Below are positions 1 through 64,000 of a stretch of DNA of 64,000 nucleotides, one piece after another. The number at the start of each line of letters is the position of its first letter. Within the stretch, counting starts at the first letter, position 1. The translations under genes were made by a program, and so were the position numbers. A model generated the notes under the pieces. It saw only the letters and a program-made list of their open reading frames with translations. It ran no database searches and was not told the DNA's origin. Source of the stretch: a virus (lineage: Duplodnaviria > Heunggongvirae > Uroviricota > Caudoviricetes); IMG/VR virus record IMGVR_UViG_3300029537_000168; one strand, 5' to 3'.

Positions 1-215
1 ACGAAACGTATAACTTTAGGTGGGTCCACGCTTGTAAGGTTCATGTGAGCCTTGAATTTCACCCCCCCCCGTACGGCAAGATGATAGAGGACCTGGGAGT
101 CTTTCCCACCAGAAAACGCCAGATAAAATCCGTTTTCTGGGTCCATTCTCAATGCCATCTCTTCACTTTTGCGAAGAAGGTTAATGGAGTATTCTATTTT
201 TTCATCTAGTGTCAT
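1..215 (-). CDS. PAPS-reductase-family (PP-loop) protein, runs off window edge
   Basis: Manual translation MTLDEKIEYSINLLRKSE...FYLAFSGGKDSQVLYHLA...NLTSVDPP; SGGKDS PP-motif. Confidence 0.8.
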   Translation of the reverse strand, partial: MTLDEKIEYSINLLRKSEEMALRMDPENGFYLAFSGGKDSQVLYHLAVRGGVKFKAHMNLTSVDPPKVIRF

Positions 216-232
216 TTCTTTTAAATATTCAG

Positions 233-325
233 TCCCACGCCGGGGAGTCGAACCCCCTGATAAGCGAATTGTCAAACCTTTAAACTTTTGTATGGAAAAT
301 ATGCGCCGTCGCACGTTGCGTGGGA
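233..325 (-). ncRNA. tRNA-like RNA (acceptor stem, T-arm, short hairpin) with a non-tRNA AU-rich insert
   Basis: TCCCACGC/GCGTGGGA stem, GGGGG-TTCGACT-CCCCG T-arm, GTGCG-ACGG-CGCAT hairpin; no anticodon arm. Confidence 0.55.
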
Positions 326-342
326 GCCATTCTATATATAGG

Positions 343-705
343 CTATTTCACTTTCATTACATCACCAAAATTTTCACTGAACGAATCGTCTTCCCCCGGA
401 TTTCCCTGAAACCATATCTGAATCCCCAGGAACTTCGCCACGCGGAACTCTATGCGTGCTCCGCGGCTTTCCTTCCAGTTCGTCTGCAGATAGATATGCC
501 CGCAACGGGAAAGCAGCAGAATGTCCCACACCATGTGCATCCAGTACGGGCGCGATGGTTTCAGTCCGAGAATGATAGGATTCACGGGAGTGAAACCCAT
601 CTCGGCAATCTCCTGATCTGCATTATCAAAGTTCTTGTATGCCTGCAGGTAGGAAAGACCGCCTATTTTACCGGAGTTATAGCATTTTATGTTTTTCTTT
701 GCCAT
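343..705 (-). CDS. DUF4406-like (nucleoside deoxyribosyltransferase-like) protein
   Basis: YNSGKIGG...GFTPVNP...IYLQTNWKESRGARIE pattern. Confidence 0.75.
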   Translation of the reverse strand: MAKKNIKCYNSGKIGGLSYLQAYKNFDNADQEIAEMGFTPVNPIILGLKPSRPYWMHMVWDILLLSRCGHIYLQTNWKESRGARIEFRVAKFLGIQIWFQGNPGEDDSFSENFGDVMKVK

Positions 706-796
706 GTATTTCAGGTTTACAAAGGGCTCCGCACGGATGCGGAACCCTGAATTTACAAATACCTTTTATCACCCAACATGTCATTGTATGACATGG

Positions 797-839
797 CAAA
801 TGTAACAATTTTCAACCGAAATCGCATTAAAATTGTTGC
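797..839 (-). promoter_or_regulatory. -7 promoter element overlapped by palindromic operator (copy A)
   Basis: TACATTTG on minus; GTAACAATTTTCA-N12-TTAAAATTGTTGC. Confidence 0.65.
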
Positions 840-845
840 TAAATT

Positions 846-1022
846 TCATAAAACCTCCGATTTTACATGGATTCTTGCTGATGTAACAGATGCAATACGC
901 TGAATAAGTGATAGATAAATGCCGTCTTTGTCTTTTATGGTAAAAACGACGCTTCGTTCTACTCCTTTTTTGGCATTCCGGATAGATATTTCGGGCTCTT
1001 TTCCTGCTTCAATCCACTCCAT
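846..1022 (-). CDS. small hypothetical protein
   Basis: Manual ORF MEWIEAGKEPEISIRNAK..., fills gap in operon. Confidence 0.35.
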   Translation of the reverse strand: MEWIEAGKEPEISIRNAKKGVERSVVFTIKDKDGIYLSLIQRIASVTSARIHVKSEVL

Positions 1023-1098
1023 GAGTGCGGCCGCTGTGTACGACTGTTCGAAGCATAGAACGTAGGTCCGGTTGGCGAGTGTGAGTATAGAGTAAGGT

Positions 1099-1536
1099 TT
1101 ACCAGTTCAGTAATGAAAAACGTCTGGAATGTTTGGGATGCAGCATTTCCATTTTCCGCAGTCGTTCGTCGTCAATCACCACATTCGGCACATCGCACGA
1201 GTCGCAGGATGGTTTCATCACACGCACAATACCGAGCGCGACGGCCATTACCAGCAGGCGCTCGGCTGAATCGAGCGTGGCCCCTTCGTATCGGCTTCCG
1301 TGACCGCGTGCCAGAATCCATGGAGCGCCTTCCGGACGATTGCTGTAACGCATCACGCGAGGAAGACCCTTCACAGCCGAAAGCACAAACATATATTTTT
1401 CTTCCAGCCGGCTACGGCAAAAGGTATGCGCACCTTCCGTAAGTCCCGGAACGGTTACGGTTTCTCCGCAACGCTCGTTTGTGCGGTAGGTGGCATACTG
1501 GTATATGTGGTTTATTGTGTCGGTGGTGACGTTCAT
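1099..1536 (-). CDS. hypothetical protein
   Basis: 145-aa ORF, overlaps stop of methyltransferase. Confidence 0.6.
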   Translation of the reverse strand: MNVTTDTINHIYQYATYRTNERCGETVTVPGLTEGAHTFCRSRLEEKYMFVLSAVKGLPRVMRYSNRPEGAPWILARGHGSRYEGATLDSAERLLVMAVALGIVRVMKPSCDSCDVPNVVIDDERLRKMEMLHPKHSRRFSLLNW

Positions 1537-2198
1537 GGCTTAAATAAATCTCCTTGTATCAGTTTACCGTTTGCGGTATTAATTTCATTCATGCACTCCT
1601 CACGGAATCTATTTTCTTGCGCATCGAAATAATCTTTGTCTATTTCTGTGGCATAGAAATCAAATCCCATTTTGTAAGCTGCTATTCTGCTACTTCCGCT
1701 TCCAAGGTGAGTGTCCAGAATCTTATCACCTGGCTTAGCAAAAGTACGTAAAAGATAAGCATACAGGTCGATTGGCTTTTGCGTGGGATGAAATTTACCC
1801 TTGTCTGCTTTACCTCCCTTATTTGATATGCTTATATGCTTTGCTGGTTTATTAAACGATGTCCAGGCAAATTCGCATTGAGAGAAGTTTTCCCAAACTT
1901 GTTTTTTGTCCCAACATACAAAACATCTTGTTGGAGGAAGAGGAAAGTAATTACCTCCCCAAATAATCTGATTCTGGCTTACTCGAAACAATTCATCAAA
2001 GTATTCCTTCGTAGGACGGATGTCCCATCGCTGGATATTTCCCCTGTTTAGACACCTGTTTTTAAGTTTACCTCTTCCATGGGTACTTTTTTTGTCTAAT
2101 CCGTATGGAGGGTCCACGATGGCCAGTTCAAAAAACTTGTCGGGTATGGAGCGCATGTATTCCATGCAGTCCATGTTATATGTTTCGCTTATTGGCAT
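1533..2198 (-). CDS. orphan DNA methyltransferase (N6-A/N4-C, beta class)
   Basis: DPPY motif near N-terminus, HPTQKP, ILDTHLGSGS motif I. Confidence 0.9.
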   Translation of the reverse strand: MPISETYNMDCMEYMRSIPDKFFELAIVDPPYGLDKKSTHGRGKLKNRCLNRGNIQRWDIRPTKEYFDELFRVSQNQIIWGGNYFPLPPTRCFVCWDKKQVWENFSQCEFAWTSFNKPAKHISISNKGGKADKGKFHPTQKPIDLYAYLLRTFAKPGDKILDTHLGSGSSRIAAYKMGFDFYATEIDKDYFDAQENRFREECMNEINTANGKLIQGDLFKP

Positions 2199-2202
2199 AT
2201 CA

Positions 2203-2787
2203 CTATCTCACTACAAGATTATTCTTTTCAACCAGATGCACACAGTTTATTTGAGCCAGGCAGTCGGCCAGCGGAGTGTGTCTGTCCGCCACCTTCGGAG
2301 GAAGAAGACCTGCACTATCCAGAGCATCCATATACGGACGCACATCGCGCACTTTCCGGAAGTTCCACGGAAGCACTTCTTCGTCGCATCTGTACACGTT
2401 CAAGTTATACCATGAATACATGGAACGAAGCATAGCCACGTCGAAATCCAGCTGAAGACACCATAACGTGAAGTCGTTCCCTTCGTCCGTAGCAGCTATA
2501 AACTGCATGAAATCCTCCAGGAAATCCTCCAGTGGTGTTTCTGCTCCTTCCACAAATTCGCGTCGTGCTTCGTCCGACTGCATCATCCACCATTTCAGCG
2601 TGGATGCTTCTACCTTAAACCCATAGCGGATGGAGTCTGCAAGGTCAATTTTCCACACCTTTTGTCGTCCGGTTTCACCCGTTTGAGGGTCAAACTCTAC
2701 GGCAGCCACCGAACGGACCACGCTTCCAGGTGTCCTTCCCAGCGTTTCCGTATCTATCATTACATGCTTGAATTTCTTCTCTCCCAT
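2203..2787 (-). CDS. DEDDh 3'-5' exonuclease (DUF5051-like)
   Basis: HVMIDTETLG, STLKWW, FDVAML, RDVR, HTPLAD motifs. Confidence 0.8.
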   Translation of the reverse strand: MGEKKFKHVMIDTETLGRTPGSVVRSVAAVEFDPQTGETGRQKVWKIDLADSIRYGFKVEASTLKWWMMQSDEARREFVEGAETPLEDFLEDFMQFIAATDEGNDFTLWCLQLDFDVAMLRSMYSWYNLNVYRCDEEVLPWNFRKVRDVRPYMDALDSAGLLPPKVADRHTPLADCLAQINCVHLVEKNNLVVR

Positions 2788-2793
2788 AATCTT

Positions 2794-3078
2794 TCATTTA
2801 TGTTGAATCAGTCCGTCTTTACCCACACGGCGTTTCTGGTCTTCCGTAGCTTTTTCTTTCGGAAATCTTCCGTGCCATTTTCCTGGAACATATCTTACGT
2901 GATTTCCTGTTTCGTCAAACTCTATTTTACAGCATTCCGCACAAAGCGGTTTCCATTTGTACGGCAGAAGACTTTCGTCCCATTCTGCATCTGGCGCAAG
3001 TCTTGTCACAATGCTCCAGTATTCCGAAGTGGCGGTGTTGTCCACACACCCGCATTTTGCGCAAATAAAACATCCCAT
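2794..3078 (-). CDS. Cys-rich hypothetical protein
   Basis: CAKCGC and CAEC zinc-binding-like pairs. Confidence 0.6.
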   Translation of the reverse strand: MGCFICAKCGCVDNTATSEYWSIVTRLAPDAEWDESLLPYKWKPLCAECCKIEFDETGNHVRYVPGKWHGRFPKEKATEDQKRRVGKDGLIQHK

Positions 3079-3079
3079 G

Positions 3080-3214
3080 TCAATCCTCCATCATTTGTTT
3101 TATCATCTTCAGTAGTTCTTTAAATGCAGAAACAGTTATTCCTATTGCAAAAAGAATACTCCATCCAAAAGCTACACTTAATATAGCAACCAGAAAAATA
3201 TTAAACGGATTCAT
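3080..3214 (-). CDS. small membrane peptide
   Basis: MNPFNIFLVAILSVAFGWSILFAIG hydrophobic stretch. Confidence 0.45.
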   Translation of the reverse strand: MNPFNIFLVAILSVAFGWSILFAIGITVSAFKELLKMIKQMMED

Positions 3215-3407
3215 TATTTCTTTTGTATATAGGTTTTTCACGAAGCACATCCAGCGCCATGTCGGCCTTTCGCACCATGCCCAGCGTTTCCGACGCATAG
3301 AGGTCGCCGGCAGCCATGCGTGCCAGAAGTATCTCGCGGTATTCCGCACGCGAAACTACTTCACCAATTACCGGAGGCTTGCGGAAAAGATTCACCTGAT
3401 AGCTCAT
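3201..3407 (-). CDS. hypothetical protein
   Basis: 68-aa ORF, overlaps neighbours. Confidence 0.5.
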   Translation of the reverse strand: MSYQVNLFRKPPVIGEVVSRAEYREILLARMAAGDLYASETLGMVRKADMALDVLREKPIYKRNNESV

Positions 3408-3883
3408 ACTTTCTTCCGTTTTGATTCAAACTCCTGCTGGAGGATGGTTTCGTATTCCTCTCCCAGCGGATAGCGGCTGCACAGGTACGCCTTTCCGTTG
3501 TAGATAAACCACTGCGGAGTGTGCTGGCGGTTTATAGGAATGCCAAACGCCACCCGAAAATCGCCGGAGGTCACGTCCGGCAGGTCCATGATTTTACGTG
3601 CTATCTCCTGCCCTTTCTCGTTCTGCATATTCGGGATATATTCTCCCTTACCGATAAACTGGTAGGCAAAAAGGTTGGGAACTCTATGGAACTTCAGGCT
3701 TCCGATTCCTACTCCCGGGAACAGCCGTCCCGGACGGTCCGTCCGCGATTCAGCACCCAGACTGGCAGCCAGTTCGTTGGCCGCTTCCACCGCTCTATTC
3801 CCTTTATCAATCAGTTCCTGAATGCAGCGTCCGCGATGCGTGTTCGATAGCGACACCTTGTAGTAATATCTTTTTTCTTCCAT
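3404..3883 (-). CDS. hypothetical protein
   Basis: 159-aa ORF in operon. Confidence 0.6.
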   Translation of the reverse strand: MEEKRYYYKVSLSNTHRGRCIQELIDKGNRAVEAANELAASLGAESRTDRPGRLFPGVGIGSLKFHRVPNLFAYQFIGKGEYIPNMQNEKGQEIARKIMDLPDVTSGDFRVAFGIPINRQHTPQWFIYNGKAYLCSRYPLGEEYETILQQEFESKRKKV

Positions 3884-3996
3884 GCCGTTTTCAGATAAAT
3901 TGTTTTACAAGACAAATGATTCCATACAGGCAGAATCCTGCTACCAGAACCAGGCCAATCAGGATAAGGCATCCCTGCATGGCCATCTTCTTAAAT

Positions 3997-4362
3997 TCAT
4001 TCATAATCCACTCCTTTCTCCAGCGTCATGCCGGGAATGTAATACATTCCGCAGGTGTTCAGTTTTTCGAGCGCCGTCTGTATGCTCTTCTGTGAATTAT
4101 TCACGTAGTTCACCAGATAAGCTTTCTTCCCATTGTACATAGCAGGAATGAATACCGGCATCACCTGGTTCCACGGCAGCACACCTCGCGGCACATTACG
4201 CATCAGGCAGTCGTCTGTGGGAATTTCCTCGGCATCCTTTGGCAGATGTTCAAGAAAAATGTGTGAGTCGCCTTCCTCGGCGAGCGTAGTAATAAGGGGA
4301 TTTTGCAGTTTAGAAAACAGAGCTTTGTTAAGCTCCCTGCGTCGTTGGTTAGTATAGATCAT
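3997..4362 (-). CDS. hypothetical protein
   Basis: ORF; start moved to MIYTNQ because upstream ATGs overlap the promoter. Confidence 0.55.
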   Translation of the reverse strand: MIYTNQRRRELNKALFSKLQNPLITTLAEEGDSHIFLEHLPKDAEEIPTDDCLMRNVPRGVLPWNQVMPVFIPAMYNGKKAYLVNYVNNSQKSIQTALEKLNTCGMYYIPGMTLEKGVDYE

Positions 4363-4406
4363 TTGCCCTGCTTTAATGGTTAATTCATTGTTTTTCTTTC
4401 GCATGG

Positions 4407-4449
4407 CAAATGTAACAATTTTTAGCAAGAATCGCATTAAAATTGCACG
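4407..4449 (-). promoter_or_regulatory. -7 promoter plus operator (copy B)
   Basis: Near-identical to 797-839. Confidence 0.65.
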
Positions 4450-4562
4450 TAAAATTCAAAAAACCACCGGTTCACGCCTGATCCGGTGCTGATTATCAAT
4501 TAATTGAAGTATGTTGTAAAAACTATTCAAATTATTAAAATCTATTCTGTTTTTTGCATAAG

Positions 4563-5795
4563 TCACGCAACCCTGAAAGGACTGCTGTACCTTATCGGAC
4601 GCAACAACCGCCCGCTACCGGTTATCTGACTGATACAATCAGAATCACCGACTACTTTTCTTAAAATGTTTACTGCTCCATTTACATCGGCATTGATGTA
4701 TCTGCCTGTAGAAGAACGGAACAATCCACGTTTTACTCTCTTTCCGAGATACGACTCATGTTTCCCGATTTCTTCCTTTGCAAGCGCATCACACTTTGAT
4801 GTATAGGATTCTTCATTTTCCACGAACCGTATTCCAGCCATTCTACATTTATATTTCAGATAGGAAGCCAGTCTCGCAAACGGAATCTGCACAAACTTCT
4901 GATTGTTGCGCTTTCCGATGTTTACCGACTGCTTCCAGCCGGTGTTGTAGCCTACAACTAAGTTTCCTATTCTGTTTTCTATAAGATGATTGACTATCAT
5001 GCGGCTGTATTTATGAAATGCGTCCTCAAAGTATCTGTCACGCTTTTCATAAAGATTTTGCATTCGCTTTGTAGCTTTCTTTATTCCCTGCTTGTCCTTT
5101 ATGCTTTGCAGCTTTGCAAGCTGACGGTTAAAGTTCCCGTTGTAAGACTTCAGGAACTTGCCGCTGTAAAGAAAGCTGCCTTTATCCGTTACCATCGTAG
5201 CCAGATTATCGATGCCTAAATCTATTGAAGCGTATTTGGACTTGTCTAAATCTGCATCTTTAACCTCTTGACGGTAAACTATTTCAACTTTCAGTTTCTT
5301 GCCGGAAGGAAGTATCCTTACCTGCTGAAAGTTCTGAATACGTTCCTTGTACTTATCCCATTGAGGAATAGGGATAATAAGGTTTTTGGCAAGACGGATC
5401 ATTCCGTCCTTAATTCTTGCCGACTGATTAGAATAATACAGGTTAAACAGGCTGCCGCGCTTTCTGAAAGAAGGAAGCTGCGGCATTGCCTTGTATTTTG
5501 CAGGATGTGCCTTGAAGTCCTTTATTGCCTTGCAGTATGCTTTCACATTTCTGTCCAGAACCTTCAGGATTTGCTGCGAAACCTGAGCTTTCAGAAGTTT
5601 ATAGTTTATCTCTCCCTCAAGATTAGGCCTAGCTTTCATCAGCTTATCCATGTCGGCATACCACAGCCATTTATTCTCATTCTTGAGAGAATGACGGAAC
5701 AGGTATAAAGCCTGATTGTACAGGTTGTTTGAAACCTTGCACAAGTTTACAAGATGTTCTGTTTGCGGTATGTAAAAGCTATAAATCAAGTTCAT
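4563..5795 (-). CDS. tnpB: TnpB RNA-guided endonuclease (IS200/IS605 OrfB family), no TnpA
   Basis: ASIDLGIDNLAT (RuvC-I), EESYTSKC, INADVNGAVNI (RuvC-III), N-terminal NNLYNQALY. Confidence 0.92.
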   Translation of the reverse strand: MNLIYSFYIPQTEHLVNLCKVSNNLYNQALYLFRHSLKNENKWLWYADMDKLMKARPNLEGEINYKLLKAQVSQQILKVLDRNVKAYCKAIKDFKAHPAKYKAMPQLPSFRKRGSLFNLYYSNQSARIKDGMIRLAKNLIIPIPQWDKYKERIQNFQQVRILPSGKKLKVEIVYRQEVKDADLDKSKYASIDLGIDNLATMVTDKGSFLYSGKFLKSYNGNFNRQLAKLQSIKDKQGIKKATKRMQNLYEKRDRYFEDAFHKYSRMIVNHLIENRIGNLVVGYNTGWKQSVNIGKRNNQKFVQIPFARLASYLKYKCRMAGIRFVENEESYTSKCDALAKEEIGKHESYLGKRVKRGLFRSSTGRYINADVNGAVNILRKVVGDSDCISQITGSGRLLRPIRYSSPFRVA

Positions 5796-5932
5796 TTTTC
5801 AATTCTTCTTTTATTTCATTTTCTTTTACCGTCTTATTACAAGAAACTTTTATACTTAAAATATTAAAATCAGAATAAAATCAGATTTAAAAGAAAATAT
5901 TATCCCACATCTAGAATAATATTCAATTAAAA

Positions 5933-6820
5933 TCAGGTTCGTGTAATTGAATCAATTACTTTTCTGTTTGCTTTATTAAGCAAATCTGTGCTTATGCTTG
6001 ATAAATATATACGTGTAGTTTCCACATTGTCGTGCCCTAATGCCTGACTGATTATCGGAATGTCAATTCTGTTATCTCTGGCTATGCTTGCCCAACTATG
6101 CCTGGCTACATACATAGTAACAGGTACAGAAAGATTCAATTTTTTGCTTATCTGTTTTAAGTAAACATTTGTTCGTTGCATAGTGCTTTTGGGGGTAGAC
6201 TGTATGGCTTTACTTAGCAGCTCATCTCTGTTTTCCCTTGCATATTTTTTCAAAATCTCACGAGCCTTTGGGTGTACTCCGACAATCAGCAATTGTTCGG
6301 TTTTTCTTCGTTTATATTCTATGGTATTACCTTTCAGATTCTCCTTTTTCAATCCAATCAAATCAACAGGAGCCATACCTCTCAGATAAAAAGAAAGCAT
6401 AAATAAATCCTTTGCTTTTTCTTCTTTATCCGATTGGGGTTCATACTGATAGAATTTACGGAAATCAGACAAGTTTAAAGCTCTATGTACCGTTTTTTCA
6501 TTTCCGGTAAAAACACGCCTAAATGGTTTCTTATCTTTAACCATATCTGCATTTACGGCACGATTGTATATAGCCCTGAATATTCTACAATAAAAAGACT
6601 GGGTGTTCTTCGTGCTACCGTTATTATATCGGATATAATCAGAAAAACGTTCTGCCATATCCGCATTTATATCACATATTCTTACATCTTTACCGTTTGA
6701 AAACTCTTTAAATTTCTTTTTAAAAGACAGATAATTCTGATATAATCTTTCTCTGTTCTGTTTTTTGAAAGAATTTAATATTTCATCCGTGTATTTTATA
6801 AGTGTTATATTGTAGTTCAT
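5933..6820 (-). CDS. tyrosine recombinase/integrase (SAM-like plus catalytic domain, no arm-binding domain)
   Basis: YLRGMAPVDL, KRRKT, YVARHSWA, LGHDNVETTRIY. Confidence 0.9.
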   Translation of the reverse strand: MNYNITLIKYTDEILNSFKKQNRERLYQNYLSFKKKFKEFSNGKDVRICDINADMAERFSDYIRYNNGSTKNTQSFYCRIFRAIYNRAVNADMVKDKKPFRRVFTGNEKTVHRALNLSDFRKFYQYEPQSDKEEKAKDLFMLSFYLRGMAPVDLIGLKKENLKGNTIEYKRRKTEQLLIVGVHPKAREILKKYARENRDELLSKAIQSTPKSTMQRTNVYLKQISKKLNLSVPVTMYVARHSWASIARDNRIDIPIISQALGHDNVETTRIYLSSISTDLLNKANRKVIDSITRT

Positions 6821-7271
6821 TATTTGTTTTATTTTTAGTTAATTTATTATCTTTTTTCCCGTTTACATAACGAATTATTGATCCGTCAATCACGTACCAG
6901 TTTTCCAGGCTGGTTCCAAGTTGTGAAAACTGGGGATAAAGTTCGGGAGCTTTGGTGTATAGCCTTCTGGCATGCTGGCGGCAGAACTCGTCCGTTACGA
7001 AAGGAGGACGGACATCATCAGCCTGACGGCTGATTTGGTCGGCTGCTTCAATATCTCCCCGTTGAAATTCCATCAGACAGTCCCTATATAGCTGGAGCCA
7101 TTCTTTATACGGACGATACATCTGGGTGGCAGGATGGTTGAGCCATCCGCGGCCTTTTCCGTTGATAGCGCGGAGAATCTGTTCAGCTTCTATAATCTGT
7201 TTGTTAAGCCGCCGTTTGTCAAGCTGCCTGGCGGTTTGCAGGCAGCTTGGCGATGGTAGGAATATTTGCAT
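6783..7271 (-). CDS. pyrimidine-dimer DNA glycosylase / endonuclease V-like protein
   Basis: MQIFLP...LDKRRLNKQIIEAEQIL...GWLNHPATQMY. Confidence 0.75.
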   Translation of the reverse strand: MQIFLPSPSCLQTARQLDKRRLNKQIIEAEQILRAINGKGRGWLNHPATQMYRPYKEWLQLYRDCLMEFQRGDIEAADQISRQADDVRPPFVTDEFCRQHARRLYTKAPELYPQFSQLGTSLENWYVIDGSIIRYVNGKKDNKLTKNKTNNELQYNTYKIHG

Positions 7272-7283
7272 GATCACTGTTTT

Positions 7284-7703
7284 TTATCTTCTGTTCTCCT
7301 CTTCAATATTGGCAATCATTTCCTCGTAAACTTGCGGAGTTGTTGCCGGGCCCTCGGTGTCGGTCGTACCGATTTGACGTATCACCACCTCACAACCCAG
7401 GAAGTGAGCCATGCGCAGGAAGTTCACTATGTGCGTGTCTTTTCCACGAGAGATGTCGCGGATAGCTTCGTAGGAAACGCCCGTATCTTTGTCGGCCGTC
7501 ATGAAGTGAACTCCGCAAATCTCCGCACGGGTGAACAGGAATTTACCTATTTCCTTGGCCGAATTAATTGCACTGTCCGGATAACGCGGAGGATTTTTCG
7601 GCAGATTCAGTGCACGATGAATGTTGTAGCGGCGGTATCTTACCACCAGATAGCCTGCAAAAAGCAGGACGCAGATAACTGAGAAAATTGTTGTTCCGTC
7701 CAT
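7284..7703 (-). CDS. membrane-anchored protein with possible HTH
   Basis: N-terminal TM helix; ADKDTGVSYEAIRDISRG HTH-like segment. Confidence 0.55.
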   Translation of the reverse strand: MDGTTIFSVICVLLFAGYLVVRYRRYNIHRALNLPKNPPRYPDSAINSAKEIGKFLFTRAEICGVHFMTADKDTGVSYEAIRDISRGKDTHIVNFLRMAHFLGCEVVIRQIGTTDTEGPATTPQVYEEMIANIEEENRR

Positions 7704-7707
7704 AATT

Positions 7708-7935
7708 TTACTCTATTTCGTTTAAACTTTCAATTGATTCTTCAATGCTTGAGAGAGCTTCTTCCATGTATTCTATGTACTCTTGTATCCGTTCTCCTTT
7801 TTCTGATTCCTGGAAAGACTCAGGGAGGTTATCAAAGGCTTCCTGTTCTTCGTCTTTGAGTTCTTCAAGTTCCTCATATACTTTTCTTAACGACTCTCTT
7901 ACGTCTTCGATTTCTTTTCTTCTTTTCTTATTCAT
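7708..7935 (-). CDS. acidic coiled-coil hypothetical protein
   Basis: MNKKRRKEI...DEEQEAFDNLPESFQESEKGE, common phage pattern. Confidence 0.65.
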   Translation of the reverse strand: MNKKRRKEIEDVRESLRKVYEELEELKDEEQEAFDNLPESFQESEKGERIQEYIEYMEEALSSIEESIESLNEIE

Positions 7936-8055
7936 ACGTTTATAATTTAAAAATGAAGAAGGCCGGCGGAGTATTACTCTCCGTCGGCCTTTGCTCTAAC
8001 TTAAAACTTCGCTTCGCAGCGGTAGGAAATTATGATAAATATTTTTGGATATAAA

Positions 8056-8721
8056 TTAACCATCACCAACGCCACAGTCATAAATTTCAGTAATCTTGCG
8101 CCCTTCATGCGATAAACCCGAAGATAGCAGTTTTTCTTTAACGTATCTACGAAAGCCTTCATTCGACTGTACGCCTGAATACCTCGATGCCATACCGTAA
8201 AAGCGTTTAGGAATAGATATTTTATATCCTAATATTTCCTTCTTTATATAGTCATAATCAAAATGAAAAAACCTTTCATTATCTTTTTCAGTAAAGTAAG
8301 AAAAATCAATTTCTATATTATTTTCCACGCAGAATTTATAAGTTTTTTCGCATTCCTGTTTATATCTTTCATAAGCCAATGCTCTTTGCTTATCCTTGCG
8401 CTCTTGTTCTGCTTTCCATAATTCCTCTCTTTCTCTTTTACACTTCAGCACATACTTTAACACAGTTCCTTTAAGTGATACAAACTCACCATTCATTCCA
8501 CCGCGAGGGGCGTCGTTCCCTATTTCATGGCTTATGCCATGCTCTGTAAGAAGTTTATCCAGTTCTTCGGTATAACTCTTTTTATAATAGTAACCTCCAC
8601 TATACCGGCTCCGTACAGTATATGCTTTCCCATTGCGTAATAAATCATCTACATATTGATTCATTACTACACTTTTCTTCTTGTCTGAAAGCTCTCTTAG
8701 TTTTTCTATTTGTGTTTTCAT
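8056..8721 (-). CDS. hypothetical early protein
   Basis: 221-aa ORF with GNDAPRGG motif. Confidence 0.65.
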   Translation of the reverse strand: MKTQIEKLRELSDKKKSVVMNQYVDDLLRNGKAYTVRSRYSGGYYYKKSYTEELDKLLTEHGISHEIGNDAPRGGMNGEFVSLKGTVLKYVLKCKREREELWKAEQERKDKQRALAYERYKQECEKTYKFCVENNIEIDFSYFTEKDNERFFHFDYDYIKKEILGYKISIPKRFYGMASRYSGVQSNEGFRRYVKEKLLSSGLSHEGRKITEIYDCGVGDG

Positions 8722-8990
8722 TGATTTTACTTTTAAAATAATAATTCAGTTATAAAACAGATATAGGAATTATGATGATTTTTTTTGATATAAGATATAA
8801 ATACTATTTTTGTGCCGTCAAGGGATCGTCCCTTGTGGATTAAAACGAAAATCTACCATCGGTAGGTTTTCAGTTGTGAATTGCTTCACACTTTTAGTAT
8901 CTTAGCGCGGCGTACTCCGTCGCGCTTTTTATTTATTTCTATAAACCAGACTACATCATCATACTTCCTCCTTCGTTTCGAGTGTGCATC

Positions 8991-10055
8991 CTAACCAATC
9001 TTTGTCCTGATTTCTTCTATTATCCGACTGCACTCCTCTTTGGATATTTTCCCTGAATACGTTTCATCTACTTCCTTTTCAAATTCTTCCATGTTTCCAC
9101 GAAAATCTTCACAAGTAATTTCCACTTCATTTTTTTTAGTCCGGTAGGCATGTATGTGGCTAATGAATAGGCCTGAAAGATTGAACCCACAATGGCCCTC
9201 ATTGTCCTTTATCTCGGCATTGCCACGTATCCATGTAGGGCAGTGTACTAATTCGTTGTCATTTATCTCAGCATCATATACGTGGGCATTCTCGCATATT
9301 ATAGTCTCGCCACATACAGAGGAACAGCCATACACCTGTGCATTGCCATATATATCAACATTACCATATATATGAGCATTGCCATATACGTGGGCGTTCT
9401 CATATATACTGACATATCCATATACCCAGGCTTCACCATATATGTTGGCATCGCCATACACTTCAGTATTACAATGTATGTTAGCTCTATCGTAAACTTT
9501 AGCATACCCGTATATTTGAGCTTCTTCATGCACCTCGGCATAGCCATACACCTGAGCATTACCATATATTTGTGCTCCGTCATACACCTCGGCATAGCCA
9601 TACACCTGAGCATTACCATATATTTGTGCTCCGTCATACACATCGGCATTGTCATACACTTGAGCATTACCATATATGTATGCTCCGTCATACACATCGG
9701 CATTGTCATACACTTGAGCATTACCATATATGTATGCTCCGCCATACACATTGGCACAGCCATACACCCGGACGTTCCCATGCAACTTTGCATCACCATA
9801 TACCTCTGCGTCATCATATACCTTTGCGTTATCATATACCTGGGCATTGCCGTACACCTGAGCATCACCGAACACCAGAGCATTGTCATACACCCAGGCA
9901 TCACCTTCATGGCTAAGATTGCTTTCTTTTTCAACATAACCTCCAAAGTCGCCTTCTTTGGCGTACTTAAATGATTTTATGCATTTGATTTGAAACAATT
10001 TTTTCCCACTTGCGAGTTTTATGAATTTGTCAGTCAAAATAAATTTCTTTTCCAT
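8991..10055 (-). CDS. hexapeptide-repeat (left-handed beta-helix) protein
   Basis: Many (V/I)YG(N/D)A(Q/E) repeats; GGYVEKESNLS N-domain; start MEKKFIL. Confidence 0.85.
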   Translation of the reverse strand: MEKKFILTDKFIKLASGKKLFQIKCIKSFKYAKEGDFGGYVEKESNLSHEGDAWVYDNALVFGDAQVYGNAQVYDNAKVYDDAEVYGDAKLHGNVRVYGCANVYGGAYIYGNAQVYDNADVYDGAYIYGNAQVYDNADVYDGAQIYGNAQVYGYAEVYDGAQIYGNAQVYGYAEVHEEAQIYGYAKVYDRANIHCNTEVYGDANIYGEAWVYGYVSIYENAHVYGNAHIYGNVDIYGNAQVYGCSSVCGETIICENAHVYDAEINDNELVHCPTWIRGNAEIKDNEGHCGFNLSGLFISHIHAYRTKKNEVEITCEDFRGNMEEFEKEVDETYSGKISKEECSRIIEEIRTKIG

Positions 10056-10159
10056 ATTCCATACAGTTTTTACCGTGTGTCTCACAATTTAGATTAGAAA
10101 ATGTAGTCCGACTGGGTATTACTCCCAGCCGGACTTAAAACAGCCTTTTTAGTCAGGAA

Positions 10160-10471
10160 TTATTCACTAACTAAATTCTGGTAGAAGAAATAATCAAGCA
10201 CTATTACCAGCACTTTTGCTTCTTTGTCGTCGTACCAGTCATCGAAGTCGGCTTTAATTCCGGAATTTGCAAGAATAGTTTCATCATATTCTTCTTCGTC
10301 CATTTCGCTGAAGTCGCATTTTATTTCATCAGGAAGATTGTCAAGATCTATATCCAGCCCTTCTATACTGTCAGTGTGGATTCTATGATTTTTTCCTCTA
10401 TAGACATAAATTTCTACATCTGCACAATTAGACGCTAATTCTTTCAGGTAATTTTTTTCGTAAGTTATCAT
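10160..10471 (-). CDS. acidic hypothetical early protein
   Basis: 103 aa, D/E-rich, leader present. Confidence 0.65.
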   Translation of the reverse strand: MITYEKNYLKELASNCADVEIYVYRGKNHRIHTDSIEGLDIDLDNLPDEIKCDFSEMDEEEYDETILANSGIKADFDDWYDDKEAKVLVIVLDYFFYQNLVSE

Positions 10472-10600
10472 AATTCAACTATTTAATTGGTTAATATTCT
10501 ATTTCATATACTAAAAGTGACCGAAGGTTCATTACTTTACCTTCGGTCTTTTAACTAACTTAAAATTCCGCTTCACAGCGGCAGGAAATTATGATTATTA

Positions 10601-10840
10601 TCATTTCAGAAAACATAATCCGCAACGGTATTCTTTCTTATCTTCCGGAACTTCATATTCTAGCAGGTATTCCGCAAAGAAATCTTTCGCTTCCTCTTCA
10701 GTTCCGTTTACATCTTCACAAGCGCTGTCGTCTAAAATTATTTTCCCATCACATACAAGACGGTAGTATCCGCTTATGGACTGTTCGCATTCAAAATTCT
10801 TTCCTGTTGCTTTTACTACATCCTCAAAACTAGCTTTCAT
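10601..10840 (-). CDS. hypothetical early protein
   Basis: 79 aa, leader present. Confidence 0.6.
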   Translation of the reverse strand: MKASFEDVVKATGKNFECEQSISGYYRLVCDGKIILDDSACEDVNGTEEEAKDFFAEYLLEYEVPEDKKEYRCGLCFLK

Positions 10841-11102
10841 AACTCTAAACAGTTTTTCCCGTGTGCCTCACGATTTGATTAAACATTCGTAGTCCGAAAG
10901 AGTATCACCTCCGCCGGACTTGTTCTAACTTAAAACTAACTTGTGGAATTATTTTGTTAACGGTTTATATGTATTTCTCATAATTCTAAAAGTTTGACGT
11001 TGTAAATATAGTTATTTTTCTCAAGTAGCCGAATGAAAATCACTTTTCATTCGGCTGATTTACTAACTTAAAAACTAACGCTTCACAGCGTGACCGATGG
11101 AA

Positions 11103-11309
11103 TTATATTTCCAAATTATCTAATGCTTCTTTTTCTTCTTTTGACAGAAGACAAACGAAGTCATCGTTACTATAATAACCTTGATCTTCGTCCGGTTCGT
11201 CAAAACATCTTTTAGATGAATACATAACACTGCGTAAAGCATTATACTCGTCTTTTGTAAGACCTAATATGCTTATTGTTCCGTTTTTATTGAATCTTGT
11301 TCTGCTCAT
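11103..11309 (-). CDS. hypothetical early protein
   Basis: MSRTRFNK start defined by conserved leader. Confidence 0.6.
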   Translation of the reverse strand: MSRTRFNKNGTISILGLTKDEYNALRSVMYSSKRCFDEPDEDQGYYSNDDFVCLLSKEEKEALDNLEI

Positions 11310-11376
11310 AATTCTTTTTATTTTATAGTTACACATCGGTTCCGGATCAAGATGCAAACCTGAATCCGGAAGTAGG

Positions 11377-11838
11377 TTAGATGCGCATCATTTCAAGACA
11401 TTGTTTCATAGGTATAAGTTCGTCACCAAAGCATTGTTGCAGGAAATTGTAAGACAGCTTAAAATTTCCTTTTACGCTTCTTATTTTAAATATCTTACCT
11501 TCACATAATGACCTGAGATTTTCATCGTCATTAAGCATCCAGAATAGTTTTTCTAAGGAGTATTTTGGAAGCATCCCAGATATTTGCAATTTACCTACAG
11601 GGTGAACTTCTTTAGGAACATCCATTACTGTTACTTCGGCAGCAAAAATAGGAAAATCAATTATACAATCTTGTAAATCGTTTAGATTGTTATCGTCACC
11701 TTCATATAGGAAAGCATATTTTCTGAATCTGCTCCATATCCCGGGTTTAAGAATACTTTTGGATATTTCTACTGGTTCACCTTTCATGAATGTTTCACCA
11801 TTAGCTACTTTCTCGATTAAATTCTTTTCTACTTTCAT
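11377..11838 (-). CDS. hypothetical early protein
   Basis: 153 aa, conserved leader. Confidence 0.65.
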   Translation of the reverse strand: MKVEKNLIEKVANGETFMKGEPVEISKSILKPGIWSRFRKYAFLYEGDDNNLNDLQDCIIDFPIFAAEVTVMDVPKEVHPVGKLQISGMLPKYSLEKLFWMLNDDENLRSLCEGKIFKIRSVKGNFKLSYNFLQQCFGDELIPMKQCLEMMRI

Positions 11839-11902
11839 AATTCCAAAATTTTAGTTAGACAATGGTTCTCGTACCAATCTTTTAAATCGGTACGAAATTT
11901 TC

Positions 11903-12202
11903 TTAGCGAGCTTTTTCTATTTCCTGGTTGTAATTGTTTTGCAGAAAATACATATCCTCATTATAAAGTACATTCAGATAATTCAGTATTTTCTCCTTAC
12001 TTCTTACTTTCTTTATCTTTGATATGCTACCCATTCCATTGCTGTCAGTTCTTACATCTCCATTTTTAAATATTAAAAGAATACATCCTGTACATCCTTC
12101 CCAATCTGTTATGATTTCTCCTACTTGGAATTTACCATATTCTTTTACTTCGCTTTTATTGGCATAGTGACGAAAATAATGTTTCTCAATATTTATTACC
12201 AT
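11903..12202 (-). CDS. hypothetical early protein
   Basis: 99 aa, conserved leader. Confidence 0.65.
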   Translation of the reverse strand: MVINIEKHYFRHYANKSEVKEYGKFQVGEIITDWEGCTGCILLIFKNGDVRTDSNGMGSISKIKKVRSKEKILNYLNVLYNEDMYFLQNNYNQEIEKAR

Positions 12203-12273
12203 AATTCCTTGTTTTTAAGTTAGACGATAGTACCGGGCTAAGATCGCAGACTTAGACCGGTTAGTAGCTAATT

Positions 12274-12534
12274 TCATTTACGAGGTCTTATTTTTCTGAA
12301 CTTACCTTCATAATCAGCATTTACATGTCCTGATTGAGAAAGGGTTATATTCCTACTTCTTCGATACATTTTATATTCTCCCCACCAATATGCGTTATAT
12401 TTTTTACGCATATACTTGAGCAGATTTATAACTTCGTCAGGTTTTTCTCGTGAGTATTCAAACCATTCTGAAATGCCACCTTTCCCATCATTATCAAATA
12501 CAACTACTAATAGACCTGATTTTTGATTTCCCAT
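12274..12534 (-). CDS. hypothetical early protein
   Basis: 86 aa, conserved leader. Confidence 0.65.
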   Translation of the reverse strand: MGNQKSGLLVVVFDNDGKGGISEWFEYSREKPDEVINLLKYMRKKYNAYWWGEYKMYRRSRNITLSQSGHVNADYEGKFRKIRPRK

Positions 12535-12596
12535 AATTCTTTATTTTAAGTTAGACTATGTATCCGGAGGGAGTATCACTCTCCATCCGGATTTTC

Positions 12597-12788
12597 TTAG
12601 CTGGGAAAATCATCTTCCGTGAAATTAATTCCTGAATATGCCTCTTGTATTACTTTGTCAGAAATAATACTATCTGCTCTGGCAAGTTCATCATAAGAAG
12701 TGCCTTCTCCCGTTTCTTCATTTTGTTGTATCAGATAACTCTGCTTGAGTTCTATCAACTGCTCTCTGTTTAATTCTGATATATACAT
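12597..12788 (-). CDS. hypothetical early protein
   Basis: 63 aa, ELNREQLIELKQSY. Confidence 0.6.
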   Translation of the reverse strand: MYISELNREQLIELKQSYLIQQNEETGEGTSYDELARADSIISDKVIQEAYSGINFTEDDFPS

Positions 12789-12800
12789 GACTATAGGTTT

Positions 12801-13061
12801 TTATTTTTCAAAAAGAAATAATTCATTATTACCAGGTATATATACCTTACCGTTTTCTAAGCATAAGAATAAATCTGACTGACTATTTCCTGATGCTTTA
12901 TAAAACTCGTCGTAATTATATTTTTCTCCTTTGCTCCAGGAATATGTGCTTATACCTAAATCTCTATCAGAACTTATTCTTCTGCATGCTTCCTCGAAAC
13001 ACATGTTTTTCTTTCCTATTGGACAGAAAGTATAACCATTGTATTCAAAATCTTTTTCCAT
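12801..13061 (-). CDS. hypothetical early protein
   Basis: 86 aa, conserved leader. Confidence 0.65.
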   Translation of the reverse strand: MEKDFEYNGYTFCPIGKKNMCFEEACRRISSDRDLGISTYSWSKGEKYNYDEFYKASGNSQSDLFLCLENGKVYIPGNNELFLFEK

Positions 13062-13127
13062 AATTCAAATTTTTAAAAGTTAGACAATAAGTAAGGCAGT
13101 CGGAATCACTTCCGGCTGCCCTCTACA

Positions 13128-14252
13128 TTACAGAGAGAAAGCTGCTCTCAGTTCCGGCTCGCGTTTCTTTGAGAAAACCCAACCAGCACCGCATTTCAAC
13201 TTACCGTTGAATCGTCCGCCAAGCTCTTTGAGCTTCGCTACATAGTCACGGGTGTTACCGATGATGGCCACGGCCTTTTCGCTGTAATCTACAAGCTGCA
13301 AATCAGATTTATTTTCTACGGCTTTTGCTGTAGAACTTACAGGTTTTTCCTCCGGTTTCTGATAAAAATCTATATCACTCAGATAACCCCGTAAACAACT
13401 TGAAGCAGAAGTGTACTGGTTAGATTCCACAAACTCTGAATAAGACTTTGGGAGAAACTGATTTGTTTCAGTTATTCCGATAGCCTCGGGATGTTTGGCA
13501 TAGAATTTTTCTTTTGTTTCATTCCAGATTTTATCAGAATAGCTGCGTTCCAAATCCGGCATATAACCGATTCCACCATATAAGGAAGTAAACTCGCTTT
13601 TGATGTGTTCTTCAATGTCCTCGTATCCGTTAAATGTCGTATCTACAAACTTAGAACAGATTTTAGCAACCATCTTTTCGGTCGGACCGTCCGTCCATCT
13701 TACGTTGTAGCTGTTTGAACCATTCTTTTTGGAATAGAACTTTATACCCGGAAAAGCACGCTTCAGAAGCACAAGCATGTTTTGTTTGGCCGTCTTGTCG
13801 TCATAGCTATTACACTCAGTCAGTATCGAGCCATACTCTTTTCGGAGCTGATCGGTACGATTTTGGCTGGCTATACGTTTGTTTTTCTCCAGACGTTCAT
13901 TCCATGCCTGCTGTACTTCGCACTGGTGAACCAGTTTGGCTATTTCCTGCTCGGGCATACGGTAGTCGGGCTCTTTGTCGTCCCAATAGTAACCAATACC
14001 GAACTTCTTTGATAACGGCTGGTCGTCCTGGCCTACTCTCCAATATGCGAAACGGTGCCATCCTCCAATTTCGGCCATTTGCTGCCGTCCGTGAATGTCA
14101 GGAGCAGAAGTCACGATAAACTTACCGCTTTCGCTTCCTCCATAACCTAAGAATCCATAAACGCGCTGGCCTACTTCGAGAACTTTTTTACCGATTTCTA
14201 CCATCTGAAAACCATTTGACCAATCCATTCTGTACATTTTTCCTGATTCCAT
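13128..14252 (-). CDS. LPD29 (large polyvalent protein domain)-containing protein
   Basis: LKRAFPGIKFYSK...VRWTDGPT; C-terminal DYSEKAVAIIG..LKELGGRFN..GWVF domain. Confidence 0.75.
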   Translation of the reverse strand: MESGKMYRMDWSNGFQMVEIGKKVLEVGQRVYGFLGYGGSESGKFIVTSAPDIHGRQQMAEIGGWHRFAYWRVGQDDQPLSKKFGIGYYWDDKEPDYRMPEQEIAKLVHQCEVQQAWNERLEKNKRIASQNRTDQLRKEYGSILTECNSYDDKTAKQNMLVLLKRAFPGIKFYSKKNGSNSYNVRWTDGPTEKMVAKICSKFVDTTFNGYEDIEEHIKSEFTSLYGGIGYMPDLERSYSDKIWNETKEKFYAKHPEAIGITETNQFLPKSYSEFVESNQYTSASSCLRGYLSDIDFYQKPEEKPVSSTAKAVENKSDLQLVDYSEKAVAIIGNTRDYVAKLKELGGRFNGKLKCGAGWVFSKKREPELRAAFSL

Positions 14253-14314
14253 AATTCTATAAATTTTAAGTTAGACAATGACCCCGGCAGATTCTTAAAA
14301 ACCTGCCGGAATGT

Positions 14315-14857
14315 TTAAGCTACACAGAAGTAGAAATCACCCTGATGGCGGTATCCGCTGGTAAGCAATGTCCTGGAGTATGCTTCGTAGTCGAAATACT
14401 GACCGAACTCTGTTTGAAGTTCTTCAGGCCATTTCATTTCCGCCATATAGGTGGCAAACGCTTCCTCAGAATCAAATTGCCCTGCGTATTTATCTCTGAA
14501 CTTTTCTACGAGCTCTTCACCGTCTTTGATATAGGAATAATCCACAAAGTACATATCAAGAAACGTAAAAAATGCTTCTGTCTCTGTGTCATCCATATCT
14601 TTTGCACACTGAATGATACCAAATATTAGCGGGTCGATATAGCTTTCGTTTATCATACCGTCTGGTATGTTATTATAGTCCTGGTACATAAACTCTGGCT
14701 CTTCCTCGTCGCTATGCAATTCCTTGCAGGCTTCCATAAACTTATCTTTCGATTCATAGTCGGCCAATTCCATCCATGCGCCAGCCAGCGAACCTTCATT
14801 ATATTTCTTATATGTACCTACATATACACTTGCTCTGAGTAATTTTGATTTTTCCAT
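14315..14857 (-). CDS. ardA: antirestriction protein ArdA
   Basis: VYVGTYKKYNEGSLAGAWMEL, EFMYQDY, YFDYEAYSR; highly acidic. Confidence 0.9.
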   Translation of the reverse strand: MEKSKLLRASVYVGTYKKYNEGSLAGAWMELADYESKDKFMEACKELHSDEEEPEFMYQDYNNIPDGMINESYIDPLIFGIIQCAKDMDDTETEAFFTFLDMYFVDYSYIKDGEELVEKFRDKYAGQFDSEEAFATYMAEMKWPEELQTEFGQYFDYEAYSRTLLTSGYRHQGDFYFCVA

Positions 14858-14920
14858 AATTCCTTTGTTTTATAGTTAGACATGGCAGCCGATACAGTTA
14901 CAACGCTGTACCGGCTAATA

Positions 14921-15289
14921 CTATGAAGCTTTGTAGCCATCCTCTGTCTCAATTATCACACCCTGACTGATTGCATAGCTTACAGCCTGCGATGTAACAA
15001 TACCGAAAACGTCACAATCTTTTTTGATGTCATCCATGTACATGTCATTCCAATCTACCTGAACGTCATCATCTTTCACCCATACGTCAATCCATTCGCC
15101 CCACCAACCGTCAGGAAGCTGTACATACACCGCACAACTTCCCGGACCGTCTATCTCGATCTTTGTGGCTACGGCTTCATTCTTGCATATTCTTCTTACT
15201 ATTTTCTTATGATCGGGACGATGATTCATTTGTGAATACATAACTTTTGTAATTCTTTCCCAATCCTGGGTTGTCAATGATTTTGTCAT
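14921..15289 (-). CDS. hypothetical early protein
   Basis: 122 aa, conserved leader. Confidence 0.65.
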   Translation of the reverse strand: MTKSLTTQDWERITKVMYSQMNHRPDHKKIVRRICKNEAVATKIEIDGPGSCAVYVQLPDGWWGEWIDVWVKDDDVQVDWNDMYMDDIKKDCDVFGIVTSQAVSYAISQGVIIETEDGYKAS

Positions 15290-15353
15290 AATTCCTATAG
15301 TTTTAAGTTAGTAATCGTGTCTGGAAGTACCGTAAAGTACCTCCAGCATGGAA

Positions 15354-15569
15354 TTAATACCCCATAGCGTCGTAGTACGATTTGTTTTTTACGTACTCTT
15401 TTGCTATTTCGTAGTCACTGCAATCTTCGCCGAGCTTTGCGCTAATACTTTCGTATGCGCTTTTTGGCATTACATAGATAACCTGTTCGCTCCAGTCGGA
15501 ACGACCAGCGAAACACAAAGCCACGAATAAAAACACGCAGCACAGAATGACTTTCATTTTCTTTTTCAT
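15354..15569 (-). CDS. small exported/membrane protein
   Basis: MKKKMKVILCCVFLFVALCFAG signal-like N-terminus. Confidence 0.6.
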   Translation of the reverse strand: MKKKMKVILCCVFLFVALCFAGRSDWSEQVIYVMPKSAYESISAKLGEDCSDYEIAKEYVKNKSYYDAMGY

Positions 15570-15630
15570 AACTCAAACTATTTAAGAAGTTTGCAGGCCG
15601 TACACTGGCAAAGGTGAACGGCCTGATAGG

Positions 15631-15837
15631 TCATAGTCTGATAGCATTCTGGCAAGCAAAATCTGTAGATAGAATATGTAAAACTTGCATATCTGATATT
15701 TCTTTATATCGCGCATTCCGATTTGAATAGTCCATACAAACTGCTTTTGCGTGATTTAGAATGTTTGTTACGCATAGATTAATATTTTTACCATTCCATG
15801 TGTTACATGTTACCAGATAAAATTTATTTTTTACCAT
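15631..15837 (-). CDS. hypothetical early protein flanked by direct repeats
   Basis: 68 aa, conserved leader. Confidence 0.55.
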   Translation of the reverse strand: MVKNKFYLVTCNTWNGKNINLCVTNILNHAKAVCMDYSNRNARYKEISDMQVLHILSTDFACQNAIRL

Positions 15838-15900
15838 AATTCAAAATAATTTTAAGTTGTGATTGCAGGCCGTACACCGGTAAAGGTGAACGGCCTGATT

Positions 15901-16206
15901 TTAATCATTAAGCATAGAAGCTATTGCTTTCTGCTCTTCCTGGAATTTATTCCATTCTCTTTCTTCTTCCGCTTTCCGATTCATTCGATATGAGCTGTAT
16001 CTTTGTTTTTCCAGCACGTCCATACTTTCATATTCACGTACAAACTCCCGGTGAAACTTCAATGTATCTGAAACTTCATAGCATACACCATCTTTGGCAA
16101 GACGATAATTACATTCAGATTCATAAGCTTTTTCAAACTTTGTAGCACATGAAGTAAAAACAGAAGCACACAATACGATTGATACGGATAAGATGATAGT
16201 TTTCAT
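15901..16206 (-). CDS. putative lipoprotein
   Basis: MKTIILSVSIVLCASVFTSC lipobox. Confidence 0.65.
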   Translation of the reverse strand: MKTIILSVSIVLCASVFTSCATKFEKAYESECNYRLAKDGVCYEVSDTLKFHREFVREYESMDVLEKQRYSSYRMNRKAEEEREWNKFQEEQKAIASMLND

Positions 16207-16224
16207 AATTCAAAAAGTTTATAG

Positions 16225-16910
16225 TTATACATACAAGAAGTGCCATGCACCCGAAAGCGCATAGCACTACATAGGTAGGGGTTTTCCGTACCACCCCCGA
16301 AGCTGGTTTTCGTTGCGTTGACGCATACCCGCCTATATGCACCATGATACACTATTTGCATAGCGTTCACGGATACACTTTTCGCATAGACGACCTTTGC
16401 AGGCGCACCGCCATACAGACACACGTGTCCGCATGGTACGTTGATTCCATAGGCCCGGATAACTCCCAGCCCGTTCCATACATACGCTAAAACAGTATGG
16501 ATCTTTTCCGGTTAACTACTCCGGCATACACCCAAGATTGAACAGGGCATAGCACACCCGTACATGAATCCATACGGACACGGTGCACCCTGACTGATCG
16601 TTCAACACGTTGCAGGACTCACCGCACCCATACGGGTACAGTTATGCCATAGAATTATGAATTATGATTTTCGCGGCCCTGGATACCTTCAGACTCTTGG
16701 CCTGGATGACTATAGGCGCATGGACACACCTATCCGCACAACACATAGTAAACCCGTGTTGTGTTTCAAGACGGCCCACAGTGCAGCCTTATGCAGCTGG
16801 AGTGTATAGTCCCAAATACTACATATAGATACCCTTTTCGCCGGCCGTATGAGATAGAATATATTTTTGTGGGTGTCCGGGAATCGGACCCGGACGAATA
16901 CCATACACCC
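16225..16910 (-). ncRNA. candidate long non-coding RNA, UAUG-rich
   Basis: No convincing ORF; about 18 CATA on plus strand; tRNA-minihelix-like 5' part. Confidence 0.4.
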
Positions 16911-16916
16911 TAAATA

Positions 16917-17456
16917 TTAAGCCGCGTCTACAATACGTTCTGCTATTTGTAGCAACATATCTTCAGAAGCGTCTAAGAATTCTATTTTTAAAGCTTGCAA
17001 TGTAGCGTTTATCTTAGATTCACGTTTTTCTGCTTTCTTTGTTTCTTTCTTTGCCTCTTTCTCTTTTGCTGCTTTTTCCAGTTTTTCCTTTGCCTGATTT
17101 ATTTGTAGCAAACTTTCTAAGCTTGCAAAAAAATCATCTTCATCGAATCTTATTGGAACGTATTCGAAATATTTTTTCCCTATCTGGACTACTTTTAATT
17201 CGTTCCCGTCCAATGTTTCAATATCTGATAATCTTTTTAATTTACAGAAAACAGGCAAACCGTCTCCAAGCTCGAAGCTTAGCAACATAGAAAGATCAAC
17301 TTTCTTTATACCGTAAAAATCTAAGTATCTTTTGATTTTTTCCTGATCACGGTTTTTGTTTATTGTGTTCATAACGCCAAACGGTGATCTATTAAGCTTT
17401 TTAGTTTCTTTTTTAGCTTCGCGTCTCAATACTGATTTAGATACATTTGTTTTCAT
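16917..17456 (-). CDS. Lys-rich first gene of early operon
   Basis: 179 aa, conserved leader, repeated EAKKETKK. Confidence 0.7.
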   Translation of the reverse strand: MKTNVSKSVLRREAKKETKKLNRSPFGVMNTINKNRDQEKIKRYLDFYGIKKVDLSMLLSFELGDGLPVFCKLKRLSDIETLDGNELKVVQIGKKYFEYVPIRFDEDDFFASLESLLQINQAKEKLEKAAKEKEAKKETKKAEKRESKINATLQALKIEFLDASEDMLLQIAERIVDAA

Positions 17457-17939
17457 AATTCCATAATTTTAAGTTAGTAATATAGTAACGGGTATCGACT
17501 ATGCACGACCCGGGAGAACATAGTTCACCCGTTAGGCTACCTTTCGGCTCCTTTCCCGTTATCAATATATTACTATCTCATACGGATTATTTGTTACAGA
17601 CTAACCGCGCCGCGTGTACTTTGTTCCGTTTGCTTTCGTGTGTGGCTTGCAAACTATGCAAGCCGGGAAAGTATCAAACTATGATAGTGAACAGGATCAC
17701 CAGCCGGAACGCGGATCACGTTTATACGGTTTTTTTTCAAAGAACGTTTTTTCTTTCTGGATATTTTCGGGAACGGAAAGAAAAACGTATCTTTGTTTTG
17801 CGACAAACAGAAGAAAGTTTTATCTTTCTTTTTCCCGCGGGTATTCCTGTAATACCCGCTTTTTATACCTGGAAAGAACGTTTTCCGGGCTTTGGGAAGC
17901 CCCGGAGGCTTCTTGTAATCTTTGTTTTCGATTACACTA

Positions 17940-17969
17940 CAAAGGTACATAATATTCTCTATTGTGCAA
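17940..17969 (-). promoter_or_regulatory. Bacteroidota primary-sigma promoter of early operon
   Basis: TTG-N19-TACCTTTG. Confidence 0.65.
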
Positions 17970-18056
17970 TAGGTGTACACATTTTTCTCTATTATTTTAA
18001 CCGTTATTTAATATTCGGTCCAAAATGAAAGGTTTATTCACATTTTCGCGCGCTTT

Positions 18057-18092
18057 CTGGTGGCGTTCCTCACCATGTAGGAACGCCACCAG
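18057..18092. repeat. perfect 14-8-14 inverted repeat
   Basis: CTGGTGGCGTTCCT-caccatgt-AGGAACGCCACCAG. Confidence 0.95.
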
Positions 18093-18260
18093 CAGCCACC
18101 AGCGGACATCAGCAGCCACCAGCGGACATCAGCAGCCACCAGCGGACATCAGCAGCCACCAGCGGACAGCAGCAGCCACCAGCGGACAGCAGCAGCCACC
18201 AGCGGACACCAGCAGCCACCAGCGGACATCAGCAGCCACCAGCGGACAGCAGCAGCCACC
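18091..18260. repeat. 20-bp tandem repeat, 8.5 units
   Basis: AGCAGCCACCAGCGGACA(T/G/C)C units. Confidence 0.97.
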
Positions 18261-18403
18261 ACCCGGGCATATATCACCGACGGACGGGGCCCCAGAGGGA
18301 CACGTCCCACGTAGCGAGGCGCGGGGTTTTCATCGTGAATCGGGCAAAAATCTTTTGTTTCAACTCCAAATTATCAGATTGTTATTCAGTTTTGAAGGGA
18401 ATA

Positions 18404-18440
18404 CAAAAAAAGGCAACCGGATTCCGTCCGATTGCCTTTA
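18404..18440 (-). terminator. intrinsic terminator
   Basis: AAAGGCAATCGGA..TCCGGTTGCC hairpin followed by T7. Confidence 0.6.
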
Positions 18441-18505
18441 TATACTTTATGTATTGTCCTTTCTACATACGTTTCCTTTTAGTATCTTTGCTAAAAATAA
18501 AAAAT

Positions 18506-18967
18506 CTATGAAGAAAAGAAAATTGATTTGCACCATTGTAGGAATAATTTTAGGAGCTCCTTTAGGTTTGGTGATAGGGTATATATTAAGGAAGTACATA
18601 CTGCTGTTACTGCAATAGTCAGTATGGTATGACTGTCTTTTATTATTGAAAGGATTTTTGATATGACTTCAAGTCTTTTCATCTTAATGTCTAACCGTTG
18701 GTTAGAGTGTATCTTTCTGATATAGTTACTTATTCCTAAATTTATAGCTACCTCACCATTGGAAGACAAGCATATCCATGATTTTGAGCGATAAATAAGC
18801 TTATAGTCTTCTATCATTCGGCTTATCACAAAAGTACTTTCTAATTGATTGAAAGAATTATCTACACTCTCAAGTTTATCAAGAAGGTCACTTTCCCTTA
18901 TATGTCCATTTGATTCTTTTAATACTAAAAGTATTTTTTCTGCTATGATGTTTTGCTTCTCATTCAT
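18506..18967 (-). CDS. AT-rich accessory protein (winged-helix-like N-terminus, C-terminal TM)
   Basis: 153 aa; own promoter and structured leader at 18980-19086. Confidence 0.6.
   Translation of the reverse strand: MNEKQNIIAEKILLVLKESNGHIRESDLLDKLESVDNSFNQLESTFVISRMIEDYKLIYRSKSWICLSSNGEVAINLGISNYIRKIHSNQRLDIKMKRLEVISKILSIIKDSHTILTIAVTAVCTSLIYTLSPNLKELLKLFLQWCKSIFFSS
18508..18618 (+). CDS. 36-aa hydrophobic peptide antisense to previous gene
   Basis: MKKRKLICTIVGIILGAPLGLVIGYILRKYILLLLQ; preceded by late-type promoter 18455-18490. Confidence 0.45.
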   Translation: MKKRKLICTIVGIILGAPLGLVIGYILRKYILLLLQ

Positions 18968-19131
18968 ATCTTAAAAAAATCACATCTTCATGCCGTGCGC
19001 CCACAGAGAACCACTCTGAATCCGATTTTACGGATTACACGGCATGAAGATGTGACTTATAGTTCTTTATGGGCATTACAAATATACAATTTCTTTTTTA
19101 TGATAATCTGTTTTGTGTGAAATTTAATTTT

Positions 19132-19617
19132 TCACAGAGTTAATTCAATAGATAGAAGCTTGTTCCCTATTTCAATGAGTGAAAGATTTATCATATTGAT
19201 GTCTTCCTGTTTAAATGATGCTTTTGTAGAATTTTTTCGCATCCTGTTAAGGTACCATGAGGTGCTTTTCTTCATCTTACCAATATATATATAGGGCATT
19301 GAAACCATATCTGATACAGACTGAATCTGCCCAATTATTCCCTGCCTTACTGAAAGTGAATCTTTATTCTCTACCGTTGGGATATAAATCCTTGTACTGA
19401 CAAGCTTTTTCCCCATTTCATTAAACAATTCGTTTAATGTATTCACATCGGATTGATTAAATCCTTTTGATGTAGTTATTATCTTGTCACTATTTAATTT
19501 AGTATATATCCATCCGCTTGATTTTCCCAGTGCGTCGGTTACATACTTTAGCTTCACCATTTCTGCTATCATAGGTAAAGCTTGCTTTACGGGTACTTTG
19601 ATTTTTTCTGTTTCCAT
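19132..19617 (-). CDS. protein with two HTH-like repeats
   Basis: LGKSSGWIYTKL..GFNQSDVNTLN and MKKSTSWYLNRM..SFKQEDINMIN. Confidence 0.6.
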   Translation of the reverse strand: METEKIKVPVKQALPMIAEMVKLKYVTDALGKSSGWIYTKLNSDKIITTSKGFNQSDVNTLNELFNEMGKKLVSTRIYIPTVENKDSLSVRQGIIGQIQSVSDMVSMPYIYIGKMKKSTSWYLNRMRKNSTKASFKQEDINMINLSLIEIGNKLLSIELTL

Positions 19618-19682
19618 TGCGCTATCTTTCTTTTTCCAATGCAAAAGTACATAATATTCTTTATTTACACAAGCATTTTCAC

Positions 19683-19716
19683 AAAAAAAGAGGCATCCTC
19701 ACGGGCACCCCTCTCT
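19683..19716 (-). terminator. intrinsic terminator
   Basis: GAGGGGTGCCCGTGAGGATGCCTC followed by T7. Confidence 0.6.
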
Positions 19717-19742
19717 CAACAAAAAAAGAAGACTGAAAGATT

Positions 19743-20225
19743 TTATGTAAATCCGCCACCTCCCTCGTCAGGGTCTGTTCCTCCTTGCTCGGTTCCTCCA
19801 CCCGGTTCAGGTTCCTGTCCGGCTGTCTCCTCTTCGTCGTAATCTTCCATCGTAGTGACAGACATTCCTTCAAGCATCTGCTTGAAACGCTTGCCGGGAT
19901 AGAAAAGGATTTTCTTTCGGGTGACGTTTTCGGCAGTCACATCGTCGGCAGTGGCTCCCGTCTTTGAGTTGAAGGTAGGCTTGAAAGAACCGAAGTCGCC
20001 CAGCTTTACGGGCATGCCGTAGTTCATGAACACAATCATACGGTCGATAAGCGCTTCGAGCACCGCTTTTGTCTGCGAACGGTTCACACCGCATGAGTTA
20101 CTCACTTCATTAAGAAGGTCGTCGAAAGTGACGGGTTGCTGACGTACCGGCTTGATGCGGTAAACCTCCGGCTTGTCTTTCTTGAAGCCGAGGATGATTT
20201 TCTGTTTTTCGTAAACGATTGCCAT
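19743..20225 (-). CDS. Bacteroidota HU-related DNA-binding protein
   Basis: GMPVKLGDFGSFKPTF, ILFYPGKRFK, Gly/Glu tail. Confidence 0.85.
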   Translation of the reverse strand: MAIVYEKQKIILGFKKDKPEVYRIKPVRQQPVTFDDLLNEVSNSCGVNRSQTKAVLEALIDRMIVFMNYGMPVKLGDFGSFKPTFNSKTGATADDVTAENVTRKKILFYPGKRFKQMLEGMSVTTMEDYDEEETAGQEPEPGGGTEQGGTDPDEGGGGFT

Positions 20226-20272
20226 AGTTTAATCGTGTTTTTAAGGTTTGTACTACTTGTCTTTCGACAACT

Positions 20273-20314
20273 CTAAATTACCTCCCAGACCGACCGTTTT
20301 TGAAGGACAAAAAA
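20273..20314 (-). promoter_or_regulatory. late-type promoter
   Basis: TTTTGTCCTTCA-N20-TAATTTAG. Confidence 0.6.
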
Positions 20315-20342
20315 TACTTCTGAAACTGGCTTTTGAATCGTG

Positions 20343-20456
20343 CGCCAGCAACCTCTAAAGTGGTTTGCCGCAAACCTCTCGAGCGATATGCAGCAAACCT
20401 CTCAAGTGGTTTGCTGCATTTGTTTTGAGTGGCCCTACAGACTATTGTGGAGGGGG
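20343..20456. repeat. 114-bp element, copy 1
   Basis: 4 mismatches to 62517-62630; three internal GCAAACCTCTCAAGTGGTTTGC-like units. Confidence 0.95.
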
Positions 20457-20749
20457 TTCGCAGAAACGTAGTTTCCCATCATCATAAGAAGGGTTTTCTG
20501 GCCGCTCGTGTCGGACGAAAGAAAGTCCAGAATCTCCTTGAAAAGTGAGCGCGAGCACTCGCGTTTCACACTGACCAGATAACCGTTGCCGAGCAGACTT
20601 TCCAGCTCACGGCGCACGGTGTGTTCGGGCATGAAGTCCTCGTATTCCACATAGGCCAGCACGCCATGGCGTGTGACGGTAAACATAATGCTGTGTCTTA
20701 TTTCCCCGAAATAGCCGTTTATGGCCTTTCTTGCTTCGCGCTTTTTCAT
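20435..20749 (-). CDS. hypothetical protein, paralog of 23980-24273
   Basis: YVEYEDFMPEH..SVKRECS; ATGA overlap with KilA gene. Confidence 0.65.
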   Translation of the reverse strand: MKKREARKAINGYFGEIRHSIMFTVTRHGVLAYVEYEDFMPEHTVRRELESLLGNGYLVSVKRECSRSLFKEILDFLSSDTSGQKTLLMMMGNYVSANPLHNSL

Positions 20750-21747
20750 AGGTAGCCTCCTTTCTGCATGATGATGCGTGAAAAGAACTCGTATCCCTCG
20801 CGTGTGATGTAAGGTGTGTAGTATTTCACTCCGGAACCGGTGGCGCTGGAGTGTGCGGCCAGTATCAGTCCGCGCTTTGTGCTTTCTTCGGAAGGAGCGT
20901 TGTAACATTCGGGTGTGGAAAGCAGCCATCCTTCACGGCGAAGGAAGTCGAAAAGGCGTGCCGTGCGTACCACTATCCCGTTTTCACGGCTCATGGTGCG
21001 GGCCATCTGACGCACAAGCATGGCATCGCGGAAGCGTGTGCGTATTTCACTGACGGTGTAGCATGGGATGTCTTTTTTTGCGTAGAACGGATGTGTGGTA
21101 GTTTCGGGATTCTTGTTTACAGGCGTGACGGAACCGCTGTCGCCTGAAAGATAATTCTGTATCATCTGTTCAAGCCTTGATATGCGCTGCTCAAACTGGC
21201 TTTGTGCAGTTCCTGCCGACAAGGTTTCTTCACGTTCAAGACGATATTTAAGGTAGGAAATACGGTCTTTCTTGTGCTGAAGCATGGAAATGGATTCGGA
21301 AAGCTCTTCTTCTATTTCTGTGAGGAGTCCGGAAAGATTGTCTACACTTCCATGAGTGTTTTCATTGCATGTGTAGTCGGTTTGCGTGGTTCGGGTGCTG
21401 ACGGTTCCGTTCATCAGCAGTTCTTTAATACGGTCGTTGCACCAGATGGCAAATGCAGGACTTAGCCAGCGTGCAAATTCAAGGGCTACATCTTCGTGCA
21501 TCCAGGTGCCTTTCCCTTTTTCGGTAGTACCTCCATTAATTGTTTTTACAAATTCACTGTCCGATTTTCGGATAGTGACTAATGTAGCTAAAAACTCTTT
21601 TGTTGAAGGAAGTTCTAACCATTTAGCCGGACGTTTCCCAAAAGGCTTTGCCATTTCAGTTGCATTAACCATTACACTACTTCCTTTCTGAAAGGAAATA
21701 GGACTTCCGTTGTACTGGAAGATTTGATTTGTGTAATTTTTGAGCAT
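20746..21747 (-). CDS. KilA-N / KilAC phage antirepressor
   Basis: VNATEMAKPFGKRP, GTWMHEDVALEFARWLSP; C-terminal LFDFLRREGWL..TPYITREG. Confidence 0.9.
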   Translation of the reverse strand: MLKNYTNQIFQYNGSPISFQKGSSVMVNATEMAKPFGKRPAKWLELPSTKEFLATLVTIRKSDSEFVKTINGGTTEKGKGTWMHEDVALEFARWLSPAFAIWCNDRIKELLMNGTVSTRTTQTDYTCNENTHGSVDNLSGLLTEIEEELSESISMLQHKKDRISYLKYRLEREETLSAGTAQSQFEQRISRLEQMIQNYLSGDSGSVTPVNKNPETTTHPFYAKKDIPCYTVSEIRTRFRDAMLVRQMARTMSRENGIVVRTARLFDFLRREGWLLSTPECYNAPSEESTKRGLILAAHSSATGSGVKYYTPYITREGYEFFSRIIMQKGGYL

Positions 21748-22011
21748 AACAATATATGTATAAAAAAGTGTTATCGCCTTTCCCGTTGCTCAACACATTA
21801 CACAAATGCTGTATTCCCATTACAGGTTTACACGGGGGTACGATAACACCTAATATGTTAAAAGTGAGGTCACAAAAATAACCTGCACGATTTATGCAAG
21901 TTCACGACCTGCATTTGTGTATGTTGTATGTTGAGCATTGCAAATATACAACAAATATCACAAAAGCAAGCGGAAAGGGAGAAATAATCATTCCTCCCTT
22001 TTAATTTCTTG

Positions 22012-22055
22012 GCAAATGTAACAATTTTAATTTGATTATCACATTAAAATCGTAC
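22012..22055 (-). promoter_or_regulatory. -7 promoter plus operator (copy C)
   Basis: GGCAAATGTAACAATTTTAA-N13-TTAAAATCGTAC. Confidence 0.6.
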
Positions 22056-22080
22056 TTTTTCATTCTAAACTTTTATCATA

Positions 22081-22989
22081 TCATTCCTTATGATTGTAAA
22101 AAGTCCATTCATCCTTACTTACATTATATGTATATGTCTTCTTTTCATTAAACATGTAAATCACATATTCGTTTGTACCATTAAAATAATGTATTGAAGC
22201 ATAATCTTCTTTATCCCAATCATTATATAGATAAAAATATATATTTTTATCATCGCCTATATTATTATTTCTTTTTAAGCGTAAAATCTGCTCCTTAGTT
22301 AAATATTTATTTGTAAAAAATTTTACAGCTAAAGGCTTATCTACAGCTTTAATTACATTGACACTGTCTATACTGAAAAAATCACCTTGATGAATATTTT
22401 CTATAAAAAGAAATTTTTTAATTGGACTGTAAGTTGCATAACAATCTATTAATTTAGGATTTTCTATTTTTTTATCATAAAATTGTGCAAATGATATTCC
22501 TAAAGAATCCATTATGTCTATTAATAACAATGAATCTTTATCATGATAGCGTATATGCGTATAAATACTTCCTGAATATCCATCGCGCTCTAATACCTTA
22601 GAATGTATATTTTTGTTTGCGTTATTGTATTCTTTTCTATATTCATAAGGAACTATACAATCTGTAAGATAATCCGATGGTTGTTCAGAGTTTAAAACTT
22701 CATCTTTTAAAGTGGGAAGTATAAAGTACATTTCATAATCTTCTATATTGTAATATTTTGCAACCTTTTCTGCTATTCTCATTAATTCTTCTTTATCCCA
22801 TCTTATATAGTTTATAAGATAAGCTTTTTTATTTTCAAAAATATTCCCATTCAGATCTTTTTCTTTTTCATTATTTAGTTTAACTAATTGTACTATCTTA
22901 TTACCCTTGCTATCTGTAAGCGTATCATATTTCTTCTCACATGAAAAAAATATTAATGATATAAATAAAATTATATAGAAGTTTTTCAT
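22081..22989 (-). CDS. very AT-rich lipoprotein (moron)
   Basis: MKNFYIILFISLIFFSC lipobox. Confidence 0.7.
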   Translation of the reverse strand: MKNFYIILFISLIFFSCEKKYDTLTDSKGNKIVQLVKLNNEKEKDLNGNIFENKKAYLINYIRWDKEELMRIAEKVAKYYNIEDYEMYFILPTLKDEVLNSEQPSDYLTDCIVPYEYRKEYNNANKNIHSKVLERDGYSGSIYTHIRYHDKDSLLLIDIMDSLGISFAQFYDKKIENPKLIDCYATYSPIKKFLFIENIHQGDFFSIDSVNVIKAVDKPLAVKFFTNKYLTKEQILRLKRNNNIGDDKNIYFYLYNDWDKEDYASIHYFNGTNEYVIYMFNEKKTYTYNVSKDEWTFYNHKE

Positions 22990-23005
22990 TTCTTTTTTTT
23001 CTTGT

Positions 23006-23875
23006 TTATAGCCTGTTATTATCATACTCAAAGTGCATCCGTTTCAGCACCGTTTCGCTCAGCGTGCCGTCTGCCATCTGTTCGTTACATTCTTCCGGAG
23101 AGAGGTTTATCCCTTTTCTTCGCATCCGGATGTAGAGGGCCAGCATCTTGTTTTCCGTTTCAATGAGATCAATGAGTGAGGTGTCGTGAAGGTCTATGTC
23201 TTTCCAGCTTGTCCCGTAAACGGAAAGGTCGAGAGGAACGCTCATGCGTGCTTTGGGTCTATCGGGATTCTCCACCGTGGCCTTTCCCATCCTATATTCC
23301 CACTCCTGCGCCAAACGGTCCTGATACATGAGTTCAAGCTGCGATAATCTGTCAAAATCCATGCTCAGTTCCTCGGAAGAGAATATTCCTTCTTCGGTGC
23401 TGTCGGGTATCCCACCCCAGCGGATATAAAGATAATTTGCCTTGCATAATTCAAACGGTGTGTATTGGCAGAACAGCTTCATGAGATAAAGAGAAACAGA
23501 TGTGCTGACGGTTATTTCTATCTTTGCGCTGCCGACCATGAAATCCATGTAAAACAAACTGGCTTTAAAATCAGGCTCTTCCATAAGGCTTTTTATCATC
23601 GCTGTTTCTTCACGTGCGATGTATCCGCATTTTACTCCGTCGGCTGTATAGGCTGCAATGGCGTTTCCGTCAAACTGGTTTTCGGGTTCGGGAATCAGTC
23701 TGACAGATTCTCTTCTGAACACCGTGTTTTCAAACTCTTCATATTGTTTTTCGTCCAGACAGTGTTTTATCCCGGTTATACGGCTCTGATAGTGTACGGT
23801 CTGAGGTACTGATGGTGAAGGCTCATACGTGAGTTGTGGAGATAAAGGCTCCACTGGTATTTTTCTTGTATCCAT
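23006..23875 (-). CDS. HIRAN-domain protein
   Basis: LIPEPENQFDGNAIAAY..KCGYI. Confidence 0.8.
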   Translation of the reverse strand: MDTRKIPVEPLSPQLTYEPSPSVPQTVHYQSRITGIKHCLDEKQYEEFENTVFRRESVRLIPEPENQFDGNAIAAYTADGVKCGYIAREETAMIKSLMEEPDFKASLFYMDFMVGSAKIEITVSTSVSLYLMKLFCQYTPFELCKANYLYIRWGGIPDSTEEGIFSSEELSMDFDRLSQLELMYQDRLAQEWEYRMGKATVENPDRPKARMSVPLDLSVYGTSWKDIDLHDTSLIDLIETENKMLALYIRMRRKGINLSPEECNEQMADGTLSETVLKRMHFEYDNNRL

Positions 23876-23979
23876 AACTGTTAAGTTTAAAGTTCACGGC
23901 GAAAATAACTTTATTTTTCATTTTTGACAAATAAATACAAAAAATCCCCTTCGCAAAACCATGCGGAGGGGAGTAAACG

Positions 23980-24273
23980 TCAGGCTTCGTATTTAGACAT
24001 CACAGCGCAGAACTCAAGCTGGCTCATGAATAGGCCGTAACGCTGCTGTATTTCCTGGAATAGCCGCTCGGAACAGTTTCGCTTGATACTGAGAAGAACG
24101 CTGGTGCCCAATAATCGTAGAAGGGCTTCCGTTACATGGTGTTCGCTCAGATAATCTTCGTATTCAATGTAAATTAATGTATTGCCATGAACGCTGAATG
24201 TGCGGATGCTGTGTGGCACGCTTTCAAAGTACAAGTCTATCACATGCTTGTACGTTTTAGTTTGAGGTTTCAT
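23980..24273 (-). CDS. hypothetical protein, paralog of 20435-20749
   Basis: YIEYEDYLSEH..SIKRNCS. Confidence 0.65.
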   Translation of the reverse strand: MKPQTKTYKHVIDLYFESVPHSIRTFSVHGNTLIYIEYEDYLSEHHVTEALLRLLGTSVLLSIKRNCSERLFQEIQQRYGLFMSQLEFCAVMSKYEA

Positions 24274-24439
24274 TTTTATCCTCCTTTTTTGTTTTAAATA
24301 GTTGATTTATTTGTGTTCTTCCTTCGTGCGTATAAAGGCAGAGCGGCTGCATTTGCAAATTTATCAAATTTAAACAGATGTGCCCGACTTCGCAGCCGGG
24401 CACATCTGTCAATGCTTAAAAGCATACATTCCTGAAAAC

Positions 24440-24871
24440 TCACTTCTTACCTTGTTCGAAAACATCGTAAACCACGGTGCCCGACTGGCAGAATCCTACC
24501 AGCCACGGTATGTATTCCACCCGGGGCTCATCGTAAAACTCTTCATTCTCCAGGTCGAAGCGTATCTCACGGCGGAAGTTCACGCAGAAGTTGATGCGCT
24601 CTTCCGGCTGAAGCACGGGGAGGTCCATATATCCGCGATGATAGTTGATGAAAGCGCGGAGGGTGTCGAAGAATGCGGCATACTTCCGGTCGTCGTCCTT
24701 GTAGAGCAGATGCACGGAGAGGTCGAGGGCCACGTAACACTCTTTCACGTCTATCCCAATCAGTTTCTCACGTATCATTTTATCTATGGTGTCAAACCGT
24801 GACAGGTATATGGCTGCGGCATTTTTCTTCTTCCTGCTGAAAAGTGCCTTGATAAGTCTGCGCATTTTCAT
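24440..24871 (-). CDS. hypothetical protein
   Basis: 143-aa ORF. Confidence 0.6.
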   Translation of the reverse strand: MKMRRLIKALFSRKKKNAAAIYLSRFDTIDKMIREKLIGIDVKECYVALDLSVHLLYKDDDRKYAAFFDTLRAFINYHRGYMDLPVLQPEERINFCVNFRREIRFDLENEEFYDEPRVEYIPWLVGFCQSGTVVYDVFEQGKK

Positions 24872-25050
24872 GGCTGTAATATATTAAAATTGTTGCATCA
24901 CACGCAAAAATAGCTAAAATTCGGTGGAAAATATAAAATCATTGACAATTATAAATTATTTTTCCTTATATTTGCATTGTGTTTAAAAATCTCACTTCAC
25001 CCCTGTCCGTCTTTCCCTGAAGCGGGCGGGGGTCATCGTTTCTATCAGGG

Positions 25051-25491
25051 CTATTCTTCTTCGCCCCATTCGTCTTCTTCATCGTCGCCATCGTCTGCCG
25101 GACGATCCATCATGCGGCGGGCAATGAGGGCTTTCATGCTCACCAGTCCGGTGCGCACTTCGGCTTCCTTGTCGTGCGTTTCTTCAGCAGTGCAGATTTC
25201 CTCGTCCACCTGCCAGCGCACGCAGAACAGGGCGGGATGTCCGTCGTAGGCCGTCTGCATGGCGAATCCCCGGCGTTCCAGTTCCACCAGATACGGAGGA
25301 AGCGGGTCGGGCATCTTCGGGATGGGCCATGCCTGGAAGTATTCACGGATGCGGCGCACGGTAAACACTTCGTCGGCATACTCCTCACGCTCCACCGGCT
25401 TGTAAGTGTCGGTAAAGGCATCCACCAGCTGCATCAGCGCTTTTGGAGGCTGCAGGGCCGGGTCCTGATATTTCAGTTTCTTCTTGCTCAT
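25051..25491 (-). CDS. hypothetical protein downstream of terminase
   Basis: 146 aa, acidic tail. Confidence 0.6.
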   Translation of the reverse strand: MSKKKLKYQDPALQPPKALMQLVDAFTDTYKPVEREEYADEVFTVRRIREYFQAWPIPKMPDPLPPYLVELERRGFAMQTAYDGHPALFCVRWQVDEEICTAEETHDKEAEVRTGLVSMKALIARRMMDRPADDGDDEEDEWGEEE

Positions 25492-25517
25492 TATTATTCT
25501 TCATTATTCATTTTCAA

Positions 25518-27344
25518 TTAAGCCGACATCGGCATACCCACACCTATCATGCGGCCCGATCCGTAATAACGCACACCGATTACCAGCGTGTCGAATGCGT
25601 CGCTCAGGTCGGTACGTGTACTCAATTCTGCCTCGATGTCGTCCACTTCCTTCGATACGCGGTTCTTTTCCTGACTCTTGTCTTTCTCAAAACCGTTGCG
25701 TCCTTCCTTCACACGCGCGTTCTCCATGGAGGCAATCAGATACTCGTTGTTCTCCTTGTTGATGCGAAGGAACGGGCGCTGCGTGCCGGCAAAGCATCCG
25801 TTCAGGAACTCGTACTTCTTGTTGTGGCTCATGGGCCTTCCCATGGGTACTTCGATGACGTTCCATCCGTGGCTGCGAAGCACTTTCTTTACGATGTTGT
25901 AGAAACGGGTTTCTTCGTGGCGCTCGCTGGCGTAGGCGGCTCCCTGCTTGGCGGTGTCGTCGTAGTAGAAAATCACGTCGCGGCAGGTCAGGCGGTGCGG
26001 CTCGTAATACTTGCAGAACATCTTGCAAAGTCCCTCGATACGGGTGTTCTTTACGTTGGTCATGCTGTTGAGTATGCGCAGCACGCCGGTGTTGCTCCGG
26101 CTTTCGGTCTGCCCTATCACCAGACAGTTGATGTGTGCGTTGTAGTCGAAGGCGATGCGCAGCGGTTCTCCGGGCTTTATGTCGGTGTCCAGACAGCAGT
26201 CCTGTGCCTTGGAAAGCTCGTTCAGGTCGATGCTTTCCGACTCCACACGCAGGGTACGCCCGCCGCTGTATATCTGCGTAATGGTGCGTTTCTTATATTT
26301 CTGTGCGGCTTCCAGCTGCTCTTCGTCGTTACTGAGATAGCAGTGCACGTCAGGGTCGAAGTTGGCATAATAGCCATCGTTTATTTCTTCCTTCTCGACG
26401 TTACGGATGGAGATGTCGAACATGGTGGGGGTAAGTTCCTTCTGCATGGTGCGGATGAACTGTTCGCCCAGAATGTCGATGTTTTCTATGCTGGAAAAGG
26501 AGAAGTAGATGCTGGCCTGGCAGCGCAGCTTATTAAGTTCACGCTGGTATTTGGGGGACTGCACGATTTCCGGGCAGATCTGTGCCTCACGTATCATCTC
26601 CGCAATCTTCCGGTTTATTTCCGGTGTCTGCTCTTCACGGCGCTTCCGGAGCCATGCCTGACGCTTTGTAAGCGGTGCATCGCTTACAAAGAATATACTC
26701 TTGTAATACGGATTCAGGTTTTCATCAAATCCGGGATGATTGGTGTTGATACCACGAAGCGTAGGAAGAATTTCGGCCTTAATCAGTCCCTCCGGCATAA
26801 AACGACACTCGTCGCCGATAATGGAGCACGAGTCCATACCGTTGGCAGCAGCCTTCACTCCGGTAGAAATCATGTAGTACACGAATCCGTTCCAGAAGTG
26901 GATGCAGTTTTCCCACACCTTCGGCTTTACGATGGGTTCCTTGAAATTGCATTTGGCCGGAGCGTGTCCACGAAAGAAATGGACTCCCTCTTTCAGTCCG
27001 GTCATTCGCTCCAGCGAGTAAAGCGTTTTAGGTACGGTCTTTGTGAAAAGCTGCTTGATACTGTTACCTAAGAAAAGTCCGGTTCCGCGCGGCATGGACT
27101 GGATGCAACCGGCCATTTCGGGCGTAATCAGTCCGTCGGTCTTACCTGTACCACGACCTGCTTCTACGGTGGTATTCCGGCATCGGTAGTTGTACACCGC
27201 ACGTTGGGCCGGATTCATGTAGATGTAGTTGGCCGCAGTTTCCTGCTCCTCCGCTTCCTGCACGCCCGACAATGCCGAGGCGTGACGCTGTGCCCGTCGG
27301 AGTGATTCCTCGCGGGCAGATTCATATTCGTTTCTCCGTGCCAT
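25518..27344 (-). CDS. terL: terminase large subunit
   Basis: Q motif (NPAQ), Walker A EAGRGTGKT, Walker B IIGDE, nuclease AFDYN and DLSDAFD. Confidence 0.85.
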   Translation of the reverse strand: MARRNEYESAREESLRRAQRHASALSGVQEAEEQETAANYIYMNPAQRAVYNYRCRNTTVEAGRGTGKTDGLITPEMAGCIQSMPRGTGLFLGNSIKQLFTKTVPKTLYSLERMTGLKEGVHFFRGHAPAKCNFKEPIVKPKVWENCIHFWNGFVYYMISTGVKAAANGMDSCSIIGDECRFMPEGLIKAEILPTLRGINTNHPGFDENLNPYYKSIFFVSDAPLTKRQAWLRKRREEQTPEINRKIAEMIREAQICPEIVQSPKYQRELNKLRCQASIYFSFSSIENIDILGEQFIRTMQKELTPTMFDISIRNVEKEEINDGYYANFDPDVHCYLSNDEEQLEAAQKYKKRTITQIYSGGRTLRVESESIDLNELSKAQDCCLDTDIKPGEPLRIAFDYNAHINCLVIGQTESRSNTGVLRILNSMTNVKNTRIEGLCKMFCKYYEPHRLTCRDVIFYYDDTAKQGAAYASERHEETRFYNIVKKVLRSHGWNVIEVPMGRPMSHNKKYEFLNGCFAGTQRPFLRINKENNEYLIASMENARVKEGRNGFEKDKSQEKNRVSKEVDDIEAELSTRTDLSDAFDTLVIGVRYYGSGRMIGVGMPMSA

Positions 27345-27347
27345 GGT

Positions 27348-28007
27348 TTATTCCTCCTCTTCCGGTTGTGTGAAACCGTCCCGGTTTACTTCATCGTATT
27401 CCTCGTCCGGAGCGTTTTGTCCCTCGCTTACATATACGCCGTCGTCGTCTTCCACCATCTCCTGCCACTGGTCGAGCTTCACGCCGTATTTCTTTCTCAG
27501 GCGGCGCATTTCATCGCTGTCGTGCCCGGTTTTGTTCGGAAATTTCTTCTTCACATCCGATGTAATGACTACCGGCATACGTATCAGTTCGTCGCCCAGT
27601 TCCTCCGGTGTTTCCGGCTGGTCCAGACGGTCAATCTTGGTGAGCAGGCTGGCACCGTTGTACACCGCTTTCATGTCGCCCGTATCGGCTCCGTTGCGCA
27701 TCATCAGGTCGGCGGCGTGGCGCACCTTCATTGAGGAAATGTTTCGCTGTCCCTTGGCGTAGAACGACGAAATGAAGTCTATCACCTTCAGGTCGCCTCC
27801 CAACTGGCTGTACGTTCGTTTCCATCGGTTGATGATGTACTGCCGCAGGTTCATGAACGGGTCCTCCTCAAAGCGCTTGTACGCATCCAGGCAGACTTCC
27901 ACCCGCTTTTTCTGCTCGTCGGTAAAGGCCATGTTCTGCCACGGCACACCCGTTTCAAAGTGCTTCCGCAGCAGGTCGTAGAATCGTTGTGCTATTTCGC
28001 TTGCCAT
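27348..28007 (-). CDS. putative terminase small subunit
   Basis: Directly upstream of TerL, helical, 219 aa; positional inference. Confidence 0.5.
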   Translation of the reverse strand: MASEIAQRFYDLLRKHFETGVPWQNMAFTDEQKKRVEVCLDAYKRFEEDPFMNLRQYIINRWKRTYSQLGGDLKVIDFISSFYAKGQRNISSMKVRHAADLMMRNGADTGDMKAVYNGASLLTKIDRLDQPETPEELGDELIRMPVVITSDVKKKFPNKTGHDSDEMRRLRKKYGVKLDQWQEMVEDDDGVYVSEGQNAPDEEYDEVNRDGFTQPEEEE

Positions 28008-28083
28008 AGTTTGTGTTTCCGTGTTTGTGCTTATAAATCAGGGGAAATGTTTAACTGATTTCCCCTGATTCTTTAGATTTGTA

Positions 28084-28791
28084 TCATTGCAAAATCTCCC
28101 AGTCTTCTGCGAATACATCCGCTATGGAAGGATTCCATGAGTCAGCACGACCGGTATTTTCATTGTAAATAAGGCACTGGCACGTGTAATCAATAAATCC
28201 TTTTCCTTTCAGGATGATTTCTTTGGCGGATTGTGGGAGTGATTGCATTTTCGGTATTACATCGTTTCCAATGTGTGAAGGAACCTGCTTGACGACAAAC
28301 ATACCTTTACCATTCCATCCTTTTCTGCGGATACAAAGGCCAAACTTTAAAGCTTCTATTGCTTCACCAAAACTGTATAAGGTATTACACTTCGTTTTGC
28401 TACCGTTTGCATATTCAATACGGTTATGTAAAGTCCCAAGATAGCTTCCCATAGCTTCTCTTTGAAGGTGCATAAGGAAAGCTGGATAATCTTCTTTGAT
28501 TACCTCACGGAATTTTTCTGAATCTACGAATGAGCTACACTTTTCATACTTTTCTGATAGCTCTTCGTCTTCAATCATCATTCTGTCAATGAAAGTTTCA
28601 ACACATTTGTACCTTTCCTCAAATTCTGCTTTTGGAATAAAACTTACGCATCCATTGGAATCTACCACCTTGTATCCTTCCACTCTCGGTTCCATGGTTT
28701 TGGGGGTTGCATCCGTAGGAAGGTAAATATTACCACCTTTCAGAATTGCTTCTGTAGCCTGTACTTCTTCTGTTCTAATAAATTTCTTCAT
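28084..28791 (-). CDS. three-domain protein ending in DUF2829/Tad2-like domain
   Basis: SFGEAIEALK..RRKGWNGKGMFV..WNPSIADVFAEDW. Confidence 0.75.
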   Translation of the reverse strand: MKKFIRTEEVQATEAILKGGNIYLPTDATPKTMEPRVEGYKVVDSNGCVSFIPKAEFEERYKCVETFIDRMMIEDEELSEKYEKCSSFVDSEKFREVIKEDYPAFLMHLQREAMGSYLGTLHNRIEYANGSKTKCNTLYSFGEAIEALKFGLCIRRKGWNGKGMFVVKQVPSHIGNDVIPKMQSLPQSAKEIILKGKGFIDYTCQCLIYNENTGRADSWNPSIADVFAEDWEILQ

Positions 28792-28922
28792 AATTTTCTT
28801 AATTTAATATTGTATTAATCTGAAAAACAACTATTTAACTTTTAATGTAAAAATAAGCACATCGAAACATGCTTATTTTTACATTTGGCTACGAAACCAT
28901 TTTCGTGACCATACGGAAATGG

Positions 28923-29495
28923 TTACTGCTTGAATATGCTTTTCGTATGCTCCTTCATCCGAAACATCTCCGCCACATTCTCATACTCTTCCGGCGAAGT
29001 GGTAAGTGTGAACATCTGCATGGCGTTACTGCGCTGGGTGTTCAGGCTTCCCTGGATAACCAGGCTGTGCGATTTGCTTTTCACCGTGACGCAGCGGAAA
29101 CCCACATTGTCCTCACAAACCACCAGCCGGCCCGACTGGATAAACTCGCCCAACTGCGTGCGAATCTCCTGTCGCTGGTTGAAGGTGGCTCCTGTGGATG
29201 CAGGCTGCGAAATGAGTATCATTTTGCTGACATCAGCAATATGGTCCGACGGATTTGTAGGATCGGGCTTCACACGCGAAAGAATGCGACGGATGGTTTG
29301 AATGAGCTTTACATCGAGCCGCACCATGACAATGCCCATTTCACCTCCGGAACAGTAGCCGGACAGCGTGCCCAGCAGGTCGCACATATCCCAGTCAGAA
29401 AAACTGAAGAAGTTGGCAGCCGTGTGCTTTTTGCTGCACTCGTCAATCATGCCTTCCAGCTGCTTGTGGTAGCAGCAGGGTTCAATTATTCTCAT
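28923..29495 (-). CDS. hypothetical protein (possibly degenerate PLD-like fold)
   Basis: 190 aa; LVIQGSLN resembles GSxN but no HxK. Confidence 0.5.
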   Translation of the reverse strand: MRIIEPCCYHKQLEGMIDECSKKHTAANFFSFSDWDMCDLLGTLSGYCSGGEMGIVMVRLDVKLIQTIRRILSRVKPDPTNPSDHIADVSKMILISQPASTGATFNQRQEIRTQLGEFIQSGRLVVCEDNVGFRCVTVKSKSHSLVIQGSLNTQRSNAMQMFTLTTSPEEYENVAEMFRMKEHTKSIFKQ

Positions 29496-30694
29496 AACGC
29501 ACCTCCTTTCATCTGTCCTTCGGTCACACTCTCAGTAGGGTCTACTTTCTTGCGCGGAGTTTCTGTAGCTTTTTTCGGTTCTTCTGCCGATTTTTGGCGG
29601 TTTTCCGTGGATTCGGCACGTTTTTCCTCATTTACGGTAGTATTTTCGGCCTTTTCGGATTTCTTTTCTGATTTTACTTCCGTTTCTTTCGGTTCCGCTT
29701 TATCGGTGGAAGCTGGCTTTTCTTCTGTATGTACGGATGCAACCGGAGCGTTTACACCGGGAATGGAGATACCGGCTGCAGTGGCTACTTCTGCCGTTTT
29801 CTTAGGCAGGTTTTCTCCCCACTCCATCAGCTCCTCTATACGAAGGCGAAGCTGTTCCTTGTATTCCTCGGTAATCTTCACGTCGCTGCGGTTGATGTAT
29901 TTCTTGTTTCCCTCCACGCGGGCCTTTCGGCATACTTCCTGCTGGCGTATATCCTTCATGGCATCTATCTCGGCACGTGTAAAGTCGCCAGGGCGTTTCA
30001 TGCTGTCGGCTGTGGAAGTTTCCGGCTCGGTGTAGGTACCGTTAAGGGCTGCATCCACATTGGCCCAGAATGCCCGGATTTTCTGCTCGGAAGCGATGGC
30101 TTTCTGTGCCATGTCGGCACGTGCTTCGTCGCTTACATTGGGATTTTCGGCCATTACCTCCAGCGTTCCGCGATACTCGGCCAGTTCCAGGTACATGGCG
30201 GAAAGTTCTTTCTCTCCCTTGTCGCGGAGAGATTTCGGCAGCTTATCCTTATAGAGTGCAAATTCTTTCGGTCTGCGTCCGTCCACTTCCTGCTCTTCGT
30301 ACTGGCGTGCAGTCATGTTTCCTTCTTCATCGGGCGCACCGTCATCAGGAACAATCGCTTTGTAACGAACGGCGCCAACCGGACCGCGAGTGGCTTTCTT
30401 GGCCAGTCCGGATTTCTTCCGTACTTCCTGCAGGAACAGGTTCATCTTGTTGAGTGCACGGCGGGCTTCATAGCGCTGTACGTCGCGAAGAAAGTCTTTT
30501 GCCCTCACAATGGCCGACACCAGACGGCATCCTTCGTCGAAATCCTTCACGGGCACTTTCATCCAGCATTCGGCCAGCGCCAGCAGTTCCGGAAAAGTTT
30601 CATCTGTCCATCGTTTCACCCGGTCCAGATAATCTTTCTTTTCTTCCTCGTTCATGGTTCTGTAGTCTTTTAAGTATTCTTTTTCTGTAATCAT
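29492..30694 (-). CDS. hypothetical late protein
   Basis: 400 aa, charged tail, follows late promoter. Confidence 0.65.
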   Translation of the reverse strand: MITEKEYLKDYRTMNEEEKKDYLDRVKRWTDETFPELLALAECWMKVPVKDFDEGCRLVSAIVRAKDFLRDVQRYEARRALNKMNLFLQEVRKKSGLAKKATRGPVGAVRYKAIVPDDGAPDEEGNMTARQYEEQEVDGRRPKEFALYKDKLPKSLRDKGEKELSAMYLELAEYRGTLEVMAENPNVSDEARADMAQKAIASEQKIRAFWANVDAALNGTYTEPETSTADSMKRPGDFTRAEIDAMKDIRQQEVCRKARVEGNKKYINRSDVKITEEYKEQLRLRIEELMEWGENLPKKTAEVATAAGISIPGVNAPVASVHTEEKPASTDKAEPKETEVKSEKKSEKAENTTVNEEKRAESTENRQKSAEEPKKATETPRKKVDPTESVTEGQMKGGAL

Positions 30695-30721
30695 AACCTT
30701 TGTTTTTCAATTACTTTACCC

Positions 30722-30764
30722 CAAAAGTAGGGAAAACCTATTTGCTGTTGAAGGACACAAAAAA
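30722..30764 (-). promoter_or_regulatory. late-type promoter
   Basis: TTTTGTGTCCTTCA-N19-TACTTTTG. Confidence 0.7.
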
Positions 30765-30795
30765 GTCCGGCACCGATTAGCAAGTGCCGGACTTC
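30759..30795 (-). terminator. intrinsic terminator
   Basis: AAGTCCGGCAC/GTGCCGGACTT stem plus T run. Confidence 0.7.
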
Positions 30796-30840
30796 TATCC
30801 ACATTTTCGTCAGTTTAATATCCTTGAAGCGAACGGGTTA

Positions 30841-31404
30841 TTAACCTTCTCCTTCTTCATCTTCCTCTGCTTCTGATCTCAGAGTAAGAACTCCTGCCCA
30901 GGTAGTCAGAGAGTAGCGGTTCGGGTTGCTGGTCACTGTTACTGCATGACCGCTGTCTGAATCAGGAGTGGTACCACTGTCGTAGTTGTTGTTCACTTCT
31001 GTTCCGAAAGTAGGATCGTACACCACATAGTAACCTCCTGCAGGGTTTTCCGCAAAGAAAATAGCGTCACCACGGTTCTTCAGGATGCGGAGCACATGGG
31101 CTGCGTTTTTAACGTCCTTGTCGATGGTAAACATCAGCTGTACGTTATATCCCTTTGCACCTTCGTTACCTGTTGAAGAAATCTGACCGCTCTGTTTCTT
31201 GATACGGAACTTCCACGCTCCTTTACCAGGAGAAAAAGCAAAAGAAGCTTCAGTAAATGCAGCTTTAGATGCTTCATATTGAGGCTTTGCCGTAAGGTCT
31301 TCCGGATAAGCGACATAAATCTGATTACCGATACCGGCAAACTGTTCTTCACAACCGGCAGCAGCCTGACCAATATCCATTAATTCACATGCCATTTCTG
31401 CCAT
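30841..31404 (-). CDS. structural protein, probable tail tube, copy 2
   Basis: Follows capsid; beta-rich; near-identical to 31436-31978. Confidence 0.6.
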   Translation of the reverse strand: MAEMACELMDIGQAAAGCEEQFAGIGNQIYVAYPEDLTAKPQYEASKAAFTEASFAFSPGKGAWKFRIKKQSGQISSTGNEGAKGYNVQLMFTIDKDVKNAAHVLRILKNRGDAIFFAENPAGGYYVVYDPTFGTEVNNNYDSGTTPDSDSGHAVTVTSNPNRYSLTTWAGVLTLRSEAEEDEEGEG

Positions 31405-31435
31405 AGTCTCTCATGTTTTATAGTTTGTGTAATAG

Positions 31436-31978
31436 TTATCCCAACTCCGATTTGATAGTCAGAGTTCCGTCCCAGGTAGTCAGGGAGTAGCGGTTCGGGT
31501 TGCTGGTAACAGTTACTGCATGACCGCTATCAGAATCCGGAGTAGTTCCACTGTCGTAGTTGTTGTTAACTTCCGTACCGAAAGTAGGGTCGTACACTAC
31601 GTAATAACCTCCTGACGGGTTTTCTGCAAAGAAAATAGCGTCACCACGGTTTTTCAGGATGCGGAGCACATGAGCTGCGTTTTTCACGTCCTTGTCGATG
31701 GTAAACATCAGCTGTACGTTGTATCCTTTTGCCCCTTCGTTACCTGTTGAAGAAATCTGACCGCTCTGTTTCTTGATACGGAACTTCCAGGCTCCTTTTT
31801 GGGGCTTGAATGTAAACGCACCTGAAGCAAAAGCAGCTTTATTCTGATCATAAGTAGGCGGAGATGCCAAATCTTCCGGGTAGGCTACATATATCTGATT
31901 ACCGATACCGGCAAACTGTTCTTCACAACCGGCAGCAGCCTGACCAACATCCATTAATTCACATGCCATATCTGCCAT
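31436..31978 (-). CDS. structural protein, probable tail tube, copy 1
   Basis: As above. Confidence 0.6.
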   Translation of the reverse strand: MADMACELMDVGQAAAGCEEQFAGIGNQIYVAYPEDLASPPTYDQNKAAFASGAFTFKPQKGAWKFRIKKQSGQISSTGNEGAKGYNVQLMFTIDKDVKNAAHVLRILKNRGDAIFFAENPSGGYYVVYDPTFGTEVNNNYDSGTTPDSDSGHAVTVTSNPNRYSLTTWDGTLTIKSELG

Positions 31979-32060
31979 AATAGTCTGGTTTTAAAAGTTT
32001 GTGTTTGTGTTGTGAAGGCTGCCAAACTTGGCAGCCTGTTTTATCTCAGCGAGCGGGTTA

Positions 32061-33314
32061 TTATTCGCCTTCCTGTTCGAAGATGGCCTGAAGGTAGGTC
32101 GGGTATCCGTTGTAAACGATGTCACGCGGAGAGATTGTTGCACCGTCGCTCCATGCCTTGAACCTGTATCCAGATTCAGCAGCAGGAGTCAGTTTCACGG
32201 TTTCGTCTTTCGTATATACATCCTTTTGCGGAGACAGCGTTACCTTACCCCATTCTTCGTTGTTTGAAGTAACGGTCAGGGTATTCTTCTGGTAGTCACC
32301 GTTCAGCTGTTCAATCTGTTCGATAGTACCGTCGCTCACACAGAACTTGGATGGTGCGATGTCCAGAATACGTGCGCCTACGGTAGACTGTACCTGGAAA
32401 ATCAGCACGTTCAAGTCGTTCGGATCGTGACTCATCATCACCGAGTTCCAGTCGCTTGCACGGTCAAGACCGAACTGCAGGTTTTCAGGGAGAGTAGCAA
32501 TCATACGATTACCCTTACCAATAATACCGTCGGTTACAATCTTGATGTTTTCCATTCCCACGAATGAGAATCCTTCACCGCCTGCACTTGTAGTCTGCAA
32601 TCCGGTAAACTTACGCATGTAGCTGTGAGTAATGAGTCGCTTCTGCTTCGGCGACATGTAAACGATTACTTCCTGAGCGTTACGCAACAACGGATGCCAT
32701 CCTTCCACCCATTCTACAAATGCGTCGAAGTGTTCTCCATCCTGAGTTTCAGGACCTTCGTTAATCGGGTCGCAAGCCACAAGGTTTCCTTCCTTGGAAG
32801 AAATCTTACCCTGATTAATAAGGTTGTTAATGATAGTCCAGTAACCGTTGTACAGACTGAGCGGGTCGTCTTCTCCCAATTCAATGTTACCGAAGAACAG
32901 GTTGCTCAGGTTATCGCCGGCAAACTGCTTACCAATCTGACGAAGGATAAATTCTGTGACCGGTGCATTGTAGGTTCCGTTTGAACCCAGGATGCTGAAC
33001 GGCTGTTTTTCGCGGAAGTTCTGAAGGTTTTCGTAGTAACGTGACCAAATCTGGTTCATCACCAGTTTGCTTTCGTCCATGAAACCAAGGGTTGACTTCA
33101 GCGTAGAACCTTCCTTGTAACGGCGGGCTTCACCACCCTTACGACGGAAAATGATTTGAGTCTGTGCGTATTCAATATCTTCGATAACCTTGATGCGAAG
33201 TTTGTTGAACACTGCCATGTTATCGAGAACCGGGCTTTCGATGATGTCCGGAGCAAGAATGTCTTTTACGTGCGATACATTCTCTTCACTGAGTGCGTAT
33301 AACTTTGTAGCCAT
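32061..33314 (-). CDS. major capsid protein with C-terminal Ig/InlB-B-repeat-like domain
   Basis: Follows protease/scaffold; C-terminal TLTV..WGKV..VKLTPAAESGYRFKAWSDG. Confidence 0.7.
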   Translation of the reverse strand: MATKLYALSEENVSHVKDILAPDIIESPVLDNMAVFNKLRIKVIEDIEYAQTQIIFRRKGGEARRYKEGSTLKSTLGFMDESKLVMNQIWSRYYENLQNFREKQPFSILGSNGTYNAPVTEFILRQIGKQFAGDNLSNLFFGNIELGEDDPLSLYNGYWTIINNLINQGKISSKEGNLVACDPINEGPETQDGEHFDAFVEWVEGWHPLLRNAQEVIVYMSPKQKRLITHSYMRKFTGLQTTSAGGEGFSFVGMENIKIVTDGIIGKGNRMIATLPENLQFGLDRASDWNSVMMSHDPNDLNVLIFQVQSTVGARILDIAPSKFCVSDGTIEQIEQLNGDYQKNTLTVTSNNEEWGKVTLSPQKDVYTKDETVKLTPAAESGYRFKAWSDGATISPRDIVYNGYPTYLQAIFEQEGE

Positions 33315-33357
33315 ATTGTTTGTGTCTGGTTTAGTTTTTGTGTCGTGTTCTTATCTC

Positions 33358-34932
33358 TTATCGTGCTTTGCTGATTTCAACATCACGCTTGCGGCGGGCT
33401 TCAGCTTTCTCGGCCCAGCTCATGTTTTCACCGCATACGCTCTGCACATGGAACTGTCCGCTTTCCTGACCTCCGTTGTTGTCTTTCGGCGGGTCCTGCG
33501 GAGTAGGTTCCAGTTGTGCTGTTTCGCTCAGTTCCTTGATTTCCGCATCTTTCTGTTCGATGCTCTTCTGAGCTTCATTCAGCTTCGCAGTCATGTCTTC
33601 CGATTCCTTCTTATGAGCGTCCTTCAATGAAGAAACCTCTTTTTCGTGTTCCGCTTTCAGGTTGGCCAGTGCTTCCGCATGGTCTTTCTTCATCTGTTCG
33701 ATGGTTGCGTTAAGCTGTTCTACTTCCGTGAGTTTTGCAGCCAGCGTAGATTCCGTCTGTTTAGCTTTCATGACGAACTCTTCTACATTGTCCGCCATGG
33801 TTTCCACCATGTAGAAACCGCCGTTTTCTTCGACTACCAGGGAGTTTACCTTTGCAGCCGACTGAATAAATGGATAGCTTTTTGCCATAGTTGCTTGTTT
33901 TTGAGTTTGTGATTCTGTTTTATCTGATGCCGGCTGCTCCACAGAAGCCTGTTCCTGTGTTCCCGGCTGCTTTTCTTCCTTGATTCCTGATGGTTTGCTG
34001 TCTTCGCGTGAGGCTCCGGACGAATTTCCTTTCTGACTCTGACTCACTCCGGCCAGCTGCTGCACGCGGTTCACGCAGAACTTGAAGTCGCCATGACCGT
34101 CGACCATGGTACCCACCACATCGCCCGCATCGAAAGTTTTTCCGGTCATCTGGTCATCCGTCACTCTGGGACGGCGCTCGCGTACCATCTGCTGGAAATC
34201 GGCACAAAGCCGGTTCAGCTCTTCCTTGATGCCGTCATAGTTCCCCTCGGCCGCGTCGCGGTACTCCTTGTTCTTATAAGGAGATCCGTCGGCGTAAATC
34301 TCGGCGTACCGTTCCTGCGTCACGGTGTTCACATCGCCGTCCTTGTTAGTGAGCATCGCGCACATTGTACCGATACATCCCACCGTGTCGTGCGGATTGG
34401 TGAAATACACTTCGTCGCACAGAGCCATCAGCGCATAACCGGCACTGCAGGCCATCCCGTCGATGTGACCCACAATCTTCTTTCCTTTTGATCGGGCGTA
34501 GTTGAGGGCCATCTCATAGTCGTACTTCGCCATGCTGCTACCGCCCGGGCTGTCCATCTCGATAATAAATCCGATGGTATGCGCATCGTCAGAAGCACGC
34601 ATGATGATGTCCTTGTGTTCCTTGCTTCCGTAGGAACACAGGTCGCCATTACGAAGAATGGGGCCCTGTACGTCGATAACCGAAATGATGCGGTCGTCTT
34701 CCCCTATATCGTTCCATCTGGTTACATCATCGTAATCTCCGATGTAAGTCTTTTCAGCATATCCGGTACGCGAAGAAAGGAAGTAAGGTCGGTCGGTCCG
34801 CTCGTCCGGCTTCTCGTAAGGACGGTGTGAGGCAATGTTGTCAAGAATCGTTCTCCGGTAAGCATGCAGAGACTCCGGGTAAAAGTCCCAGAATCGCGTA
34901 GACATGATTTCGTGAAATGCTCTTGTTACCAT
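33358..34932 (-). CDS. S49 prohead protease with C-terminal scaffold
   Basis: EMDSPGGS, MACSAGYALMA, VGCIG; coiled-coil tail. Confidence 0.9.
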   Translation of the reverse strand: MVTRAFHEIMSTRFWDFYPESLHAYRRTILDNIASHRPYEKPDERTDRPYFLSSRTGYAEKTYIGDYDDVTRWNDIGEDDRIISVIDVQGPILRNGDLCSYGSKEHKDIIMRASDDAHTIGFIIEMDSPGGSSMAKYDYEMALNYARSKGKKIVGHIDGMACSAGYALMALCDEVYFTNPHDTVGCIGTMCAMLTNKDGDVNTVTQERYAEIYADGSPYKNKEYRDAAEGNYDGIKEELNRLCADFQQMVRERRPRVTDDQMTGKTFDAGDVVGTMVDGHGDFKFCVNRVQQLAGVSQSQKGNSSGASREDSKPSGIKEEKQPGTQEQASVEQPASDKTESQTQKQATMAKSYPFIQSAAKVNSLVVEENGGFYMVETMADNVEEFVMKAKQTESTLAAKLTEVEQLNATIEQMKKDHAEALANLKAEHEKEVSSLKDAHKKESEDMTAKLNEAQKSIEQKDAEIKELSETAQLEPTPQDPPKDNNGGQESGQFHVQSVCGENMSWAEKAEARRKRDVEISKAR

Positions 34933-34961
34933 TTTCGTTTGATAATTAATTGATTACATCA

Positions 34962-35004
34962 CGAAATTACGCACGCGAAATGCGGTAATGAAGGACACAA
35001 AAAA
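34962..35004 (-). promoter_or_regulatory. late-type promoter of head operon
   Basis: TTTTGTGTCCTTCA-N19-TAATTTCG. Confidence 0.7.
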
Positions 35005-35306
35005 TGACTAAATGCGTGAATTACAGAAATATGCGGATGCTCAAACGGATTTTCTCTGCAAATAAAAACCTGCTAAGAATGAGCATGTTGTAAAACACAC
35101 GGAGTTTGTGCGAAAAAAAGAAATTTGCGGCGGACGCAAAGAAATTGAAGAATGTCACAAAGACGATAATGAAGATTTACCTGCATGACGAAAGAAAAAC
35201 GCGCACAAAAAGAAAGGCCCAAAGAAAAAATGCCGCCCCACACACGTATGCAGGAACGGCATTCCAACGGAAAGAAAAAAGCAATATATATAATAAGGTG
35301 TAGATG

Positions 35307-35747
35307 TCAGACCACACGCTGTGCGCCGGTCACGTTGCGGATGGTGAGTGTGCACGAAATCACGCCGTCGTCTTCCTCATACTGAAATTCATAACCGTCG
35401 CTCACGGCACGCACAAACATTTCACCGTCGCCAAATGTTCTTACAATCAAATGGTTAGTGCTGTTTTTCAGCGTTTCAAGCTGTAAATAGGTTTCCTGCG
35501 TCACCATCTCTACCTCCCAACTCACCGTCACTTCGTAAGAATCGCCGGCCACGCTGGTTTCCGCGCTCTCCTTCAGGCTCCCCGATTTCGGTTTCATCTG
35601 AATGGAAATCTTACGGTCGCCCGACACAGAAAAATCAGGTTTATCACTTTTCTTCTCAATATTGAACGGGCGGGAAAACGTAACCGCGTCGTCCGGATAA
35701 GCTTCAATGCTGCCTATCAACTCGTAATAATTCTCGCTGCAATTCAT
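35307..35747 (-). CDS. hypothetical beta-rich protein
   Basis: 146-aa ORF. Confidence 0.6.
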   Translation of the reverse strand: MNCSENYYELIGSIEAYPDDAVTFSRPFNIEKKSDKPDFSVSGDRKISIQMKPKSGSLKESAETSVAGDSYEVTVSWEVEMVTQETYLQLETLKNSTNHLIVRTFGDGEMFVRAVSDGYEFQYEEDDGVISCTLTIRNVTGAQRVV

Positions 35748-35857
35748 GATTTATGTGTTGTTTTGTGGTTGAAAATGGCGACTGACAAAGTTACTGACAA
35801 ATCGCACCAACTTTCTTCGTTTCTTTAACTTTTATTTATTGCTATTCATGTATAAAT

Positions 35858-36493
35858 TTATGGCGTGTATATACAGATTCTTCCGGTTCTCGACTCAAGC
35901 TCTTCTTTTCTCACTTTGATGTCAGACTTCATTCTGGATTTGATTCTCCACCAATATCGCATCATGCTCTCAAATCTTTTCATGTCTATATCGTACAAAA
36001 CAATGAAATCAGACATGACATCTTCGGAAGTAACATGTTCGCCCATTCTATTTGCCCGGAAAATACAGTCATCATGAAATCTGGCGAAATCATACCAGAA
36101 CTCACGTTTCAATTCATTCCTTATCTTCTTACTTCCGTTGATATTCAGGTGAAAAAACTTATCCACTTTCACCTCACCGCTAAATTTGCAGACGCTTTCA
36201 GGCATTTCCAACTCCAGGTAATCTTCTTTCTCTTTTTCAGTCAACATTTTAAACTGAGCGGTAAATAATGATTTCTGAGGTTTCAAATGAAAGGCTACTT
36301 CATTATAGGAAAAATCTGTTATACCCGAAAAATCTGCATCTCTGAACAAGTGAGTCTTCATATATACACCCAGAAGGCTGTTCTGAGGAAACCTGACCGG
36401 AGTTCCATACTTTATTTCGAAGTATTTCTTATAATAATCACTCACTTTAAGGAAGCATGAGTGACGCTGCTCATTCATTGAATTTTTTGGCAT
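35858..36493 (-). CDS. hypothetical protein (candidate late regulator)
   Basis: About 211 aa; C-terminal helical ESMMRYWWR; positional guess. Confidence 0.5.
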   Translation of the reverse strand: MPKNSMNEQRHSCFLKVSDYYKKYFEIKYGTPVRFPQNSLLGVYMKTHLFRDADFSGITDFSYNEVAFHLKPQKSLFTAQFKMLTEKEKEDYLELEMPESVCKFSGEVKVDKFFHLNINGSKKIRNELKREFWYDFARFHDDCIFRANRMGEHVTSEDVMSDFIVLYDIDMKRFESMMRYWWRIKSRMKSDIKVRKEELESRTGRICIYTP

Positions 36494-36529
36494 AGTAGTA
36501 AGATAAAGTCTGTAAATCAATTAATCAAC

Positions 36530-37420
36530 AGCAAGTTACGGACGATTCAACACCAATCGGAATTTCATTCAACAAAAAAAGGTTAAGCGACTGTGGCCTT
36601 ATTTTGCGTGTTTTTCACGATTTTGCAAAGCTGTGCAATTTTCTTGCAAAACACTTCTCAATACTTATTTATTTAATTATCAATCATTTATAGTGTATAA
36701 TAAATAATAAATAAAGAGTTATTGCCGATTGTTCATTGATTTTGAAGTGAAGAAAACGTATTTTTTCGGTAAAGAACAGATTTCAGGCTGTACGGCTTTT
36801 TCTTTTATGTCCATTGCGTAGCTCTCTCTGTTACACGGTGAAGTTGGATATAAAGGAAGTAGAACGAAAGGGGAAAGGCGTGCTTTGTCGTCCCGCGTTC
36901 CGCAGGCCGACCTTTCCCTCCTTTCGTTCTTTCAGGTTTCCATTCGGATTCCTTCCCCATTCGGACGCTCACAGGAAGAAATGATTCGACTGATGTACGC
37001 CATTCTCTACCCTACGAAAAATTTTTATTTTAAAGATTTTGTAAACTCGTTTTTCGTGAAAAATCGGCAAAATATCAAAAAGTACAATACTTTTAATTGA
37101 TTATCAGATAGTTATTCATTGCAAAAATTTCGCCAACGCTTCGCAAGCTTTGCAAAATTGCTTACAAATGATACTTAACTAACTGATTATCAAATTGCAA
37201 AATGTTTTGCAAAGGGTGTGTAAAACTTGTAATATTTGATACTGAATTGATTTTCTAAGCGATTTTCTCTTTGTGTCGGAATGATTTTCCTGAAAGTCTC
37301 GTGCCTACTCCACTCAAATGGCGTAACTACGCGACAAAAGTGTCTATTAAGCGCGGCCGCAGTGGCGATACTATGCCAGTTTGGAATTTATGTGACGAAA
37401 TACGGCTTTTGTTGACAGAA
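36530..37420. other. candidate replication origin
   Basis: Long non-coding AT-rich gap, TTGCAAA clusters, two IHF-consensus sites, central inverted repeat. Confidence 0.4.
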
Positions 37421-37483
37421 AAAAGGCGTAAAAGTGCTATTACATACACTTCTACGCCTCCTTAAAAATGAATCAGAAAGTGA

Positions 37484-37936
37484 TTAATTGAAACCTCCTC
37501 CTCCCTGGTCCTCTCCTTCCTCACCCGGCTCGGTTGTTCCTGGTGTGCTGTTTCCTTCTTCATACATCCTGTTGAGCGACATCTTGTCTATCTGTGCCTT
37601 GAAATCCTTACTCGGCTGGAACAGCACTCTTTTACGGATAATCTTTTCTTCTCCGCTTACCTCGGAACTCTTACAGGTAATGGCTGGCTTCAGGTATCCC
37701 ATGTTTCCCAGGCTTACACCATGACCTTCGAGCATCCAGGTACAAGCCGATTCCACCATGGTCTCTACCACGGCGCGGCAGGTTGCCTTACTGATTCCGG
37801 AACGGAGGGAAATCTGTTCGATTACTTTTTCAAAACTTACGGTTCCACCACGAACCGCTTCGGCCACATACTTTTCTGTGCCATCCTTGTCAAATCCAAA
37901 GGTCTTCTTTACGACCTTATAGTTCAAGCCTCCCAT
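37484..37936 (-). CDS. second HU-related DNA-binding protein
   Basis: GHGVSLGNMGYLKPAI, VLFQPSKDFK, GGGGFN tail. Confidence 0.85.
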   Translation of the reverse strand: MGGLNYKVVKKTFGFDKDGTEKYVAEAVRGGTVSFEKVIEQISLRSGISKATCRAVVETMVESACTWMLEGHGVSLGNMGYLKPAITCKSSEVSGEEKIIRKRVLFQPSKDFKAQIDKMSLNRMYEEGNSTPGTTEPGEEGEDQGGGGFN

Positions 37937-37997
37937 AGTTGTATTTGTATTTAAAAATTCGACGGATAGAAGCGCTTCGTGCGATTCCACCCGTCGA

Positions 37998-38037
37998 TAA
38001 ATCTAATTTTGCAACCCTCGTTTATGAAGGACTAAAA
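37998..38037 (-). promoter_or_regulatory. late-type promoter variant
   Basis: TTTTAGTCCTTCA-N19-TAGATTTA. Confidence 0.5.
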
Positions 38038-38038
38038 A

Positions 38039-38434
38039 TCATCCTTCTTTCGTGTCTCCTTTCTTCTGGTTATGTTCTTTGTTCAGGAAGTCTTCATAAA
38101 GCTTTTTCTCCGCTTCCTCCATGCGATGCTTCATCTCCTTCAATACGGTAGCTTGTACCAGCTGACGGTTTCTCTTTACCAACTCAGCCATTTCGTATTT
38201 TTCTTCTTTTACAAACTGTTCGATTAGCCTGTTCTGCACGTCGATGTAAACGGAGTCAATGGTGTGCGTGCTGTATTTTATGTAGTCGTCAATTTTGAGA
38301 ACGGCGTGCTCCAGGTTGTCTATTTTCTTCTCGTTTCGTGTCATCCATCGCGAGATTGCCCGGTAGATCAGGAATAGCGCGGTGGAGTTAATGCAAACAA
38401 AAACGATGCTGATTATTAAGTCTGCGGTATTCAT
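38039..38434 (-). CDS. membrane-anchored hypothetical protein
   Basis: N-terminal TM helix. Confidence 0.6.
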   Translation of the reverse strand: MNTADLIISIVFVCINSTALFLIYRAISRWMTRNEKKIDNLEHAVLKIDDYIKYSTHTIDSVYIDVQNRLIEQFVKEEKYEMAELVKRNRQLVQATVLKEMKHRMEEAEKKLYEDFLNKEHNQKKGDTKEG

Positions 38435-38436
38435 AA

Positions 38437-39045
38437 TTAAAATTTGTTGTTCCCGTGCATGCGTGGACGGGTGCGGTTATACTTCATTTTTTGTTCGATG
38501 TGCCAGAGGAGGTCGAATCCTTTGATTTTGGACATGATAAATACTTCTTGTAATATGTCTACAAAGAATTGAAGAGTGGTAATATGACACACATTATACG
38601 ATGCGATAAATCTTGTCAGATTGTAGCACCACTCTGTAAAAGTATCCTGGCTTTTATCTTTGTATGTCTCTTCCTTTATCTCAAGCGGGAATTTTACCCC
38701 TAAGAAACTAACTCCCAGCAAACCTGCCAGGTCAAGCATACGGATGCAGACATCAGAAAGTTCGTCTTCCACACTATCTTTTATATACGCTTCAAAATCT
38801 TCCTGAAATCTTCTTACTCGGGTTTCTTCGCTAAATGGGATATTATTCCCTTGCCATTCATTAAACTTTGCCACATCGGACCGTTTACCTTTTCTTTCGG
38901 CCTGCACAGCTTCCATCAGCTCGCTAATGACCAGACAAAGGAAATGCTCGGTACTTAAATTCTCGTCGTGCCAGCCGTGTTCTACGGCGTTCTGGTAGGC
39001 TTCATCTCTCAGTTTGTTCAGGTTTATCGATTCAATTGTTTCCAT
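38437..39045 (-). CDS. MazG-like NTP pyrophosphohydrolase
   Basis: LVISELMEAVQA, EDELSDVCIRMLDL, KMKYNRTR..HG. Confidence 0.8.
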   Translation of the reverse strand: METIESINLNKLRDEAYQNAVEHGWHDENLSTEHFLCLVISELMEAVQAERKGKRSDVAKFNEWQGNNIPFSEETRVRRFQEDFEAYIKDSVEDELSDVCIRMLDLAGLLGVSFLGVKFPLEIKEETYKDKSQDTFTEWCYNLTRFIASYNVCHITTLQFFVDILQEVFIMSKIKGFDLLWHIEQKMKYNRTRPRMHGNNKF

Positions 39046-39635
39046 CTATTACGTCTCCTTTCTTTAGTTTTCTTGCTTCTTTTTCATTTCTATAATACAG
39101 CGTGATAACACATGGCCGGCCATTCTTTTCGGCCACAGCCTGCACCTCGTATTTATTGGTACGTGCCCGGTAAAGTACGCTCACTATTCGCTTGATTGTG
39201 GTTGGCATAGGCTATTCTCTCCGTTAATTATTTTAATTGCTTCCTCTAAAGTAATTTTACCAAAAATGTAATCCATTCTTACTTCTTTTAATTTCTCCTC
39301 TAATGTCTTTTCATAGGTTATACATTTATTTTTTTCTATATCTGTTACCTCCCAGATATTTCTCTGGCTTTATGCAATAAGTAATTCTCCGATTCTAACC
39401 GTTGAAGTTCTGTTTCTTTATCGGAAAGGAACTTTTCTTCCACCATCCGGATGGCAGAAATCGCATCCTTCCAGGGTGACGTATACTGTATTGTCTTCGC
39501 GTCTGTGCAGCCGGCCTTGGTCATCCGTGAAATCTCCACTGGGGAGAAGGTAAAGATTTTCTCTCTCCCATCTTACCCGGCTTCTGCACCATACTTTCAT
39601 GCGTCCCTTTAAAAATCGTATTGCGTCCATAAACT

Positions 39636-39995
39636 TTACTTTTTATTTTTTTTCGACGTTAGCATTTGGCATGATTCTATCAGGTATTTGTCAATTTCAA
39701 ACCGGAGATAAAAAAACACAGTCCAACCCAAACGGTCTATATGCTCGGCGTATTTTACATCCTGGAATCCTTTTATCTTCAGGTATCTTTTGAATATCTT
39801 GAATCCAGCTGACATTTCCTTGTATTCTATATTATAGTCATCTGGCCTCCATGGTGCGCACTGACTGAGTAACATCTCTCTAGCTTCTTTGGGACATTTC
39901 TTTATCTCTCTTATGGTTCCTTCCAGCAGTCGTTTTGCCACGATGTTGGTCTTTTTAATGCGAATAGATTTGAAATCTTCTGGTATGAATATCAT
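39636..39995 (-). CDS. hypothetical protein
   Basis: 119-aa ORF in operon. Confidence 0.55.
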   Translation of the reverse strand: MIFIPEDFKSIRIKKTNIVAKRLLEGTIREIKKCPKEAREMLLSQCAPWRPDDYNIEYKEMSAGFKIFKRYLKIKGFQDVKYAEHIDRLGWTVFFYLRFEIDKYLIESCQMLTSKKNKK

Positions 39996-40417
39996 GGCTC
40001 TTCCTCCTTTTTGCTGAAATGTTCAATTAGTTCCTGGACGGTGGCTTTGTGTGTGTTGAGATAAAGACTGTCGTAAAAAAACATATCCTCAATTTTATCT
40101 TCATTGCAGATAAGCCATTCATATACACGAAATCTTTCTATTACAGCGTCCATGCTATCATATATAAACCATTGTCCTTTATCTGTATCGTCACGTAATG
40201 ATGCTATTGCCAGAAACAGGTCTTCGTTAGTACCGCAGTCAATGTCGTTCGGATGAAGATGCTGAAATCCATCTTGTACGGAAATATACATTCCGTAATT
40301 AGCCGCCAACCATTCTCCCTTAAAATCGTCAAGAGTATTGGCTCTTTGCCCCAGTTCCTGAAGCTTTTTCCGCAGTTCCGGTGTATTCTTCCTAATAAAA
40401 CAAGGTTGTGTAAACAT
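39992..40417 (-). CDS. hypothetical protein
   Basis: FIRKNTPELRKKL..IDCGTNEDLFLAIA..HKATVQELIEHF. Confidence 0.65.
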   Translation of the reverse strand: MFTQPCFIRKNTPELRKKLQELGQRANTLDDFKGEWLAANYGMYISVQDGFQHLHPNDIDCGTNEDLFLAIASLRDDTDKGQWFIYDSMDAVIERFRVYEWLICNEDKIEDMFFYDSLYLNTHKATVQELIEHFSKKEEEP

Positions 40418-40427
40418 AGTCTGATTC

Positions 40428-40835
40428 TTATAAGTAGTTTAATGACTCTTTTATTCCGTCGTTCAAAGCTTTCTCGAATGTGTCGGCATATCCGTCCATC
40501 TGCGATATGAGAGACAAATCCTCTGTGTCGTACAGGCGGTAGTACCATCTGTGTTTGTTGAGCTCGACAACGATGTGGATCTTTCCTTTTGTGCGTACCC
40601 ATTTTTGCGCAGCGTATAGCGTTGGAGCCAGGTATTCGTACTGGGACCCGTTTTCACCCCTTATCAGGTCGCCAAACTTTCTTGAGGTAAATAACAATAC
40701 AACCAGTTTTGATATACCAGTTTCAGCCGATATGTAAACGGCCCGGCAGTTTTCTCTATATCCTTTGTCCTGAAGAAGTTTGGATACTTCAAAAGTGACA
40801 AAATCTTCATTTATCATATTATGTTCCGCTGACAT
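40428..40835 (-). CDS. hypothetical protein, paralog of 43599-44003
   Basis: EDFVTFEVSKLL..APTLYAAQKWVR. Confidence 0.65.
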   Translation of the reverse strand: MSAEHNMINEDFVTFEVSKLLQDKGYRENCRAVYISAETGISKLVVLLFTSRKFGDLIRGENGSQYEYLAPTLYAAQKWVRTKGKIHIVVELNKHRWYYRLYDTEDLSLISQMDGYADTFEKALNDGIKESLNYL

Positions 40836-40839
40836 GGTG

Positions 40840-41175
40840 CTATGCTTTTAATGGTTTTAAAAAGTTTCTTGTAAAGCCTAAATCCAGTCCTCTATCGTGG
40901 TAGAATTTCAATACTGCATCGTGGCTGTGCCGTGTATAGAAACCTATATTGACGAGGATATTGAATATCTCCAAAGCCGTATATTTCCGGTAATCTTCAA
41001 TGGTAAAGTAAGTATTTGGAGAGTATTTGGAACCACCGGAAAACTTAAAGTGAAGGCTACCTTCATGCTCCTGTACCTGAACTACAGGCCAACGGTAACT
41101 GTCCTTAAATTTAGGAATATCCTTCCATTTAAGTTTTGACTTCCGGCTTTCGTGGATTCTAATTTTATTTTCCAA
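40840..41175 (-). CDS. hypothetical protein
   Basis: 111-aa ORF. Confidence 0.55.
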   Translation of the reverse strand: MENKIRIHESRKSKLKWKDIPKFKDSYRWPVVQVQEHEGSLHFKFSGGSKYSPNTYFTIEDYRKYTALEIFNILVNIGFYTRHSHDAVLKFYHDRGLDLGFTRNFLKPLKA

Positions 41176-41431
41176 GACAAGTTATATTAAAATTGTTACC
41201 ATTTGAACAATAACTGCACATTGATGTGAACGGAGAATAAACCCTTCCGCACTTTGGACATATCCAACCTTGCTGTCCAAATATCCCCGAATTTAATTTT
41301 GTTGAATTTTCCTTTTCCTCCCTTGCCATTTCTATAGCTTTTAAGGCAGTTTCTTCCGATACAATGTAACAAAGTTGTCCTCCAGGATAATCTTCACGTC
41401 TTTTTGATTTTATGTATTCTTCCGGTGTCAT
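41165..41431 (-). CDS. zinc-ribbon protein
   Basis: GWICPKCGRVYSP..CSYC. Confidence 0.65.
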   Translation of the reverse strand: MTPEEYIKSKRREDYPGGQLCYIVSEETALKAIEMAREEKENSTKLNSGIFGQQGWICPKCGRVYSPFTSMCSYCSNGNNFNITCLGK

Positions 41432-41433
41432 AA

Positions 41434-41910
41434 TTATTGTATGTTAAGTAAAACCCATATTAAGCAGACAAACATAATGAAGGCGACAATCCCTGCACAA
41501 ATGGCCGGGGTTAGCATTCTCTTCCACAATATATCTGCCTTGTGGCATCGTTCGTTGATATAATTGATTTTTGAAATGTGCTCACCAAACTGAAGTTCCA
41601 TCATGTGACGTGCCCAACCGGTAAGCATCTTATCAAATCTTTGTCTGGCTTCTTCTTTGATAGTGAACTTACCTGAAGGGTTTAGCAGGTATGAATCTGT
41701 CCTGAACTCAAACTCTTCTGAATCCAGAATATCACGTCCACCGCTACTTCGTATCTCCATGGAGACTTTAAGCCATGGAATTGCTTTTGTTTCCCACATT
41801 TCGAGGGCACGTTTCTCTATCTCTTCTGCGTTGGCGTTGGCCAGCTCTTTCATCTTTTCGTACTCGTCTTTCGGTACGAATACGACTGCTTTCTTATCGT
41901 CGATATACAT
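41434..41910 (-). CDS. hypothetical protein with C-terminal TM
   Basis: MYIDDKK start; hydrophobic C-terminus. Confidence 0.6.
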   Translation of the reverse strand: MYIDDKKAVVFVPKDEYEKMKELANANAEEIEKRALEMWETKAIPWLKVSMEIRSSGGRDILDSEEFEFRTDSYLLNPSGKFTIKEEARQRFDKMLTGWARHMMELQFGEHISKINYINERCHKADILWKRMLTPAICAGIVAFIMFVCLIWVLLNIQ

Positions 41911-41912
41911 GG

Positions 41913-42116
41913 TTATAAATCTTTTTTTAATACATCGTTTATTGCTCGGAATAGGTCTGTCCATAATGTAATTGGCAACTCGCTAGTCTGTAGCTTGCTG
42001 ACAAATACCTTACCATCCCTTAGAGTGAAATCTCCTTCAAAGTGAAGATGAACAGTTTTCTCTTTTTTCTCTGGCGAAGGAGTATTCTCTTTTACATCAG
42101 GTAATGCTTTCTTCAT
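41913..42116 (-). CDS. hypothetical protein
   Basis: 67-aa ORF. Confidence 0.5.
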   Translation of the reverse strand: MKKALPDVKENTPSPEKKEKTVHLHFEGDFTLRDGKVFVSKLQTSELPITLWTDLFRAINDVLKKDL

Positions 42117-42128
42117 AGTCGTATGTTT

Positions 42129-42449
42129 TTAGAATCCAATTTTACGTCCCCATCCAACCGTGAATTTATAAATAGGGTTGTCCATGCTAAAATACTCGGT
42201 TCCAGTAAACAACCATTTGATAGGTTGGATAACAAGTCTGACAAAAACAGCCCATATTATGTAGAATAATATTGTCATTCTGTATAATATGTTTGATTTG
42301 CTCTTCTTCCTATCCCTTGGAGCATACAGAAATGTTCTCCCGCGATTAACAAGTATTCTATACTGGTCTTCCGTCAATTCAACTCCAAGCTGTGATAATT
42401 GCTTTTTTAACTGATGTGGGTATAATTCATCAAGATATTCTGTTTTCAT
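42129..42449 (-). CDS. membrane hypothetical protein
   Basis: ILFYIIWAVFVRLVIQP. Confidence 0.55.
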   Translation of the reverse strand: MKTEYLDELYPHQLKKQLSQLGVELTEDQYRILVNRGRTFLYAPRDRKKSKSNILYRMTILFYIIWAVFVRLVIQPIKWLFTGTEYFSMDNPIYKFTVGWGRKIGF

Positions 42450-42466
42450 GAGTCCCTAGTTTTAGA

Positions 42467-43096
42467 TTATTCTTTACTTTCCTGACTTTCTTCAATCATA
42501 CGTTCCACTTCCTGAATGTCGCAGGTGAATTTGTTATAAAAACCATCATACTGGGAACATTCTTCGTCGACATACTCTATCCATGCCGTTTTGGTCTCAA
42601 GGTTGATAATTATCATCGGCCTTTTGCAGGAATCATCTTTCCCTAGCACTCTGTTTTTCAGCTGCTGAATGTCGAAGTCGCAAAATATACGATGTAACTC
42701 CCCGTTATAATAATCGAATATCGGACCGGTGTAGATAATGTTTTTCGTTTTCATACCTGGGTATTTAAGTTCAACCATTGGTTTATGGTATAATATCGGC
42801 CGTTTTATTTCGCTCCATGCGATTGGCCTTACATTGTAGGCCCATGTGCCGTCTGACATGATGAAGGAATTGGTGTATCTTCCGCCTTCCAGCATGACGT
42901 TCACGCATTGTCCTTTCGGAGGGAGTGAAGCTTGTACGCTTTTCCATTGTGAAAAAACCGACGCATCCCACGCTTGCCACATTGCTTCGGTTATATCGCC
43001 GATGTAGAAATGTACATTTTCATTGCTGCCTGAGTCCTTATTACGGTCGTTAAACAGCTGCGTGGCGTATCGGTGTATATATTCTTCCTTATCCAT
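42467..43096 (-). CDS. hypothetical protein (DUF551-like segment)
   Basis: QWKSVQASLP..IAWSEI. Confidence 0.55.
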   Translation of the reverse strand: MDKEEYIHRYATQLFNDRNKDSGSNENVHFYIGDITEAMWQAWDASVFSQWKSVQASLPPKGQCVNVMLEGGRYTNSFIMSDGTWAYNVRPIAWSEIKRPILYHKPMVELKYPGMKTKNIIYTGPIFDYYNGELHRIFCDFDIQQLKNRVLGKDDSCKRPMIIINLETKTAWIEYVDEECSQYDGFYNKFTCDIQEVERMIEESQESKE

Positions 43097-43382
43097 GGTT
43101 TACTTCATTTAGTTTTGGTTTCGGGAACCACTGGTCACATTCATAATCTCCGTAGTCTTCAAAATGAAAATCGGGAGAAGTTGCTACTTTATATTTCCCG
43201 TCTTCCTGGTAGATATATCCGCTTACGAATGCTCCGTTTGACACCATACGGCAGATAACCTCCTCGTTCGGGTCGGGTTGACGTTCTTTTACGTTTGTCA
43301 GAAGGCCGACCATCAATGCGTCAAAGGCATCCTGCATATCAACGTGCTCTCTTTGTTTTTCTTCTTTCTCCATTTCTTTCAT
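43089..43382 (-). CDS. hypothetical protein
   Basis: VKERQPD..QWFPKP. Confidence 0.55.
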   Translation of the reverse strand: MKEMEKEEKQREHVDMQDAFDALMVGLLTNVKERQPDPNEEVICRMVSNGAFVSGYIYQEDGKYKVATSPDFHFEDYGDYECDQWFPKPKLNEVNHG

Positions 43383-43606
43383 GCTTTTTTCTTCTTTGTT
43401 TTGAGTTTTGTGTACTCGGTCATTTCTTTGTCGAAGACAGACAGAAGTTCGGGCTTCTTTTCTTCCGGAATGTAGCCAGTATCAATCAGCTGCTGAATCA
43501 GTCTATCTGTTACCTCTCTGCTCTTACTGACAGTCTTTTGCAGGCTTGACAGCGCCACTACCGACGAGGACGGGTGCATCTGGTCTGCTCTGTATAGCTT
43601 AATCAT
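43379..43606 (-). CDS. hypothetical protein
   Basis: 75 aa, overlaps neighbours. Confidence 0.5.
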   Translation of the reverse strand: MIKLYRADQMHPSSSVVALSSLQKTVSKSREVTDRLIQQLIDTGYIPEEKKPELLSVFDKEMTEYTKLKTKKKKA

Positions 43607-44003
43607 GTTGATTCCATATTCGTCTGTTTTTAATCAGTTCACATGACTCACGGATTCCTTCATTCAGCACTTTTTCATAACTTTGATATACCTTAGTTTC
43701 TCTGTATTCCTTTGAATTTAAAGAGTGAATATCACAGATAAAATCAGATTTTCTTGTAGGAGCGTGGAAACAAATAATCTTTATGTCTAAATGAATATCA
43801 TAATTTTCACGTAACCATCTCTGAGCTTCATATAAAGTTGGTCTGGAACAACAACAATCAACCGATTCATTGAAGTTTTCGGGTTCCTGGCATACCCATG
43901 CTGTCCCTGTCTTAGTATATTGGGAATGCACAGGTTCATTAAACCCTATTTCTTTCAAAAGCAATCCTACATCGTGTGTTACATAATCTTCCGGTCTAAA
44001 CAT
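43599..44003 (-). CDS. hypothetical protein, paralog of 40428-40835
   Basis: EDYVTHDVGLLL..RPTLYEAQRWLR. Confidence 0.65.
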   Translation of the reverse strand: MFRPEDYVTHDVGLLLKEIGFNEPVHSQYTKTGTAWVCQEPENFNESVDCCCSRPTLYEAQRWLRENYDIHLDIKIICFHAPTRKSDFICDIHSLNSKEYRETKVYQSYEKVLNEGIRESCELIKNRRIWNQHD

Positions 44004-44011
44004 GGCTATTT

Positions 44012-44617
44012 TTATTTATAAGGGTTATTATCCAATACTAAAGCAGAAACGGCCAGCCCTTGTGCGATCAGGTTACAGTAGTCGATGTGACACTGATGCA
44101 GCACGTGAAAGACTTGCTGGAAATGACGAAGGCCCAATTGAGTGCTGTTATGCTTCCCTTCTTCCGGTGTAATAAAGAAGCTCTGCAAACTCATTTCGCA
44201 CACCTTACATCCCCAGGCGAAGAACTCCACGCATTCTCTTTCTTCGTCGAAATTCCAGGTGGTATAAAGGCCCATATACCCGTCGAAATCGAATGCTTCT
44301 GCAAGATACTTCATCGGGCATATTCCCGAGCCGTTCACAAAAATTTCTTCTGTGATTGAAGACAGCGGATAGAGTATCGGTTTTATATCTTCTAATTTAA
44401 ACCCTTTTCCGATACATCTTTCACCTTTTAATGTTTCGGCATTCAGGCCAATTTCGTTACCATTCTTGTCTTTTTTCTTATAAGCCCATACCTTATATCT
44501 GTCGGCTAAGTTTATAACGTCCATTTCAATCATTCCTTGTTTAGTGATAAACGCCAAGCCAAACGGTAATCTGGCTGAAATATCTTCCAGTAACAGTAGT
44601 TTTTCTTCTTCTTTCAT
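44012..44617 (-). CDS. hypothetical protein
   Basis: LLLEDISARLPFG..IKPILYPLSS..HIDYCNLI. Confidence 0.65.
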   Translation of the reverse strand: MKEEEKLLLLEDISARLPFGLAFITKQGMIEMDVINLADRYKVWAYKKKDKNGNEIGLNAETLKGERCIGKGFKLEDIKPILYPLSSITEEIFVNGSGICPMKYLAEAFDFDGYMGLYTTWNFDEERECVEFFAWGCKVCEMSLQSFFITPEEGKHNSTQLGLRHFQQVFHVLHQCHIDYCNLIAQGLAVSALVLDNNPYK

Positions 44618-44621
44618 GATG

Positions 44622-45200
44622 TTATTCTTTATTTTTACAAAACTCTTCAAATTCAGATAAAGCATTTTTTATGGAATCAGCTAATAATCTCGAATACGAG
44701 TCTCCACATTTTGCGGAAGAAGGAATGGTCGTTTTCATCCAAATCCGGTCGCATGTTTTTTGATCATCCATGAAAAATGTAATTGTATGCGTTTCGTAGT
44801 TATCCATATTTATTTGGATCTCTACTGCCTTACCATGTATTTTCTTTGCTGCATAAAGTACCATCTGATTAGGAATCGTACTTTCAAGCACTCTATTGAC
44901 AATCCCGACGTATTCTAATGGACGTATGTACTGTTCCAAAAATTCGTTTTCTCTTTCACTTCTAAGATTCGACAAGTAATCTTTATTCTGGAACTTATTA
45001 CATATATTTAGTCTTCTTACCGATTCGCCAGAAAGCCTACAATAAAAGGTAGTACATACTATTCCTTTCTTGTCTAAATTGAGGTTCCAAGCAAAGTGTC
45101 TACAAGTAACACAAGCTTGAATTGTCCCCCATTCTGATTCGGATGCTCTTATTTGGTCCGACATCTCACGCAGTTTTTTCTTTACTTCTTCTGAAATCAT
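44622..45200 (-). CDS. hypothetical protein with Cys cluster
   Basis: CVTCRH..C..C. Confidence 0.6.
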   Translation of the reverse strand: MISEEVKKKLREMSDQIRASESEWGTIQACVTCRHFAWNLNLDKKGIVCTTFYCRLSGESVRRLNICNKFQNKDYLSNLRSERENEFLEQYIRPLEYVGIVNRVLESTIPNQMVLYAAKKIHGKAVEIQINMDNYETHTITFFMDDQKTCDRIWMKTTIPSSAKCGDSYSRLLADSIKNALSEFEEFCKNKE

Positions 45201-45493
45201 TGTCCTTCTAATTTAGTGATAACATAATCGGCTTTATTCCATCCTGTATAAAAGGAGACAGCCGCAATCCTGGCTTTTAAAACCTTTTCCGGGAACTCTT
45301 CATTTAACAGCTTCCCTTTCCGGTAGTGTGCAACGAGTGAAGTCGCATCTACGACGAAGGGACCGCTAATAGCCGGGTACTTTTTCAGGGTTTCTTCGAT
45401 GAACTCTTCGACAGTGTATTGCCTGTCAAAATCCACATATCCTCCAACATAGGGAGAAGCATGAGTGGGGAAGACTCTAATTAGTTCAAACAT
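45197..45493 (-). CDS. hypothetical protein
   Basis: 98-aa ORF. Confidence 0.55.
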   Translation of the reverse strand: MFELIRVFPTHASPYVGGYVDFDRQYTVEEFIEETLKKYPAISGPFVVDATSLVAHYRKGKLLNEEFPEKVLKARIAAVSFYTGWNKADYVITKLEGQ

Positions 45494-45518
45494 AGGCTAT
45501 GTACTTCGATTTATGGTT

Positions 45519-45743
45519 TTATTCAACTATCAAGTGATTATGAATTTCCATAATTTTCAGAATCCGAACTTCACATCTCATAATCCCTAAATCTTTTGCG
45601 ATGGCTCCTTTTGCAGCCTGATGAAGGGTTGAATGATCGGTATGCTCTTCTTCTGTACGGACCGGAAGAAGGTATTCTTCACGGAATCTAACCGGTGGTG
45701 TCCCGGCTTCAAAAACCACAGAAAAGTTCTTTTTTATTAGCAT
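45519..45743 (-). CDS. hypothetical protein
   Basis: 74-aa ORF. Confidence 0.5.
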   Translation of the reverse strand: MLIKKNFSVVFEAGTPPVRFREEYLLPVRTEEEHTDHSTLHQAAKGAIAKDLGIMRCEVRILKIMEIHNHLIVE

Positions 45744-45759
45744 TTGTCATTCTCCAATT

Positions 45760-46233
45760 TTATTTTCCATGCAGTTCCGAAAAGCTTTTCCATCCAAGCT
45801 CCGTAAATTTTGTAGAATATACTTCTCCACGAGGCATTATCGGATTCCAGTTTACATCACAGAATAGCCGGTAGTGGAATACTCCAGCTTGCTTCCCCTC
45901 TTCTGAATATGGAGGCTCACACCACAGCATACGCTTATTATATCCGAATATCCTGTCAAGAATATATTCCGCTTTCTTCCTGTTCCATCCCCCAGGAAAT
46001 GAAATTGACAGGTGGTAACATCTTTCGTAATCCGGATTTTTCCACCATCCGCAGGTATGGGCTCCTTCATCACGTGTAAATATGATTATACAATCGTATC
46101 GTTCCAAAAACCATCGGCACTTATCAAGGTAATCCATTGTGGCCGAAGTGCCTCCAAAAATTCCATTCTTAGCCGTTTTTACAATACGCTGGAATGTTTC
46201 TGTATCGCTTGCGTTATAAAGTATTCGTCTCAT
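45760..46233 (-). CDS. hypothetical protein
   Basis: 157 aa, HTCGWWKNPDYERCYHLSISF. Confidence 0.65.
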   Translation of the reverse strand: MRRILYNASDTETFQRIVKTAKNGIFGGTSATMDYLDKCRWFLERYDCIIIFTRDEGAHTCGWWKNPDYERCYHLSISFPGGWNRKKAEYILDRIFGYNKRMLWCEPPYSEEGKQAGVFHYRLFCDVNWNPIMPRGEVYSTKFTELGWKSFSELHGK

Positions 46234-46580
46234 TTCACTTTATTCAATTTCTTCATCTCCTTCACTATTTTCAAAGCTTCTCCCAGTGTCTTACCAGATT
46301 GTACCAGCTCAAAGGTTTTCTTCCTTCCTAATGCCTTGTAGACTGGAATCCACTCATTCTGTACCAGGTCGGCCGGTTCTCCGGGTGGAATGGCCATACC
46401 TCCTTTTACGTAGTGTGGGCTGTCAGGGTCGCTTAACTCAAGTAGCTTAATTCCATCCTTGTTTACGATGAAGTATTCTTTCCTCCTGAATACAATTCCA
46501 CCATAATATCGGGCAATAGAAAGTGTACTATTTGCCCAATATGCTTCTTCCATGATTATAGGAACTTCCATTATTGCCAC
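46230..46580 (-). CDS. hypothetical protein
   Basis: EEAYWANSTLSIARYYGG..IPPGEPADL. Confidence 0.6.
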   Translation of the reverse strand: MAIMEVPIIMEEAYWANSTLSIARYYGGIVFRRKEYFIVNKDGIKLLELSDPDSPHYVKGGMAIPPGEPADLVQNEWIPVYKALGRKKTFELVQSGKTLGEALKIVKEMKKLNKVK

Positions 46581-46918
46581 TCCTCCTTTCCTAACCTCTT
46601 ACTCTCCTCTTTCAAAGCCTGAAGCTTCGCAAAAAGTCCGTTTGTTTTAGTTTTCTTTTCTTTGGAAGTAATTTTCTTGTAGGCCATACCGATGGCAATC
46701 ATTGAAATACCTGTTTTTATCTGCTGGATGTCGCCATCCATGGTTTCTAAATCTTGAAGCGTATCTTCATTGATAACCACATTGTCGAGCTCATTCATAG
46801 CTTCTTCAGCGTCCTTCATACTGATTCCTGAAACAAGCATCACGGCTTTGATAAATTCTTTTTCCACTTCAAAAGTGATACTCACTTTTTCATTCTGATT
46901 GTTTTCCATATATCCCAC
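46571..46918 (-). CDS. hypothetical protein
   Basis: 115-aa ORF. Confidence 0.55.
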   Translation of the reverse strand: MGYMENNQNEKVSITFEVEKEFIKAVMLVSGISMKDAEEAMNELDNVVINEDTLQDLETMDGDIQQIKTGISMIAIGMAYKKITSKEKKTKTNGLFAKLQALKEESKRLGKEEWQ

Positions 46919-46922
46919 TATT

Positions 46923-47219
46923 TTAAAGTCCTATACCCAGCATAATCGGAACAGAAGTGTCCACAAACAAATGTCCTACAAACGAACCGTTGAAAAGTAT
47001 AAAGGTGCCTATATACAACATAAAAGGGTCGAGATTTAATTCTTCACCGGTTACAACCATACGGAACTTTACTCCCCGTTTTGGTCTCGATTCATCCTCC
47101 AGTGCCCAGATATATGCTTTCTCGTTTACCACATCAAGTTTCAGCAGCTTGCTTCCCTCATAAAGCGGAAGCTTGAACTCTGACGCTGCCGGGATTTCAT
47201 GTTTTAAAATTCTTGCCAT
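46923..47219 (-). CDS. hypothetical protein
   Basis: IWAL..VVTGE..YIGTF..FVGHLF. Confidence 0.6.
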   Translation of the reverse strand: MARILKHEIPAASEFKLPLYEGSKLLKLDVVNEKAYIWALEDESRPKRGVKFRMVVTGEELNLDPFMLYIGTFILFNGSFVGHLFVDTSVPIMLGIGL

Positions 47220-47240
47220 ATTCTTTTCTTTTTAAGGTTA

Positions 47241-50200
47241 TTAATCATCTTCAAAACGCTTCTTTTCCTCCCACTCTTCGTCGGTTTCCGGGCAGGAAAG
47301 TATCTCCTTGGAGTCTTTGGGTTCCTCACCCAACTTGTAGAAGAAGCACACACGGGTAAATTTTCGGGTGCGTTCCTCACGACGGATCGTGTCGTTCATA
47401 AACTCCTGCTCCCAGGCGTAGTGACGGGGATATTTGGAGCCTTTGTCCGAGCGGTAGACGATGGAAGGGTTCATGGTGTACTGCATATTGAAGCAGTAAG
47501 CCTGCATCTTTTCTATCATTTCGTTCTTCACGGATTTCACGCTCTGCAATGTCACCGCGTCGCCCCGGTGTTCCAGGTAGCTGATGGCCATTTCACTGAT
47601 AGATACCGGACGGCACCAGTGCCACTGGTTCGCAAAGAAATGATTGGCCCAGTCAATGAATACCTGGTCCTTGATGGCGGAGTAAAGGATTCGCATCTGT
47701 CCGTCCTGCGACATGGGCGGTATCAGGCTTTCCTGCAGGCCGAGGTAGAACTGACAGCTTTGCAGCATCATGTACACCGCTTCGTCACGTTCTTCTTCGG
47801 TGGCTTCCAGAAAGATGTCTTTCCCGAACTTTGTCTGCGGCGTGCGTTTCTTGAACTGGCCGGCGTAGTCCTCGTCGTGGTAGTAATCGCTCTGCATGGC
47901 CAGGAAGATACGGCGTGAGGTGCTTCCTTCGGTCATATCGAACGGCATCTTGTTCATGGTAATGAATATCTTCGGGGTTGCCTCGCGCGGCAGTGTCATT
48001 TCATCGTGATACAGGGTCTTTACCGTAATGCTGTCCGTAATGTTGTAGAACTCGCTGCCCATCATGTCGGGACGAAGGTCGTCCATCAGACACATGCTGT
48101 CTACGGTATAATGGAACTTGTCGAAGTTCTTGGCCATGTTCTCTTTCTTCTTCAAGGTCTGACCGGGTATGTAGCACACCTTCCGCACCAGCTCGAAGAA
48201 GGAACGGAAGAAACTTTTTCCGGTACCTCCGCTGTTCTTTCCTTCGTCGGCCACGGTGTATTCCGTCACGACTCCCATCTTCTGCATGGTTCCTGTACGG
48301 TATCGCGAAAGCATGTAGCCCATGAGCGCTACCTTGCAAATAAAGTGCATGTCCTGTCGCTGCTTTTCCAGCTCGGTAAGCGGATAGCCTTCGGCTTCCT
48401 TTCGCCAGTGTATGCGGCTGGTGTCGTACAGCCACTGCACGCAGACAGGCATCTGGTCAATGTCTTTCGGCATTTTCAGCAGAAAGCGGTACAGACGCTG
48501 GTAGGCGATGAACTCTGCATCCTCACGGCGGCGCTCGTTCTCGTTCATCCGCTTGTCGGCCATTCGCTGATCGTTCAGCTCCTTACGTGCGGCATATTCC
48601 GGATTCTCCTCGATAGTGAAAAGCGGAGACTTCATCGGATGGTAATCGGCGTCAATAATCGCCTTCCGGTTGACATGGAAAGGCAGGTCCACGTAGTCCA
48701 CCGGCTCAATGCTGTCGGCCGTCACCTTCACGGCGCAGTTGCGGAAGAAGAAATAATCGAAATCCTTCCCCCACGACATGAAGTTCAGGTCTACTTTCTT
48801 GATTCCGGACATGGTGTCGCGTCCGATTTTCTTCTGGGTACTGATGGCGTTGCTCAGTTCCTCGGAGTAATACTGTGAGTTGTATATCAGAAAGTCTTTC
48901 ATGATTTCCTTGGCTTCGCTCAGTGCCTGGCTCTCTTCCACCACATCGACAATGTTGTTGCTGATATGCACAAACTTGGTGGTATCCGCTTCGTCGGTGT
49001 ATTTGTAGAATCCGTTGGCCGAAAGGAACTGGGCCATATTATCGAAGTTCAGGGTATATTTCCGGACCACTACCTTGCTTTCGTCTTCCTGCTTTTTGGT
49101 CTGGTACTGCACATCCCAGAACCGCATCCGGCGGGCGGTCTTTAGCAGGTCGTCGAAGTAGCGGTTTACGTTGGTGTGCATGAGCTTTTCATTGCGGCGC
49201 ATCACTGCCGGGTAGAAATTGAAGAACTCTTCGGCATCCTTGCATGCTTTCCCGCTGCGGGGATTGTACTGGGTGGAGAGGTCTTCGGGCAGGTAGAGCA
49301 CTTTCAGCTCCACGTGTTTCATGGCCAGCCGGTTCATGGCGCGTATGCCGGTGCGGTCAATGTCATACAGCACAAACACTTCCATGGAGATGTTCAGCAG
49401 GCGACGGATGGTTTCCGACGAAATCTCCACACTCTCGGAGTGGGGAAACACCACATGAGCGTCGCTATGGAAGTACACATTGATGGCATCGCGCGGGCCG
49501 GAACAGATTACGATACGGCGGAACACGTCGGCAAAAGCGCGGGTGCGCCGTCCTTGCTCGTCCACACGGGTTTTATCAATGTTGATAATGGGATGTCCTT
49601 CCTTGTCGGAGGTCTCCACACGTCCGGTCTGCAGGGCACGCATCACGTCTGCGTCGCCATAGATTTCCTTGTAGAATCCTTCCGGACGGCTTCCTCCCTG
49701 GTACCACCAGGTAAATTTGTAGTTGGGCTGGCGGCGGCCGTCCGCATCGGTCGTCTCGCGGAAATAGGGCTCGTACTTGCGTGCCCACCATCCGTTCTCG
49801 TCTTCGTATCGGAAAAGGAATACCGGGTAAGAAGCTGTGGACTTCACTTCGTAGCTGGTCAGCACGCCGTCGGAATCGGCCTTTTCGGGGGTAACGTAGC
49901 TTTCCAGCGGATAGAGGTTGAAAATGGTGCTTAGCTGGGTGCTGTCGAAGGGAGCGGGCATGTCGCCACGGTAGAAATCGGGATTGAACGAACAGCGCAA
50001 CAGGTTGTTTCCGTCGGCATCGGTCACGGCTGTCTGCTCGGTGCCTTCGCTTGTGTTTTTCCCGGTGCGGAACACGGGGAGCACCTGGCAGCCCAGCGCA
50101 CGGAGCTCAGCGGGTGTAAACTCGCCCTCACGGATGCGGAAATCCACTTCCGGCTGCGGGGCGGTCTTGCGTGCCCGGTGGAAGAATCCGTTCTTGTAAT

Positions 50201-50540
50201 CTCCTTCAATAATCAGGTTGAAGTCTTTGGCCAGCCGGTTCACCGCATCCGGAAAGTCGTGTTTCTCTCCTGCGCGTTCTAAGAGACGCTGCTGCAGCAT
50301 GATGGCCCCTACCCCCTTGCTCCGGTTCTGCTCGCCGCATACGAAGCAATTGAAGGCTGCATAGCGTTCGCCCTTTGGCGGGAACTTGCTTACACAGAAA
50401 CTTCCGTTCTTCTCGTCGTGAAACGGGCAGCGGTAGAATACGCTGCGTGCGGTCTGCGATGCGGGAAGGTATCCGTTGTTGCGCATCACGTCAGGAAGAG
50501 GAAGCGCATTGAGTTTATCAACTGTTTTTTCAGAAATCAT
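47241..50540 (-). CDS. primase-helicase (CHC2 zinc finger, TOPRIM, P-loop)
   Basis: CPFHDEK..CFVC; ICSGPRD..YDID; GGTGKS Walker A, LMDD Walker B. Confidence 0.88.
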   Translation of the reverse strand: MISEKTVDKLNALPLPDVMRNNGYLPASQTARSVFYRCPFHDEKNGSFCVSKFPPKGERYAAFNCFVCGEQNRSKGVGAIMLQQRLLERAGEKHDFPDAVNRLAKDFNLIIEGDYKNGFFHRARKTAPQPEVDFRIREGEFTPAELRALGCQVLPVFRTGKNTSEGTEQTAVTDADGNNLLRCSFNPDFYRGDMPAPFDSTQLSTIFNLYPLESYVTPEKADSDGVLTSYEVKSTASYPVFLFRYEDENGWWARKYEPYFRETTDADGRRQPNYKFTWWYQGGSRPEGFYKEIYGDADVMRALQTGRVETSDKEGHPIINIDKTRVDEQGRRTRAFADVFRRIVICSGPRDAINVYFHSDAHVVFPHSESVEISSETIRRLLNISMEVFVLYDIDRTGIRAMNRLAMKHVELKVLYLPEDLSTQYNPRSGKACKDAEEFFNFYPAVMRRNEKLMHTNVNRYFDDLLKTARRMRFWDVQYQTKKQEDESKVVVRKYTLNFDNMAQFLSANGFYKYTDEADTTKFVHISNNIVDVVEESQALSEAKEIMKDFLIYNSQYYSEELSNAISTQKKIGRDTMSGIKKVDLNFMSWGKDFDYFFFRNCAVKVTADSIEPVDYVDLPFHVNRKAIIDADYHPMKSPLFTIEENPEYAARKELNDQRMADKRMNENERRREDAEFIAYQRLYRFLLKMPKDIDQMPVCVQWLYDTSRIHWRKEAEGYPLTELEKQRQDMHFICKVALMGYMLSRYRTGTMQKMGVVTEYTVADEGKNSGGTGKSFFRSFFELVRKVCYIPGQTLKKKENMAKNFDKFHYTVDSMCLMDDLRPDMMGSEFYNITDSITVKTLYHDEMTLPREATPKIFITMNKMPFDMTEGSTSRRIFLAMQSDYYHDEDYAGQFKKRTPQTKFGKDIFLEATEEERDEAVYMMLQSCQFYLGLQESLIPPMSQDGQMRILYSAIKDQVFIDWANHFFANQWHWCRPVSISEMAISYLEHRGDAVTLQSVKSVKNEMIEKMQAYCFNMQYTMNPSIVYRSDKGSKYPRHYAWEQEFMNDTIRREERTRKFTRVCFFYKLGEEPKDSKEILSCPETDEEWEEKKRFEDD

Positions 50541-50551
50541 TTCAGGGAATT

Positions 50552-50845
50552 TTAATAGAGGAATTTCACCTCGTAGTTCATGCTTACCATTTTGGCTTGT
50601 ATCATTTCTTTCAGGCTATCGGGCAGGCACATCATAGGGTCTGGTTCATGCAGGTAAATTGTATCTTCCTGCACGCTTCCTGTGGCAGAATATCCGTCGT
50701 ACACCAGCTCGTTCATGAGCTTCTGCATGCACGACTTCGACAGGTTACTGCAAGCTATGCTCACGCTACCTTCCGGATAGCCTATCGCTATTTCCGTGTG
50801 GCGCACATGGAAACGCTGTTCATATACCGCTCTGCTTCGTTTCAT
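50552..50845 (-). CDS. hypothetical protein
   Basis: 97-aa ORF. Confidence 0.55.
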   Translation of the reverse strand: MKRSRAVYEQRFHVRHTEIAIGYPEGSVSIACSNLSKSCMQKLMNELVYDGYSATGSVQEDTIYLHEPDPMMCLPDSLKEMIQAKMVSMNYEVKFLY

Positions 50846-51477
50846 ACCAGCCGCTTTCCTTTTAGTGTCAACATAAGCTCAGGACGTGTAGCCACACCCA
50901 ACTTCGCAAAAATACGTTTCCGCATGTTGTCTATATTGGAATAGCTGCATCCCATTTCGTCGGCAATCTCTTCGTAGGTGAGCGAAGTATTTACCAGCAT
51001 GTTCGCCACAGCAGCTTGAGTGGGAGTCAGTCCGCACTCGTACACCGGATTGCAGCACACCTCCTTTTTATCCTTGAAGGCGGGGTTGAATCCGTTGAAC
51101 GGACAGTTATATCGCATAGGGCAGTGCGTGTTCTCGGTGTTGAAGTCTTCCGGACCTTCATGGTCGGGAATATCGTCCTCGCGTCCGAAACAACAGTTCA
51201 GGCTTACCAGCGCAAGCTCTGACAGATAGCGGCCGCGAAGGTTCCGTATGGTCTTATAAGAACGTCCAAGTCGCATCTGCAGAAGCTGGTCGGCTGCCAC
51301 CAGGTGTGAGGGATAGTTTTTCTTCATCTCGTCGAGGTATTCCTCTACGAAGTCAATTCCCGTCTTTCCGTCGTTCTTTACCGTAATTTCCTCTCCGCCT
51401 TCAAAAACAATTCTTGAGAATCCGTCCTGAAGGCGTGTATATGCTTCCCATTGTCTTTCCAGCATGTATCCCATCAC
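50842..51477 (-). CDS. LuxR-type HTH regulator with Cys cluster
   Basis: LTPTQAAVA..TYEEIADEMGCSYSNI..IFAKLGV; HCPMRYNCP. Confidence 0.85.
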   Translation of the reverse strand: MMGYMLERQWEAYTRLQDGFSRIVFEGGEEITVKNDGKTGIDFVEEYLDEMKKNYPSHLVAADQLLQMRLGRSYKTIRNLRGRYLSELALVSLNCCFGREDDIPDHEGPEDFNTENTHCPMRYNCPFNGFNPAFKDKKEVCCNPVYECGLTPTQAAVANMLVNTSLTYEEIADEMGCSYSNIDNMRKRIFAKLGVATRPELMLTLKGKRLV

Positions 51478-51854
51478 ATTTCCTCCATTTGTTTCTTGTA
51501 CTCCTTATAAATAGATTCCAGCCCGCGAAGCTCTACTTCCGTGAAATCGAAGTTACGGAAATGCGCACGCAGCGCATGTTCGCCCATACCTCGTTCTTTC
51601 ATGAACTCGATAAATTCTCCCTTCTTTCTCACACCGGAAAAGAAGTCTTTCAGTTCCCCTTCGTAGTCAGGATCAAAATCTCTCAGGCATTTTTCCACGC
51701 CTTCCGCCTCCCACCGGCGCACGCGGTTCAACCTGATCTTCTGGTACGCCGTGCTCATGCTCATTCCGTAATGTTCCACCAGGTAGCGGCTAAATCCCAG
51801 CCGCATGGGGCTCAACTTTTTTTCGGATAATGCTTCAATGATGCTCATTTTCAT
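51474..51854 (-). CDS. Cro-position DNA-binding protein
   Basis: Divergent from repressor; two HTH-like halves. Confidence 0.55.
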   Translation of the reverse strand: MKMSIIEALSEKKLSPMRLGFSRYLVEHYGMSMSTAYQKIRLNRVRRWEAEGVEKCLRDFDPDYEGELKDFFSGVRKKGEFIEFMKERGMGEHALRAHFRNFDFTEVELRGLESIYKEYKKQMEEM

Positions 51855-51919
51855 ACTTCTGATATATATTGTCGTTTCTCGCTTTTGCGGTTTCGGTCGT
51901 TTTTTGTTATTTTTACCCC

Positions 51920-51980
51920 ACAAAGTAACAATTTTAATTTGACAATCGCATTATAATTGTTACTGAAATAACAATTTTAA
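51920..51980. promoter_or_regulatory. divergent control region with operator (copy D) plus extra half-site
   Basis: GTAACAATTTTAA-N13-TTATAATTGTTAC then TAACAATTTTAA. Confidence 0.7.
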
Positions 51981-51992
51981 ACTGATTTTTTT

Positions 51993-53282
51993 ATGTATTA
52001 TTTCAATTCTTTCCTGTTCAATAATCTTCCCAAGCTCTTCGGCCTGAGCGAAAAAGGCGTGTCGGAGAAGGTGTACGGAAAATCATACATGTATAAAAGA
52101 AAGGTTGATAATCAAGACAATATACTTGTGCATGACATCGTAATGGTGTGCAACACATTCCACATAAGCCTGTCAAACTTCATTATGTCGGCTCCTCCTG
52201 AAAATTTACTCGGAAATCGCTTTAAATATGTCATACCGGATGAAGATTTTAAGGAGGTGAGATTCATACCCGAAAACTTGCGGTTCCTTTACGGTCCGCA
52301 GGGACTTACTAATATACCTTCACTCGCTGAATTCTCGCGTCAGATCGGAATATCAGTCACAAGCATCGTTAGATGGCAGAATCCGAAGATAGGCGGGTGC
52401 ACGGTTAACTGGCTTATCGGGGTATGCAACCGTTTCGGCATCGACATAGACGTATTCATGGAAGATAAAAACGAGAAACTTCAAAAATATGAAGCCACAG
52501 AAATAGGTATTTCTCCACGAGTTTGGCAGGAAATCTCAGATTTAAAAGAAACTATCAGAGAATACAGGCAAGAAAGGACCTCTCTTTTGGAAGAAAATCG
52601 TAAATTAAAAATACGAATTAAAGAAGCGGGACTTTTATCAGAAGAAAACGCGGAATATATATATGCAGGTAATAAAATAAGAGAATGGAAAGCCAACTTG
52701 AATCTCCTTGAAAACTTTCATATCGTTGTGGGAGTAGCAAGACAAAAAGTAATTCAGGTTGCTGGTATGCAATACTTTAGCGAGCTGTTTATAGAAGGTA
52801 ACATGCAGATTACCTCACTGATAAAACTATGCAATAAATACCACATCAGCACAAGGCATATATTTTATCGGGACAATGGGATTGAACCAAAGATAAACGT
52901 GTACGACTATTACCGGTCGGAAAATTGGAAAACAATAGTATTCCACCCTGAATATATAAATGATTTCTTTGGGAAAGATAGTGTGACGGGGAAAAACCGT
53001 TCGGAACTAATTAAAACAATGGATCTTAGCGAATGGAAAATACGCTCTTGGAGGAAAGAAAAAAGCACCATGCGCATAAAAGACATGCTTGATATATGTA
53101 ATAGACTTGAAGTGACACCTTACTGCCTGATTACAGACTTAAACCGTATGGACCTTTCCAGCGGGATGACCAGTGCGGAAATCCTGCTGGAAGAGAACCG
53201 TATGCTCCGCCAGCAGGTTATCCGACTGAAAGAAAAACTACAGAAGAAAAACGGAGAAGGATTCCTTCCGTTAGACGAATGA
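51993..53282 (+). CDS. repressor-like protein with four XRE-like HTH units
   Basis: Internal duplication; SLAEFSRQIGISVTSIVRW, RSELIKTMDLSEWKIRSW; only long plus-strand gene. Confidence 0.7.
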   Translation: MYYFNSFLFNNLPKLFGLSEKGVSEKVYGKSYMYKRKVDNQDNILVHDIVMVCNTFHISLSNFIMSAPPENLLGNRFKYVIPDEDFKEVRFIPENLRFLYGPQGLTNIPSLAEFSRQIGISVTSIVRWQNPKIGGCTVNWLIGVCNRFGIDIDVFMEDKNEKLQKYEATEIGISPRVWQEISDLKETIREYRQERTSLLEENRKLKIRIKEAGLLSEENAEYIYAGNKIREWKANLNLLENFHIVVGVARQKVIQVAGMQYFSELFIEGNMQITSLIKLCNKYHISTRHIFYRDNGIEPKINVYDYYRSENWKTIVFHPEYINDFFGKDSVTGKNRSELIKTMDLSEWKIRSWRKEKSTMRIKDMLDICNRLEVTPYCLITDLNRMDLSSGMTSAEILLEENRMLRQQVIRLKEKLQKKNGEGFLPLDE

Positions 53283-54392
53283 ATTCAGCGTACTTCCTGA
53301 GAATCCATACCGCACACTGAAATTCACGGACAGCATACCGGGTTTAGCGCGGTCATAAAGTTTGTTCGTCTCTTCTGGTATGATGGCGACGGGTATGTAT
53401 GTGCCGTTGTCGTACATCCATGCCTTTCGCGTCACCACAAATTCCGTGAGCCACCACTCGGCCCACTCCCTGTTTACAAATCCGCTGCTCATGGAAAAAG
53501 TTCCTGAAGGCGTCTGTGCATAGCTGGCAGTGCGCGTGGTAGCACGGTAGGAAATGTCAGCAGGAAGCGTGTAAAGCTCACTCTGTATGTCATACTCCAG
53601 CGAATCGCGCGTAAAAGCGACTACACTTTCCATCAGACCGAACCCGTTCAGGAATATGAAGTGGCGCATGAGCGGGTTTGTCTTTACCGCATAGCGCTTC
53701 TTCCCGGTTTCAAATCCGGTGTTCACTGTAAGCTCACCTTCCTTCAACGATGATGTGATTATTTGCAATGAATCCGGAACCAGCGCACCACGTGTGTATT
53801 CGGAATATTCTTTCGATTCTTCTCCCTGCACTACGCTGTAGGTAATGGTGTCCGATCGGGTACTTACCGCAGGAATACACAGCATCCATCCCAATGGGAC
53901 AATATCTCCCTCCGGTTTACGGCTCAAGATACGTCCCTCACCTAAAATCTCTGTGGTATCTACATTGGATGTGGTAAGGCGTTCAAACTCCGTGAGCCTT
54001 CCGGGTATGGCATTGTACTGCTCGGAAGTGGTTTCACCTTCTTCTATCTCTACCATCCCGTCCAGATAAGATTCTTTGTAAGTAATGGTGTATCGTGCGG
54101 CGTATATCATCTGTGAAAGGGCCTGCGTGCCGTTCACATCAAACGTCATCTTTCGTGACAGCGTAGTTTTTATGGTTTCTCCAATATTGAAAACGGCTAT
54201 CCCGTCAGATCCTACCTCAAAGGAGTAACTTTCTGAATAAGGAAACTCTTCAGATCCGGCAAATGCGGTGGCATTGACCGTAATCTTTATGCGGAGAAAA
54301 GTTTTTCCGCTCAGCGTGGTTTTTGCCTTAACCACTATGGGGTCGCCTGCAAATGCTATCTGTGGCGGCTGCTGTAATACCTGTATTGCCAT
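53271..54392 (-). CDS. tail/baseplate protein
   Basis: Downstream of TMP; FIFLNGFGLMES motif. Confidence 0.6.
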   Translation of the reverse strand: MAIQVLQQPPQIAFAGDPIVVKAKTTLSGKTFLRIKITVNATAFAGSEEFPYSESYSFEVGSDGIAVFNIGETIKTTLSRKMTFDVNGTQALSQMIYAARYTITYKESYLDGMVEIEEGETTSEQYNAIPGRLTEFERLTTSNVDTTEILGEGRILSRKPEGDIVPLGWMLCIPAVSTRSDTITYSVVQGEESKEYSEYTRGALVPDSLQIITSSLKEGELTVNTGFETGKKRYAVKTNPLMRHFIFLNGFGLMESVVAFTRDSLEYDIQSELYTLPADISYRATTRTASYAQTPSGTFSMSSGFVNREWAEWWLTEFVVTRKAWMYDNGTYIPVAIIPEETNKLYDRAKPGMLSVNFSVRYGFSGSTLNSFV

Positions 54393-54406
54393 GTTTTATT
54401 TCTTCG

Positions 54407-56536
54407 TTAAATGGTATATAGTTCGATTGTCACCTCCGTAATCCCGCTACGGTCAATGCTGTAGGATAACTTATTGATGAATCCCACATAGTTACCTATC
54501 TGGTAGCGCTTGAGCATATCCAGTCCTGCAATCTGCGATATGGTCATTCTTACTGTCAGTATCACGGTCTTCCGGTTGTAAAGGAAGTAAAGATACTCCG
54601 AAAGGAATTTTGACACCAGCCCACGGTCCTGGTATGCCTGAGAAGCGGGATACTTGTCTTTCCCGGCCACCAGCTTGAGCGAGAATCGTCCGGTCTGGTC
54701 TACTCCACCCTGCTCCGTGCCGTTGTAATCAAAGAACCGTCCAAAGTTATCGCAGCTGTCGGCTGTAAAAGCACTGTTGGCTACCGTATGTACCCACGAG
54801 TCGTTTCCTTCACCGTCGTAATTAGGACTATAGTCTATGCCAGATTTGCTACCAGGACCGCGCATGATTCCAAGACAAAATCCGGCATCGTAAGTACGCA
54901 TGGGTGATTCTTCTGCTGATTCTTTGTCATAATTTTCATCGGAAAGATAGCTCAGCGTTATCTCATGCTTGTATCTCATCATGTGAGAAGGTGCTACGCC
55001 CAATATCCCGGGAATAAGACTGAAACTTGCATTCCTTTCCGACAGAAGTTCCTGATCGGCAAATACAGCCAGAATCTGCTGACCTTCTTTACCAGACATA
55101 GCCTCTGAAACTACTGTCTGACCGTTTACATCATTTATCATCACCGGAGCAAAGTTGATAGATATTTCATCTTCCTCTTCTTCCGTCGATGTGCCTCCGA
55201 TTAAATAATCACGGAATCCACCAACCTCAAACAACGAAGGATTTCCTCCAGTATTCTCGTCCACTTTTATACGATAGGAGTTCCCTGTAAGTTTATCCTG
55301 ATAGCATGTAGTGTCATTGGATGCTTGTCCCTGCTGAAGAATCTCCATGTAATTATTCTTTTCCTTCACATTGGAATAATCATCATAATTGAATGCAGTA
55401 TCATCTTCCTGGCCGTATGTAAGGCGTATGGTCTTTTCTTTTGATTTTTTCAACTGCATTCCCACTATTTCCACATCAAGAATGGATATTTCATTCGATT
55501 TCAGAATGTCTTTTATATATATGACATCCATCGTATTTCTTGCACTATCGTACAAGAACCGAACACCAAAAGCGTTTTGCAGGTCTTCAATCAAATCTTC
55601 CATTTCTACATCCGGGAAATTCTGATTGGTAGCAAAAACATTCACCGCGCTATAAGAAAAATTCTGGGTAAGGAATGTCGCAATTTTTCTGTATGAATTA
55701 GCACCTGGAATTACATTATACTTTAAGTCATAATGAAGAGAAAATGATGAACCCATAAAATTATTCATCATAATATCTGTCCATGATACAGAAAACGAAT
55801 CTCCCTTTTCTTCCGTATGACACTGCGTGCTGAAAAATGCCAGGCGGCACATATCTTCCATTGTGGACAAATCGTTCTTTTGTACACCGATATTCAGATA
55901 TTTGAAGAAACAATCAAGAAGATACATTACGTAGAAGCATACACCGCTGTACGGTCTTCTGGGTTCCAATATATTATAGCTTCCTGCATCGTTTGGTGTA
56001 CATACCCTTACATTGCAATATGGCTTTATAGGATAAGGGTACGATTCGTTGCTCTCGGTGTAATTCATTACTCCATCGTTAAGGTATATGGTTATAAATA
56101 AATTATCATCCATATAGGAATATTGTGTGGAAGCTGATTTTACCCTATACCCCAGTTTTATCTCCCTGTCGAGAGGAATATCCCTTGCATTCATTCCCTC
56201 TATACGGTCCATGAAATCACTGTTACCGGAAATGAATGTGACGGGAAGTGTATCTTCAAACTCCACTTCATCGTCGGTTTCTATCACACCACGGTATATC
56301 ATTATGCCGTCCACCCAAAGCTCTGCGGGCATACGGTCAATGTCCTTCAGGTTAATGTCTCCCCACGGATCGGCAATGTTCTTGAAAATTTCACGGTTTG
56401 GCCCCAGCGGAATTTCGAAAGGGAACGAGAATGTTCCCTGGTCATTGAAAAGCGGGTTCGACTGCTCCAGTGTAATGGAAAAATCTTCCGACAGCTTTAC
56501 CCACTGGCTGTTAATCTTTATCTGTAGTCCTTTCAT
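54407..56536 (-). CDS. tail tip/baseplate protein
   Basis: Directly downstream of TMP; ITLEQSNPLF..FSFPFEIP. Confidence 0.65.
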   Translation of the reverse strand: MKGLQIKINSQWVKLSEDFSITLEQSNPLFNDQGTFSFPFEIPLGPNREIFKNIADPWGDINLKDIDRMPAELWVDGIMIYRGVIETDDEVEFEDTLPVTFISGNSDFMDRIEGMNARDIPLDREIKLGYRVKSASTQYSYMDDNLFITIYLNDGVMNYTESNESYPYPIKPYCNVRVCTPNDAGSYNILEPRRPYSGVCFYVMYLLDCFFKYLNIGVQKNDLSTMEDMCRLAFFSTQCHTEEKGDSFSVSWTDIMMNNFMGSSFSLHYDLKYNVIPGANSYRKIATFLTQNFSYSAVNVFATNQNFPDVEMEDLIEDLQNAFGVRFLYDSARNTMDVIYIKDILKSNEISILDVEIVGMQLKKSKEKTIRLTYGQEDDTAFNYDDYSNVKEKNNYMEILQQGQASNDTTCYQDKLTGNSYRIKVDENTGGNPSLFEVGGFRDYLIGGTSTEEEEDEISINFAPVMINDVNGQTVVSEAMSGKEGQQILAVFADQELLSERNASFSLIPGILGVAPSHMMRYKHEITLSYLSDENYDKESAEESPMRTYDAGFCLGIMRGPGSKSGIDYSPNYDGEGNDSWVHTVANSAFTADSCDNFGRFFDYNGTEQGGVDQTGRFSLKLVAGKDKYPASQAYQDRGLVSKFLSEYLYFLYNRKTVILTVRMTISQIAGLDMLKRYQIGNYVGFINKLSYSIDRSGITEVTIELYTI

Positions 56537-56543
56537 CGTGTCG

Positions 56544-59500
56544 TTATTTTATCAGTCCGCGTTTAGTCATGAAATTGCTGGCTTTGTTCAACTGGTTTAC
56601 CGCACCCTTGCTCCCGTATGGGTCTACGGTGGCGCTAATCGGCTTGCTCAGACGCTCGTTCAGTGTGGAAAGCGCTTCGGCCACACTCCCGAGCATTTGT
56701 GTCATCTGCTCGTTCTGCATGGTCATATCCGTAGCTCCGGATGCAACCTGGGTAATCTGTGCCGGCATGGAAGGATAGTTCCCGCTGGCAAATGTAGGCA
56801 TGGCGGCCGATTTAAGCTGCCCGTGCCGCGCAATGGTGAGAATGCTTTCGTAGATGTGCGGATAGTTCAGAATAAGCTTCTGTGTGGTATCGCCGTCCAC
56901 AATCATTTCAGGCTTCTTTTCAGAGAAGATTCCGAAATGCGCACCTCCGCCGTACACTCCCGTTTTAAGCTCCTTCTGGTAGCGTGCGTTGTATATCTGT
57001 CCGTCGTTTCCCAGTACCGGATAGTCACCCTCTGCGTAGGTAAGCATTCCGGCTGCTACACGGCCCTTGCTGCTGCTTACTCCGGTGGCAGCTGCCACAT
57101 CCTGCTTTGCCTTGTTTAGCTTACCCATGGCAAGGCCCATCAGAGCGGAAAGTGCCGCACTGATAACTGCAATCAATGGGATACCCCACCATCCTAGGTC
57201 TCCGATTGTTTTTGCTGATCCCCTCGCAATACCAGAAGTTACATCTCCTGTAGTCTTTGCCCCTTCTACTGTCATATCCGTAATGGCCTGCGACCCATGA
57301 ATAGCTGTAACAGTAGCACTTGTAGCCGCTTCCTGTGCTACTTCCTGGTCTCCAAGAGTCTTCTTCATCAACAACTCGGTTATTTTTTGCATAATCAAGT
57401 CTTTGGTGAGTTTCATCGCTGTTTGGAGTAACATTTTTGCAGCTTGCTTACGGTCGTCCACTTCGGCAAATGCAGCTTCTCCCATCTGCTCACTGAAATC
57501 TACTACTGCATCGGTGTAGTTTTTCAATGTGCCCAACTTGCTTTCTGTTATTTCCAGTTCCTTGGAAGATTGTTCCTCCCTTGCGGCTATGTAGTTGTCG
57601 TAAGCCTCCTTTTGCGCCATGAGGAAAGATTCTTCTGCCTGCTGTTGCGTAGCGCCGGAAGCAATGGCCTGCTGTATCAGTTCTTTCTTACGGCTTTCAA
57701 ACTGCTCATAATACTGCGCTGCCGCTTCCAATTTTATTCGCAGCGCTTCCAGTTCGGCATTGTCCGTGTCGGAAGTACCAAGGAAGGAACTTTGAGTAGA
57801 TGCCAGTCCCAGATTACCGGCTGCACCCATCAGCTCACTCTGATCGTCAGCACCTTTTATCCGGTCCTCCCAAAGTTTCTGGTTTCCGCTGGTTTCCCAC
57901 TGCACGTCTATCATTTCCTTTATGTCCTTTGCATACTTCTCGGCAGCGGCCTTGGAATCCTGATAGAAATCACGCAGCTTTTTCAGCATGAGCGACATCT
58001 GCTCCGGGCTCATGCTTTCGGCCCATACCGCGTCAATGTTGCTAAGATAAGTGCGCAACTCGTCTTCGTTCAGGCTGTAAGCATCTTCCGACAGAGAAAC
58101 AAGGGCATTAATTCTTTCCTTCACTGCACTCTCGTCAATCACTCCGCTAAATCCCAGACTCATACGGAACTCTTTCTCCGCATCGGTATTCAGCAGACGA
58201 AGTTTGTCGAGCGACTCCTCAAACTGGTTGACAAGGCTTTCAAACGGGTTGTATTTAAGCAGCTCCTTCTCGATAGTCTGACGGTATTTCACTGCCATGT
58301 TCTGTACTTCGAGCAGGTCTTTTTCAAGGTTCTTACGTAAGCCGTCGGTCTGACGTTCGCCCAGCTTCTTAATCAATGCAGCGGTAGATTCCAGGTTCTT
58401 ACCTTCCATCCCGTATAAATTCTGATTGAAGGTGTTCTCCTCGCCCAACAGCTTTTTACGAAGCTCCACACGTGCCAGCAGATGTTCTTCCTCGGTCGCG
58501 TCAATCTGACGGTTCATCTCCTCAGTAGTTATCTGTTCATCGAGATATGCCTGACGAATAGCCTGCTGACGGCGGAGGAAGTAAGCTTCGAGCGCAGACA
58601 TGGCCGCACTGATTTCATCATTCATTTCCTTCTGCTCACCACGTGTGCCTGACTTACGTACTTTTAGCCAGTTACCGCTTGTGTCGCGTCCCCATTTCTC
58701 AGCCAGCACCTTGGCCACATCCTGCTCCATCTTTTTCAGCGCCTCGTATTCTTCCTTGGCCGACTTGAATCCACGGGCAGCGAAGGTGTCTGCATAGTCC
58801 TTGTCCTCATTAATGCTCTTCATCATGGCCTCCAGCTTTTTGTAGGTAGCTACCAGCTTGTCTACTCCGGCTGTTTCCAGCGATACTCCCTGTCCCCATA
58901 CAGACTCCAGTCCGATGGCCTTAATACGTTTTTCCACCTGATCTATGTTGTGCTGATATACACCTAACAGGCGGTTCTTCTCTTTCAGTTCCTTCAGTTC
59001 TGAATCGGTAAGATTCTCTCCCTTCCTACGCTTATCGTTCAATTCTTCCAGTCTGGATTCCTCGAGCTTATTCAGCATTATCCCTTTTTCTTTCCTTTCA
59101 TTCAGCCTTTCAAGCTCTGCAGTTTCAAGCTCAGTCAATTTCTTTCCTTTCTCACGTTTTGCATTCAAATATTCAACATCTGAACGCAGACGTTGCACGT
59201 AGGTAGTCGCCTGCTGCAAATAGGTATTCAGTTCCGGTATGTCTGAAGAAGAAAGAATGCCCTGGTTGGACTTACGGAGGTCTTGCAGCATAAGCTCTTC
59301 GGTCTTGCTCTCGGCAGCACGCTGCGTACTTTCAAGGAAAGTCTGAGTCTGTCCGGCTTCCTTCCGGATGTTTTTCAGGATGTTCATCAGTTTTAAAGCG
59401 TCGGAACTGAACGGGAGCTGCTTTATGTTCTTGTCATATTTCTCCATAAAGCCATCCAGCGCGTCGTACAGATTACCTCCTTCTTCCACTACCTTATTCA

Positions 59501-62414
59501 TCCCGTCCATGATGAGGGCCATGGCATCGCCGGCGTTGGTCTCTCCGACGTTTTCCATTTTGTTCAGCGAAGCAATAATCTTCGACTGAAGTTCCTGAAT
59601 CTGGTCGGTGTATTTGTCGGCAATGTTTTCCATCATCTTGTCGCGCATCTTCAGCGCAAGCGTTTCGCGAAGGCGGGCATTAATCAGGCTGTAAATGTAT
59701 TCCTGCTTCTCGGCATAGTTGTTTTCAGTGACCATAAATCCCAGGTAGGCACCATACTTGTCATTCAGCTGCTTAATCAGTGCCGCACGCTCTCCGTTCG
59801 ATACATTTGCCTTGTCAATCGCATATTTCAGATTGGAAAGTTCAAATGTTTCCTTCTGTATGGCTGCTTCAAATTCCGACTGTGCCTTTGTTGCCTCGTC
59901 TACTGATTTCTTGAAATAAGTAATTGCAGAGGTCAGCGCAGTAAATCCTAATACAACCCATCCTAATGGATTTGACATCATAGCCTTTGAAAGCCACTGC
60001 CAGGCTATTTTGAATATATTCACAGAGGCTGTTCCTGCTTTTACCATTTTCGTAAACAGCACAATGTTTGCACTTGCTTTCTGCACAGCAGAAGACGTGG
60101 CTATCATTACTCCTACCAAAGCCTGAACTGTTACTGCCATCAGTCGGATAGACTTTTCTCCGCGTTCAAACCGGTTGGGAATGCTCGAAATATAGCGAAG
60201 CACATCCGTAAGCCATTCCACAAATCCGCTGTTGATAAACGATTCCTTGATGGCGTTACCCATACGCTGCATGATGGCCATGGCGTTTTCATTCTTGATG
60301 TTGTATTCATCCGTCACGCTGGTAGCTTCCTTAAACGCACGTGAAGAAGTAAATACCTGTGCCTTCAGTTCGTCTACGCCGGAAGAAAGGGTAACGAGCA
60401 CCTGCTTGATACGCTCGCCATCGCTACCGAGGTCTTTCATAATCGGAGCCAGCACATCCAGTCCGCCCATAGCATTCATTTTCTCGAATACAGCGATTAC
60501 GGCCTGAATGGTTTTACCCTGTTCAATCAAGTTTTTCAAGTAATCATCGCTCAGTCCCACAGCCTGCGCCACCTCGGTGGTGTTACTGGTAAGTGTAGAG
60601 ATAAAGGTGTTCAAAGCCGTACCACCCATTTCGGCGTGCTGACCAAGCGCGTCGAGTGTGCCGGCCAGCGCAATCAGGTCGGACATGGAAAGTCCTGCCG
60701 CTTCTCCGATAGCTCCGATACGGTTTACTACATCGACAATCGGACCGGCAGAAGCACGGCTGGTCTGAGATATTTCGTTGATAGCAGAACCGGTGGCGAG
60801 CAAGGCTTTTTCCACTCCGAGCTTCTGTGTCTCTCCCAGAATGGCATTCACCTTCATCAGCTGACGTACAGCTTCAGCTCCTCCCAAATCTTCTCCCAAT
60901 GCTACGAGCAACTGATTACCTGCCTTCACGAATCCCAACACATCTTCTTTGGCAGAAATTCCTAACTTACCGGCTTCGTATGCCAGGTCGTGAAGTTCCT
61001 GCTGTGCGGTACGGGTGTCGATACTATCAATTTCACGGCTTAGCTCGGCTACTGACTCAGTGGAAAGCCCGGTGGTCTTCTCGATGTCGGCCAGACTGTC
61101 ACTCAACTGCAAGTTAGCCTGATACAACTGCTTGATACGTCCTACCACCTCATTGAATCCGGCATATATCAGCACATAACTTGTCAAACGCTTGATGGTA
61201 GCTACAATCTGGTTATCGTGTTCCTGCCAGCTTCGCTTCACTTCATTAATCTGCTCGTTTACCCGGCGCAGATTCATTGAAGTTTCGACATACTTCTCTG
61301 CGTCACGTTCGGTTTTCGAAAGTTCTTCCTGAAGCTGTGCCGCGGCCTTCTGTAAATCTTCAAGAGAAGCCGTTTTCAGAGAAAGAAGGACTTTATCAAG
61401 TTCCTTTGCGCTTAACACAGAATTTTTCTGTTTTTTCTCAATCGTGCTCAGCGCATCTTCAATTTTTTTCAAGCCTTTTGTGTCGCTTACTTCAAGCTTC
61501 TTTTTATACTCTTCTAGCGATTTTTTCAGCTTCTCAAGATCTTCGTATGTACCGTCGAACGTACCTTGACCAACCGTTTCAGCTTTATCAAGCGCATCTT
61601 CCAGTGAAGTAAATTCGGCAGATGATTGTTTCAGTTTCTCGTTAAGTGAATTGATGGCTGACTCCACATCCTTGATACCCTTCGTGTCGCTTGTCTTTAA
61701 CTGCTGCTTGTATTGTTCAAGCAGCTTGATGGCTTCTTTTGTCTGGGCTATTGTGCCATCGAATGTGCCGGTCTGGACTTTCCCTAGTGTGGTTTGAGCA
61801 CGCTGTGAGACACGACGAGTTTCTTCCGCTTCAACCTGAGCAAGCTGTTCACGGTATTTCTGAATTTCCTGCGTGTTTAGGCGAGTAGATGATATAAGTT
61901 CCTGTAAGCGCTGTTTGGCCATGCCAAGCGACTTGTCGCTCACATTTCCAATATCTCCGATGATGTCGGAAAACTCTACAAGGTTCCCTTTCCGGCGCTG
62001 TGCTTCATCGGCTATCTGCTTGATGTAATCGCGAACAGTATTCAGTGACTCTATGCTTTTAGGATTAACTCCTAAAAGCATCTGTTTCAACCCCTTCTGT
62101 GCATTGTTCAGGTTACGAAGCGTTTGTCCGGAAATATCAGCAAGATATTTCTCGACTGTATTTATATTACGCTCTGACTCCTGGATGGATTTCTGAAGCT
62201 GTTTCTGCTGCTTCAGTGCTTCTGTATATGTCTTCTTATTCTCGTCGTAATCAACAGTGTCGACGGATTTCTCCATGTTGCGCTGCGCTTGCTGAACTTC
62301 TTTCCCAAGCTTTGCCCATTCTTTGCGCATTTCCTCTACCTGCTTACGAGCCTGTTCCGCCCCGCCTATAAGCACGTCGATTCTAGCCAGTCTGGTACCT
62401 AAACTATTTGCCAT
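56544..62414 (-). CDS. tail tape measure protein
   Basis: About 1956 aa, helical, LADIEKTTGL core, hydrophobic NPLGWV segment. Confidence 0.9.
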   Translation of the reverse strand: MANSLGTRLARIDVLIGGAEQARKQVEEMRKEWAKLGKEVQQAQRNMEKSVDTVDYDENKKTYTEALKQQKQLQKSIQESERNINTVEKYLADISGQTLRNLNNAQKGLKQMLLGVNPKSIESLNTVRDYIKQIADEAQRRKGNLVEFSDIIGDIGNVSDKSLGMAKQRLQELISSTRLNTQEIQKYREQLAQVEAEETRRVSQRAQTTLGKVQTGTFDGTIAQTKEAIKLLEQYKQQLKTSDTKGIKDVESAINSLNEKLKQSSAEFTSLEDALDKAETVGQGTFDGTYEDLEKLKKSLEEYKKKLEVSDTKGLKKIEDALSTIEKKQKNSVLSAKELDKVLLSLKTASLEDLQKAAAQLQEELSKTERDAEKYVETSMNLRRVNEQINEVKRSWQEHDNQIVATIKRLTSYVLIYAGFNEVVGRIKQLYQANLQLSDSLADIEKTTGLSTESVAELSREIDSIDTRTAQQELHDLAYEAGKLGISAKEDVLGFVKAGNQLLVALGEDLGGAEAVRQLMKVNAILGETQKLGVEKALLATGSAINEISQTSRASAGPIVDVVNRIGAIGEAAGLSMSDLIALAGTLDALGQHAEMGGTALNTFISTLTSNTTEVAQAVGLSDDYLKNLIEQGKTIQAVIAVFEKMNAMGGLDVLAPIMKDLGSDGERIKQVLVTLSSGVDELKAQVFTSSRAFKEATSVTDEYNIKNENAMAIMQRMGNAIKESFINSGFVEWLTDVLRYISSIPNRFERGEKSIRLMAVTVQALVGVMIATSSAVQKASANIVLFTKMVKAGTASVNIFKIAWQWLSKAMMSNPLGWVVLGFTALTSAITYFKKSVDEATKAQSEFEAAIQKETFELSNLKYAIDKANVSNGERAALIKQLNDKYGAYLGFMVTENNYAEKQEYIYSLINARLRETLALKMRDKMMENIADKYTDQIQELQSKIIASLNKMENVGETNAGDAMALIMDGMNKVVEEGGNLYDALDGFMEKYDKNIKQLPFSSDALKLMNILKNIRKEAGQTQTFLESTQRAAESKTEELMLQDLRKSNQGILSSSDIPELNTYLQQATTYVQRLRSDVEYLNAKREKGKKLTELETAELERLNERKEKGIMLNKLEESRLEELNDKRRKGENLTDSELKELKEKNRLLGVYQHNIDQVEKRIKAIGLESVWGQGVSLETAGVDKLVATYKKLEAMMKSINEDKDYADTFAARGFKSAKEEYEALKKMEQDVAKVLAEKWGRDTSGNWLKVRKSGTRGEQKEMNDEISAAMSALEAYFLRRQQAIRQAYLDEQITTEEMNRQIDATEEEHLLARVELRKKLLGEENTFNQNLYGMEGKNLESTAALIKKLGERQTDGLRKNLEKDLLEVQNMAVKYRQTIEKELLKYNPFESLVNQFEESLDKLRLLNTDAEKEFRMSLGFSGVIDESAVKERINALVSLSEDAYSLNEDELRTYLSNIDAVWAESMSPEQMSLMLKKLRDFYQDSKAAAEKYAKDIKEMIDVQWETSGNQKLWEDRIKGADDQSELMGAAGNLGLASTQSSFLGTSDTDNAELEALRIKLEAAAQYYEQFESRKKELIQQAIASGATQQQAEESFLMAQKEAYDNYIAAREEQSSKELEITESKLGTLKNYTDAVVDFSEQMGEAAFAEVDDRKQAAKMLLQTAMKLTKDLIMQKITELLMKKTLGDQEVAQEAATSATVTAIHGSQAITDMTVEGAKTTGDVTSGIARGSAKTIGDLGWWGIPLIAVISAALSALMGLAMGKLNKAKQDVAAATGVSSSKGRVAAGMLTYAEGDYPVLGNDGQIYNARYQKELKTGVYGGGAHFGIFSEKKPEMIVDGDTTQKLILNYPHIYESILTIARHGQLKSAAMPTFASGNYPSMPAQITQVASGATDMTMQNEQMTQMLGSVAEALSTLNERLSKPISATVDPYGSKGAVNQLNKASNFMTKRGLIK

Positions 62415-62434
62415 GTCTTTGTGTTTGTTTTCCT

Positions 62435-62476
62435 CAAAGTTAGGCAGCCGGAAGGTGGAAATGAAGGACAAAAAAA
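62435..62476 (-). promoter_or_regulatory. late-type promoter of TMP operon
   Basis: TTTTTGTCCTTCA-N19-TAACTTTG. Confidence 0.7.
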
Positions 62477-62516
62477 CGGTGTCCGTTAGTTCAACGAACA
62501 CCGTTTTAAAACTATT

Positions 62517-62630
62517 CGCCAGCAACCTCTAAAGTGGTTTGCGGCAAACCTCTCGAGCGATATGCAGCAAACCTCTCAAGTGGTTTGCTGCATTTGTTTT
62601 GACAGGCCCTACAGGCTATTGTGGAGGGGG
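62517..62630. repeat. 114-bp element, copy 2
   Basis: Direct repeat of 20343-20456. Confidence 0.95.
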
Positions 62631-62663
62631 TGGTAAGTGGCGAAAGGGAAGAATGTACGTATA

Positions 62664-63176
62664 TTACAATAATCCATTAACCATCACTTCCGCATACACC
62701 ATCCCGAACGCTATCACCTCCGCCCAGAACAGCGGTTTGCACAACACGAAGCTATACCATAAATCGCCATTCCATACTTGTTTCAGGCGAACGCCGACAT
62801 ATAATATCCACGCTATCCATACAAGCAGCATCCACGGGCAGGTAAGTGCTACCCATATCTGACTGTTCAGTGCCGCTATGACGGTAGCCGCAATATGTAC
62901 TGGTCTGTCCATTCCGGCTTTGAAATTGGGTGCCGCACCCACGAACAGCAACGCTCCGCACATCAAAAATGCGGTGAACTGATAACTTTCGGGGGTAGCA
63001 GAGAGGAGGGCGGGCATGAGGAGGAGGGCGGTTGCGGTCATGGTGAAGCCGAACCACAGCTTATGCTCCAGCGAATAGTATGTGTCGCTTATGGAGTAAG
63101 GTATCTCCTTTGTTTTGTAAACCATCACCCCCACGTATGTGAGGATGACGGCCATTGATAAGATTATGAGTATCAT
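62664..63176 (-). CDS. multi-pass membrane protein
   Basis: 5-6 hydrophobic helices, IPYSISDTYY. Confidence 0.75.
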   Translation of the reverse strand: MILIILSMAVILTYVGVMVYKTKEIPYSISDTYYSLEHKLWFGFTMTATALLLMPALLSATPESYQFTAFLMCGALLFVGAAPNFKAGMDRPVHIAATVIAALNSQIWVALTCPWMLLVWIAWILYVGVRLKQVWNGDLWYSFVLCKPLFWAEVIAFGMVYAEVMVNGLL

Positions 63177-63697
63177 TTTGTGTTCAGATTAAGTTTTTCA
63201 GGATATCCGGTTGTGTGGTCGTAGGCTTCCACTTCTTCTATGCTTTGCAGGTCTTCCACATTTGCCTTGTGTTGTGCCGTTACGTTGTAACACTGCAGGG
63301 CGTACAGTTCAAGGGCGGAGAGCATCTGTATGGCCGTGTCGCACTCGATGGTGTAGCTTTTACCTCCGAACCAGAGTGTAGTGGTGAGCATCGAGGCTGT
63401 CTTCTGTATCTGGGTGGAGTTCATCAGTCCTACACGGGTGTTCTTGTCGAGCCAAACGGATTCGCCGTCGAGAGTGAAGCTGTTTACCGCGTCGCTAGTG
63501 TCGTAGCTTTCTATCTCGAATATCTTCGCGGCTTTTGCGGCTCCCAGTTCGTCGGTGGGCAGATCGCTTACTTCTTTGAACATTTCCTCCATGTCGGAAG
63601 GAAGGCGGTTGGCACGCTTGAAATAGATGTTTGTTCCGATACGATTTATGTACAGGCCTTCTGTACTGTAAATCTCTTTTTCTGTAAATTTTATCAT
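63173..63697 (-). CDS. DUF4376-like tail-fibre-associated protein
   Basis: YDTSDAVNSF..WLDKNTRVGL..LELYALQCYNVTAQHK..GYPEKL. Confidence 0.7.
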   Translation of the reverse strand: MIKFTEKEIYSTEGLYINRIGTNIYFKRANRLPSDMEEMFKEVSDLPTDELGAAKAAKIFEIESYDTSDAVNSFTLDGESVWLDKNTRVGLMNSTQIQKTASMLTTTLWFGGKSYTIECDTAIQMLSALELYALQCYNVTAQHKANVEDLQSIEEVEAYDHTTGYPEKLNLNTK

Positions 63698-63999
63698 AAT
63701 GTCACGATTGAGATTGATGGTTTGTTTTTCAGTGCCGACTGGATTTCTTCGTCCTCGATGATTGAGGCATAGTCTTTTGCCGGAAGCGTGAGTGTGATAA
63801 CGGAGTTGCTGTCTGTATTCTCGATAAAGAACAGCAGTGCTTCGCGACTTATGCCGGGTTCTTCGGTTATCGTTCCCCATTCCTGCACTATGCAGGTTTC
63901 GTACTCACGGTTGATGAAGAAGTCTGCTCCTTCGGGTTTCTCTGTTTCGCAGTATGGCTTGTAGCCTTGTGCGATGATTTCTTCTTCGGTAAGCTTGCC
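63694..63999 (-). CDS. tail-associated hypothetical protein, 5' end outside window
   Basis: Frame open to the edge: GKLTEEEIIAQGYKPYCE... Confidence 0.55.
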   Translation of the reverse strand, partial: GKLTEEEIIAQGYKPYCETEKPEGADFFINREYETCIVQEWGTITEEPGISREALLFFIENTDSNSVITLTLPAKDYASIIEDEEIQSALKNKPSISIVTL

Positions 64000-64000
64000 G

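Follow-up and report, generated by a model that had tools for sequence, protein, structure and literature searches.

In phages P1 and P7, the antisense RNA C4 keeps translation of an early function, the antirepressor, from starting. Its precursor is a substrate of RNase P (Hartmann et al. 1995, as cited in PMC4919922). The t-elements of plant mitochondria and the mascRNA and menRNA are described in PMC4919922 and PMC1920247 as embedded tRNA-like structures that do not decode and are cut by RNase P and RNase Z. In engineered tRNA scaffolds, a cargo is placed in the anticodon region and the cell processes and stabilises the resulting RNA (PMC3753655 and PMC3401473). With regard to the control of early phage genes, the PeSL cassettes of T4-type phages consist of a repeated stem-loop and a regulatory motif before small early genes, at boundaries of module shuffling (PMC2839356 and PMC4122927).

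Here, we analyzed a 64,000-nt stretch of DNA (hereafter called the window) from a virus of the class Caudoviricetes (IMG/VR record IMGVR_UViG_3300029537_000168), which contains a tRNA-like element with an AU-rich insert in place of the anticodon arm. By analogy, this element would work most like the processing signals of the t-element and mascRNA kind and like the C4 antisense RNA. Like C4, it would be a phage-encoded antisense RNA with a precursor processed by RNase P, but C4 lacks a cloverleaf-type scaffold, a T arm and a D hairpin, and it has one target in its own operon whereas the element faces a repeated family of leaders. The t-elements and mascRNA come from eukaryotes or organelles and are not reported to carry an antisense cargo, whereas the variable insert of the element is complementary to start regions of its own genome. 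Similar to the tRNA-like domain of tmRNA, the element has an acceptor stem and a T arm and another RNA in place of the anticodon arm. Like canonical phage tRNAs and pseudo-tRNAs, it has a 7-bp acceptor stem with A73, a TTCGA T loop and GG in the D loop, but it has no anticodon arm and is detected neither by ARAGORN nor by the Rfam tRNA model RF00005. Compared with engineered scaffolds, it is natural rather than artificial and retains no anticodon stem, and its stability is only presumed. The preliminary description of this locus was aware of no described system of this form. Our literature search for tRNA-like antisense RNAs in phages or Bacteroides, within the parts of the sources available, found no similar element, and that claim stands apart from the partial precedent offered by the C4 RNA.

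Architecture and genomic setting of the element

The element occupies positions 233-325 on the minus strand (93 nt). It has the acceptor stem of a tRNA, a canonical T arm and, in the D position, a 5-bp hairpin whose loop is NNGG, and it lacks an anticodon arm. The 5' strand of the acceptor stem (TCCCACGC) lies at 318-325, with positions 2-8 forming the conserved 7-bp stem, and the 3' strand together with A73 (GCGTGGGA) lies at 233-240. An 8-bp acceptor-like stem had been proposed initially; both strands were found where expected, but the eighth, outermost U-A pair is not conserved. The first U pairs with A73 in the window element and not in the divergent homolog L214, where the outermost pair is A.A, and therefore the stem is best described as the canonical 7 bp plus an invariant A73. 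Pairs 2, 5 and 6 of this stem are changed on both sides among homologs. The small hairpin in the D position was also present (301-314), although its register had to be corrected with RNAalifold to a 5-bp stem and a 4-nt loop (ACGG) ending in GG. The loop ends with GG in every homolog (ACGG, UCGG, UUGG and UGG were found), and the stem reads GUGCG/CGCAU in the window, GUACG/UGUAC in the homolog L213 and another sequence in L214. The T arm noticed at the outset was located at 242-256, with four invariant G-C pairs and the loop UUCGACU; this loop is UUCGAAU in both L213 and L214, giving the family form UUCGA[CA]U. In tRNAs, the GG of the D loop and residues of the T loop together form the elbow. 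Positions 257 and 241, which correspond to the 49:65 position, are never paired in any homolog.

The anticodon and variable arms are replaced by an AU-rich insert of 44 nt (257-300), which is predicted to be unpaired: it contains no conserved pairs and is open in the centroid fold. The middle sequence quoted in the preliminary description was located at 268-299. Two blocks can be distinguished in this region, namely an anti-start block UUUUCCAUA at 291-299 (complement TATGGAAAA), which is the most conserved block of the insert in the three close types of the element (V1-V3, see below), and a block at 268-284 that is complementary to the leader core ATTGTC-AAC-TTTAAA. When folded as a single sequence, the window element adopts the scaffold with an open middle (z -1.14; z -0.27 to -0.47 with flanks). 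These z values are uninformative, and thermodynamic stability was thus set aside as a line of evidence.

All genes within positions 1-17456 are on the minus strand, and the element forms a tRNA-like fold between same-strand cistrons, as t-elements do. A spacing of 17 nt separates it from the stop codon of the preceding DUF4406/nucleoside-deoxyribosyltransferase-like gene (343-705), and another 17 nt from the start codon (ATG, 215-213) of the PAPS-reductase-like gene that follows. A conserved A-rich trailer (216-232) leads up to this start codon and is common to loci with different downstream genes (PAPS-reductase-like or SSB). On the other side, a conserved 5' flank (326-345; TAGCC...GGCT) extends from the DUF4406 stop codon to the element; it is missing in two loci (L057 and L058) and is therefore probably not essential. 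Genes near the element include those for a DNA methyltransferase, an exonuclease, a TnpB-like protein, a tyrosine recombinase and ArdA (14315-14857), and more distant ones encode a terminase, a protease and a 1993-aa tape measure protein. A sigma-70-type -10-like hexamer is located just upstream of the element, and the D hairpin followed by a U-run is terminator-like. These matches were given no weight as signs of a promoter of its own for the element, as they are to the consensus of a promoter type which this host probably does not use. The host phylum is probably Bacteroidota, as deduced from distant terminase relatives, mostly in Bacteroidota phages, and from one close DUF4406 protein labelled Phocaeicola plebeius by its source.

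Several other features of the region were observed. The TnpB-like gene (4563-5795, minus strand) encodes 410 aa with OrfB_IS605 and Cas12f1-like TNB domains, and is adjoined by the gene for a 295-aa tyrosine recombinase (5933-6820, minus strand) inside the DNA-metabolism region of the phage. Another minus-strand gene (8991-10085) encodes a 364-aa protein that largely consists of tandem VYGNAQVYDNA-type repeats and has strong PHROG matches of unknown function. The contigs of four RNA-library runs correspond to pieces of relatives only and show neither RNA ends nor strand. In these contigs, a stretch of ~70 nt (~792-864) had several-fold higher summed depth; the contigs covering it continue into unlike sequence at both ends, which suggests a short sequence that also occurs in other genomes or contexts. 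Finally, an open frame of 153 codons (292-750, plus strand) starts from the ATG in the complement of the insert and runs antisense through the DUF4406 gene. As neither its frame nor its length is conserved in other variants, it was judged spurious, and a plus-strand protein from the ATG at 292, whose frame and sequence are not conserved, was rejected.

We also examined whether existing RNA models recognise the element. ARAGORN reported no tRNA or tmRNA across the 64-kb window and did not call L213 or L214 a tRNA; at an 80% threshold, the variants were given mutually inconsistent anticodon arms and introns. No Rfam family reached its gathering score in the window and no relevant one matched at E≤10, including the C4 family of Rfam. 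Within positions 1-1200, no tRNA match was obtained at E≤10, and the only Rfam signal in a permissive scan was a 15-nt T-arm fragment of tmRNA with 12.8 bits versus a gathering score of 47. Among four related genomes, of which two are complete, RF00005 had no match at E≤10, although it detected the controls, and the element is the sole tRNA-like sequence in the four genomes searched. The element has in common with tRNAs the 7-bp acceptor stem and discriminator base (three pairs with changes on both sides, A73 invariant) and the TPsiC-type T arm, and it lacks an anticodon arm with a 5-bp stem and a 7-nt loop, the middle being without conserved pairs. An ordinary, intron-containing or mitochondrial-type tRNA was thus rejected, with several modes of ARAGORN giving either nothing or inconsistent results and Rfam giving nothing. 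The same applies to tmRNA, for which the tmRNA mode of ARAGORN was also negative; no G3.U70 pair, tag reading frame or pseudoknots were seen in the sequence of the element.

Conservation and covariation across a family of gut phages

Every one of the 43 IMG/VR loci with a gene for a close DUF4406 relative contains the element, even though the flanking genes vary. A covariance model built from elements only (R1) detected one full copy per genome in the window and in five of five further records, among which G001 is the closest to the window. These phages form a family with genomes of ~110 kb from the human gut. Four flank combinations were observed: the DUF4406 gene either adjoins the element or is separated from it by ~1 kb of extra DNA, and either a PAPS-reductase-like or an SSB gene follows. 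In the loci of the family, the next ATG lies 16-20 nt beyond the element, and the conservation extends past its ends by ~27 nt on the upstream side and ~20 nt on the downstream side. Therefore, the element behaves as a constant module at a junction of gene exchange. When viral contigs were scanned with a pattern of the scaffold, 40 of the 44 matches were family members and the other four were unrelated ordinary tRNAs; a pattern scan of metagenomes gave 33 matches, including 23 family members, of which the named ones came from human gut. A megablast search of positions 1-3000 of the window against INPHARED produced no match.

The close sequences (19 distinct) fall into three types, V1 (that of the window), V2 and V3. 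Paired bases occupy 99.4% of the cells in these variants and only one pair is changed on both sides, and covariation on these sequences alone is not significant (159 and 163 of 500 shuffles as high) because their diversity is too low. More distant loci were fetched via an alignment of DUF4406 proteins, and 37 new loci were searched with R1. Two divergent homologs were obtained, L213 (record G007, 47.9 bits) and L214 (record G008, 37.1 bits), while R1 found no element in 35 loci with a DUF4406 protein 38-49% identical. Each of the two homologs folds on its own into the same scaffold (z -2.2 for L213 and -3.0 for L214), and their inserts are unrecognisably different. Among the resulting 21 distinct sequences, 98.9% of 357 cells are paired and five pairs are changed on both sides (seven cells), namely acceptor pairs 2, 5 and 6 and two pairs of the D stem; none of 500 shuffles reached these values, in an alignment that was fitted to the model and is thus biased towards structure. 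Accordingly, the expectation of a conserved scaffold with a variable insert, for which a covariance model from homologs had been suggested, was borne out, and covariation, the lack of which would have spoken against the preliminary description, was obtained in both the acceptor and the D stem. Nor are the homologs simply decayed tRNAs, as had been considered: none has an anticodon arm, and the acceptor stem, D hairpin and T arm are kept in all of them.

Read on the minus strand, the alignment contains 23 G.U cells (A.C mismatches if the plus strand is read) versus four unpaired cells. This indicates a structured RNA on the minus strand, the same strand as the surrounding genes. Third positions of the neighbouring gene differ by 12% between V1 and V2 and by 42% between V2 and V3, whereas the element differs at 29 of 97 positions between V1 and V2 and at 15 of 97 between V2 and V3; this mosaic history rules out simple arguments from rates. 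A mini tRNA-like sequence was also observed on the contig of an actinobacterial MAG (L127, ~201-245, minus strand), in which the acceptor stem and T arm have the sequence of the V2 element. It has a 9-nt joint and neither a D nor an anticodon region, is preceded by two copies of the palindrome GTTCCACGTGGAAC, and is not called by ARAGORN.

Repeated early-gene leaders and their complementarity to the insert

The predicted pairing partners of the insert are repeated leader units which precede at least 13 small genes in the region 10973-17492 (minus strand). In each unit, a GC-rich hairpin, itself variable, is followed by ATTGTCTAACTTAAAA, some five variable bases (N5) and GGAATTATG, the last including GGAATT and the ATG. 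Such units precede 17, 17, 12 and 16 genes in G001, G002, G007 and G008, respectively, and the leader consensus is identical across all five phages compared. In different phages, different genes sit behind the same unit. Examples in the window are the unit of the 12801-13061 gene (13051-13099, minus strand) and that of ardA (14848-14896, minus strand), and minus-strand copies of TATGGAAAA are found at 10048, 13054, 14850 (the ardA start) and 46902. The layout is like that of the PeSL cassettes, whereas the motif sequence and the host clade differ. The unit may be a promoter, a translation signal or a site bound by a protein. These hairpin-plus-motif leader units are an undescribed regulatory cassette for this phage group. 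If the unit is a promoter, the mRNA would hold only GGAAUUAUG..., and only the anti-start block of the insert could pair with it. Intact units in the opposite orientation were also observed at 7960-8035, 10900-10955 and 11040-11110 (all plus strand), two of which have an extra small hairpin (CGCTTCNCAGCG) before GGAATTAT. The plus-strand unit at 10916-10952 is opposed by one on the minus strand (11007-10973) with nothing but a mini-ORF of 10 codons behind it, and this arrangement may reflect transcription in the early region that is convergent or antisense.

From TTGTC through the start codon (ATGGAAAA), the complementarity between the insert and the leader unit is collinear. We compared its duplex energies with those of 200 dinucleotide shuffles, counting the controls that scored as well as the real insert. 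For V1 (window), these were 0 for the best energy and 0 for the mean energy; for V2 (G001), 2 and 0; for V3 (G002), 1 and 12; and for V4 (the type of G007), 3 and 6. The insert of the fifth type, V5 (G008), is not complementary (125 and 22). Natural same-strand sequences, counted in the same way, were used as further controls for V1, V4 and V5. For V1, 0 of 583 AT-matched 44-mers (best) and 8 of 583 (mean) scored as well, and these rivals include genuine inverted units, which serve as positive controls; without composition matching, the V1 insert is in the top 1.2% of natural 44-mers by best energy and in the top 7% by mean energy. Compared with natural AT-rich windows, the corresponding counts were 6 and 3 of 773 for V4 and 365 and 119 of 928 for V5. 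Reversed and reverse-complemented inserts pair far worse with the leaders. Thus, pairing better than that of shuffled AU-rich controls, on which the preliminary description had staked its reading, was obtained for four of the five variant types, and for V1 and V4 also against AT-matched natural windows. The V4 insert has no detectable similarity to those of V1-V3 (56, 259 and 214 of 500 shuffles as high) and is nevertheless anti-leader as well, so this property has been maintained or re-acquired and not merely inherited. In addition, the invariant insert positions in V1-V3 coincide with the positions that pair with leaders (Fisher p 0.002, 0.037 and 0.002, for positions that are not independent and only three lineages).

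In profile searches, the next-best matches of R1 are reverse-complemented leaders in the window, G001, G002 and G003 (E 0.2-0.7). At the level of DNA profiles, the similarity is weak and not significant: the complement of the insert matches a profile of the leaders with 8.8 bits (E 0.14) and a sharper one with 2-4 bits (E 12-50), and the element was unmatched by the leader DNA profile at E≤1 in G007 and G008. The insert has no counterpart to TCTAAC and GGAATT, the two most invariant blocks of the leader. Mismatches between insert and leaders include 29 that are G.U-compatible and 29 of the A.C type, and with these equal numbers a likeness at the RNA level and one at the DNA level are indistinguishable. 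Point polymorphisms of V2 fall in the anti-leader blocks.

As for individual partners, the preliminary description had pointed to the leader of the 12801-13061 gene. The resemblance is real, and since this gene is on the minus strand, a minus-strand RNA could pair with its mRNA in trans; however, its leader is one of at least 13 repeated units and not a single-gene target. The gene is absent from three other V1 phages (G004, G005 and G006) and present in the V2 phage G003, so that element and target are not specifically paired. Likewise, element and target showed neither co-variation nor co-occurrence, the leader consensus being constant and the 12801-13061 gene patchy. The best predicted partner varies from phage to phage; only the ardA leader, which has the conserved ATGGAAAA start, ranks second in each of the three phages tested. 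When the whole minus strand was scanned, the most stable duplex was formed with a non-leader sequence at 29101-29160 (-30.0 versus -27.0 kcal/mol). In extended folds, the insert pairs nowhere with the downstream start region, and pairing in cis with that start was therefore rejected.

Possible functions of the element

We tentatively favour a tRNA-scaffolded anti-leader RNA that is likely matured by RNase P and RNase Z. We infer that the element is transcribed, excised and stable and that it affects early genes, along the following lines. It would be transcribed within the minus-strand polycistronic transcript of its neighbours, and host RNase P and RNase Z would cut at the ends of the acceptor stem and free a tRNA-shaped small RNA. 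This step is suggested by the conservation of the acceptor stem, T arm and elbow, and by known non-tRNA substrates (PMC4919922). The freed RNA would display the ~45-nt unpaired anti-leader insert, which is predicted to bind the start regions of early genes, those with a ATGGAAAA start, for example ardA, being the best partners. Translation starts in Bacteroidota depend on open AU-rich leaders, and such pairing might dampen the translation of early genes. It is also possible, with somewhat less confidence than for the scaffolded RNA as such, that a tRNA-shaped carrier with a swappable antisense cassette shuts off a class of early genes, including the anti-restriction gene ardA, once the middle genes are transcribed.

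A less probable explanation, which still has to be taken seriously, is that the element is only a tRNA-derived signal for processing or punctuation, similar to t-elements, with the insert as a functionless recombination relic of an inverted leader unit. It keeps the excision step and drops the action in trans, and is thus compatible with the anti-leader reading rather than exclusive of it. Cutting by RNase P and RNase Z at the module junction would leave the downstream mRNA with a short, defined leader rich in A, in agreement with the position of the element, which is 16-20 nt ahead of the next ATG and between genes that are exchanged on both sides. The parts recognised by RNase P and RNase Z are the most conserved ones and the anticodon region is free to vary, the G008 type even having an insert without complementarity to leaders and V2 being polymorphic in the anti-leader blocks; precedents are provided by t-elements and mascRNA (PMC4919922 and PMC1920247). 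Intact inverted units elsewhere in the window imply that inverted copies arise by DNA rearrangement, from which a relic could derive. A functionless relic, on the other hand, should drift away from the leader, whereas the conserved positions of the insert are those that pair with it, and the inserts of V1-V3 and V4 are mutually dissimilar and both significantly anti-leader. The same inverted units bear on a distinctly unlikely reading, in which the plus strand is functional and carries a degenerate, reverse-facing leader or promoter unit behind the T-arm hairpin read in reverse; this unit would either start antisense transcription of the DUF4406 gene or bind the factor that recognises leader units. 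The order of hairpin, TTGTC..AAC..TTTAAA and ATG mimics the architecture of a unit, genuine plus-strand units exist at the three sites given above, and G.U-compatible mismatches are not in excess. However, the invariant blocks TCTAAC and GGAATTAT, present in genuine plus-strand units, are missing from the insert, and the ORF that begins at its ATG shows no conservation of frame, length or sequence (with two 1-nt indels in V3). Moreover, a transcript starting in the insert would hold only one strand of the acceptor stem, leaving the covariation and the 23 G.U cells unexplained.

The conserved elbow features (GG in the D loop and the T loop) and the constant proximity of the next start codon would also suit a tRNA mimic with another role, such as a decoy or ligand for a tRNA-binding protein of the host or the phage or a control in cis of the gene 20 nt downstream, its likeness to leaders being incidental. 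We regard this as unlikely, given that enzymes directed to the anticodon would have no anticodon loop to use, that the insert does not pair with the downstream start in extended folds, and that the downstream gene is interchangeable. Very unlikely is an inert remnant of a decayed tRNA gene, or an attachment site containing part of a host tRNA gene, despite the tRNA ancestry of an element that is undetectable as a tRNA and the presence of a tyrosine recombinase gene in the window. Substitutions preserve the structure, with covariation, and the element is present in every one of the 43 loci. Furthermore, an exact 24-nt pattern (T arm plus 3' acceptor strand, with which a shorter core would be missed) was searched in 185,579 species genomes and gave no tRNA or prophage copy in Bacteroidota, its one hit being the actinobacterial mini tRNA-like sequence. 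The recombinase gene is 5.6 kb away, and record G004 is assigned by IMG/VR to the class with direct terminal repeats. Of the traits expected of an attP site, none was found, be it a match to the 3' end of a host tRNA, a neighbouring integrase or prophage copies.

Should the RNA be produced and work as predicted, the element would represent the natural equivalent of an engineered tRNA scaffold, and the programme of the phage would be timed by one small RNA against a leader shared by many early genes. Action in trans, if shown, would make it a new regulatory principle, while as a processing signal only it would represent a case from a bacterial virus of tRNA-like punctuation of mRNA. The element is a testable handle on gene regulation in these uncultured ~110-kb gut phages.

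Follow-up and report, generated by a model that had tools for sequence, protein, structure and literature searches.

How is a row of small genes, most of them unknown and all on the minus strand of a Bacteroidales-type phage, assembled and expressed, when the same short leader and a GC-rich hairpin recur from gene to gene? The row lies in a 64-kb window, the whole stretch of DNA analyzed here (64,000 nucleotides); the host of the phage is a gut-type Bacteroidales. The explanation we favor, at somewhat better than even, is that of a variable region built from gene cassettes, each an ORF behind a 27-nt leader with a GC-rich hairpin after it: related phages have swapped genes at the leaders, the leader would act as a translation start signal independent of Shine-Dalgarno (SD) pairing, and the hairpins would stabilize or attenuate the sense RNA.

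The units themselves are plain to see, and every one that leads a gene is oriented the same way as the genes (Table 1). The strong leader, TCTAACTTAAAA-N5-(G)GAATTATG, stands at 11 genes (ATGs 17456 to 11312). TAACTTAAAA has nine exact copies in the window, none of them outside 7997–17476; with one mismatch allowed the count rises to 17, where shuffled sequence gives 9.0 ± 3.4. A leader-derived HMM recovers 12 minus-strand copies in the window: 11 (E ≤ 0.074) precede ATGs 17456, 16206, 15837, 15289, 14857 (ardA), 14252 (LPD29), 13061, 12534, 12202, 11838 and 11312, and the twelfth, a weak one, precedes a 10-codon ORF at 10981. Degenerate leaders, two or three in all, include those at genes 15569 and 10471. 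An earlier sequence-only reading had some 15 genes sharing the leader; the HMM bears out the sharing but not the count, which comes to 11–13 genes, five copies being reversed. These five lie at the 3′ ends of minus-strand genes and start no gene; the coding frame over 10601–10840, for example, is a minus-strand ORF. Of 531 forward copies, 502 lead an ORF of at least 40 aa, and none of 82 reversed copies does; with relatives this close (about 80–98% identical), that the reversed copies are conserved weighs little.

Table 1. Features of the gene row and of the sequence upstream of it
Feature	Position	Strand	Remarks
Candidate host-type promoter	17940..17969	-	TTG, 19 nt, TACCTTTG; -7 box 17947-17940
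Unit 1: hairpin 17511-17531 within longer structure, leader 17454-17480	17454..17531	-	ATG 17456; 179-aa ORFan
710-nt stretch without long ORF	16207..16916	-	strong sense-RNA structure
Unit 2: hairpin 16239-16268, leader	16204..16268	-	ATG 16206; loop TTTCGG
Unit 3: hairpin 15866-15897, leader	15835..15897	-	ATG 15837; loop TTTACC
Degenerate unit: hairpin 15594-15625, decayed leader	15567..15625	-	ATG 15569; hairpin a copy of that of unit 3
Unit 4: hairpin 15321-15346, leader	15287..15346	-	ATG 15289; loop TTTACG
Unit 5: hairpin 14887-14916, leader 14855-14883, ardA 14315-14857	14315..14916	-	Pfam ArdA, E 1.6e-23; PHROG anti-restriction protein, E 2.3e-23
Unit 6: hairpin 14284-14309, leader 14250-14276, gene 13128-14252	13128..14309	-	Pfam LPD29, E 2.5e-14
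Unit 7: hairpin 13093-13122, leader	13059..13122	-	ATG 13061; strict GTGA tetraloop; two-gene cassette, 12801-13061 and 12597-12788
Unit 8: hairpin 12562-12592, leader	12532..12592	-	ATG 12534; loop AGTGATA; member of the repeated conserved hairpin family
Unit 9: hairpin 12232-12261, leader	12200..12261	-	ATG 12202
Unit 10: hairpin 11867-11897, leader	11836..11897	-	ATG 11838
Unit 11: hairpin 11340-11371, leader	11310..11371	-	ATG 11312
Composite gap: reversed leader 11062-11106 (+), hairpin 11027-11056, weak forward leader	10979..11106	-	mini-hairpin CGCT-GTGA-AGCG; GTGA loop in hairpin; before ORF 10981
Reversed leader 10924-10952 (+), then hairpin 10891-10920	10891..10952	-
Second leader type	3′ of hairpin 10891-10920	-	before ATG 10840
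Reversed leader 10554-10593 (+), then hairpin 10519-10548	10519..10593	-	mini-hairpin
Reversed leader 10131-10164 (+) fused to hairpin 10105-10135	10105..10164	-	loop AGTAATA
Last row element: reversed leader 7995-8034 (+), then hairpin 7959-7991	7959..8034	-	mini-hairpin; T-rich tail after hairpin on coding strand

Pfam and PHROG give no family for 17 of 21 scanned ORFs (scan set: 19 row genes, one rejected plus-strand frame and three neighbors). The label ‘anti-defense operon’ is a thin one, ArdA being its sole support in the window; that the row is expressed early is something we infer.

Comparison with 35 related IMG/VR phage loci, of 11–17 units each, carries the cassette argument. Together with the window they yield 530 forward units, in which 37 hairpin families and 58 downstream-gene families meet in 100 combinations. 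Between the window and one relative, G001, blocks of homology alternate with replaced genes, and exchange points among the 35 relatives concentrate in the leaders: 144 of 305 block ends fall within 11 leaders ±3 nt, or 5.3% of the region, with 26 at 15286, 24 at 14883, 20 at 13059 and 13 at 12200. They cluster at −26 to −21 or at +2/+3 from the ATG. The 5′ edge of the leader is linked to the hairpin (identical in 25/209 versus 2/64) and its spacer to the gene (26/64 versus 24/209). A hairpin usually stays with the gene upstream of it: 16 of the 24 hairpin families with at least five copies have a single upstream-gene family, and only three a single downstream one. Exchange is found within hairpins too, in one hybrid hairpin, and one RNA-library contig skips from 15590 to 15863, between two copies of one hairpin. 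As DNA, the leader would be a short homology patch for recombination. The sequence-only reading had proposed both this role in gene shuffling and, in advance, the search for breakpoints at the motif, and the proposal is strongly supported.

What the leader does in RNA is suggested by its position. Baez et al. (PMC6847099) report A over-represented at −14 to −11 in Bacteroidia starts, and that in a Bacteroidetes model A at −12, −13, −3 and −6 favors initiation. Among the 100 combinations A is kept at −14 in 86, −13 in 98, −12 in 94, −4 in 98 and −3 in 97, figures inflated by collection of the relatives' units with an HMM from the window's own leaders; −6 is mostly not A (G in 61, A in 13). No part of the leader has a lower predicted pairing than the A-box (0.27). 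The 52 other genes of the window have A at 0.52–0.63 at −14 to −11 and at 0.58 at −3, and nine of these 52 have C[TA]1-3TAAA at leader distance, where random positions would give 0.67. Exact copies also precede true starts in Bacteroidales genomes, for example those of an alanine dehydrogenase, whose copy aligns from profile position 1, of a signal peptidase and of an HU-HIG protein. The leader is thus probably an SD-independent ribosome start signal of an SD-less host, and the earlier suggestion of a common translation element gains support from its placement and from A at −14 to −12 and −3, as in the published determinants. The A-box, together with A at −3, would attract Bacteroidia ribosomes, and the hairpins would keep the next leader single-stranded. 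GTCTAAC, GG at −6/−5 and TT at −2/−1 are kept as well; a composition rule alone therefore does not explain the exact sequence.

The hairpins are found at all nine positions first listed for them and in nearly all other gaps. They begin 3–12 nt past the stop codon, and their stems are mostly of 9–14 bp; for 32 of 37 family representatives the folding z-score is below −2 (median −3.8). As first described, most hairpins lack a U-tail: T averages 3.4 in the 8 nt that follow the stem and reaches five or more in just 5 of 31 families. The stems are under selection for pairing in coding-strand RNA. With a strand-symmetric finder, coding-strand stems hold 34 G.T (G.U) against 10 A.C pairs; one-sided stem changes within families give G.U 21 times and A.C twice, with four compensatory and 13 pair-breaking changes; within families variable columns number 42 of 558 in stems versus 93 of 692 elsewhere; and in 26 of 37 families the sense strand folds more stably than the antisense. 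The stretch without a long ORF behaves likewise (sense −259.5 kcal/mol, z −4.95; antisense −195.2, z −1.67); it contains a reversed leader fragment (16648–16667) in inverted repeat with the leader at 16202–16215, and 16203–16720 is 94–98% identical in relatives. The RNA-level selection proposed earlier stands, by the G.U/A.C asymmetry; GNRA loops as its signal do not. The hairpins probably act as stabilizing or attenuating structures in sense RNA: lacking U-tracts they would let RNA polymerase pass, and they would block 3′ exonucleases.

Another account of the same hairpins is possible, though unlikely: an endoribonuclease would cut a long transcript at GUCUAAC or close to it, in the single-stranded RNA that separates the hairpin from the A-box, so that each upstream mRNA would end in a hairpin and each downstream one would begin with a short, defined leader. 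Sense-strand selection, placement just past stop codons and the missing U-tails all suit it. The phage also encodes an Rv2179c-like 3′-5′ exoribonuclease domain (2203–2787), so that 3′ hairpins would be useful. The leader motif is confined to one phage group, but GTCTAAC (about −24 from the ATG; six of the window's eight copies are within the row) recurs in a second group, whose ArdA shares just 38% identity. There it stands 24–25 nt before two genes, one of them in the structural module, and at one locus it stays by the hairpin although the ATG is 54 nt away, which hints that a sequence-specific signal goes with the hairpin. GTCTAAC may have a further sequence-specific role, possibly as a cleavage site. 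Against processing, we know of no nuclease that recognizes GTCTAAC or GUCUAAC, and canonical RNase III sites require ∼20 bp, more than these stems mostly offer; the earlier comparison with T7 RNase III sites therefore loses its footing. Processing is compatible with a leader that is also a translation start region.

Transcription raises a further alternative, which we consider improbable: that these are true PeSL (promoter-early stem-loop) units, in which the leader, or GTCTAAC...TAAAA, is a phage promoter read by the host RNA polymerase with an unrecognized phage factor, each hairpin terminating the preceding one-gene transcript. The order of hairpin, conserved box and start codon is that described in PMC2839356; the motif is confined to the row and to its phage group, with GTCTAAC kept in the second group, and a protein with a sigma region-4-like/LuxR helix-turn-helix is encoded at 50842–51477. 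However, the units lack the host primary-sigma promoter box: TAHHTTTG, from the Bacteroidetes consensus TTTG/TANNTTTG as quoted in PMC6847099, occurs in one of 278 distinct units. No element is conserved at a −33-like distance, since the hairpins differ and lie 0–34 nt from the leader. A start just after the box would leave a 5′ UTR of at most 12 nt and remove the A-box from the mRNA; and the hairpins lack U-tracts. Sigma70_r2 was found in none of three genomes (two complete relatives and G001), with the control matched in 10 of 14 genomes; in a search for a T7-like polymerase the control was silent, which gives the result no weight either way. The candidate at 17947, upstream of the row and with a near-twin at 19649, does fit the Bacteroidetes consensus. 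On the cassette reading, long RNAs spanning the row would start from one or a few such host-type promoters; RNA-library contigs, which may be DNA carry-over, are spread evenly over the region.

The loops had suggested lambda boxB: hairpins defined by GNRA loops that bind an antitermination or other phage RNA-binding protein. GTAA, GTGA or GCGA does occur in the coding-strand loop of nine of the 17 window hairpins (a 4-bp stem before ATG 8721, an eighteenth entry, was left out), and GTGA or GCGA in the coding-strand loop of the mini-hairpins in three reversed copies. Among the relatives, however, GNRA is not enriched (8 of 31 families, 6 of 31 in the antisense control); only two families have strict tetraloops, loops are of many kinds and lengths, and Rfam has no match. 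Of the nine GNRA-type window hairpins, four are members of a single conserved family that recurs, with loop AGTRATA; because the recurrent loop is one family, with no enrichment across families, the repeated GNRA is mostly shared ancestry and not convergence on variable stems. The boxB analogy is highly improbable. The sequence-only reading saw a real pattern but misread part of it; its shuffling, RNA-level selection and translation element survive, and its GNRA loops, boxB, RNase III and 15 starts do not.

Equally hard to credit is integron-like capture, with GTCTAAC and hairpin as an attC-like site cut by a nearby tyrosine recombinase: GTCTAAC fits the integron inverse core consensus RYYYAAC, the layout is cassette-like and a recombinase gene lies at 5933–6820, but this is an ordinary Phage_int_SAM_5 plus Phage_integrase protein, no hairpin has a complementary GTTAGAC on its other side, the window's only plus-strand GTCTAAC is at 18689, GTCTAAC lies outside the stems, and linkage shifts gradually over the leader, with exchanges inside hairpins too, as in homologous exchange and not at one cut site.

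Among known systems, integron attC cassettes share promoterless, co-oriented small genes with variable imperfect palindromes between them; here there are no paired core sites and no IntI-type evidence, and exchange looks homologous, not site-specific. T7 early genes have RNase III sites between them, and intercistronic hairpins set the stability of polycistronic segments. The hairpins here resemble these in lying between genes of what would be one long early transcript, with sense-strand selection and no U-tail, but their stems are shorter than canonical substrates, and each is paired with a leader that doubles as a recombination joint. The likeness to SD-independent initiation in Bacteroidia, as described by Baez et al. 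(2019, PMC6847099), extends to the A-rich −14 to −11, A-12, A-13 and A-3, low pairing around the start and no requirement for SD. What is published there is a loose composition rule; here 58 gene families with no relation to one another share an exact 27-nt sequence in front, G takes the place of A-6, and GTCTAAC at −24 lies outside the signal.

Closest of all are the PeSL cassettes of T4-type phages (Arbiol et al. 2010, PMC2839356; Comeau et al. 2014, PMC4122927). They too are short composite repeats, set among small genes, most of them unknown, in a hyperplastic region: a stem-loop is followed by a conserved block ending in the start codon, and relatives differ at the repeats by gene replacement, gain and loss. 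Set against that description, the block here is without a host-consensus promoter and would be where translation starts in an SD-less host; the hairpins, which have no U-tracts, move for the most part with the gene upstream; and reversed leader copies stand at gene 3′ ends. The row is best seen as a variant of the T4-type PeSL cassettes, in which a probable translation leader replaces the PeSL promoter.

Eleven genes on the − strand, the coding strand of the finding, start behind one stereotyped leader, from ATG 17456 down to ATG 11312: (G)TCTAACTTAAAA, about five variable bases and (G)GAATTATG, with a TAAC-to-ATG spacing nearly fixed at about 21 nt. A GC-rich hairpin stands ahead of each leader, beginning 3-12 nt past the preceding stop codon, and forward units (hairpin plus leader before a start codon) are limited to 10979-17480 of the 64-kb window. 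The sequence-only reading had given the leader to about 15 genes and had treated all copies alike; it holds for these 11, with decayed versions before two or three more, and it missed that five copies have the opposite orientation. A second shared leader, AATCnAAATnGTGAGnCACACGGnAAAAACTGT, unlike the main one, is found at 10841-10890 and 10056-10104 (−), before the genes starting at 10840 and 10055.

Features of the window and, in one row, of L043, a locus of a second phage group
Feature	Position	Strand	Remark
Tape-measure protein	56544-62525		Pfam
Primase-type protein	47241-50540		Pfam
ardA	14315-14857	−	leader-bearing; Pfam E 1.6e-23
LPD29-domain gene	13128-14252	−	leader-bearing; Pfam E 2.5e-14
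Reversed leader copies	7995-8034, 10131-10164, 10554-10593, 10924-10952, 11062-11106	+
CAUAAUUC-GAAUUAUG pairing gaps	10455-10604, 10830-10975, 10975-11112	−	predicted fold
Host-type promoter	17940-17969 (box at 17947)	−	-33 TTG + GAATATTATGTACYTTTG; ahead of cassette row
Host-type promoter	19642-19672 (box at 19649)	−	-33 TTG + GAATATTATGTACYTTTG; ahead of DUF5053 gene
GTCTAAC sites, second phage group	L043 5351 and 10382		before two start codons

Gene exchange among related phages concentrates in the leader. A search with ArdA led to 66 virus loci; forward units number 11-17 in each of the 35 with an ArdA at least 81% identical (the relatives), and none or one in the 31 that are more distant (L061, two reversed matches). 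When the entire virus collection was scanned for the pattern, rows of the motif came up in this phage group alone. The 530 forward units with enough flank fall into 37 hairpin families and 58 downstream-gene families, joined in 100 combinations. Twenty-four hairpin families have at least five copies, and 16 of them go with one upstream-gene family but only three with one downstream family; therefore, the hairpin usually travels with the preceding gene, and the joint lies after the hairpin. Repetition behind several genes is seen in a few families, and the largest of these (83 copies) follows nine upstream families. When the window is compared with the 35 relatives, 144 of the 305 ends of homology blocks of at least 200 bp, which are not independent of one another because the relatives have common ancestry, lie inside the 11 leaders ±3 nt, that is, in 5.3% of the region. 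All 11 leaders contain such ends, which gather either between -26 and -21, at the leader's 5' edge, or immediately past the ATG. Identity of the 5' edge follows the hairpin (25/209 with the same hairpin family versus 2/64), identity of the spacer follows the downstream gene (26/64 with the same gene versus 24/209), and the linkage shifts gradually across the leader, as exchange in a short shared patch would be expected to give. The proposal that the motif serves as homology for gene shuffling is thus upheld, both by the block ends and by the number of combinations.

Related hairpins also exchange internally: in one relative, a 10107-type and a 7961-type hairpin are joined in a hybrid. A contig from an RNA library 'goes back' from 10102 to 7971; this is no evidence for a mini-circle, because the same hybrid joint is present in the relative's genome. 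The hairpins at 15594-15625 and 15866-15897 are copies of one hairpin on either side of the gene at 15631-15837, and one RNA-library contig links 15590 to 15863, a form that lacks this gene. Two other accounts of the row fare poorly. Integron attC sites have complementary core sites, RYYYAAC and GTTRRRY, on both sides of a palindrome; GTTAGAC is absent from the coding strand across the row. A position at a physical genome end was suggested by the contigs of two relatives, which stop near window position 18200, but the 'terminal repeat' of G003, a related virus record, is unsound, being a 57-nt overlap within a simple tandem repeat.

As to what the shared patch does, the available text of Baez et al. 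(2019, PMC6847099) describes Bacteroidetes as lacking SD sequences, with A's over-represented at -14 to -11 of their starts; by profiling and reporter mutagenesis, A at -12, -13, -3 and -6 favours initiation. In the 100 combinations of the phage group, the leader has A at -14, -13, -12 and -11 in 86, 98, 94 and 52 cases, respectively; G at -5 in 97; A at -4 in 98 and at -3 in 97; T at -2 in all 100 and at -1 in 99, figures that are inflated because the units were gathered with an HMM built from the window's own leaders. Against the Bacteroidia SD-independent initiation region, as far as that text describes it, the leader agrees at -14 to -12 and at -3, and differs at -6 (G 61, T 25, A 13). Within the unit, pairing is predicted to be lowest at the A-box, with a mean probability of 0.27 at -14 to -9 versus 0.88 in the hairpin arms, which fits the little structure asked of an initiation region. 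The common translation element that had been proposed is supported by the A's at -14 to -12 and -3 and by the low pairing; an A at -6 is not kept. The 52 other − strand genes of the window share the composition signal, and nine of them have a C[TA]1-3TAAA box at the leader distance, versus 0.67 expected at random positions; for this reason, the leader looks like a more sharply defined version of the start region that the phage uses in general. It stands before 58 unrelated gene families and offers a short, transferable element from nature for starting gene expression in Bacteroidales.

A common host signal it is not: 596 Gb of prokaryote genomes gave 37 single matches to the exact 20-base leader pattern and zero rows or arrays. 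Of the longer ORFs that follow Bacteroidota matches, seven were compared with Pfam (from five Bacteroidales, one Aquimarina and a further MAG). Three gave no match; the other four hold domains located where a genuine start would put them: an alanine dehydrogenase aligned from profile position 1, a signal peptidase, an HU-HIG protein and a TPR protein. Pairing of the leader with 16S rRNA, the 'epsilon' idea from T7, does no better than chance: perfect complementarity extends over at most 7 nt (a Flavobacterium 16S and a partial Prevotella 16S), and shuffled leaders are equally good.

A second perspective would make the shared block a promoter. ArdA must act early, and the 'early' label rests on this and on the host-type promoter upstream of the row, since the RNA libraries gave no transcript ends. 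The Bacteroidetes consensus TTTG/TANNTTTG is revised to TAHHTTTG in the available text of PMC6847099; in that form it occurs in just 1 of 278 distinct units, which disposes of the leader as a host primary-sigma promoter. The two host-type promoters of the − strand (Table) are near-identical, with TTG 19-20 nt upstream of a common GAATATTATGTACYTTTG. A Sigma70_r2 search found no match in two complete relatives and G001, the closest virus record, with a positive control; the T7-like RNA polymerase profile PF00940 had no match either, but its control was equally silent. RNA libraries with related sequence came from four wastewater metatranscriptome runs of one study, whose short contigs cover 6000-22000 almost evenly; they carry neither strand nor transcript ends and are possibly DNA, and their loose ends at 10598, 10850, 14890, 15286 and 15296 reflect mosaicism rather than ends of transcripts. 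On the opposite strand, between two − strand genes, a host-type promoter (TTG + 17 nt + TATTTTTG, at 8805) precedes some 110 nt that contain four hairpins; the fourth, at 8904-8926, is a canonical terminator ending in a U-tail. The stretch folds at z -6.5, and 8775-8936 (+) is a candidate small RNA.

The hairpins are stable: 32 of 37 family representatives fold at z < -2 against shuffles (median -3.8). With a finder that gives G.T and A.C equal weight, 400 coding-strand stem pairs include 34 G.T and 10 A.C, where strand base skews give an expected ratio of about 1 by rough estimate; one-sided stem changes within families gave G.U 21 times and A.C twice, beside four compensatory and 13 pair-breaking changes; and variable columns are fewer in stems (42/558) than elsewhere (93/692). 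This asymmetry, the one-sided changes that keep G.U and the less variable stem columns together argue that the hairpins are selected in the sense RNA. Selection at the RNA level had been proposed from GNRA loops on variable stems; the proposal survives through the G.U excess, and the loops fail as its signal. GNRA occurs anywhere in the loop in 8/31 families versus 6/31 in the antisense control, strict tetraloops in 2/31, and four of the nine GNRA-holding loops in the window are copies of one conserved hairpin, CCGGnnGGAG-AGTRATA-CTCCnnCCGG; protein-binding hairpins of the boxB or GNRA-tetraloop kind are accordingly set aside.

Two familiar types match these hairpins poorly. As had been noticed, they mostly have no U-tail: across 31 families the 8 nt after the stem hold a mean of 3.4 T's, with at least five in 5/31, and so most lack the U-tract of intrinsic terminators; canonical terminators do exist elsewhere in the window (8904-8926, +; 18409-18439, −, for example), and the literature on Bacteroides terminators yielded nothing usable. 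RNase III sites have a duplex of about two helical turns; the stems here, of 9-17 bp and mostly 10-13, fall short of this, which tells against the suggested T7-type sites. Rfam gave nothing at gathering score in the whole window, and sub-threshold chance hits in 7500-19000. A 710-nt gap in the row without long ORFs (16207-16916, −) folds at -259.5 kcal/mol in sense (z -4.95), far more strongly than in antisense (-195.2 kcal/mol, z -1.67); identity with relatives is 94-98% over 16203-16720, next to genes that are swapped. The gap has no Rfam match and is a candidate large structured RNA.

The reversed copies lie at the 3' ends of − strand genes. On the coding strand their order is stop codon, CAUAAUUC, sometimes a mini-hairpin CGCU-GYGA-AGCG, UUUUAAGUUAGA and hairpin; in three of the five, the TAA stop of the gene lies inside the reversed GGAATTAT. 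They do not serve + strand genes: in the window and its relatives, an ORF of at least 40 aa follows 0/82 reversed versus 502/531 forward copies. In the + frame 10591-10833, variable sites by codon position run 6/11/4, with stops in 2/16 homologues, against 7/5/12 and 0/16 for the − frame 10601-10840; the − strand is the coding one there. Nor are they simple inversions of whole units, because the hairpin loop beside them keeps the coding-strand orientation. In the minimum-energy fold of three of the five gaps, CAUAAUUC pairs with the next gene's GAAUUAUG or GAGUUAUG and encloses the whole gap. CAUAAUUC contains or adjoins the upstream stop codon, and its predicted pairing with GAAUUAUG masks the next gene's start codon. 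Inversions between hairpin arms may have left these copies as relics, or the copies may serve to couple the translation of neighbors; the relatives are too alike to separate the two.

The composition rule leaves GTCTAAC in the leader unexplained. In a second phage group (loci L042-L061), this word stands after a hairpin and 24-25 nt before both an ArdA-like gene (38% identical) and a 188-aa gene adjoining the Clp-protease/capsid module; in one of these loci it keeps by the hairpin although the ATG is 54 nt off. Its recurrence there, by the hairpin, hints that the word itself is recognised in some role tied to the hairpin; the best guess is a cleavage site. A wider joint reading, which we hold to be unlikely, would have GTCTAAC, by the hairpin and about 24 nt before the start, read by a dedicated factor, whether an endoribonuclease or a phage transcription factor of an unconventional kind; this would make the row a self-contained capture and expression platform for SD-less bacteria, in which the reversed copies are functional and CAUAAUUC-GAAUUAUG pairing lets upstream translation open the next start.

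The window belongs to a tailed phage of a Bacteroidales-type host, with almost every gene on the − strand. Besides the genes tabulated, Pfam matches include KilA-N/ANT, HU-HIG, DUF5053, a tyrosine integrase and a TnpB-like gene. G001 (85 kb) has 59% of sampled words in common with it; megablast of public phage records with the row region found no match. The gene at 28084-28791 (−) encodes a single protein in which Pfam finds a crAss001_48-related domain fused to a Tad2-like (Thoeris anti-defence 2) domain. At 8991-10055 (−), a beta-solenoid (YdcK-repeat) gene is made of 54-nt tandem repeats, the number of which probably varies, because relatives align to it in BLAST as ladders of offset matches. 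At 2203-2787 (−), the phage encodes an Rv2179c-like 3'-5' exoribonuclease domain (Pfam E 4.4e-38); if this enzyme targets mRNA, hairpins at the 3' ends of phage messages would protect them.

Most of the cargo is without a match: 17 of 21 ORFs scanned (19 row genes, one rejected + strand frame and three neighbors) have none in Pfam or PHROG, and 48 of 55 further representatives from relatives have none in Pfam. Domains in the relatives' slots are DUF4121, DUF3560, DUF4942, BRCT and YopX; the three DUFs named and LPD29 are typical of conjugative-element leading regions. ArdA is the one gene on which the 'anti-defence' label rests in this window. About 58 small gene families occupy the same swappable slots as ardA, which makes them candidate sources of new functions in counter-defence or host takeover.

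A search of the available literature did not find the motif or such rows described in Bacteroidales phages, and searching with two leader 11-mers returned unrelated papers. The closest known system, as far as the available texts describe it, is the promoter-early stem-loop (PeSL) cassette of T4-type phages (Arbiol et al. 2010, PMC2839356; Comeau et al. 2014, PMC4122927). There, as here, repeats are concentrated in a hyperplastic region before small genes mostly without known function; a stem-loop is followed by a conserved block that ends in the start codon; and the cassette is a point of exchange at which close relatives gain, lose and replace genes. In the same accounts, the PeSL stem-loop ends or attenuates upstream transcription; the hairpins here are stable, seldom have a T-run, and may or may not do likewise. 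The host primary-sigma promoter of the PeSL is essentially absent from the units, so that the row is not classed as PeSL. T4-style shuffling at a shared control element is nevertheless present in a Bacteroidales phage, with an element that is seemingly a ribosome start region, not a promoter; short translation leaders could therefore be recombination joints. The row seems to be a PeSL variant that behaves like one as DNA and uses a translation leader for its shared block.

Follow-up and report, generated by a model that had tools for sequence, protein, structure and literature searches.

A family of gut phages of about 100 kb carries, at the far end of an array of early genes, inverted copies of the two-part leader with which those genes begin, and these copies form a distinct long-spacer class of element, a point that an earlier sequence-only reading of the DNA overlooked. 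We analyzed them in a stretch of 64,000 nucleotides from a tailed phage (IMG/VR virus record IMGVR_UViG_3300029537_000168; "the window" throughout) and in related genomes. Elements of both orientations are the seams of gene-cassette shuffling. As to function, we think it quite possible, though short of probable, that the inverted copies are a conserved anti-leader class, likely acting as antisense RNA against early-gene start regions.

Nine minus-strand genes between 11.8 and 17.5 kb begin with a hairpin followed by CTAACTTAAAA-N3-6-GGAATTATG (Table 1). This two-part start region is common to 9 to 15 early genes, which include ArdA and are partly anti-defense. The exact 11-mer CTAACTTAAAA occurs nine times in the 64 kb (four times on the plus strand and five on the minus strand), every time within 7996-17477; by our own arithmetic, about 0.03 occurrences would be expected by chance. 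When up to two mismatches were allowed, there was no enrichment in the window (35 observed, 29.6 expected). Plus-strand GGAATTAT (four of four occurrences in the window) and GGAAATTAT (two of two) are confined to 8025-11106. A search of 596 Gb for host or prophage copies found the forward pattern at six loci, as a single copy at each, where we reckon that about four would arise by chance. Pairing of the leader with 16S rRNA, for which the epsilon-like enhancer of T7 is a precedent, was considered and rejected for Mediterranea massiliensis, taken as a stand-in host: the leader core gives only a 7-mer with the 16S rRNA of that species, and 69% of shuffled cores pair with it at least as well.

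The sequence-only reading had reported inverted copies of this leader on the plus strand, and a composite pattern search recovered five. Three lie almost exactly where they had been placed; the other two run slightly further than proposed, 10134-10162 becoming 10130-10163 and 11065-11105 becoming 11063-11106. The single additional match, at 2035-2070, is unrelated. The array is split by orientation, with five plus-strand copies against nine minus-strand copies and no intermixing. Each of the five has a minus-strand stop codon shortly before it and a GC hairpin shortly after it. The first type I copy lies 20 nt past the stop of gene 8056-8721, and the second starts 9 nt past the TGA stop of a 79-amino-acid gene (10601-10840). 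The type IV copy is degenerate and reads CGGACTTAAAA; its TAA (10160-10162) is the stop of gene 10160-10471. The TAA of the type III copy (11103-11105) ends gene 11103-11309, and that of the type II copy (10949-10951) ends a mini ORF (10949-10981) of just 10 codons. The proposal that the TAA of TAATTCC doubles as the upstream gene's stop codon held at all four sites for which it was made (10160, 10949, 11103, and 15354).

Table 1. Leaders, inverted copies, and adjoining features of the array in the 64-kb window
Feature	Position	Strand	Remarks
GC hairpin H	7961..7989	-	Gene-sense loop AGTAATA, then TTCTTCATTTTT on the minus strand; terminator-like
Anti-leader type I	7996..8033	-	Minus-strand order ATAATTTCC, small hairpin CGCT-GCGA-AGCG (8010-8021), TTTTAAGTTAG
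Partial inverted copy	8750..8774	-	Exact GGAATTATG on the plus strand; first half degenerate
GC hairpin H after type IV copy	10105..10135	-	Scored terminator-like, minus strand
Anti-leader type IV	10130..10163	-	Degenerate first half; without small hairpin
GC hairpin H after second type I copy	10519..10548	-	
Anti-leader type I (second)	10555..10592	-	Small hairpin CCGCT-GTGA-AGCGG at 10568-10581
GC hairpin H after type II copy	10891..10920	-	Gene-sense loop GTGATA
Anti-leader type II	10925..10952	-	9-nt spacer containing a second CTAAC
GC hairpin H after type III copy	11028..11055	-	
Anti-leader type III	11063..11106	-	25-nt spacer with small hairpin ACGCT-GTGA-AGCGT at 11078-11091
Nine forward leaders (block)	11837..17477	-	Each runs directly into ATG; proposed targets
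Forward leaders 1-5	11837-11858, 12201-12223, 12533-12554, 13060-13083, 14251-14274	-	
Forward leaders 6-9	14856-14879, 15288-15311, 15836-15860, 17455-17477	-	
TAATTCC 7-mer	15350..15356	-	At stop of gene 15354-15569; hairpin and forward leader downstream
Tandem CAUAAUU-CAUAAUUC	16647..16668	-	7-mer CATAATT(C) twice in tandem, the complement of GAAUUAUG start regions

Spacer length and orientation separate the two classes in the relatives that we fetched. Short-spacer copies lie on the gene strand in 109 of 109 distinct contexts and are followed by G in 108. The 85 long-spacer contexts comprise 64 on the opposite strand, a single one on the gene strand, and 20 whose locus lacks a reference copy, so that 64 of the 65 orientable copies oppose the gene strand. 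The 20 without a reference copy include at least some chance matches in unrelated contigs. The longest ORF ending nearby stops between -28 and +1 nt of the element in 88 of 88 contexts, with a TAA stop inside the element in 36. All 39 hairpins with a GTRAT loop have the gene-sense orientation, 17 of them adjoining forward copies and 22 adjoining inverted copies. We concluded that the inverted copies are a separate class of element and not flipped cassettes, given that the adjoining hairpin keeps its gene-sense loop.

Could the copies instead be working plus-strand start sites or antisense promoters, from which antisense RNA or short plus-strand ORFs opposing the distal genes would be expressed? 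We hold this to be improbable. The order of hairpin, first half, and second half does match that of the forward units, an 80-amino-acid plus-strand ORF begins at 10591, and a genuine Bacteroides-type plus-strand promoter lies close by, at about 8776-8812. The next base is G, making ATG, in 38 of the 85 long-spacer contexts; however, there is no ATG in the other 47 or in three of the five window copies. The spacers of all inverted copies span 9 to 33 nt, against 3 to 6 nt in working leaders, and the hairpin loop has the wrong orientation for a plus-strand unit. The ORF at 10591 overlaps a minus-strand ORF, and variable sites favor the minus frame (codon positions 7/5/11 versus 6/10/4). The motif does not fit the Bacteroides -33/-7 consensus, and a PF00940 search of four related records, in which the controls were also silent, gave no phage RNA polymerase to which it could belong.

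The layout is common to seven related genomes. Six have the same order of elements, and the divergent seventh adds two forward-type leaders after the inverted block. Across 14 distinct type II units, ATAATTCC and GTTAG are invariant, whereas the spacer, linker, and hairpin vary; the second half has one column that varies in 4 of the 14. Set against the divergent relative, 26 of 27 anti-leader positions are identical by our own alignment count, whereas hardly any of the neighboring 6-nt linker is preserved. In the divergent relative G008, a change to ATTAAAA is found in both forward and type III copies; its forward second half is mostly TGAATTATG and its inverted copies keep GGAATTAT, so the second half shows no covariation. 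Only close relatives came back when a 374-amino-acid protein or the terminase served as the query, with a terminase identity of at least 82% in all but four contigs (two short ones at 62 to 63% and two at 27%). The conservation is partly a matter of descent and search ascertainment.

The exact first-half 11-mers are restricted to one region of about 10 to 12 kb in five of five complete relatives, and thus to one region in six of six genomes when the window is included. Such confinement, together with the recurrence of CTAAC after one helical turn in type II and type III copies, is what might be expected if a regulator of phage or host origin bound the halves as DNA, with orientation of little importance. 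We give that explanation very little weight. The forward copies are fused to ATG in 108 of 109 contexts, which points to an expression signal at the RNA level; the variable half spacing (3 to 33 nt) and the covarying hairpin fit single-stranded nucleic acid better than duplex; and we identified no candidate binding protein.

A tiny GNRA hairpin between the two halves, described in the sequence-only reading, is present in three of the five window copies. It reads CGCT-TCGC-AGCG or (C/A)CGCT-TCAC-AGCG(G/T), with a GCGA or GTGA loop on the minus strand. Its outer pair is C-G, A-T, T-A, or G-C among 15 variants, and this covariation indicates that the spacer hairpin is real. The two strands are nearly equal in this respect (68 versus 67 of 75 cells paired). 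We take the hairpin to resemble the boxB of lambda and P22. It could be asked whether the copies are nut-like or tandem-terminator modules, in which a protein would bind the GNRA hairpin as it does boxB, or else the hairpin and the second-half U-run together would form a weak terminator modulating read-through of the strong hairpin downstream. A pattern scan calls CCGCTGTGAAGCGG with AATTTTAAGT and ACGCTGTGAAGCGT with TAGTTTTTAA terminator-like on the minus strand, and the 7996 copy is followed by hairpin H and then TTCTTCATTTTT (Table 1). However, the small hairpin is absent from types II and IV, the U-run is short and begins 2 nt past a 5-bp stem, and the complementarity to the leader is left unexplained. 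We regard this explanation as barely credible.

Comparison of the window with six relatives places 48 of 70 ends of homology blocks within 40 nt of a copy, and 19% of the region lies that close. A 2.5-kb cassette or indel has two type I copies as its boundaries: segment 8036-10531 is missing from two relatives (L129 and L130), which have one copy each, and a third (L131) has about 870 nt in its place. The type I copy is joined to at least three different hairpin flanks and at least five different upstream genes. We concluded that the inverted copies, which the sequence-only reading had not considered in this light, are mosaic recombination joints for cassette exchange between related phages. 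A role as recombination joints could by itself account for the persistence of the inverted copies.

It is conceivable that the copies are only recombination linkers or a mutational by-product, arising when template switching at a GC hairpin mirrors the leader and then kept as homology patches without RNA function. We consider this unlikely but to be taken seriously. The block ends, the exchanged segment, and the many flanks and upstream genes all speak for it, as do several traces of mirroring. The distances are mirrored (hairpin-N6-10-CTAAC against GTTAG-N5-7-hairpin), as is the linker, in which AACAAG resembles the complement of cATTGT. The type III copy and the mini-ORF leader together make a complete palindrome, with the hairpin at its center; this hairpin and the degenerate mini-ORF leader close a long imperfect palindrome with a minimum free energy (MFE) of -37.8 kcal/mol (z score, -4.4). 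A precedent is offered by the promoter-early stem-loops (PeSLs) of T4-type phages, as described in passages of PMC2839356. Against a role as linkers only, inverted repeats lend themselves poorly to productive cassette exchange with the forward block. Such a role also leaves unexplained the invariant halves around a variable spacer, the covariation of the spacer hairpin, the absence of short-spacer inverted copies (0 of 109), and the retention of the layout in one relative at a nucleotide identity of about 80%.

The sequence-only reading had suggested comparing pairing energies in cis and in trans. Trans pairing is favorable for four of the five copies, with gains of the hetero-dimer over the monomers of -16.0, -13.8, -14.5, and -8.7 kcal/mol against about -3.3 kcal/mol for reversed controls, although these energies are not independent evidence, because an inverted duplication makes complementarity trivial. 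The degenerate type IV copy gains -5.0 kcal/mol, against -4.9 kcal/mol for its own control. The idea that the small hairpin loops out agrees with the predicted hetero-duplex, which retains all hairpins and pairs both halves and the AUG. The type I second half, GGAAATTAT, has an extra base relative to the leaders' GGAATTAT, giving a bulge in the duplex. In the centroid fold of 7930-8062 on the minus strand, both anti-leader halves are unpaired.

Cis coupling of translation, the other function that had been proposed, would require the TAATTCC arm to pair with the next gene's GAAUUAUG start across the hairpin, so that only a terminating ribosome opens the start. A stem of this kind closes the intergenic region in the MFE folds of three to four of five regions and is present in the centroid for 10465-10610 and 10835-10955, and the arm contains the stop codon in three of the five window copies as well as in the 36 contexts noted above. 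However, the expected numbers of stop-by-start base pairs in the five regions (2.7, 6.8, 6.8, 0.0, and 4.2) were matched or exceeded by 30, 15, 12, 40, and 10 of 40 shuffled stop windows each, and intergenic regions of the forward block, which lack the arm, score similarly; cis coupling is therefore statistically unsupported. Only in the type III unit does the conserved second half, TTTTAAGTTAG, find a cis partner, a degenerate remnant of a leader immediately beyond the hairpin; the other four window units offer it none. Type I copies also occur with several different downstream genes. We consider cis coupling a slim prospect.

Three partial copies had also been reported, and all three sites were seen, although the one at 15350 is just a 7-mer and the one at 16651 consists just of 7-mers. 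The partial copy at 8750 precedes the start of gene 8056-8721 by 30 nt. The tandem motif at 16647-16668 sits in a conserved noncoding stretch of 710 nt, is identical in six of six relatives, and is predicted to be largely unpaired (0.83, versus 0.36 overall); folding thus suggests a second exposed anti-start motif. Two plus-strand ORFs here, 16657-16809 and 16664-16828, were rejected as coding because a divergent relative changes frame inside them.

No Bacteroides-type -33/-7 promoter was found in the leader: none of the nine forward copies lies at a minus-strand TAnnTTTG site between 7 and 19 kb (the consensus being the generally known one). The same scan found no promoter for the anti-leaders. 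In the forward block (11.8 to 15.9 kb), a pattern scan flagged no minus-strand site as terminator-like. The lack of forward-block terminators and leader promoters is compatible with one long sense transcript but is not proof of it. T7-type RNA polymerase (PF00940) was absent from four related records, a weak result since the control genomes were silent too. A search of sequencing runs returned eight recorded as RNA, none with half of the query words. Four wastewater metatranscriptome runs (one study, unstranded contigs) covered the region in fragments and a tail-gene control (52000-63500) at similar depth; they carry no strand or end information and speak neither for nor against transcription of the array.

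From the sequence-only interpretation, the copies thus emerge as real, conserved, and 3′-UTR-like in the sense orientation of the array, and cis coupling lacks statistical support. Under the antisense reading, the leader would probably have been mirror-duplicated across the adjoining hairpin, and the sense RNA would include the resulting anti-leaders. The small spacer hairpin of types I and III would bring the two halves side by side, and the juxtaposed halves could pair with the shared leaders, covering the AUG. Such masking would shut off or destabilize early, partly anti-defense, messages once transcription reaches the far end of the array. More broadly, and more speculatively, the region may be an early operon with a delay line, in which multitarget antisense elements in the 3′ ends of the last genes and the tandem anti-start motif on an internal structured RNA would jointly silence 9 to 15 early anti-defense and host-takeover genes through one shared start region, the same elements serving as cassette joints; we find this possible but rather doubtful.

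Gut Bacteroidales translate without classical Shine-Dalgarno pairing, and to our knowledge early-gene timing and shut-off in their tailed phages are essentially unknown. A start region that 9 to 15 genes share, and whose conserved complements lie where the array ends, makes a testable one-to-many antisense model, and the leader and anti-leader make a portable pair for engineering. If true, the delay-line reading would be an undescribed way of timing early gene shut-off. The idea of T4-type mobile regulatory cassettes is also extended to another group of phages.

A literature search for the two 11-mers found them in 14 papers, none of which, by title or abstract, concerns phages or bacterial regulation. 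Integron gene cassettes were rejected as a parallel: the integrase at 5936-6820 scores 27.5 bits against a TIGR02249 cutoff of 265. As for attC sites, by the generally known consensus GTCTAAC fits RYYYAAC but on one side of each hairpin only; GTTAGAG, GTTAGTT, and GTTAGAA do not fit GTTRRRY, and the hairpins measure 27 to 31 nt. Rfam includes a c4 model; nothing in the window scored at or above the gathering threshold of any Rfam family, and none of the five subthreshold matches within 7000-18500 is c4. According to passages of PMC8198154, c4, icd, and ant1/2 (the immI operon of P1 and P7) belong to a single operon, and C4 antisense RNA is required for ant to be fully repressed. As far as that account goes, c4 and the proposed anti-leaders are alike in being antisense regulators within their targets' own operon that act on translation, and both anti-leader halves are complementary to the translation start regions of their targets. 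In contrast, c4 lies upstream of its target and addresses one message, whereas the anti-leaders lie at the far end of the array and would address 9 to 15 start regions.

In the T4 genes e, soc, 49, and I-TevI (read-through transcripts) and in hok mRNA, the sense RNA hides a start until processing or use of another promoter. That occlusion is local, in cis, and one to one; here the complement matches a family of starts kilobases away, and local cis pairing is no better than in shuffles. Trans-acting small RNAs of Bacteroides such as GibS, in a host group without Hfq, pair at translation start regions. Their seed beside a terminator hairpin resembles the layout of anti-leader followed by hairpin H, but they are stand-alone genes with promoters of their own, whereas we found none for the anti-leaders. 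In T4-type phages, PeSLs are cassettes of a stem-loop and an expression signal between small nonessential early genes, where modular shuffling occurs (passages of PMC2839356; see also PMC4122927); the searched passages of PMC2839356 make no mention of inverted copies 3′ of genes. PeSLs carry a sigma-70-like promoter, whereas the motif here has no recognizable host promoter and is fused to ATG. The array studied here is PeSL-like in its repeated intergenic stem-loop and conserved expression motif within a variable early region, and in the insertions, deletions, and replacements between relatives that end at the repeats.

The window is most of an uncultured phage of siphovirus type, with nearly all of its genes on the minus strand; the complete relatives that IMG/VR contains measure 101-115 kb. 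Nine minus-strand genes between 17.5 and 11.8 kb open with one common unit, the forward leader: a GC hairpin is followed by 6-10 nt that end with (c)attgt, then by CTAACTTAAAA, a variable stretch of 3-6 nt, and GGAATTATG, the ATG of which is the start codon. Degenerate forward leaders stand at three more starts (16206, 15569, and 11309). For most of the forward-leader genes we found no family. A match to the Bacteroides-type promoter consensus was not found in the leader, and a T7-type polymerase was absent from four related records, in a search in which the control was silent too. The ~450 nt upstream of the first leader (17480-18030) include a plus-strand ORF with no family match (17501-18028), terminator-like hairpins on the plus strand at 17837-17859 and at 17893-17915, and, on the minus strand, a possible -7 box at 17947; the early transcript may start within this region. 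Upstream of genes 8991-10055 and 10601-10840 stands a second common leader type, which has a small hairpin and reads CGTGAGRCACACGGKAAAAACTGT..ATG; it recurs in relatives, including the more divergent G008.

Features of the window, in order of position
Position	Strand	Feature	Remarks
4563-5795	minus	IS605-family TnpB	beside integrase
5933-6820		tyrosine integrase	adjoins IS605-type TnpB
7996-8033	plus	inverted copy of leader	
8991-10055	minus	beta-solenoid repeat protein	YdcK-type, bactofilin or hexapeptide-like; strong PHROG matches; DNA has repeated 54-bp units, with length variants in metatranscriptome contigs
10056-10100	minus	second leader type	
10130-10163	plus	inverted copy of leader	
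10555-10592	plus	inverted copy of leader	
10841-10885	minus	second leader type	
10925-10952	plus	inverted copy of leader	
10949-10981	minus	10-codon mini ORF	"empty cassette"
11063-11106	plus	inverted copy of leader	
13131-14252		LPD29-domain protein	gene in forward-leader block
14318-14857		ArdA	gene in forward-leader block
16207-16916	minus	710-nt non-coding stretch	inside early array, between genes 16917-17456 and 15901-16206
16647-16668		tandem anti-start motif	
25518-27344		terminase	
28087-28791	minus	Tad2-like (anti-Thoeris) plus crAss001_48-like protein	
33358-34932		head protease	
50845-51474	minus	small protein with sigma-70 region 4 / GerE-type helix-turn-helix	
56544-62525		tape measure protein	

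The sequence-only reading held that the leader also occurs inverted, and we confirmed five plus-strand reverse complements of it (anti-leaders). The exact 11-mer of the first half occurs nine times in the window (four plus and five minus), always within 7996-17477, and every plus-strand GGAATTAT or GGAAATTAT lies within 8025-11106. The tiny hairpin said to separate the two halves was present in three copies (4-5 bp; loop GCGA or GTGA in minus sense), and the TAA of TAATTCC was indeed a stop codon in all four cases in which the upstream gene's stop had been placed in that arm. The partial copies listed in that reading are real but short: 8750-8774 contains an exact second half, and 15350 and 16651 are mere 7-mers. 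We distinguished type I (16- to 21-nt spacer with hairpin), type II (9-nt spacer), type III (23- to 25-nt spacer with hairpin), and the degenerate type IV. The mini ORF has a degenerate forward leader on one side and the type II anti-leader on the other; where the window has it, G008 has an 84-amino-acid gene (10048-10302 of locus L250). It is unlikely that the inverted copies are plus-strand gene starts: three of the five have no ATG, their spacers are 9-33 nt versus 3-6 nt in forward leaders, and the sole sizeable plus-strand ORF (10591-10833) overlaps a minus-strand ORF, with variable sites that favor the minus frame.

The forward pattern was present in 103 IMG/VR loci, and the small-hairpin variant was present in 24. 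Five complete relatives had the exact 11-mer in a single 10- to 12-kb stretch, in which the proximal copies face one way and the distal copies the other. In each of six genomes compared, a block of 9-15 forward copies preceded a block of 2-5 inverted copies, and the two were never interleaved; in G008 (terminase 82% identical), the inverted block was kept and was followed by two more forward-type leaders. Because the phages are close kin, contexts counted across relatives are not independent; among all fetched loci, short-spacer contexts lay on the gene strand in 109 of 109 distinct cases, 108 of which ran into an ATG. Long-spacer contexts (n = 85) lay on the opposite strand in 64 cases, on the same strand in 1, and in loci without a forward copy in 20, at least some of which are chance matches in unrelated contigs. 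An upstream ORF stopped within 28 nt of the element in 88 of 88 contexts, using the element's own TAA in 36. GC hairpins with a GTRAT loop kept gene-strand sense in all 39 cases (17 beside forward and 22 beside inverted copies), which rules out the possibility that the inverted copies are flipped cassettes. The forward unit therefore reads, on the sense strand, stop, hairpin, leader, and ATG; the inverted unit reads stop, anti-leader, hairpin, other leader, and ATG. We concluded that the inverted copies are a conserved, strand-consistent class at the 3′ ends of genes.

We compared the window with six relatives using BLAST. Of the 70 ends of homology blocks, 48 were no more than 40 nt from a copy, with 19% of the region lying that close. 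The 2.5 kb between two type I copies, with three genes (8056-8721, 8991-10055, and 10160-10471) and one small unit on the plus strand, is absent from two related loci (L129 and L130), each of which has one type I copy at that spot; a third (L131) has other DNA in its place. Metatranscriptome contigs had loose ends at the same places as the block ends. We concluded that the inverted copies are seams of cassette exchange. The promoter-early stem-loops (PeSLs) of T4-type phages behave as recombination joints in the same way (PMC2839356).

In the gap 8722-8990 of the 2.5-kb segment, TTTG-N19-TATTTTTG on the plus strand (8776-8812, with the -7 box at 8805-8812) is the sole full match to a Bacteroides-type promoter in 7-19 kb, and a strong terminator with a T-run (8904-8926) lies ~110 nt farther along. 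Judged from these signals in the sequence, 8776-8935 is a candidate for a small RNA on the plus strand within the swappable cassette. A 97% alignment block (7282-9106) with related locus L127 spans it.

Together with its hairpin and the degenerate mini-ORF leader, the type III copy makes up a long imperfect palindrome (-37.8 kcal/mol; z, -4.4), which suggests mirror duplication across the hairpin as the origin of the copies. That the inverted copies are purely linkers or by-products seems rather unlikely to us. None of the 14 distinct type II units differed in ATAATTCC or GTTAG, and the TTTTAAGTTAG half varied at one column; many columns varied in the spacer, in the hairpin stem, and in the linker leading to the hairpin. 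Between the window and G008, 26 of 27 anti-leader positions (counted from the alignment) were identical, and the adjoining linker was almost wholly replaced. Four different Watson-Crick pairs occupied the outer position of the small hairpin among 15 variants, indicating that this hairpin is a selected structure; pair counts (68 versus 67 of 75) did not tell its strand.

Both pairing in trans with the leader family and stop-to-start pairing in cis had been proposed as functions of the inverted copies. We folded the five anti-leader units pairwise with the nine leader units and calculated the mean gain over the monomers. Predicted trans pairing was strongest for type I (-16.0 and -13.8 kcal/mol) and type II (-14.5), lower for type III (-8.7), and weak for type IV (-5.0), versus about -3 to -5 kcal/mol for reversed controls; the favorable energies are no independent proof, since they are expected from complementarity. 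An example duplex retained all three hairpins (the small one and the two GC hairpins) and paired both halves, along with the AUG for type I. As to cis coupling, minimum-energy folds often closed the intergenic region through TAATTCC paired with the next GAAUUAUG; however, the expected pairs between TAATTCC and the start were not above those for shuffled stop windows, and forward-block intergenic regions behaved like inverted-block ones.

The 710-nt stretch is noncoding, because plus-strand ORFs in it change frame in G008. It folded more favorably than all 20 shuffles (z, -4.95), was 87-99.7% identical across relatives, with conservation exceeding that of its neighbors, and had no match in Rfam. 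We regard it as a candidate for a large structured RNA. Its tandem CAUAAUU-CAUAAUUC, a complement of the start region with the AUG included, is predicted to be unpaired (0.83, versus 0.36 over the RNA as a whole) and does not differ in any of six relatives.

The reading that fits best, which we infer and hold tentatively, is that the anti-leaders would act as antisense RNA on the common leaders. By sequence or promoter criteria, they belong to neither the c4 nor the PeSL family. For the mechanism, the closest known system is the operon-internal c4 antisense RNA of phages P1 and P7 (PMC8198154); for the cassette role, it is the PeSLs of T4-type phages.

Follow-up and report, generated by a model that had tools for sequence, protein, structure and literature searches.

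The CI RNA of phage P4 is described, in parts of PMC4825925 and PMC10111431, as being processed from the transcript that it controls and as pairing with flanking complementary sites, and a section of PMC5499578 names P4 CI and the C4 RNA of phages P1/P7 as substrates of RNase P. C4 itself appears in part of PMC12197685 as a structured antisense RNA that pairs near the ribosome-binding region and blocks translation. The element reported here is like P4 CI in that a phage RNA would silence the phage's own genes by pairing, presumably after processing from its own transcript; P4 CI, however, is short and acts through premature termination at two sites, whereas the element is about 675 nt long and has about a dozen start codons as its putative targets. 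It shares with C4 the plan of a structured phage antisense RNA with exposed seeds, the exposure being predicted in the present case. For C4, on the other hand, the target is the ant mRNA in an enterobacterial phage, whereas the element would address a tag shared across an early regulon, has a much larger body, matches C4 neither in sequence nor by covariance model and, unlike C4, belongs to a host lineage without Shine-Dalgarno sequences. Other large, ornate RNAs of bacteria and phages, such as ROOL, GOLLD and OLE, are 600-800 nt long and densely structured; the element is like them in size, dense structure and phage location, but unlike them it has no Rfam match, a narrow distribution and an antisense seed for its own operon. 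The sponge RNAs CsrB and RsmZ carry a repeated GGA motif in loops or single strands and have CsrA as their partner. The element resembles these in holding many copies of a short motif in a non-coding RNA, but its motif lies mostly inside predicted helices, whereas CsrB/RsmZ display theirs in loops. CsrB/RsmZ served as a comparison system (part of PMC12119571), and Bacteroides reportedly lacks CsrA (PMC13370968).

The DNA analysed here (the window, 64 kb in total) belongs to a virus that is a Bacteroidales phage of gut bacteria, and probably a temperate one. Pfam identified integrase, ArdA, LPD29, KilA-N and HU domains in the window, a terminase-like gene was also found, and close terminase homologs carry the labels Mediterranea massiliensis (99%) and Phocaeicola plebeius (90%). 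The element, on the minus strand, separates the first gene from the second behind a promoter box near 17940. Judged from its sequence, it is an uncatalogued large phage RNA element, related in kind to the phage antisense regulators, and we lean towards reading it as a conserved non-coding RNA, likely cut from the early transcript, that would damp early translation through pairing between its linker and a tag on early start codons. The features of the locus, all on the minus strand, are as follows.

17933..17947: Bacteroides-type -7 promoter box TAnnTTTG, the likely start of the early transcript
16917..17456 (read from 17456 to 16917): early gene 1, 179 aa, directly upstream of the RNA element
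16236..16910: the entire predicted non-coding RNA (about 675 nt), lying between gene 1 and the early gene that follows
16869..16910: predicted tRNA-like acceptor stem and T-arm at the 5' end (hairpin 16877-16893, 7-nt loop)
16672..16868: variable 5' domain, with at least three interchangeable versions
16652..16671: invariant anti-start linker AAAAUCAUAAUUCAUAAUUC, with two overlapping copies of CAUAAUUC
16549..16650: predicted long irregular rod with G-U pairs, in which two copies of CCGUAUGG pair together
16508..16524: predicted hairpin whose 9-nt loop AGUAGUUAA is predicted open
16270..16500: 3' body of predicted hairpins and a second rod, with most (G/C)UAUG motifs and their GUAUC partners
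16239..16268: predicted 3' terminal 13-bp hairpin and U-rich tail, a terminator-like or processing stem
10471..17461: putative targets, with the tag GAAUUAUG on start codons, complementary to the linker
17456, 16206, 15837, 15289, 14857 (ArdA), 14252 (LPD29), 13061, 12534, 12202, 11838, 11309, 10981 and 10471: starts with GAAUUAUG
15569 and 10840: putative target starts with GAGUUAUG in place of the tag
10555..10594: small anti-leader module (anti-tag, GUGA/GCGA hairpin, anti-UAAC box)
About 11063-11106, 10925-10952 (without hairpin) and 7996-8035: further anti-leader modules

The promoter box near 17940, whose TAnnTTTG we take to be the Bacteroides -7 promoter consensus, is the sole one on the minus strand within 13.7-18.8 kb, and is kept in 5/5 homolog leaders compared. 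Between it and gene 1 runs a 460-nt structured leader (17466-17930, minus strand), which holds GTTCTTTGAAAA at 17734-17745, presumably boxA-like (the single match in the window, and not above chance with one mismatch allowed), as well as a T-arm-like hairpin that reads GACCG-UUCGAAU-CGGUC in the homologous locus L056. A tandem repeat of 8.6 copies of a 20-nt unit is found at 18090-18261, and many related contigs stop about 700 nt upstream of gene 1, beside this repeat. The product of gene 1 had no match in Pfam or the atlas, its structure model (pLDDT 83.8) had none in PDB or BFVD, and neither Pfam nor fold comparison gave it an RNA-binding annotation. With its counterpart in locus L182 it shares at most distant homology (probability 40%), and the exact tag is often missing from gene 1 in homologs. 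The stretch 8700-17460 (minus strand) forms a cassette array, each gene carrying the tag together with a hairpin and a UAACU box; early cassettes are exchanged between relatives right at the tag; a tyrosine recombinase gene is encoded at 5933-6820 of the same window.

Gene 1 led to 23 viral loci, and each of them contains the element. Its core is 82-99% identical in 12 of the 14 loci where gene 1 is merely 37-48% identical, the remaining two likewise show the element, and two metagenome loci with a different upstream gene fall within the same 82-99% range. The gene downstream is swapped as well, with 11 different N-termini among homologs; the core is thus conserved whereas the flanking genes diverge or get exchanged. 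Outside this group, BLAST in INPHARED and PLSDB yielded no distant homologs of the element, gene 1 found no match among GTDB representatives, and the pattern matches in GTDB (25), in viruses (39) and in part of the metagenomes (13/39) were unrelated by BLAST. The covariance model R1 matched the window only among 48 sources and one of 16 virus records, scans by LPD29 and terminase gave no sister clade carrying the element, two samples of 301 Bacteroidia genomes contained no close prophage, and no lineage with a changed tag was found among the sources and virus records examined. Two near-complete relatives, G018 and G023 (97-100% complete, terminase 92% and 97% identical), have neither tag array nor element, and their joint absence is probably due to a module swap in one event. 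There, the whole tagged array has given way to another early module of about 5.5 kb (L309:15900-21300 in G018, L321:18700-21800 in G023).

A structured non-coding RNA on the minus strand, as an earlier note on this DNA had surmised, is supported by conservation and covariation. Protein-coding signal is absent from both strands: no reading frame is kept across 16 homologs, in line with the note's failure to see a credible ORF, the minus-strand ORFs shift frame, and a 1-nt indel interrupts the plus-strand ORF that starts from the linker. The fold is more stable than shuffles on the minus strand (z -4.1, against -1.6 on the plus strand), and alignment folding gave a structure conservation index of 0.85 for the minus and 0.60 for the plus strand. 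Across an alignment of 13 related sequences, 98.7% of the 1676 cells of 130 pairs are paired and 16/130 pairs change on both sides, a number reached in 0/500 shuffles; this pair set was derived from the same alignment on which it was scored, after removal of helices shorter than 3 bp and of pairings with the downstream start. Many base changes turn G-U into G-C or A-U, which preserves pairing on the minus strand only, and the share of G-U pairs (0.18, against 0.18 in shuffles) is not raised. The "many short stems" of the note are there, though the phrase understates the structure, since the core holds a rod of 35 predicted pairs. An Infernal search against Rfam, which the note had suggested, found no family at the gathering threshold, and at E<=10 the element still had no match.

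At the 5' end, the tRNA-like structure, so named after what we take to be the T-loop consensus, is kept in three unrelated 5' variants, one of which forms a near cloverleaf with the loop UUCGAUU. Taken alone this fold is not significant (z -1.3), and ARAGORN found no tRNA or tmRNA gene in the window; an RNase P site at the structure may set the 5' end of the RNA. Loci L182 and L190 have a different 5' domain, and homology there begins at the linker. Helices 1-2 of the rod are paired in 99.5% and 99.7% of cells, with 10 pairs varying on one side and none on both, and the rod as RNA has an energy of -42.3 on the minus strand versus -23.8 on the plus strand. The loop AGUAGUUAA could pair with the UAACUA box upstream in the early leaders, and the three variant loops seen among 46 variants retain this complementarity; the contact did not form in cofolding. 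The 3' body comprises helices 6-13, with two-sided changes in helices 7-12, and in the 3' terminal hairpin (helix 14, z -6.1) three pairs change on both sides. The element may alternatively fold into UAU-loop hairpins.

The part of the element that points to a function is the linker at 16652-16671, whose two copies of CAUAAUUC are complementary to the tag GAAUUAUG of the early genes. By composition, 0.008 copies of CAUAAUUC would be expected in the element, which has two, and the linker is invariant in 46/46 unique variants (drawn from 165 locus matches, many of them duplicate records). Conversely, the minus strand of the 64 kb holds GAATTATG 15 times, and 13 of these copies sit on start codons of early genes (10471 to 17456); two of the three copies of its complement lie in the linker. 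The early set was chosen by position and comprises 17 ORF starts, one of which opens just 10 codons; 13 of these have the exact tag, two have GAGTTATG, with pairing kept through G-U, and two have no tag, compared with 0/52 tagged among other phage starts. The mean duplex energy with the linker is -10.9 kcal/mol for the 17 early starts and -5.1 for the 52 others (p 2.5e-8), and no other part of the element shows such a pairing preference for early starts. As a host-type background, 145 of the 147 listed genes of one Bacteroides ovatus record also gave a mean of -5.1. Only 2/145 of these starts are tagged while 69/145 read plain TATG, so the tag is not the general host context. For the same reason the note's remark that the repeated motif is "the same UAUG" that ends the early leaders carries little weight; a tie to the early leaders is supported, through complementarity in this one linker rather than through mimicry by UAUG. 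The tag is kept on 67/71 distinct leaders in 15 homologous modules (68/82 with a looser filter), and six of nine single-change tag variants are A to G and thus wobble-compatible, which is weak evidence, as the same is expected from transitions and from the -3 rule. The linker has a mean unpaired probability of 0.84 in the mature form and 0.45 with the next start codon included, and the seed is only 8-13 bp long, with mostly A-U pairs. The exposed seed of C4/CI-type RNAs thus has a predicted counterpart here, with complementarity to the phage's own early transcripts.

The small anti-leader modules repeat the same theme, mirroring both boxes of the early leaders; most surround a GUGA/GCGA hairpin and are followed by a second hairpin, and 20 distinct variants were counted in homologs. 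The module at 10555..10594 is predicted to form a three-way junction with 3/4 leaders tried (-12.9 to -19.3 kcal/mol). Positions 8767-8774 were listed along with these modules.

The sequence comparisons thus document the operon position, non-coding conservation, minus-strand covariation and exact early-specific complementarity of the element, from which the following course may be pictured. The early transcript, starting at the promoter near 17940, would include the element, and RNase P would release it at the tRNA-like 5' end, as the tRNA-like structure alone suggests. In the precursor the linker is predicted to fold back on the next start codon, and after release to be open. The released RNA would then act in trans on about a dozen mRNAs by pairing over tagged start codons; since the AUG lies within the duplex, we infer that the effect is repression and not activation. 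The outcome would be a delayed negative feedback in the manner of P4 CI RNA: early anti-defence proteins, ArdA among them, would be made in a burst and then shut off. By analogy, our best reading is that the element may work like the P4 CI/C4 antisense regulators without belonging to those families, since the Rfam C4 and isrK covariance models do not match it (gathering threshold; E<=10). A more ambitious version, in which one large processed RNA silences shuffled cassettes via a universal tag read by linker and loop while the UAUG wobble helices bind a protein or drive multimers, is tentative and on balance doubtful; if true, it would, together with the small mirror modules, give anti-defence genes a timer made of RNA alone in hosts that initiate translation without Shine-Dalgarno sequences.

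Phages need rapid expression of anti-defence genes and then their silencing. A fixed tag on freely swapped cassettes together with a mirror RNA would place a newly acquired gene under control at once. The literature searched gave no description of post-transcriptional silencing of anti-defence genes in Bacteroidota phages without Shine-Dalgarno sequences, nor of this RNA; the catalogue in the supplements of PMC10690425 might list it as an unnamed candidate, and the part of them that was searched held no match for five motifs and one contig id. A further gain is a large structured RNA that is uncatalogued and bears a selected sequence motif.

The same observations can be arranged without action in trans, the element being a leader in which the linker folds back on the next gene's start codon and gates either its translation or read-through past the 3' hairpin. 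The linker does pair with the downstream start in the ensemble when that start is included (rough measure 0.83), and a terminator-like hairpin lies before the next leader. However, the downstream gene is the one that is swapped, yet the tag stands on all cassettes and not on the first alone, and two tandem seeds exceed the need of a single cis target. We regard a purely cis-acting leader as unlikely.

The linker-tag pairing that we favour gives no reason for the retention of the UAUG motifs, through which the element had originally been noticed. All 17 CATA positions listed in the earlier note were exact, and an 18th, at 16822, is CATAT. On the plus strand 16225..16910 contains 18 CATA, nine CATAC, eight CATAG, four GATAC and seven TATG. 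The enrichment is real, but the "about 3 expected" is a mononucleotide figure (3.2), and dinucleotide shuffles give 6.9; in none of 5000 dinucleotide-preserving shuffles were there as many as 18 (z 4.9; for the top 4-mer z, family-wise p 0.009), which bears out the formal k-mer enrichment. The element is also richer in GC than its neighbours, as had been said (49.6% versus 33.0% and 35.3% in the flanking genes). A comparable CATA(C/G) density is approached in the window only by the YdcK repeat gene at 9.1-9.5 kb; this gene (8991-10085, minus strand) encodes a YdcK-type beta-solenoid repeat protein, whose codons produce the window's other CATA(C/G) peak. Origin of the motif as a (UAUG)n microsatellite is unlikely, with six copies of AUGU against 18 of UAUG.

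The motif is conserved in homologs: the transcribed strand of 30 unique elements has 15-23 (G/C)UAUG copies and the opposite strand 0-2 (17 versus 2 in the window element, 23 copies in L003 and L066). Paired motif columns are invariant in 49/62 cases, compared with 156/249 other paired columns (p 0.016), so the motif appears to be under selection beyond pairing and may bind a protein. Among 26 motif sites in 38 cores, 13 are nearly fixed and 11 are minor, including gains, a minor count that takes in insertions and alignment shifts (control motifs show up to eight minor sites), and the 3' body carries additional lineage-specific copies. These features, namely excess invariance, site gains and many copies under selection, are what would be expected of a CsrB-like protein sponge or scaffold with (G/C)UAUG as binding sites, a function compatible with an antisense role. 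The earlier note had proposed such a sponge, for which display of the motif in loops would be expected, but the UAUG sites have a mean unpaired probability of 0.27, exceeding 0.5 at 20% of sites; most are predicted in helices, with each other or with GUAUC/CAUG as partners, and the GUAUC partners account for the GATAC copies that had been noticed. The UAU tri- and tetraloops are suggestive, but hairpin-centred UAUG was borderline in a flank permutation test (13/18, p 0.04; 7/18, p 0.07), and the alignment fold favours long rods. Furthermore, the enriched motif is (G/C)UAUG and not GGA, no Rfam CsrB model matched, and no candidate binder was found, gene 1 included. The in vitro motif of RbpB, GUAGGAUA, lies on single strands according to part of a preprint (bioRxiv 10.1101/2021.04.27.441718), unlike the mostly paired UAUG. 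Sponging as the main function is thus improbable. Most simply, the UAUG-rich helical body may be a stabilising scaffold that perhaps also binds protein, and protein binding is our leading guess for the role of UAUG.

Linker-tag pairing might instead act positively or as a processing guide, by protecting, cleaving or delivering early mRNAs. The complementarity data fit this equally well, and the RNA would be produced alongside its targets from the operon's head, at a time when they should be expressed; but the AUG itself lies under the duplex, and Bacteroidetes initiation favours start regions without structure (part of PMC6847099), and we consider a positive role quite improbable. Still less probable is a DNA element, either the array of protein sites that the note had offered as an option or GAATTATG serving, in either orientation, as an operator or a site for cassette recombination. 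It would suit the exchange of cassettes right at the tag and the strand bias of the motif, but variation preserves G-U pairs on the minus strand only, the rod folded as DNA is weak on both strands (-15.8 and -13.1), there is no 10-11 bp phasing (p 0.13-0.40), and the mirror modules place a hairpin between the two boxes. Finally, a start-codon decoy that soaks up 30S subunits, the note's other suggestion, could point to 23 AUG in 686 nt, in a phylum that avoids stray AUGs close to starts (part of PMC6847099), but is scarcely credible, with A at -3 in 3/23 of them versus 93/141 host-type starts, AUG always after U or C and never before A, UUAUG absent, the sites GC-rich and most UAUG predicted paired.

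RNA libraries were examined, for 8/24 listed runs, as assembled contigs, which carry no strand or end information. The core, which is also the most conserved part, is covered with little flanking cover in X11, X13, X15 and X20, the flanking genes are covered too in X1, X4 and X12, and X7 is without the core. A TAnnTTTG box on the plus strand within the element (16862-16869), aimed antisense into gene 1, occurs in some homologs and is absent in L056 and L182. Elsewhere in the array, two near-identical 37-nt intergenic hairpins (15591-15627 and 15863-15899; z -6.7) are possible processing or termination sites.
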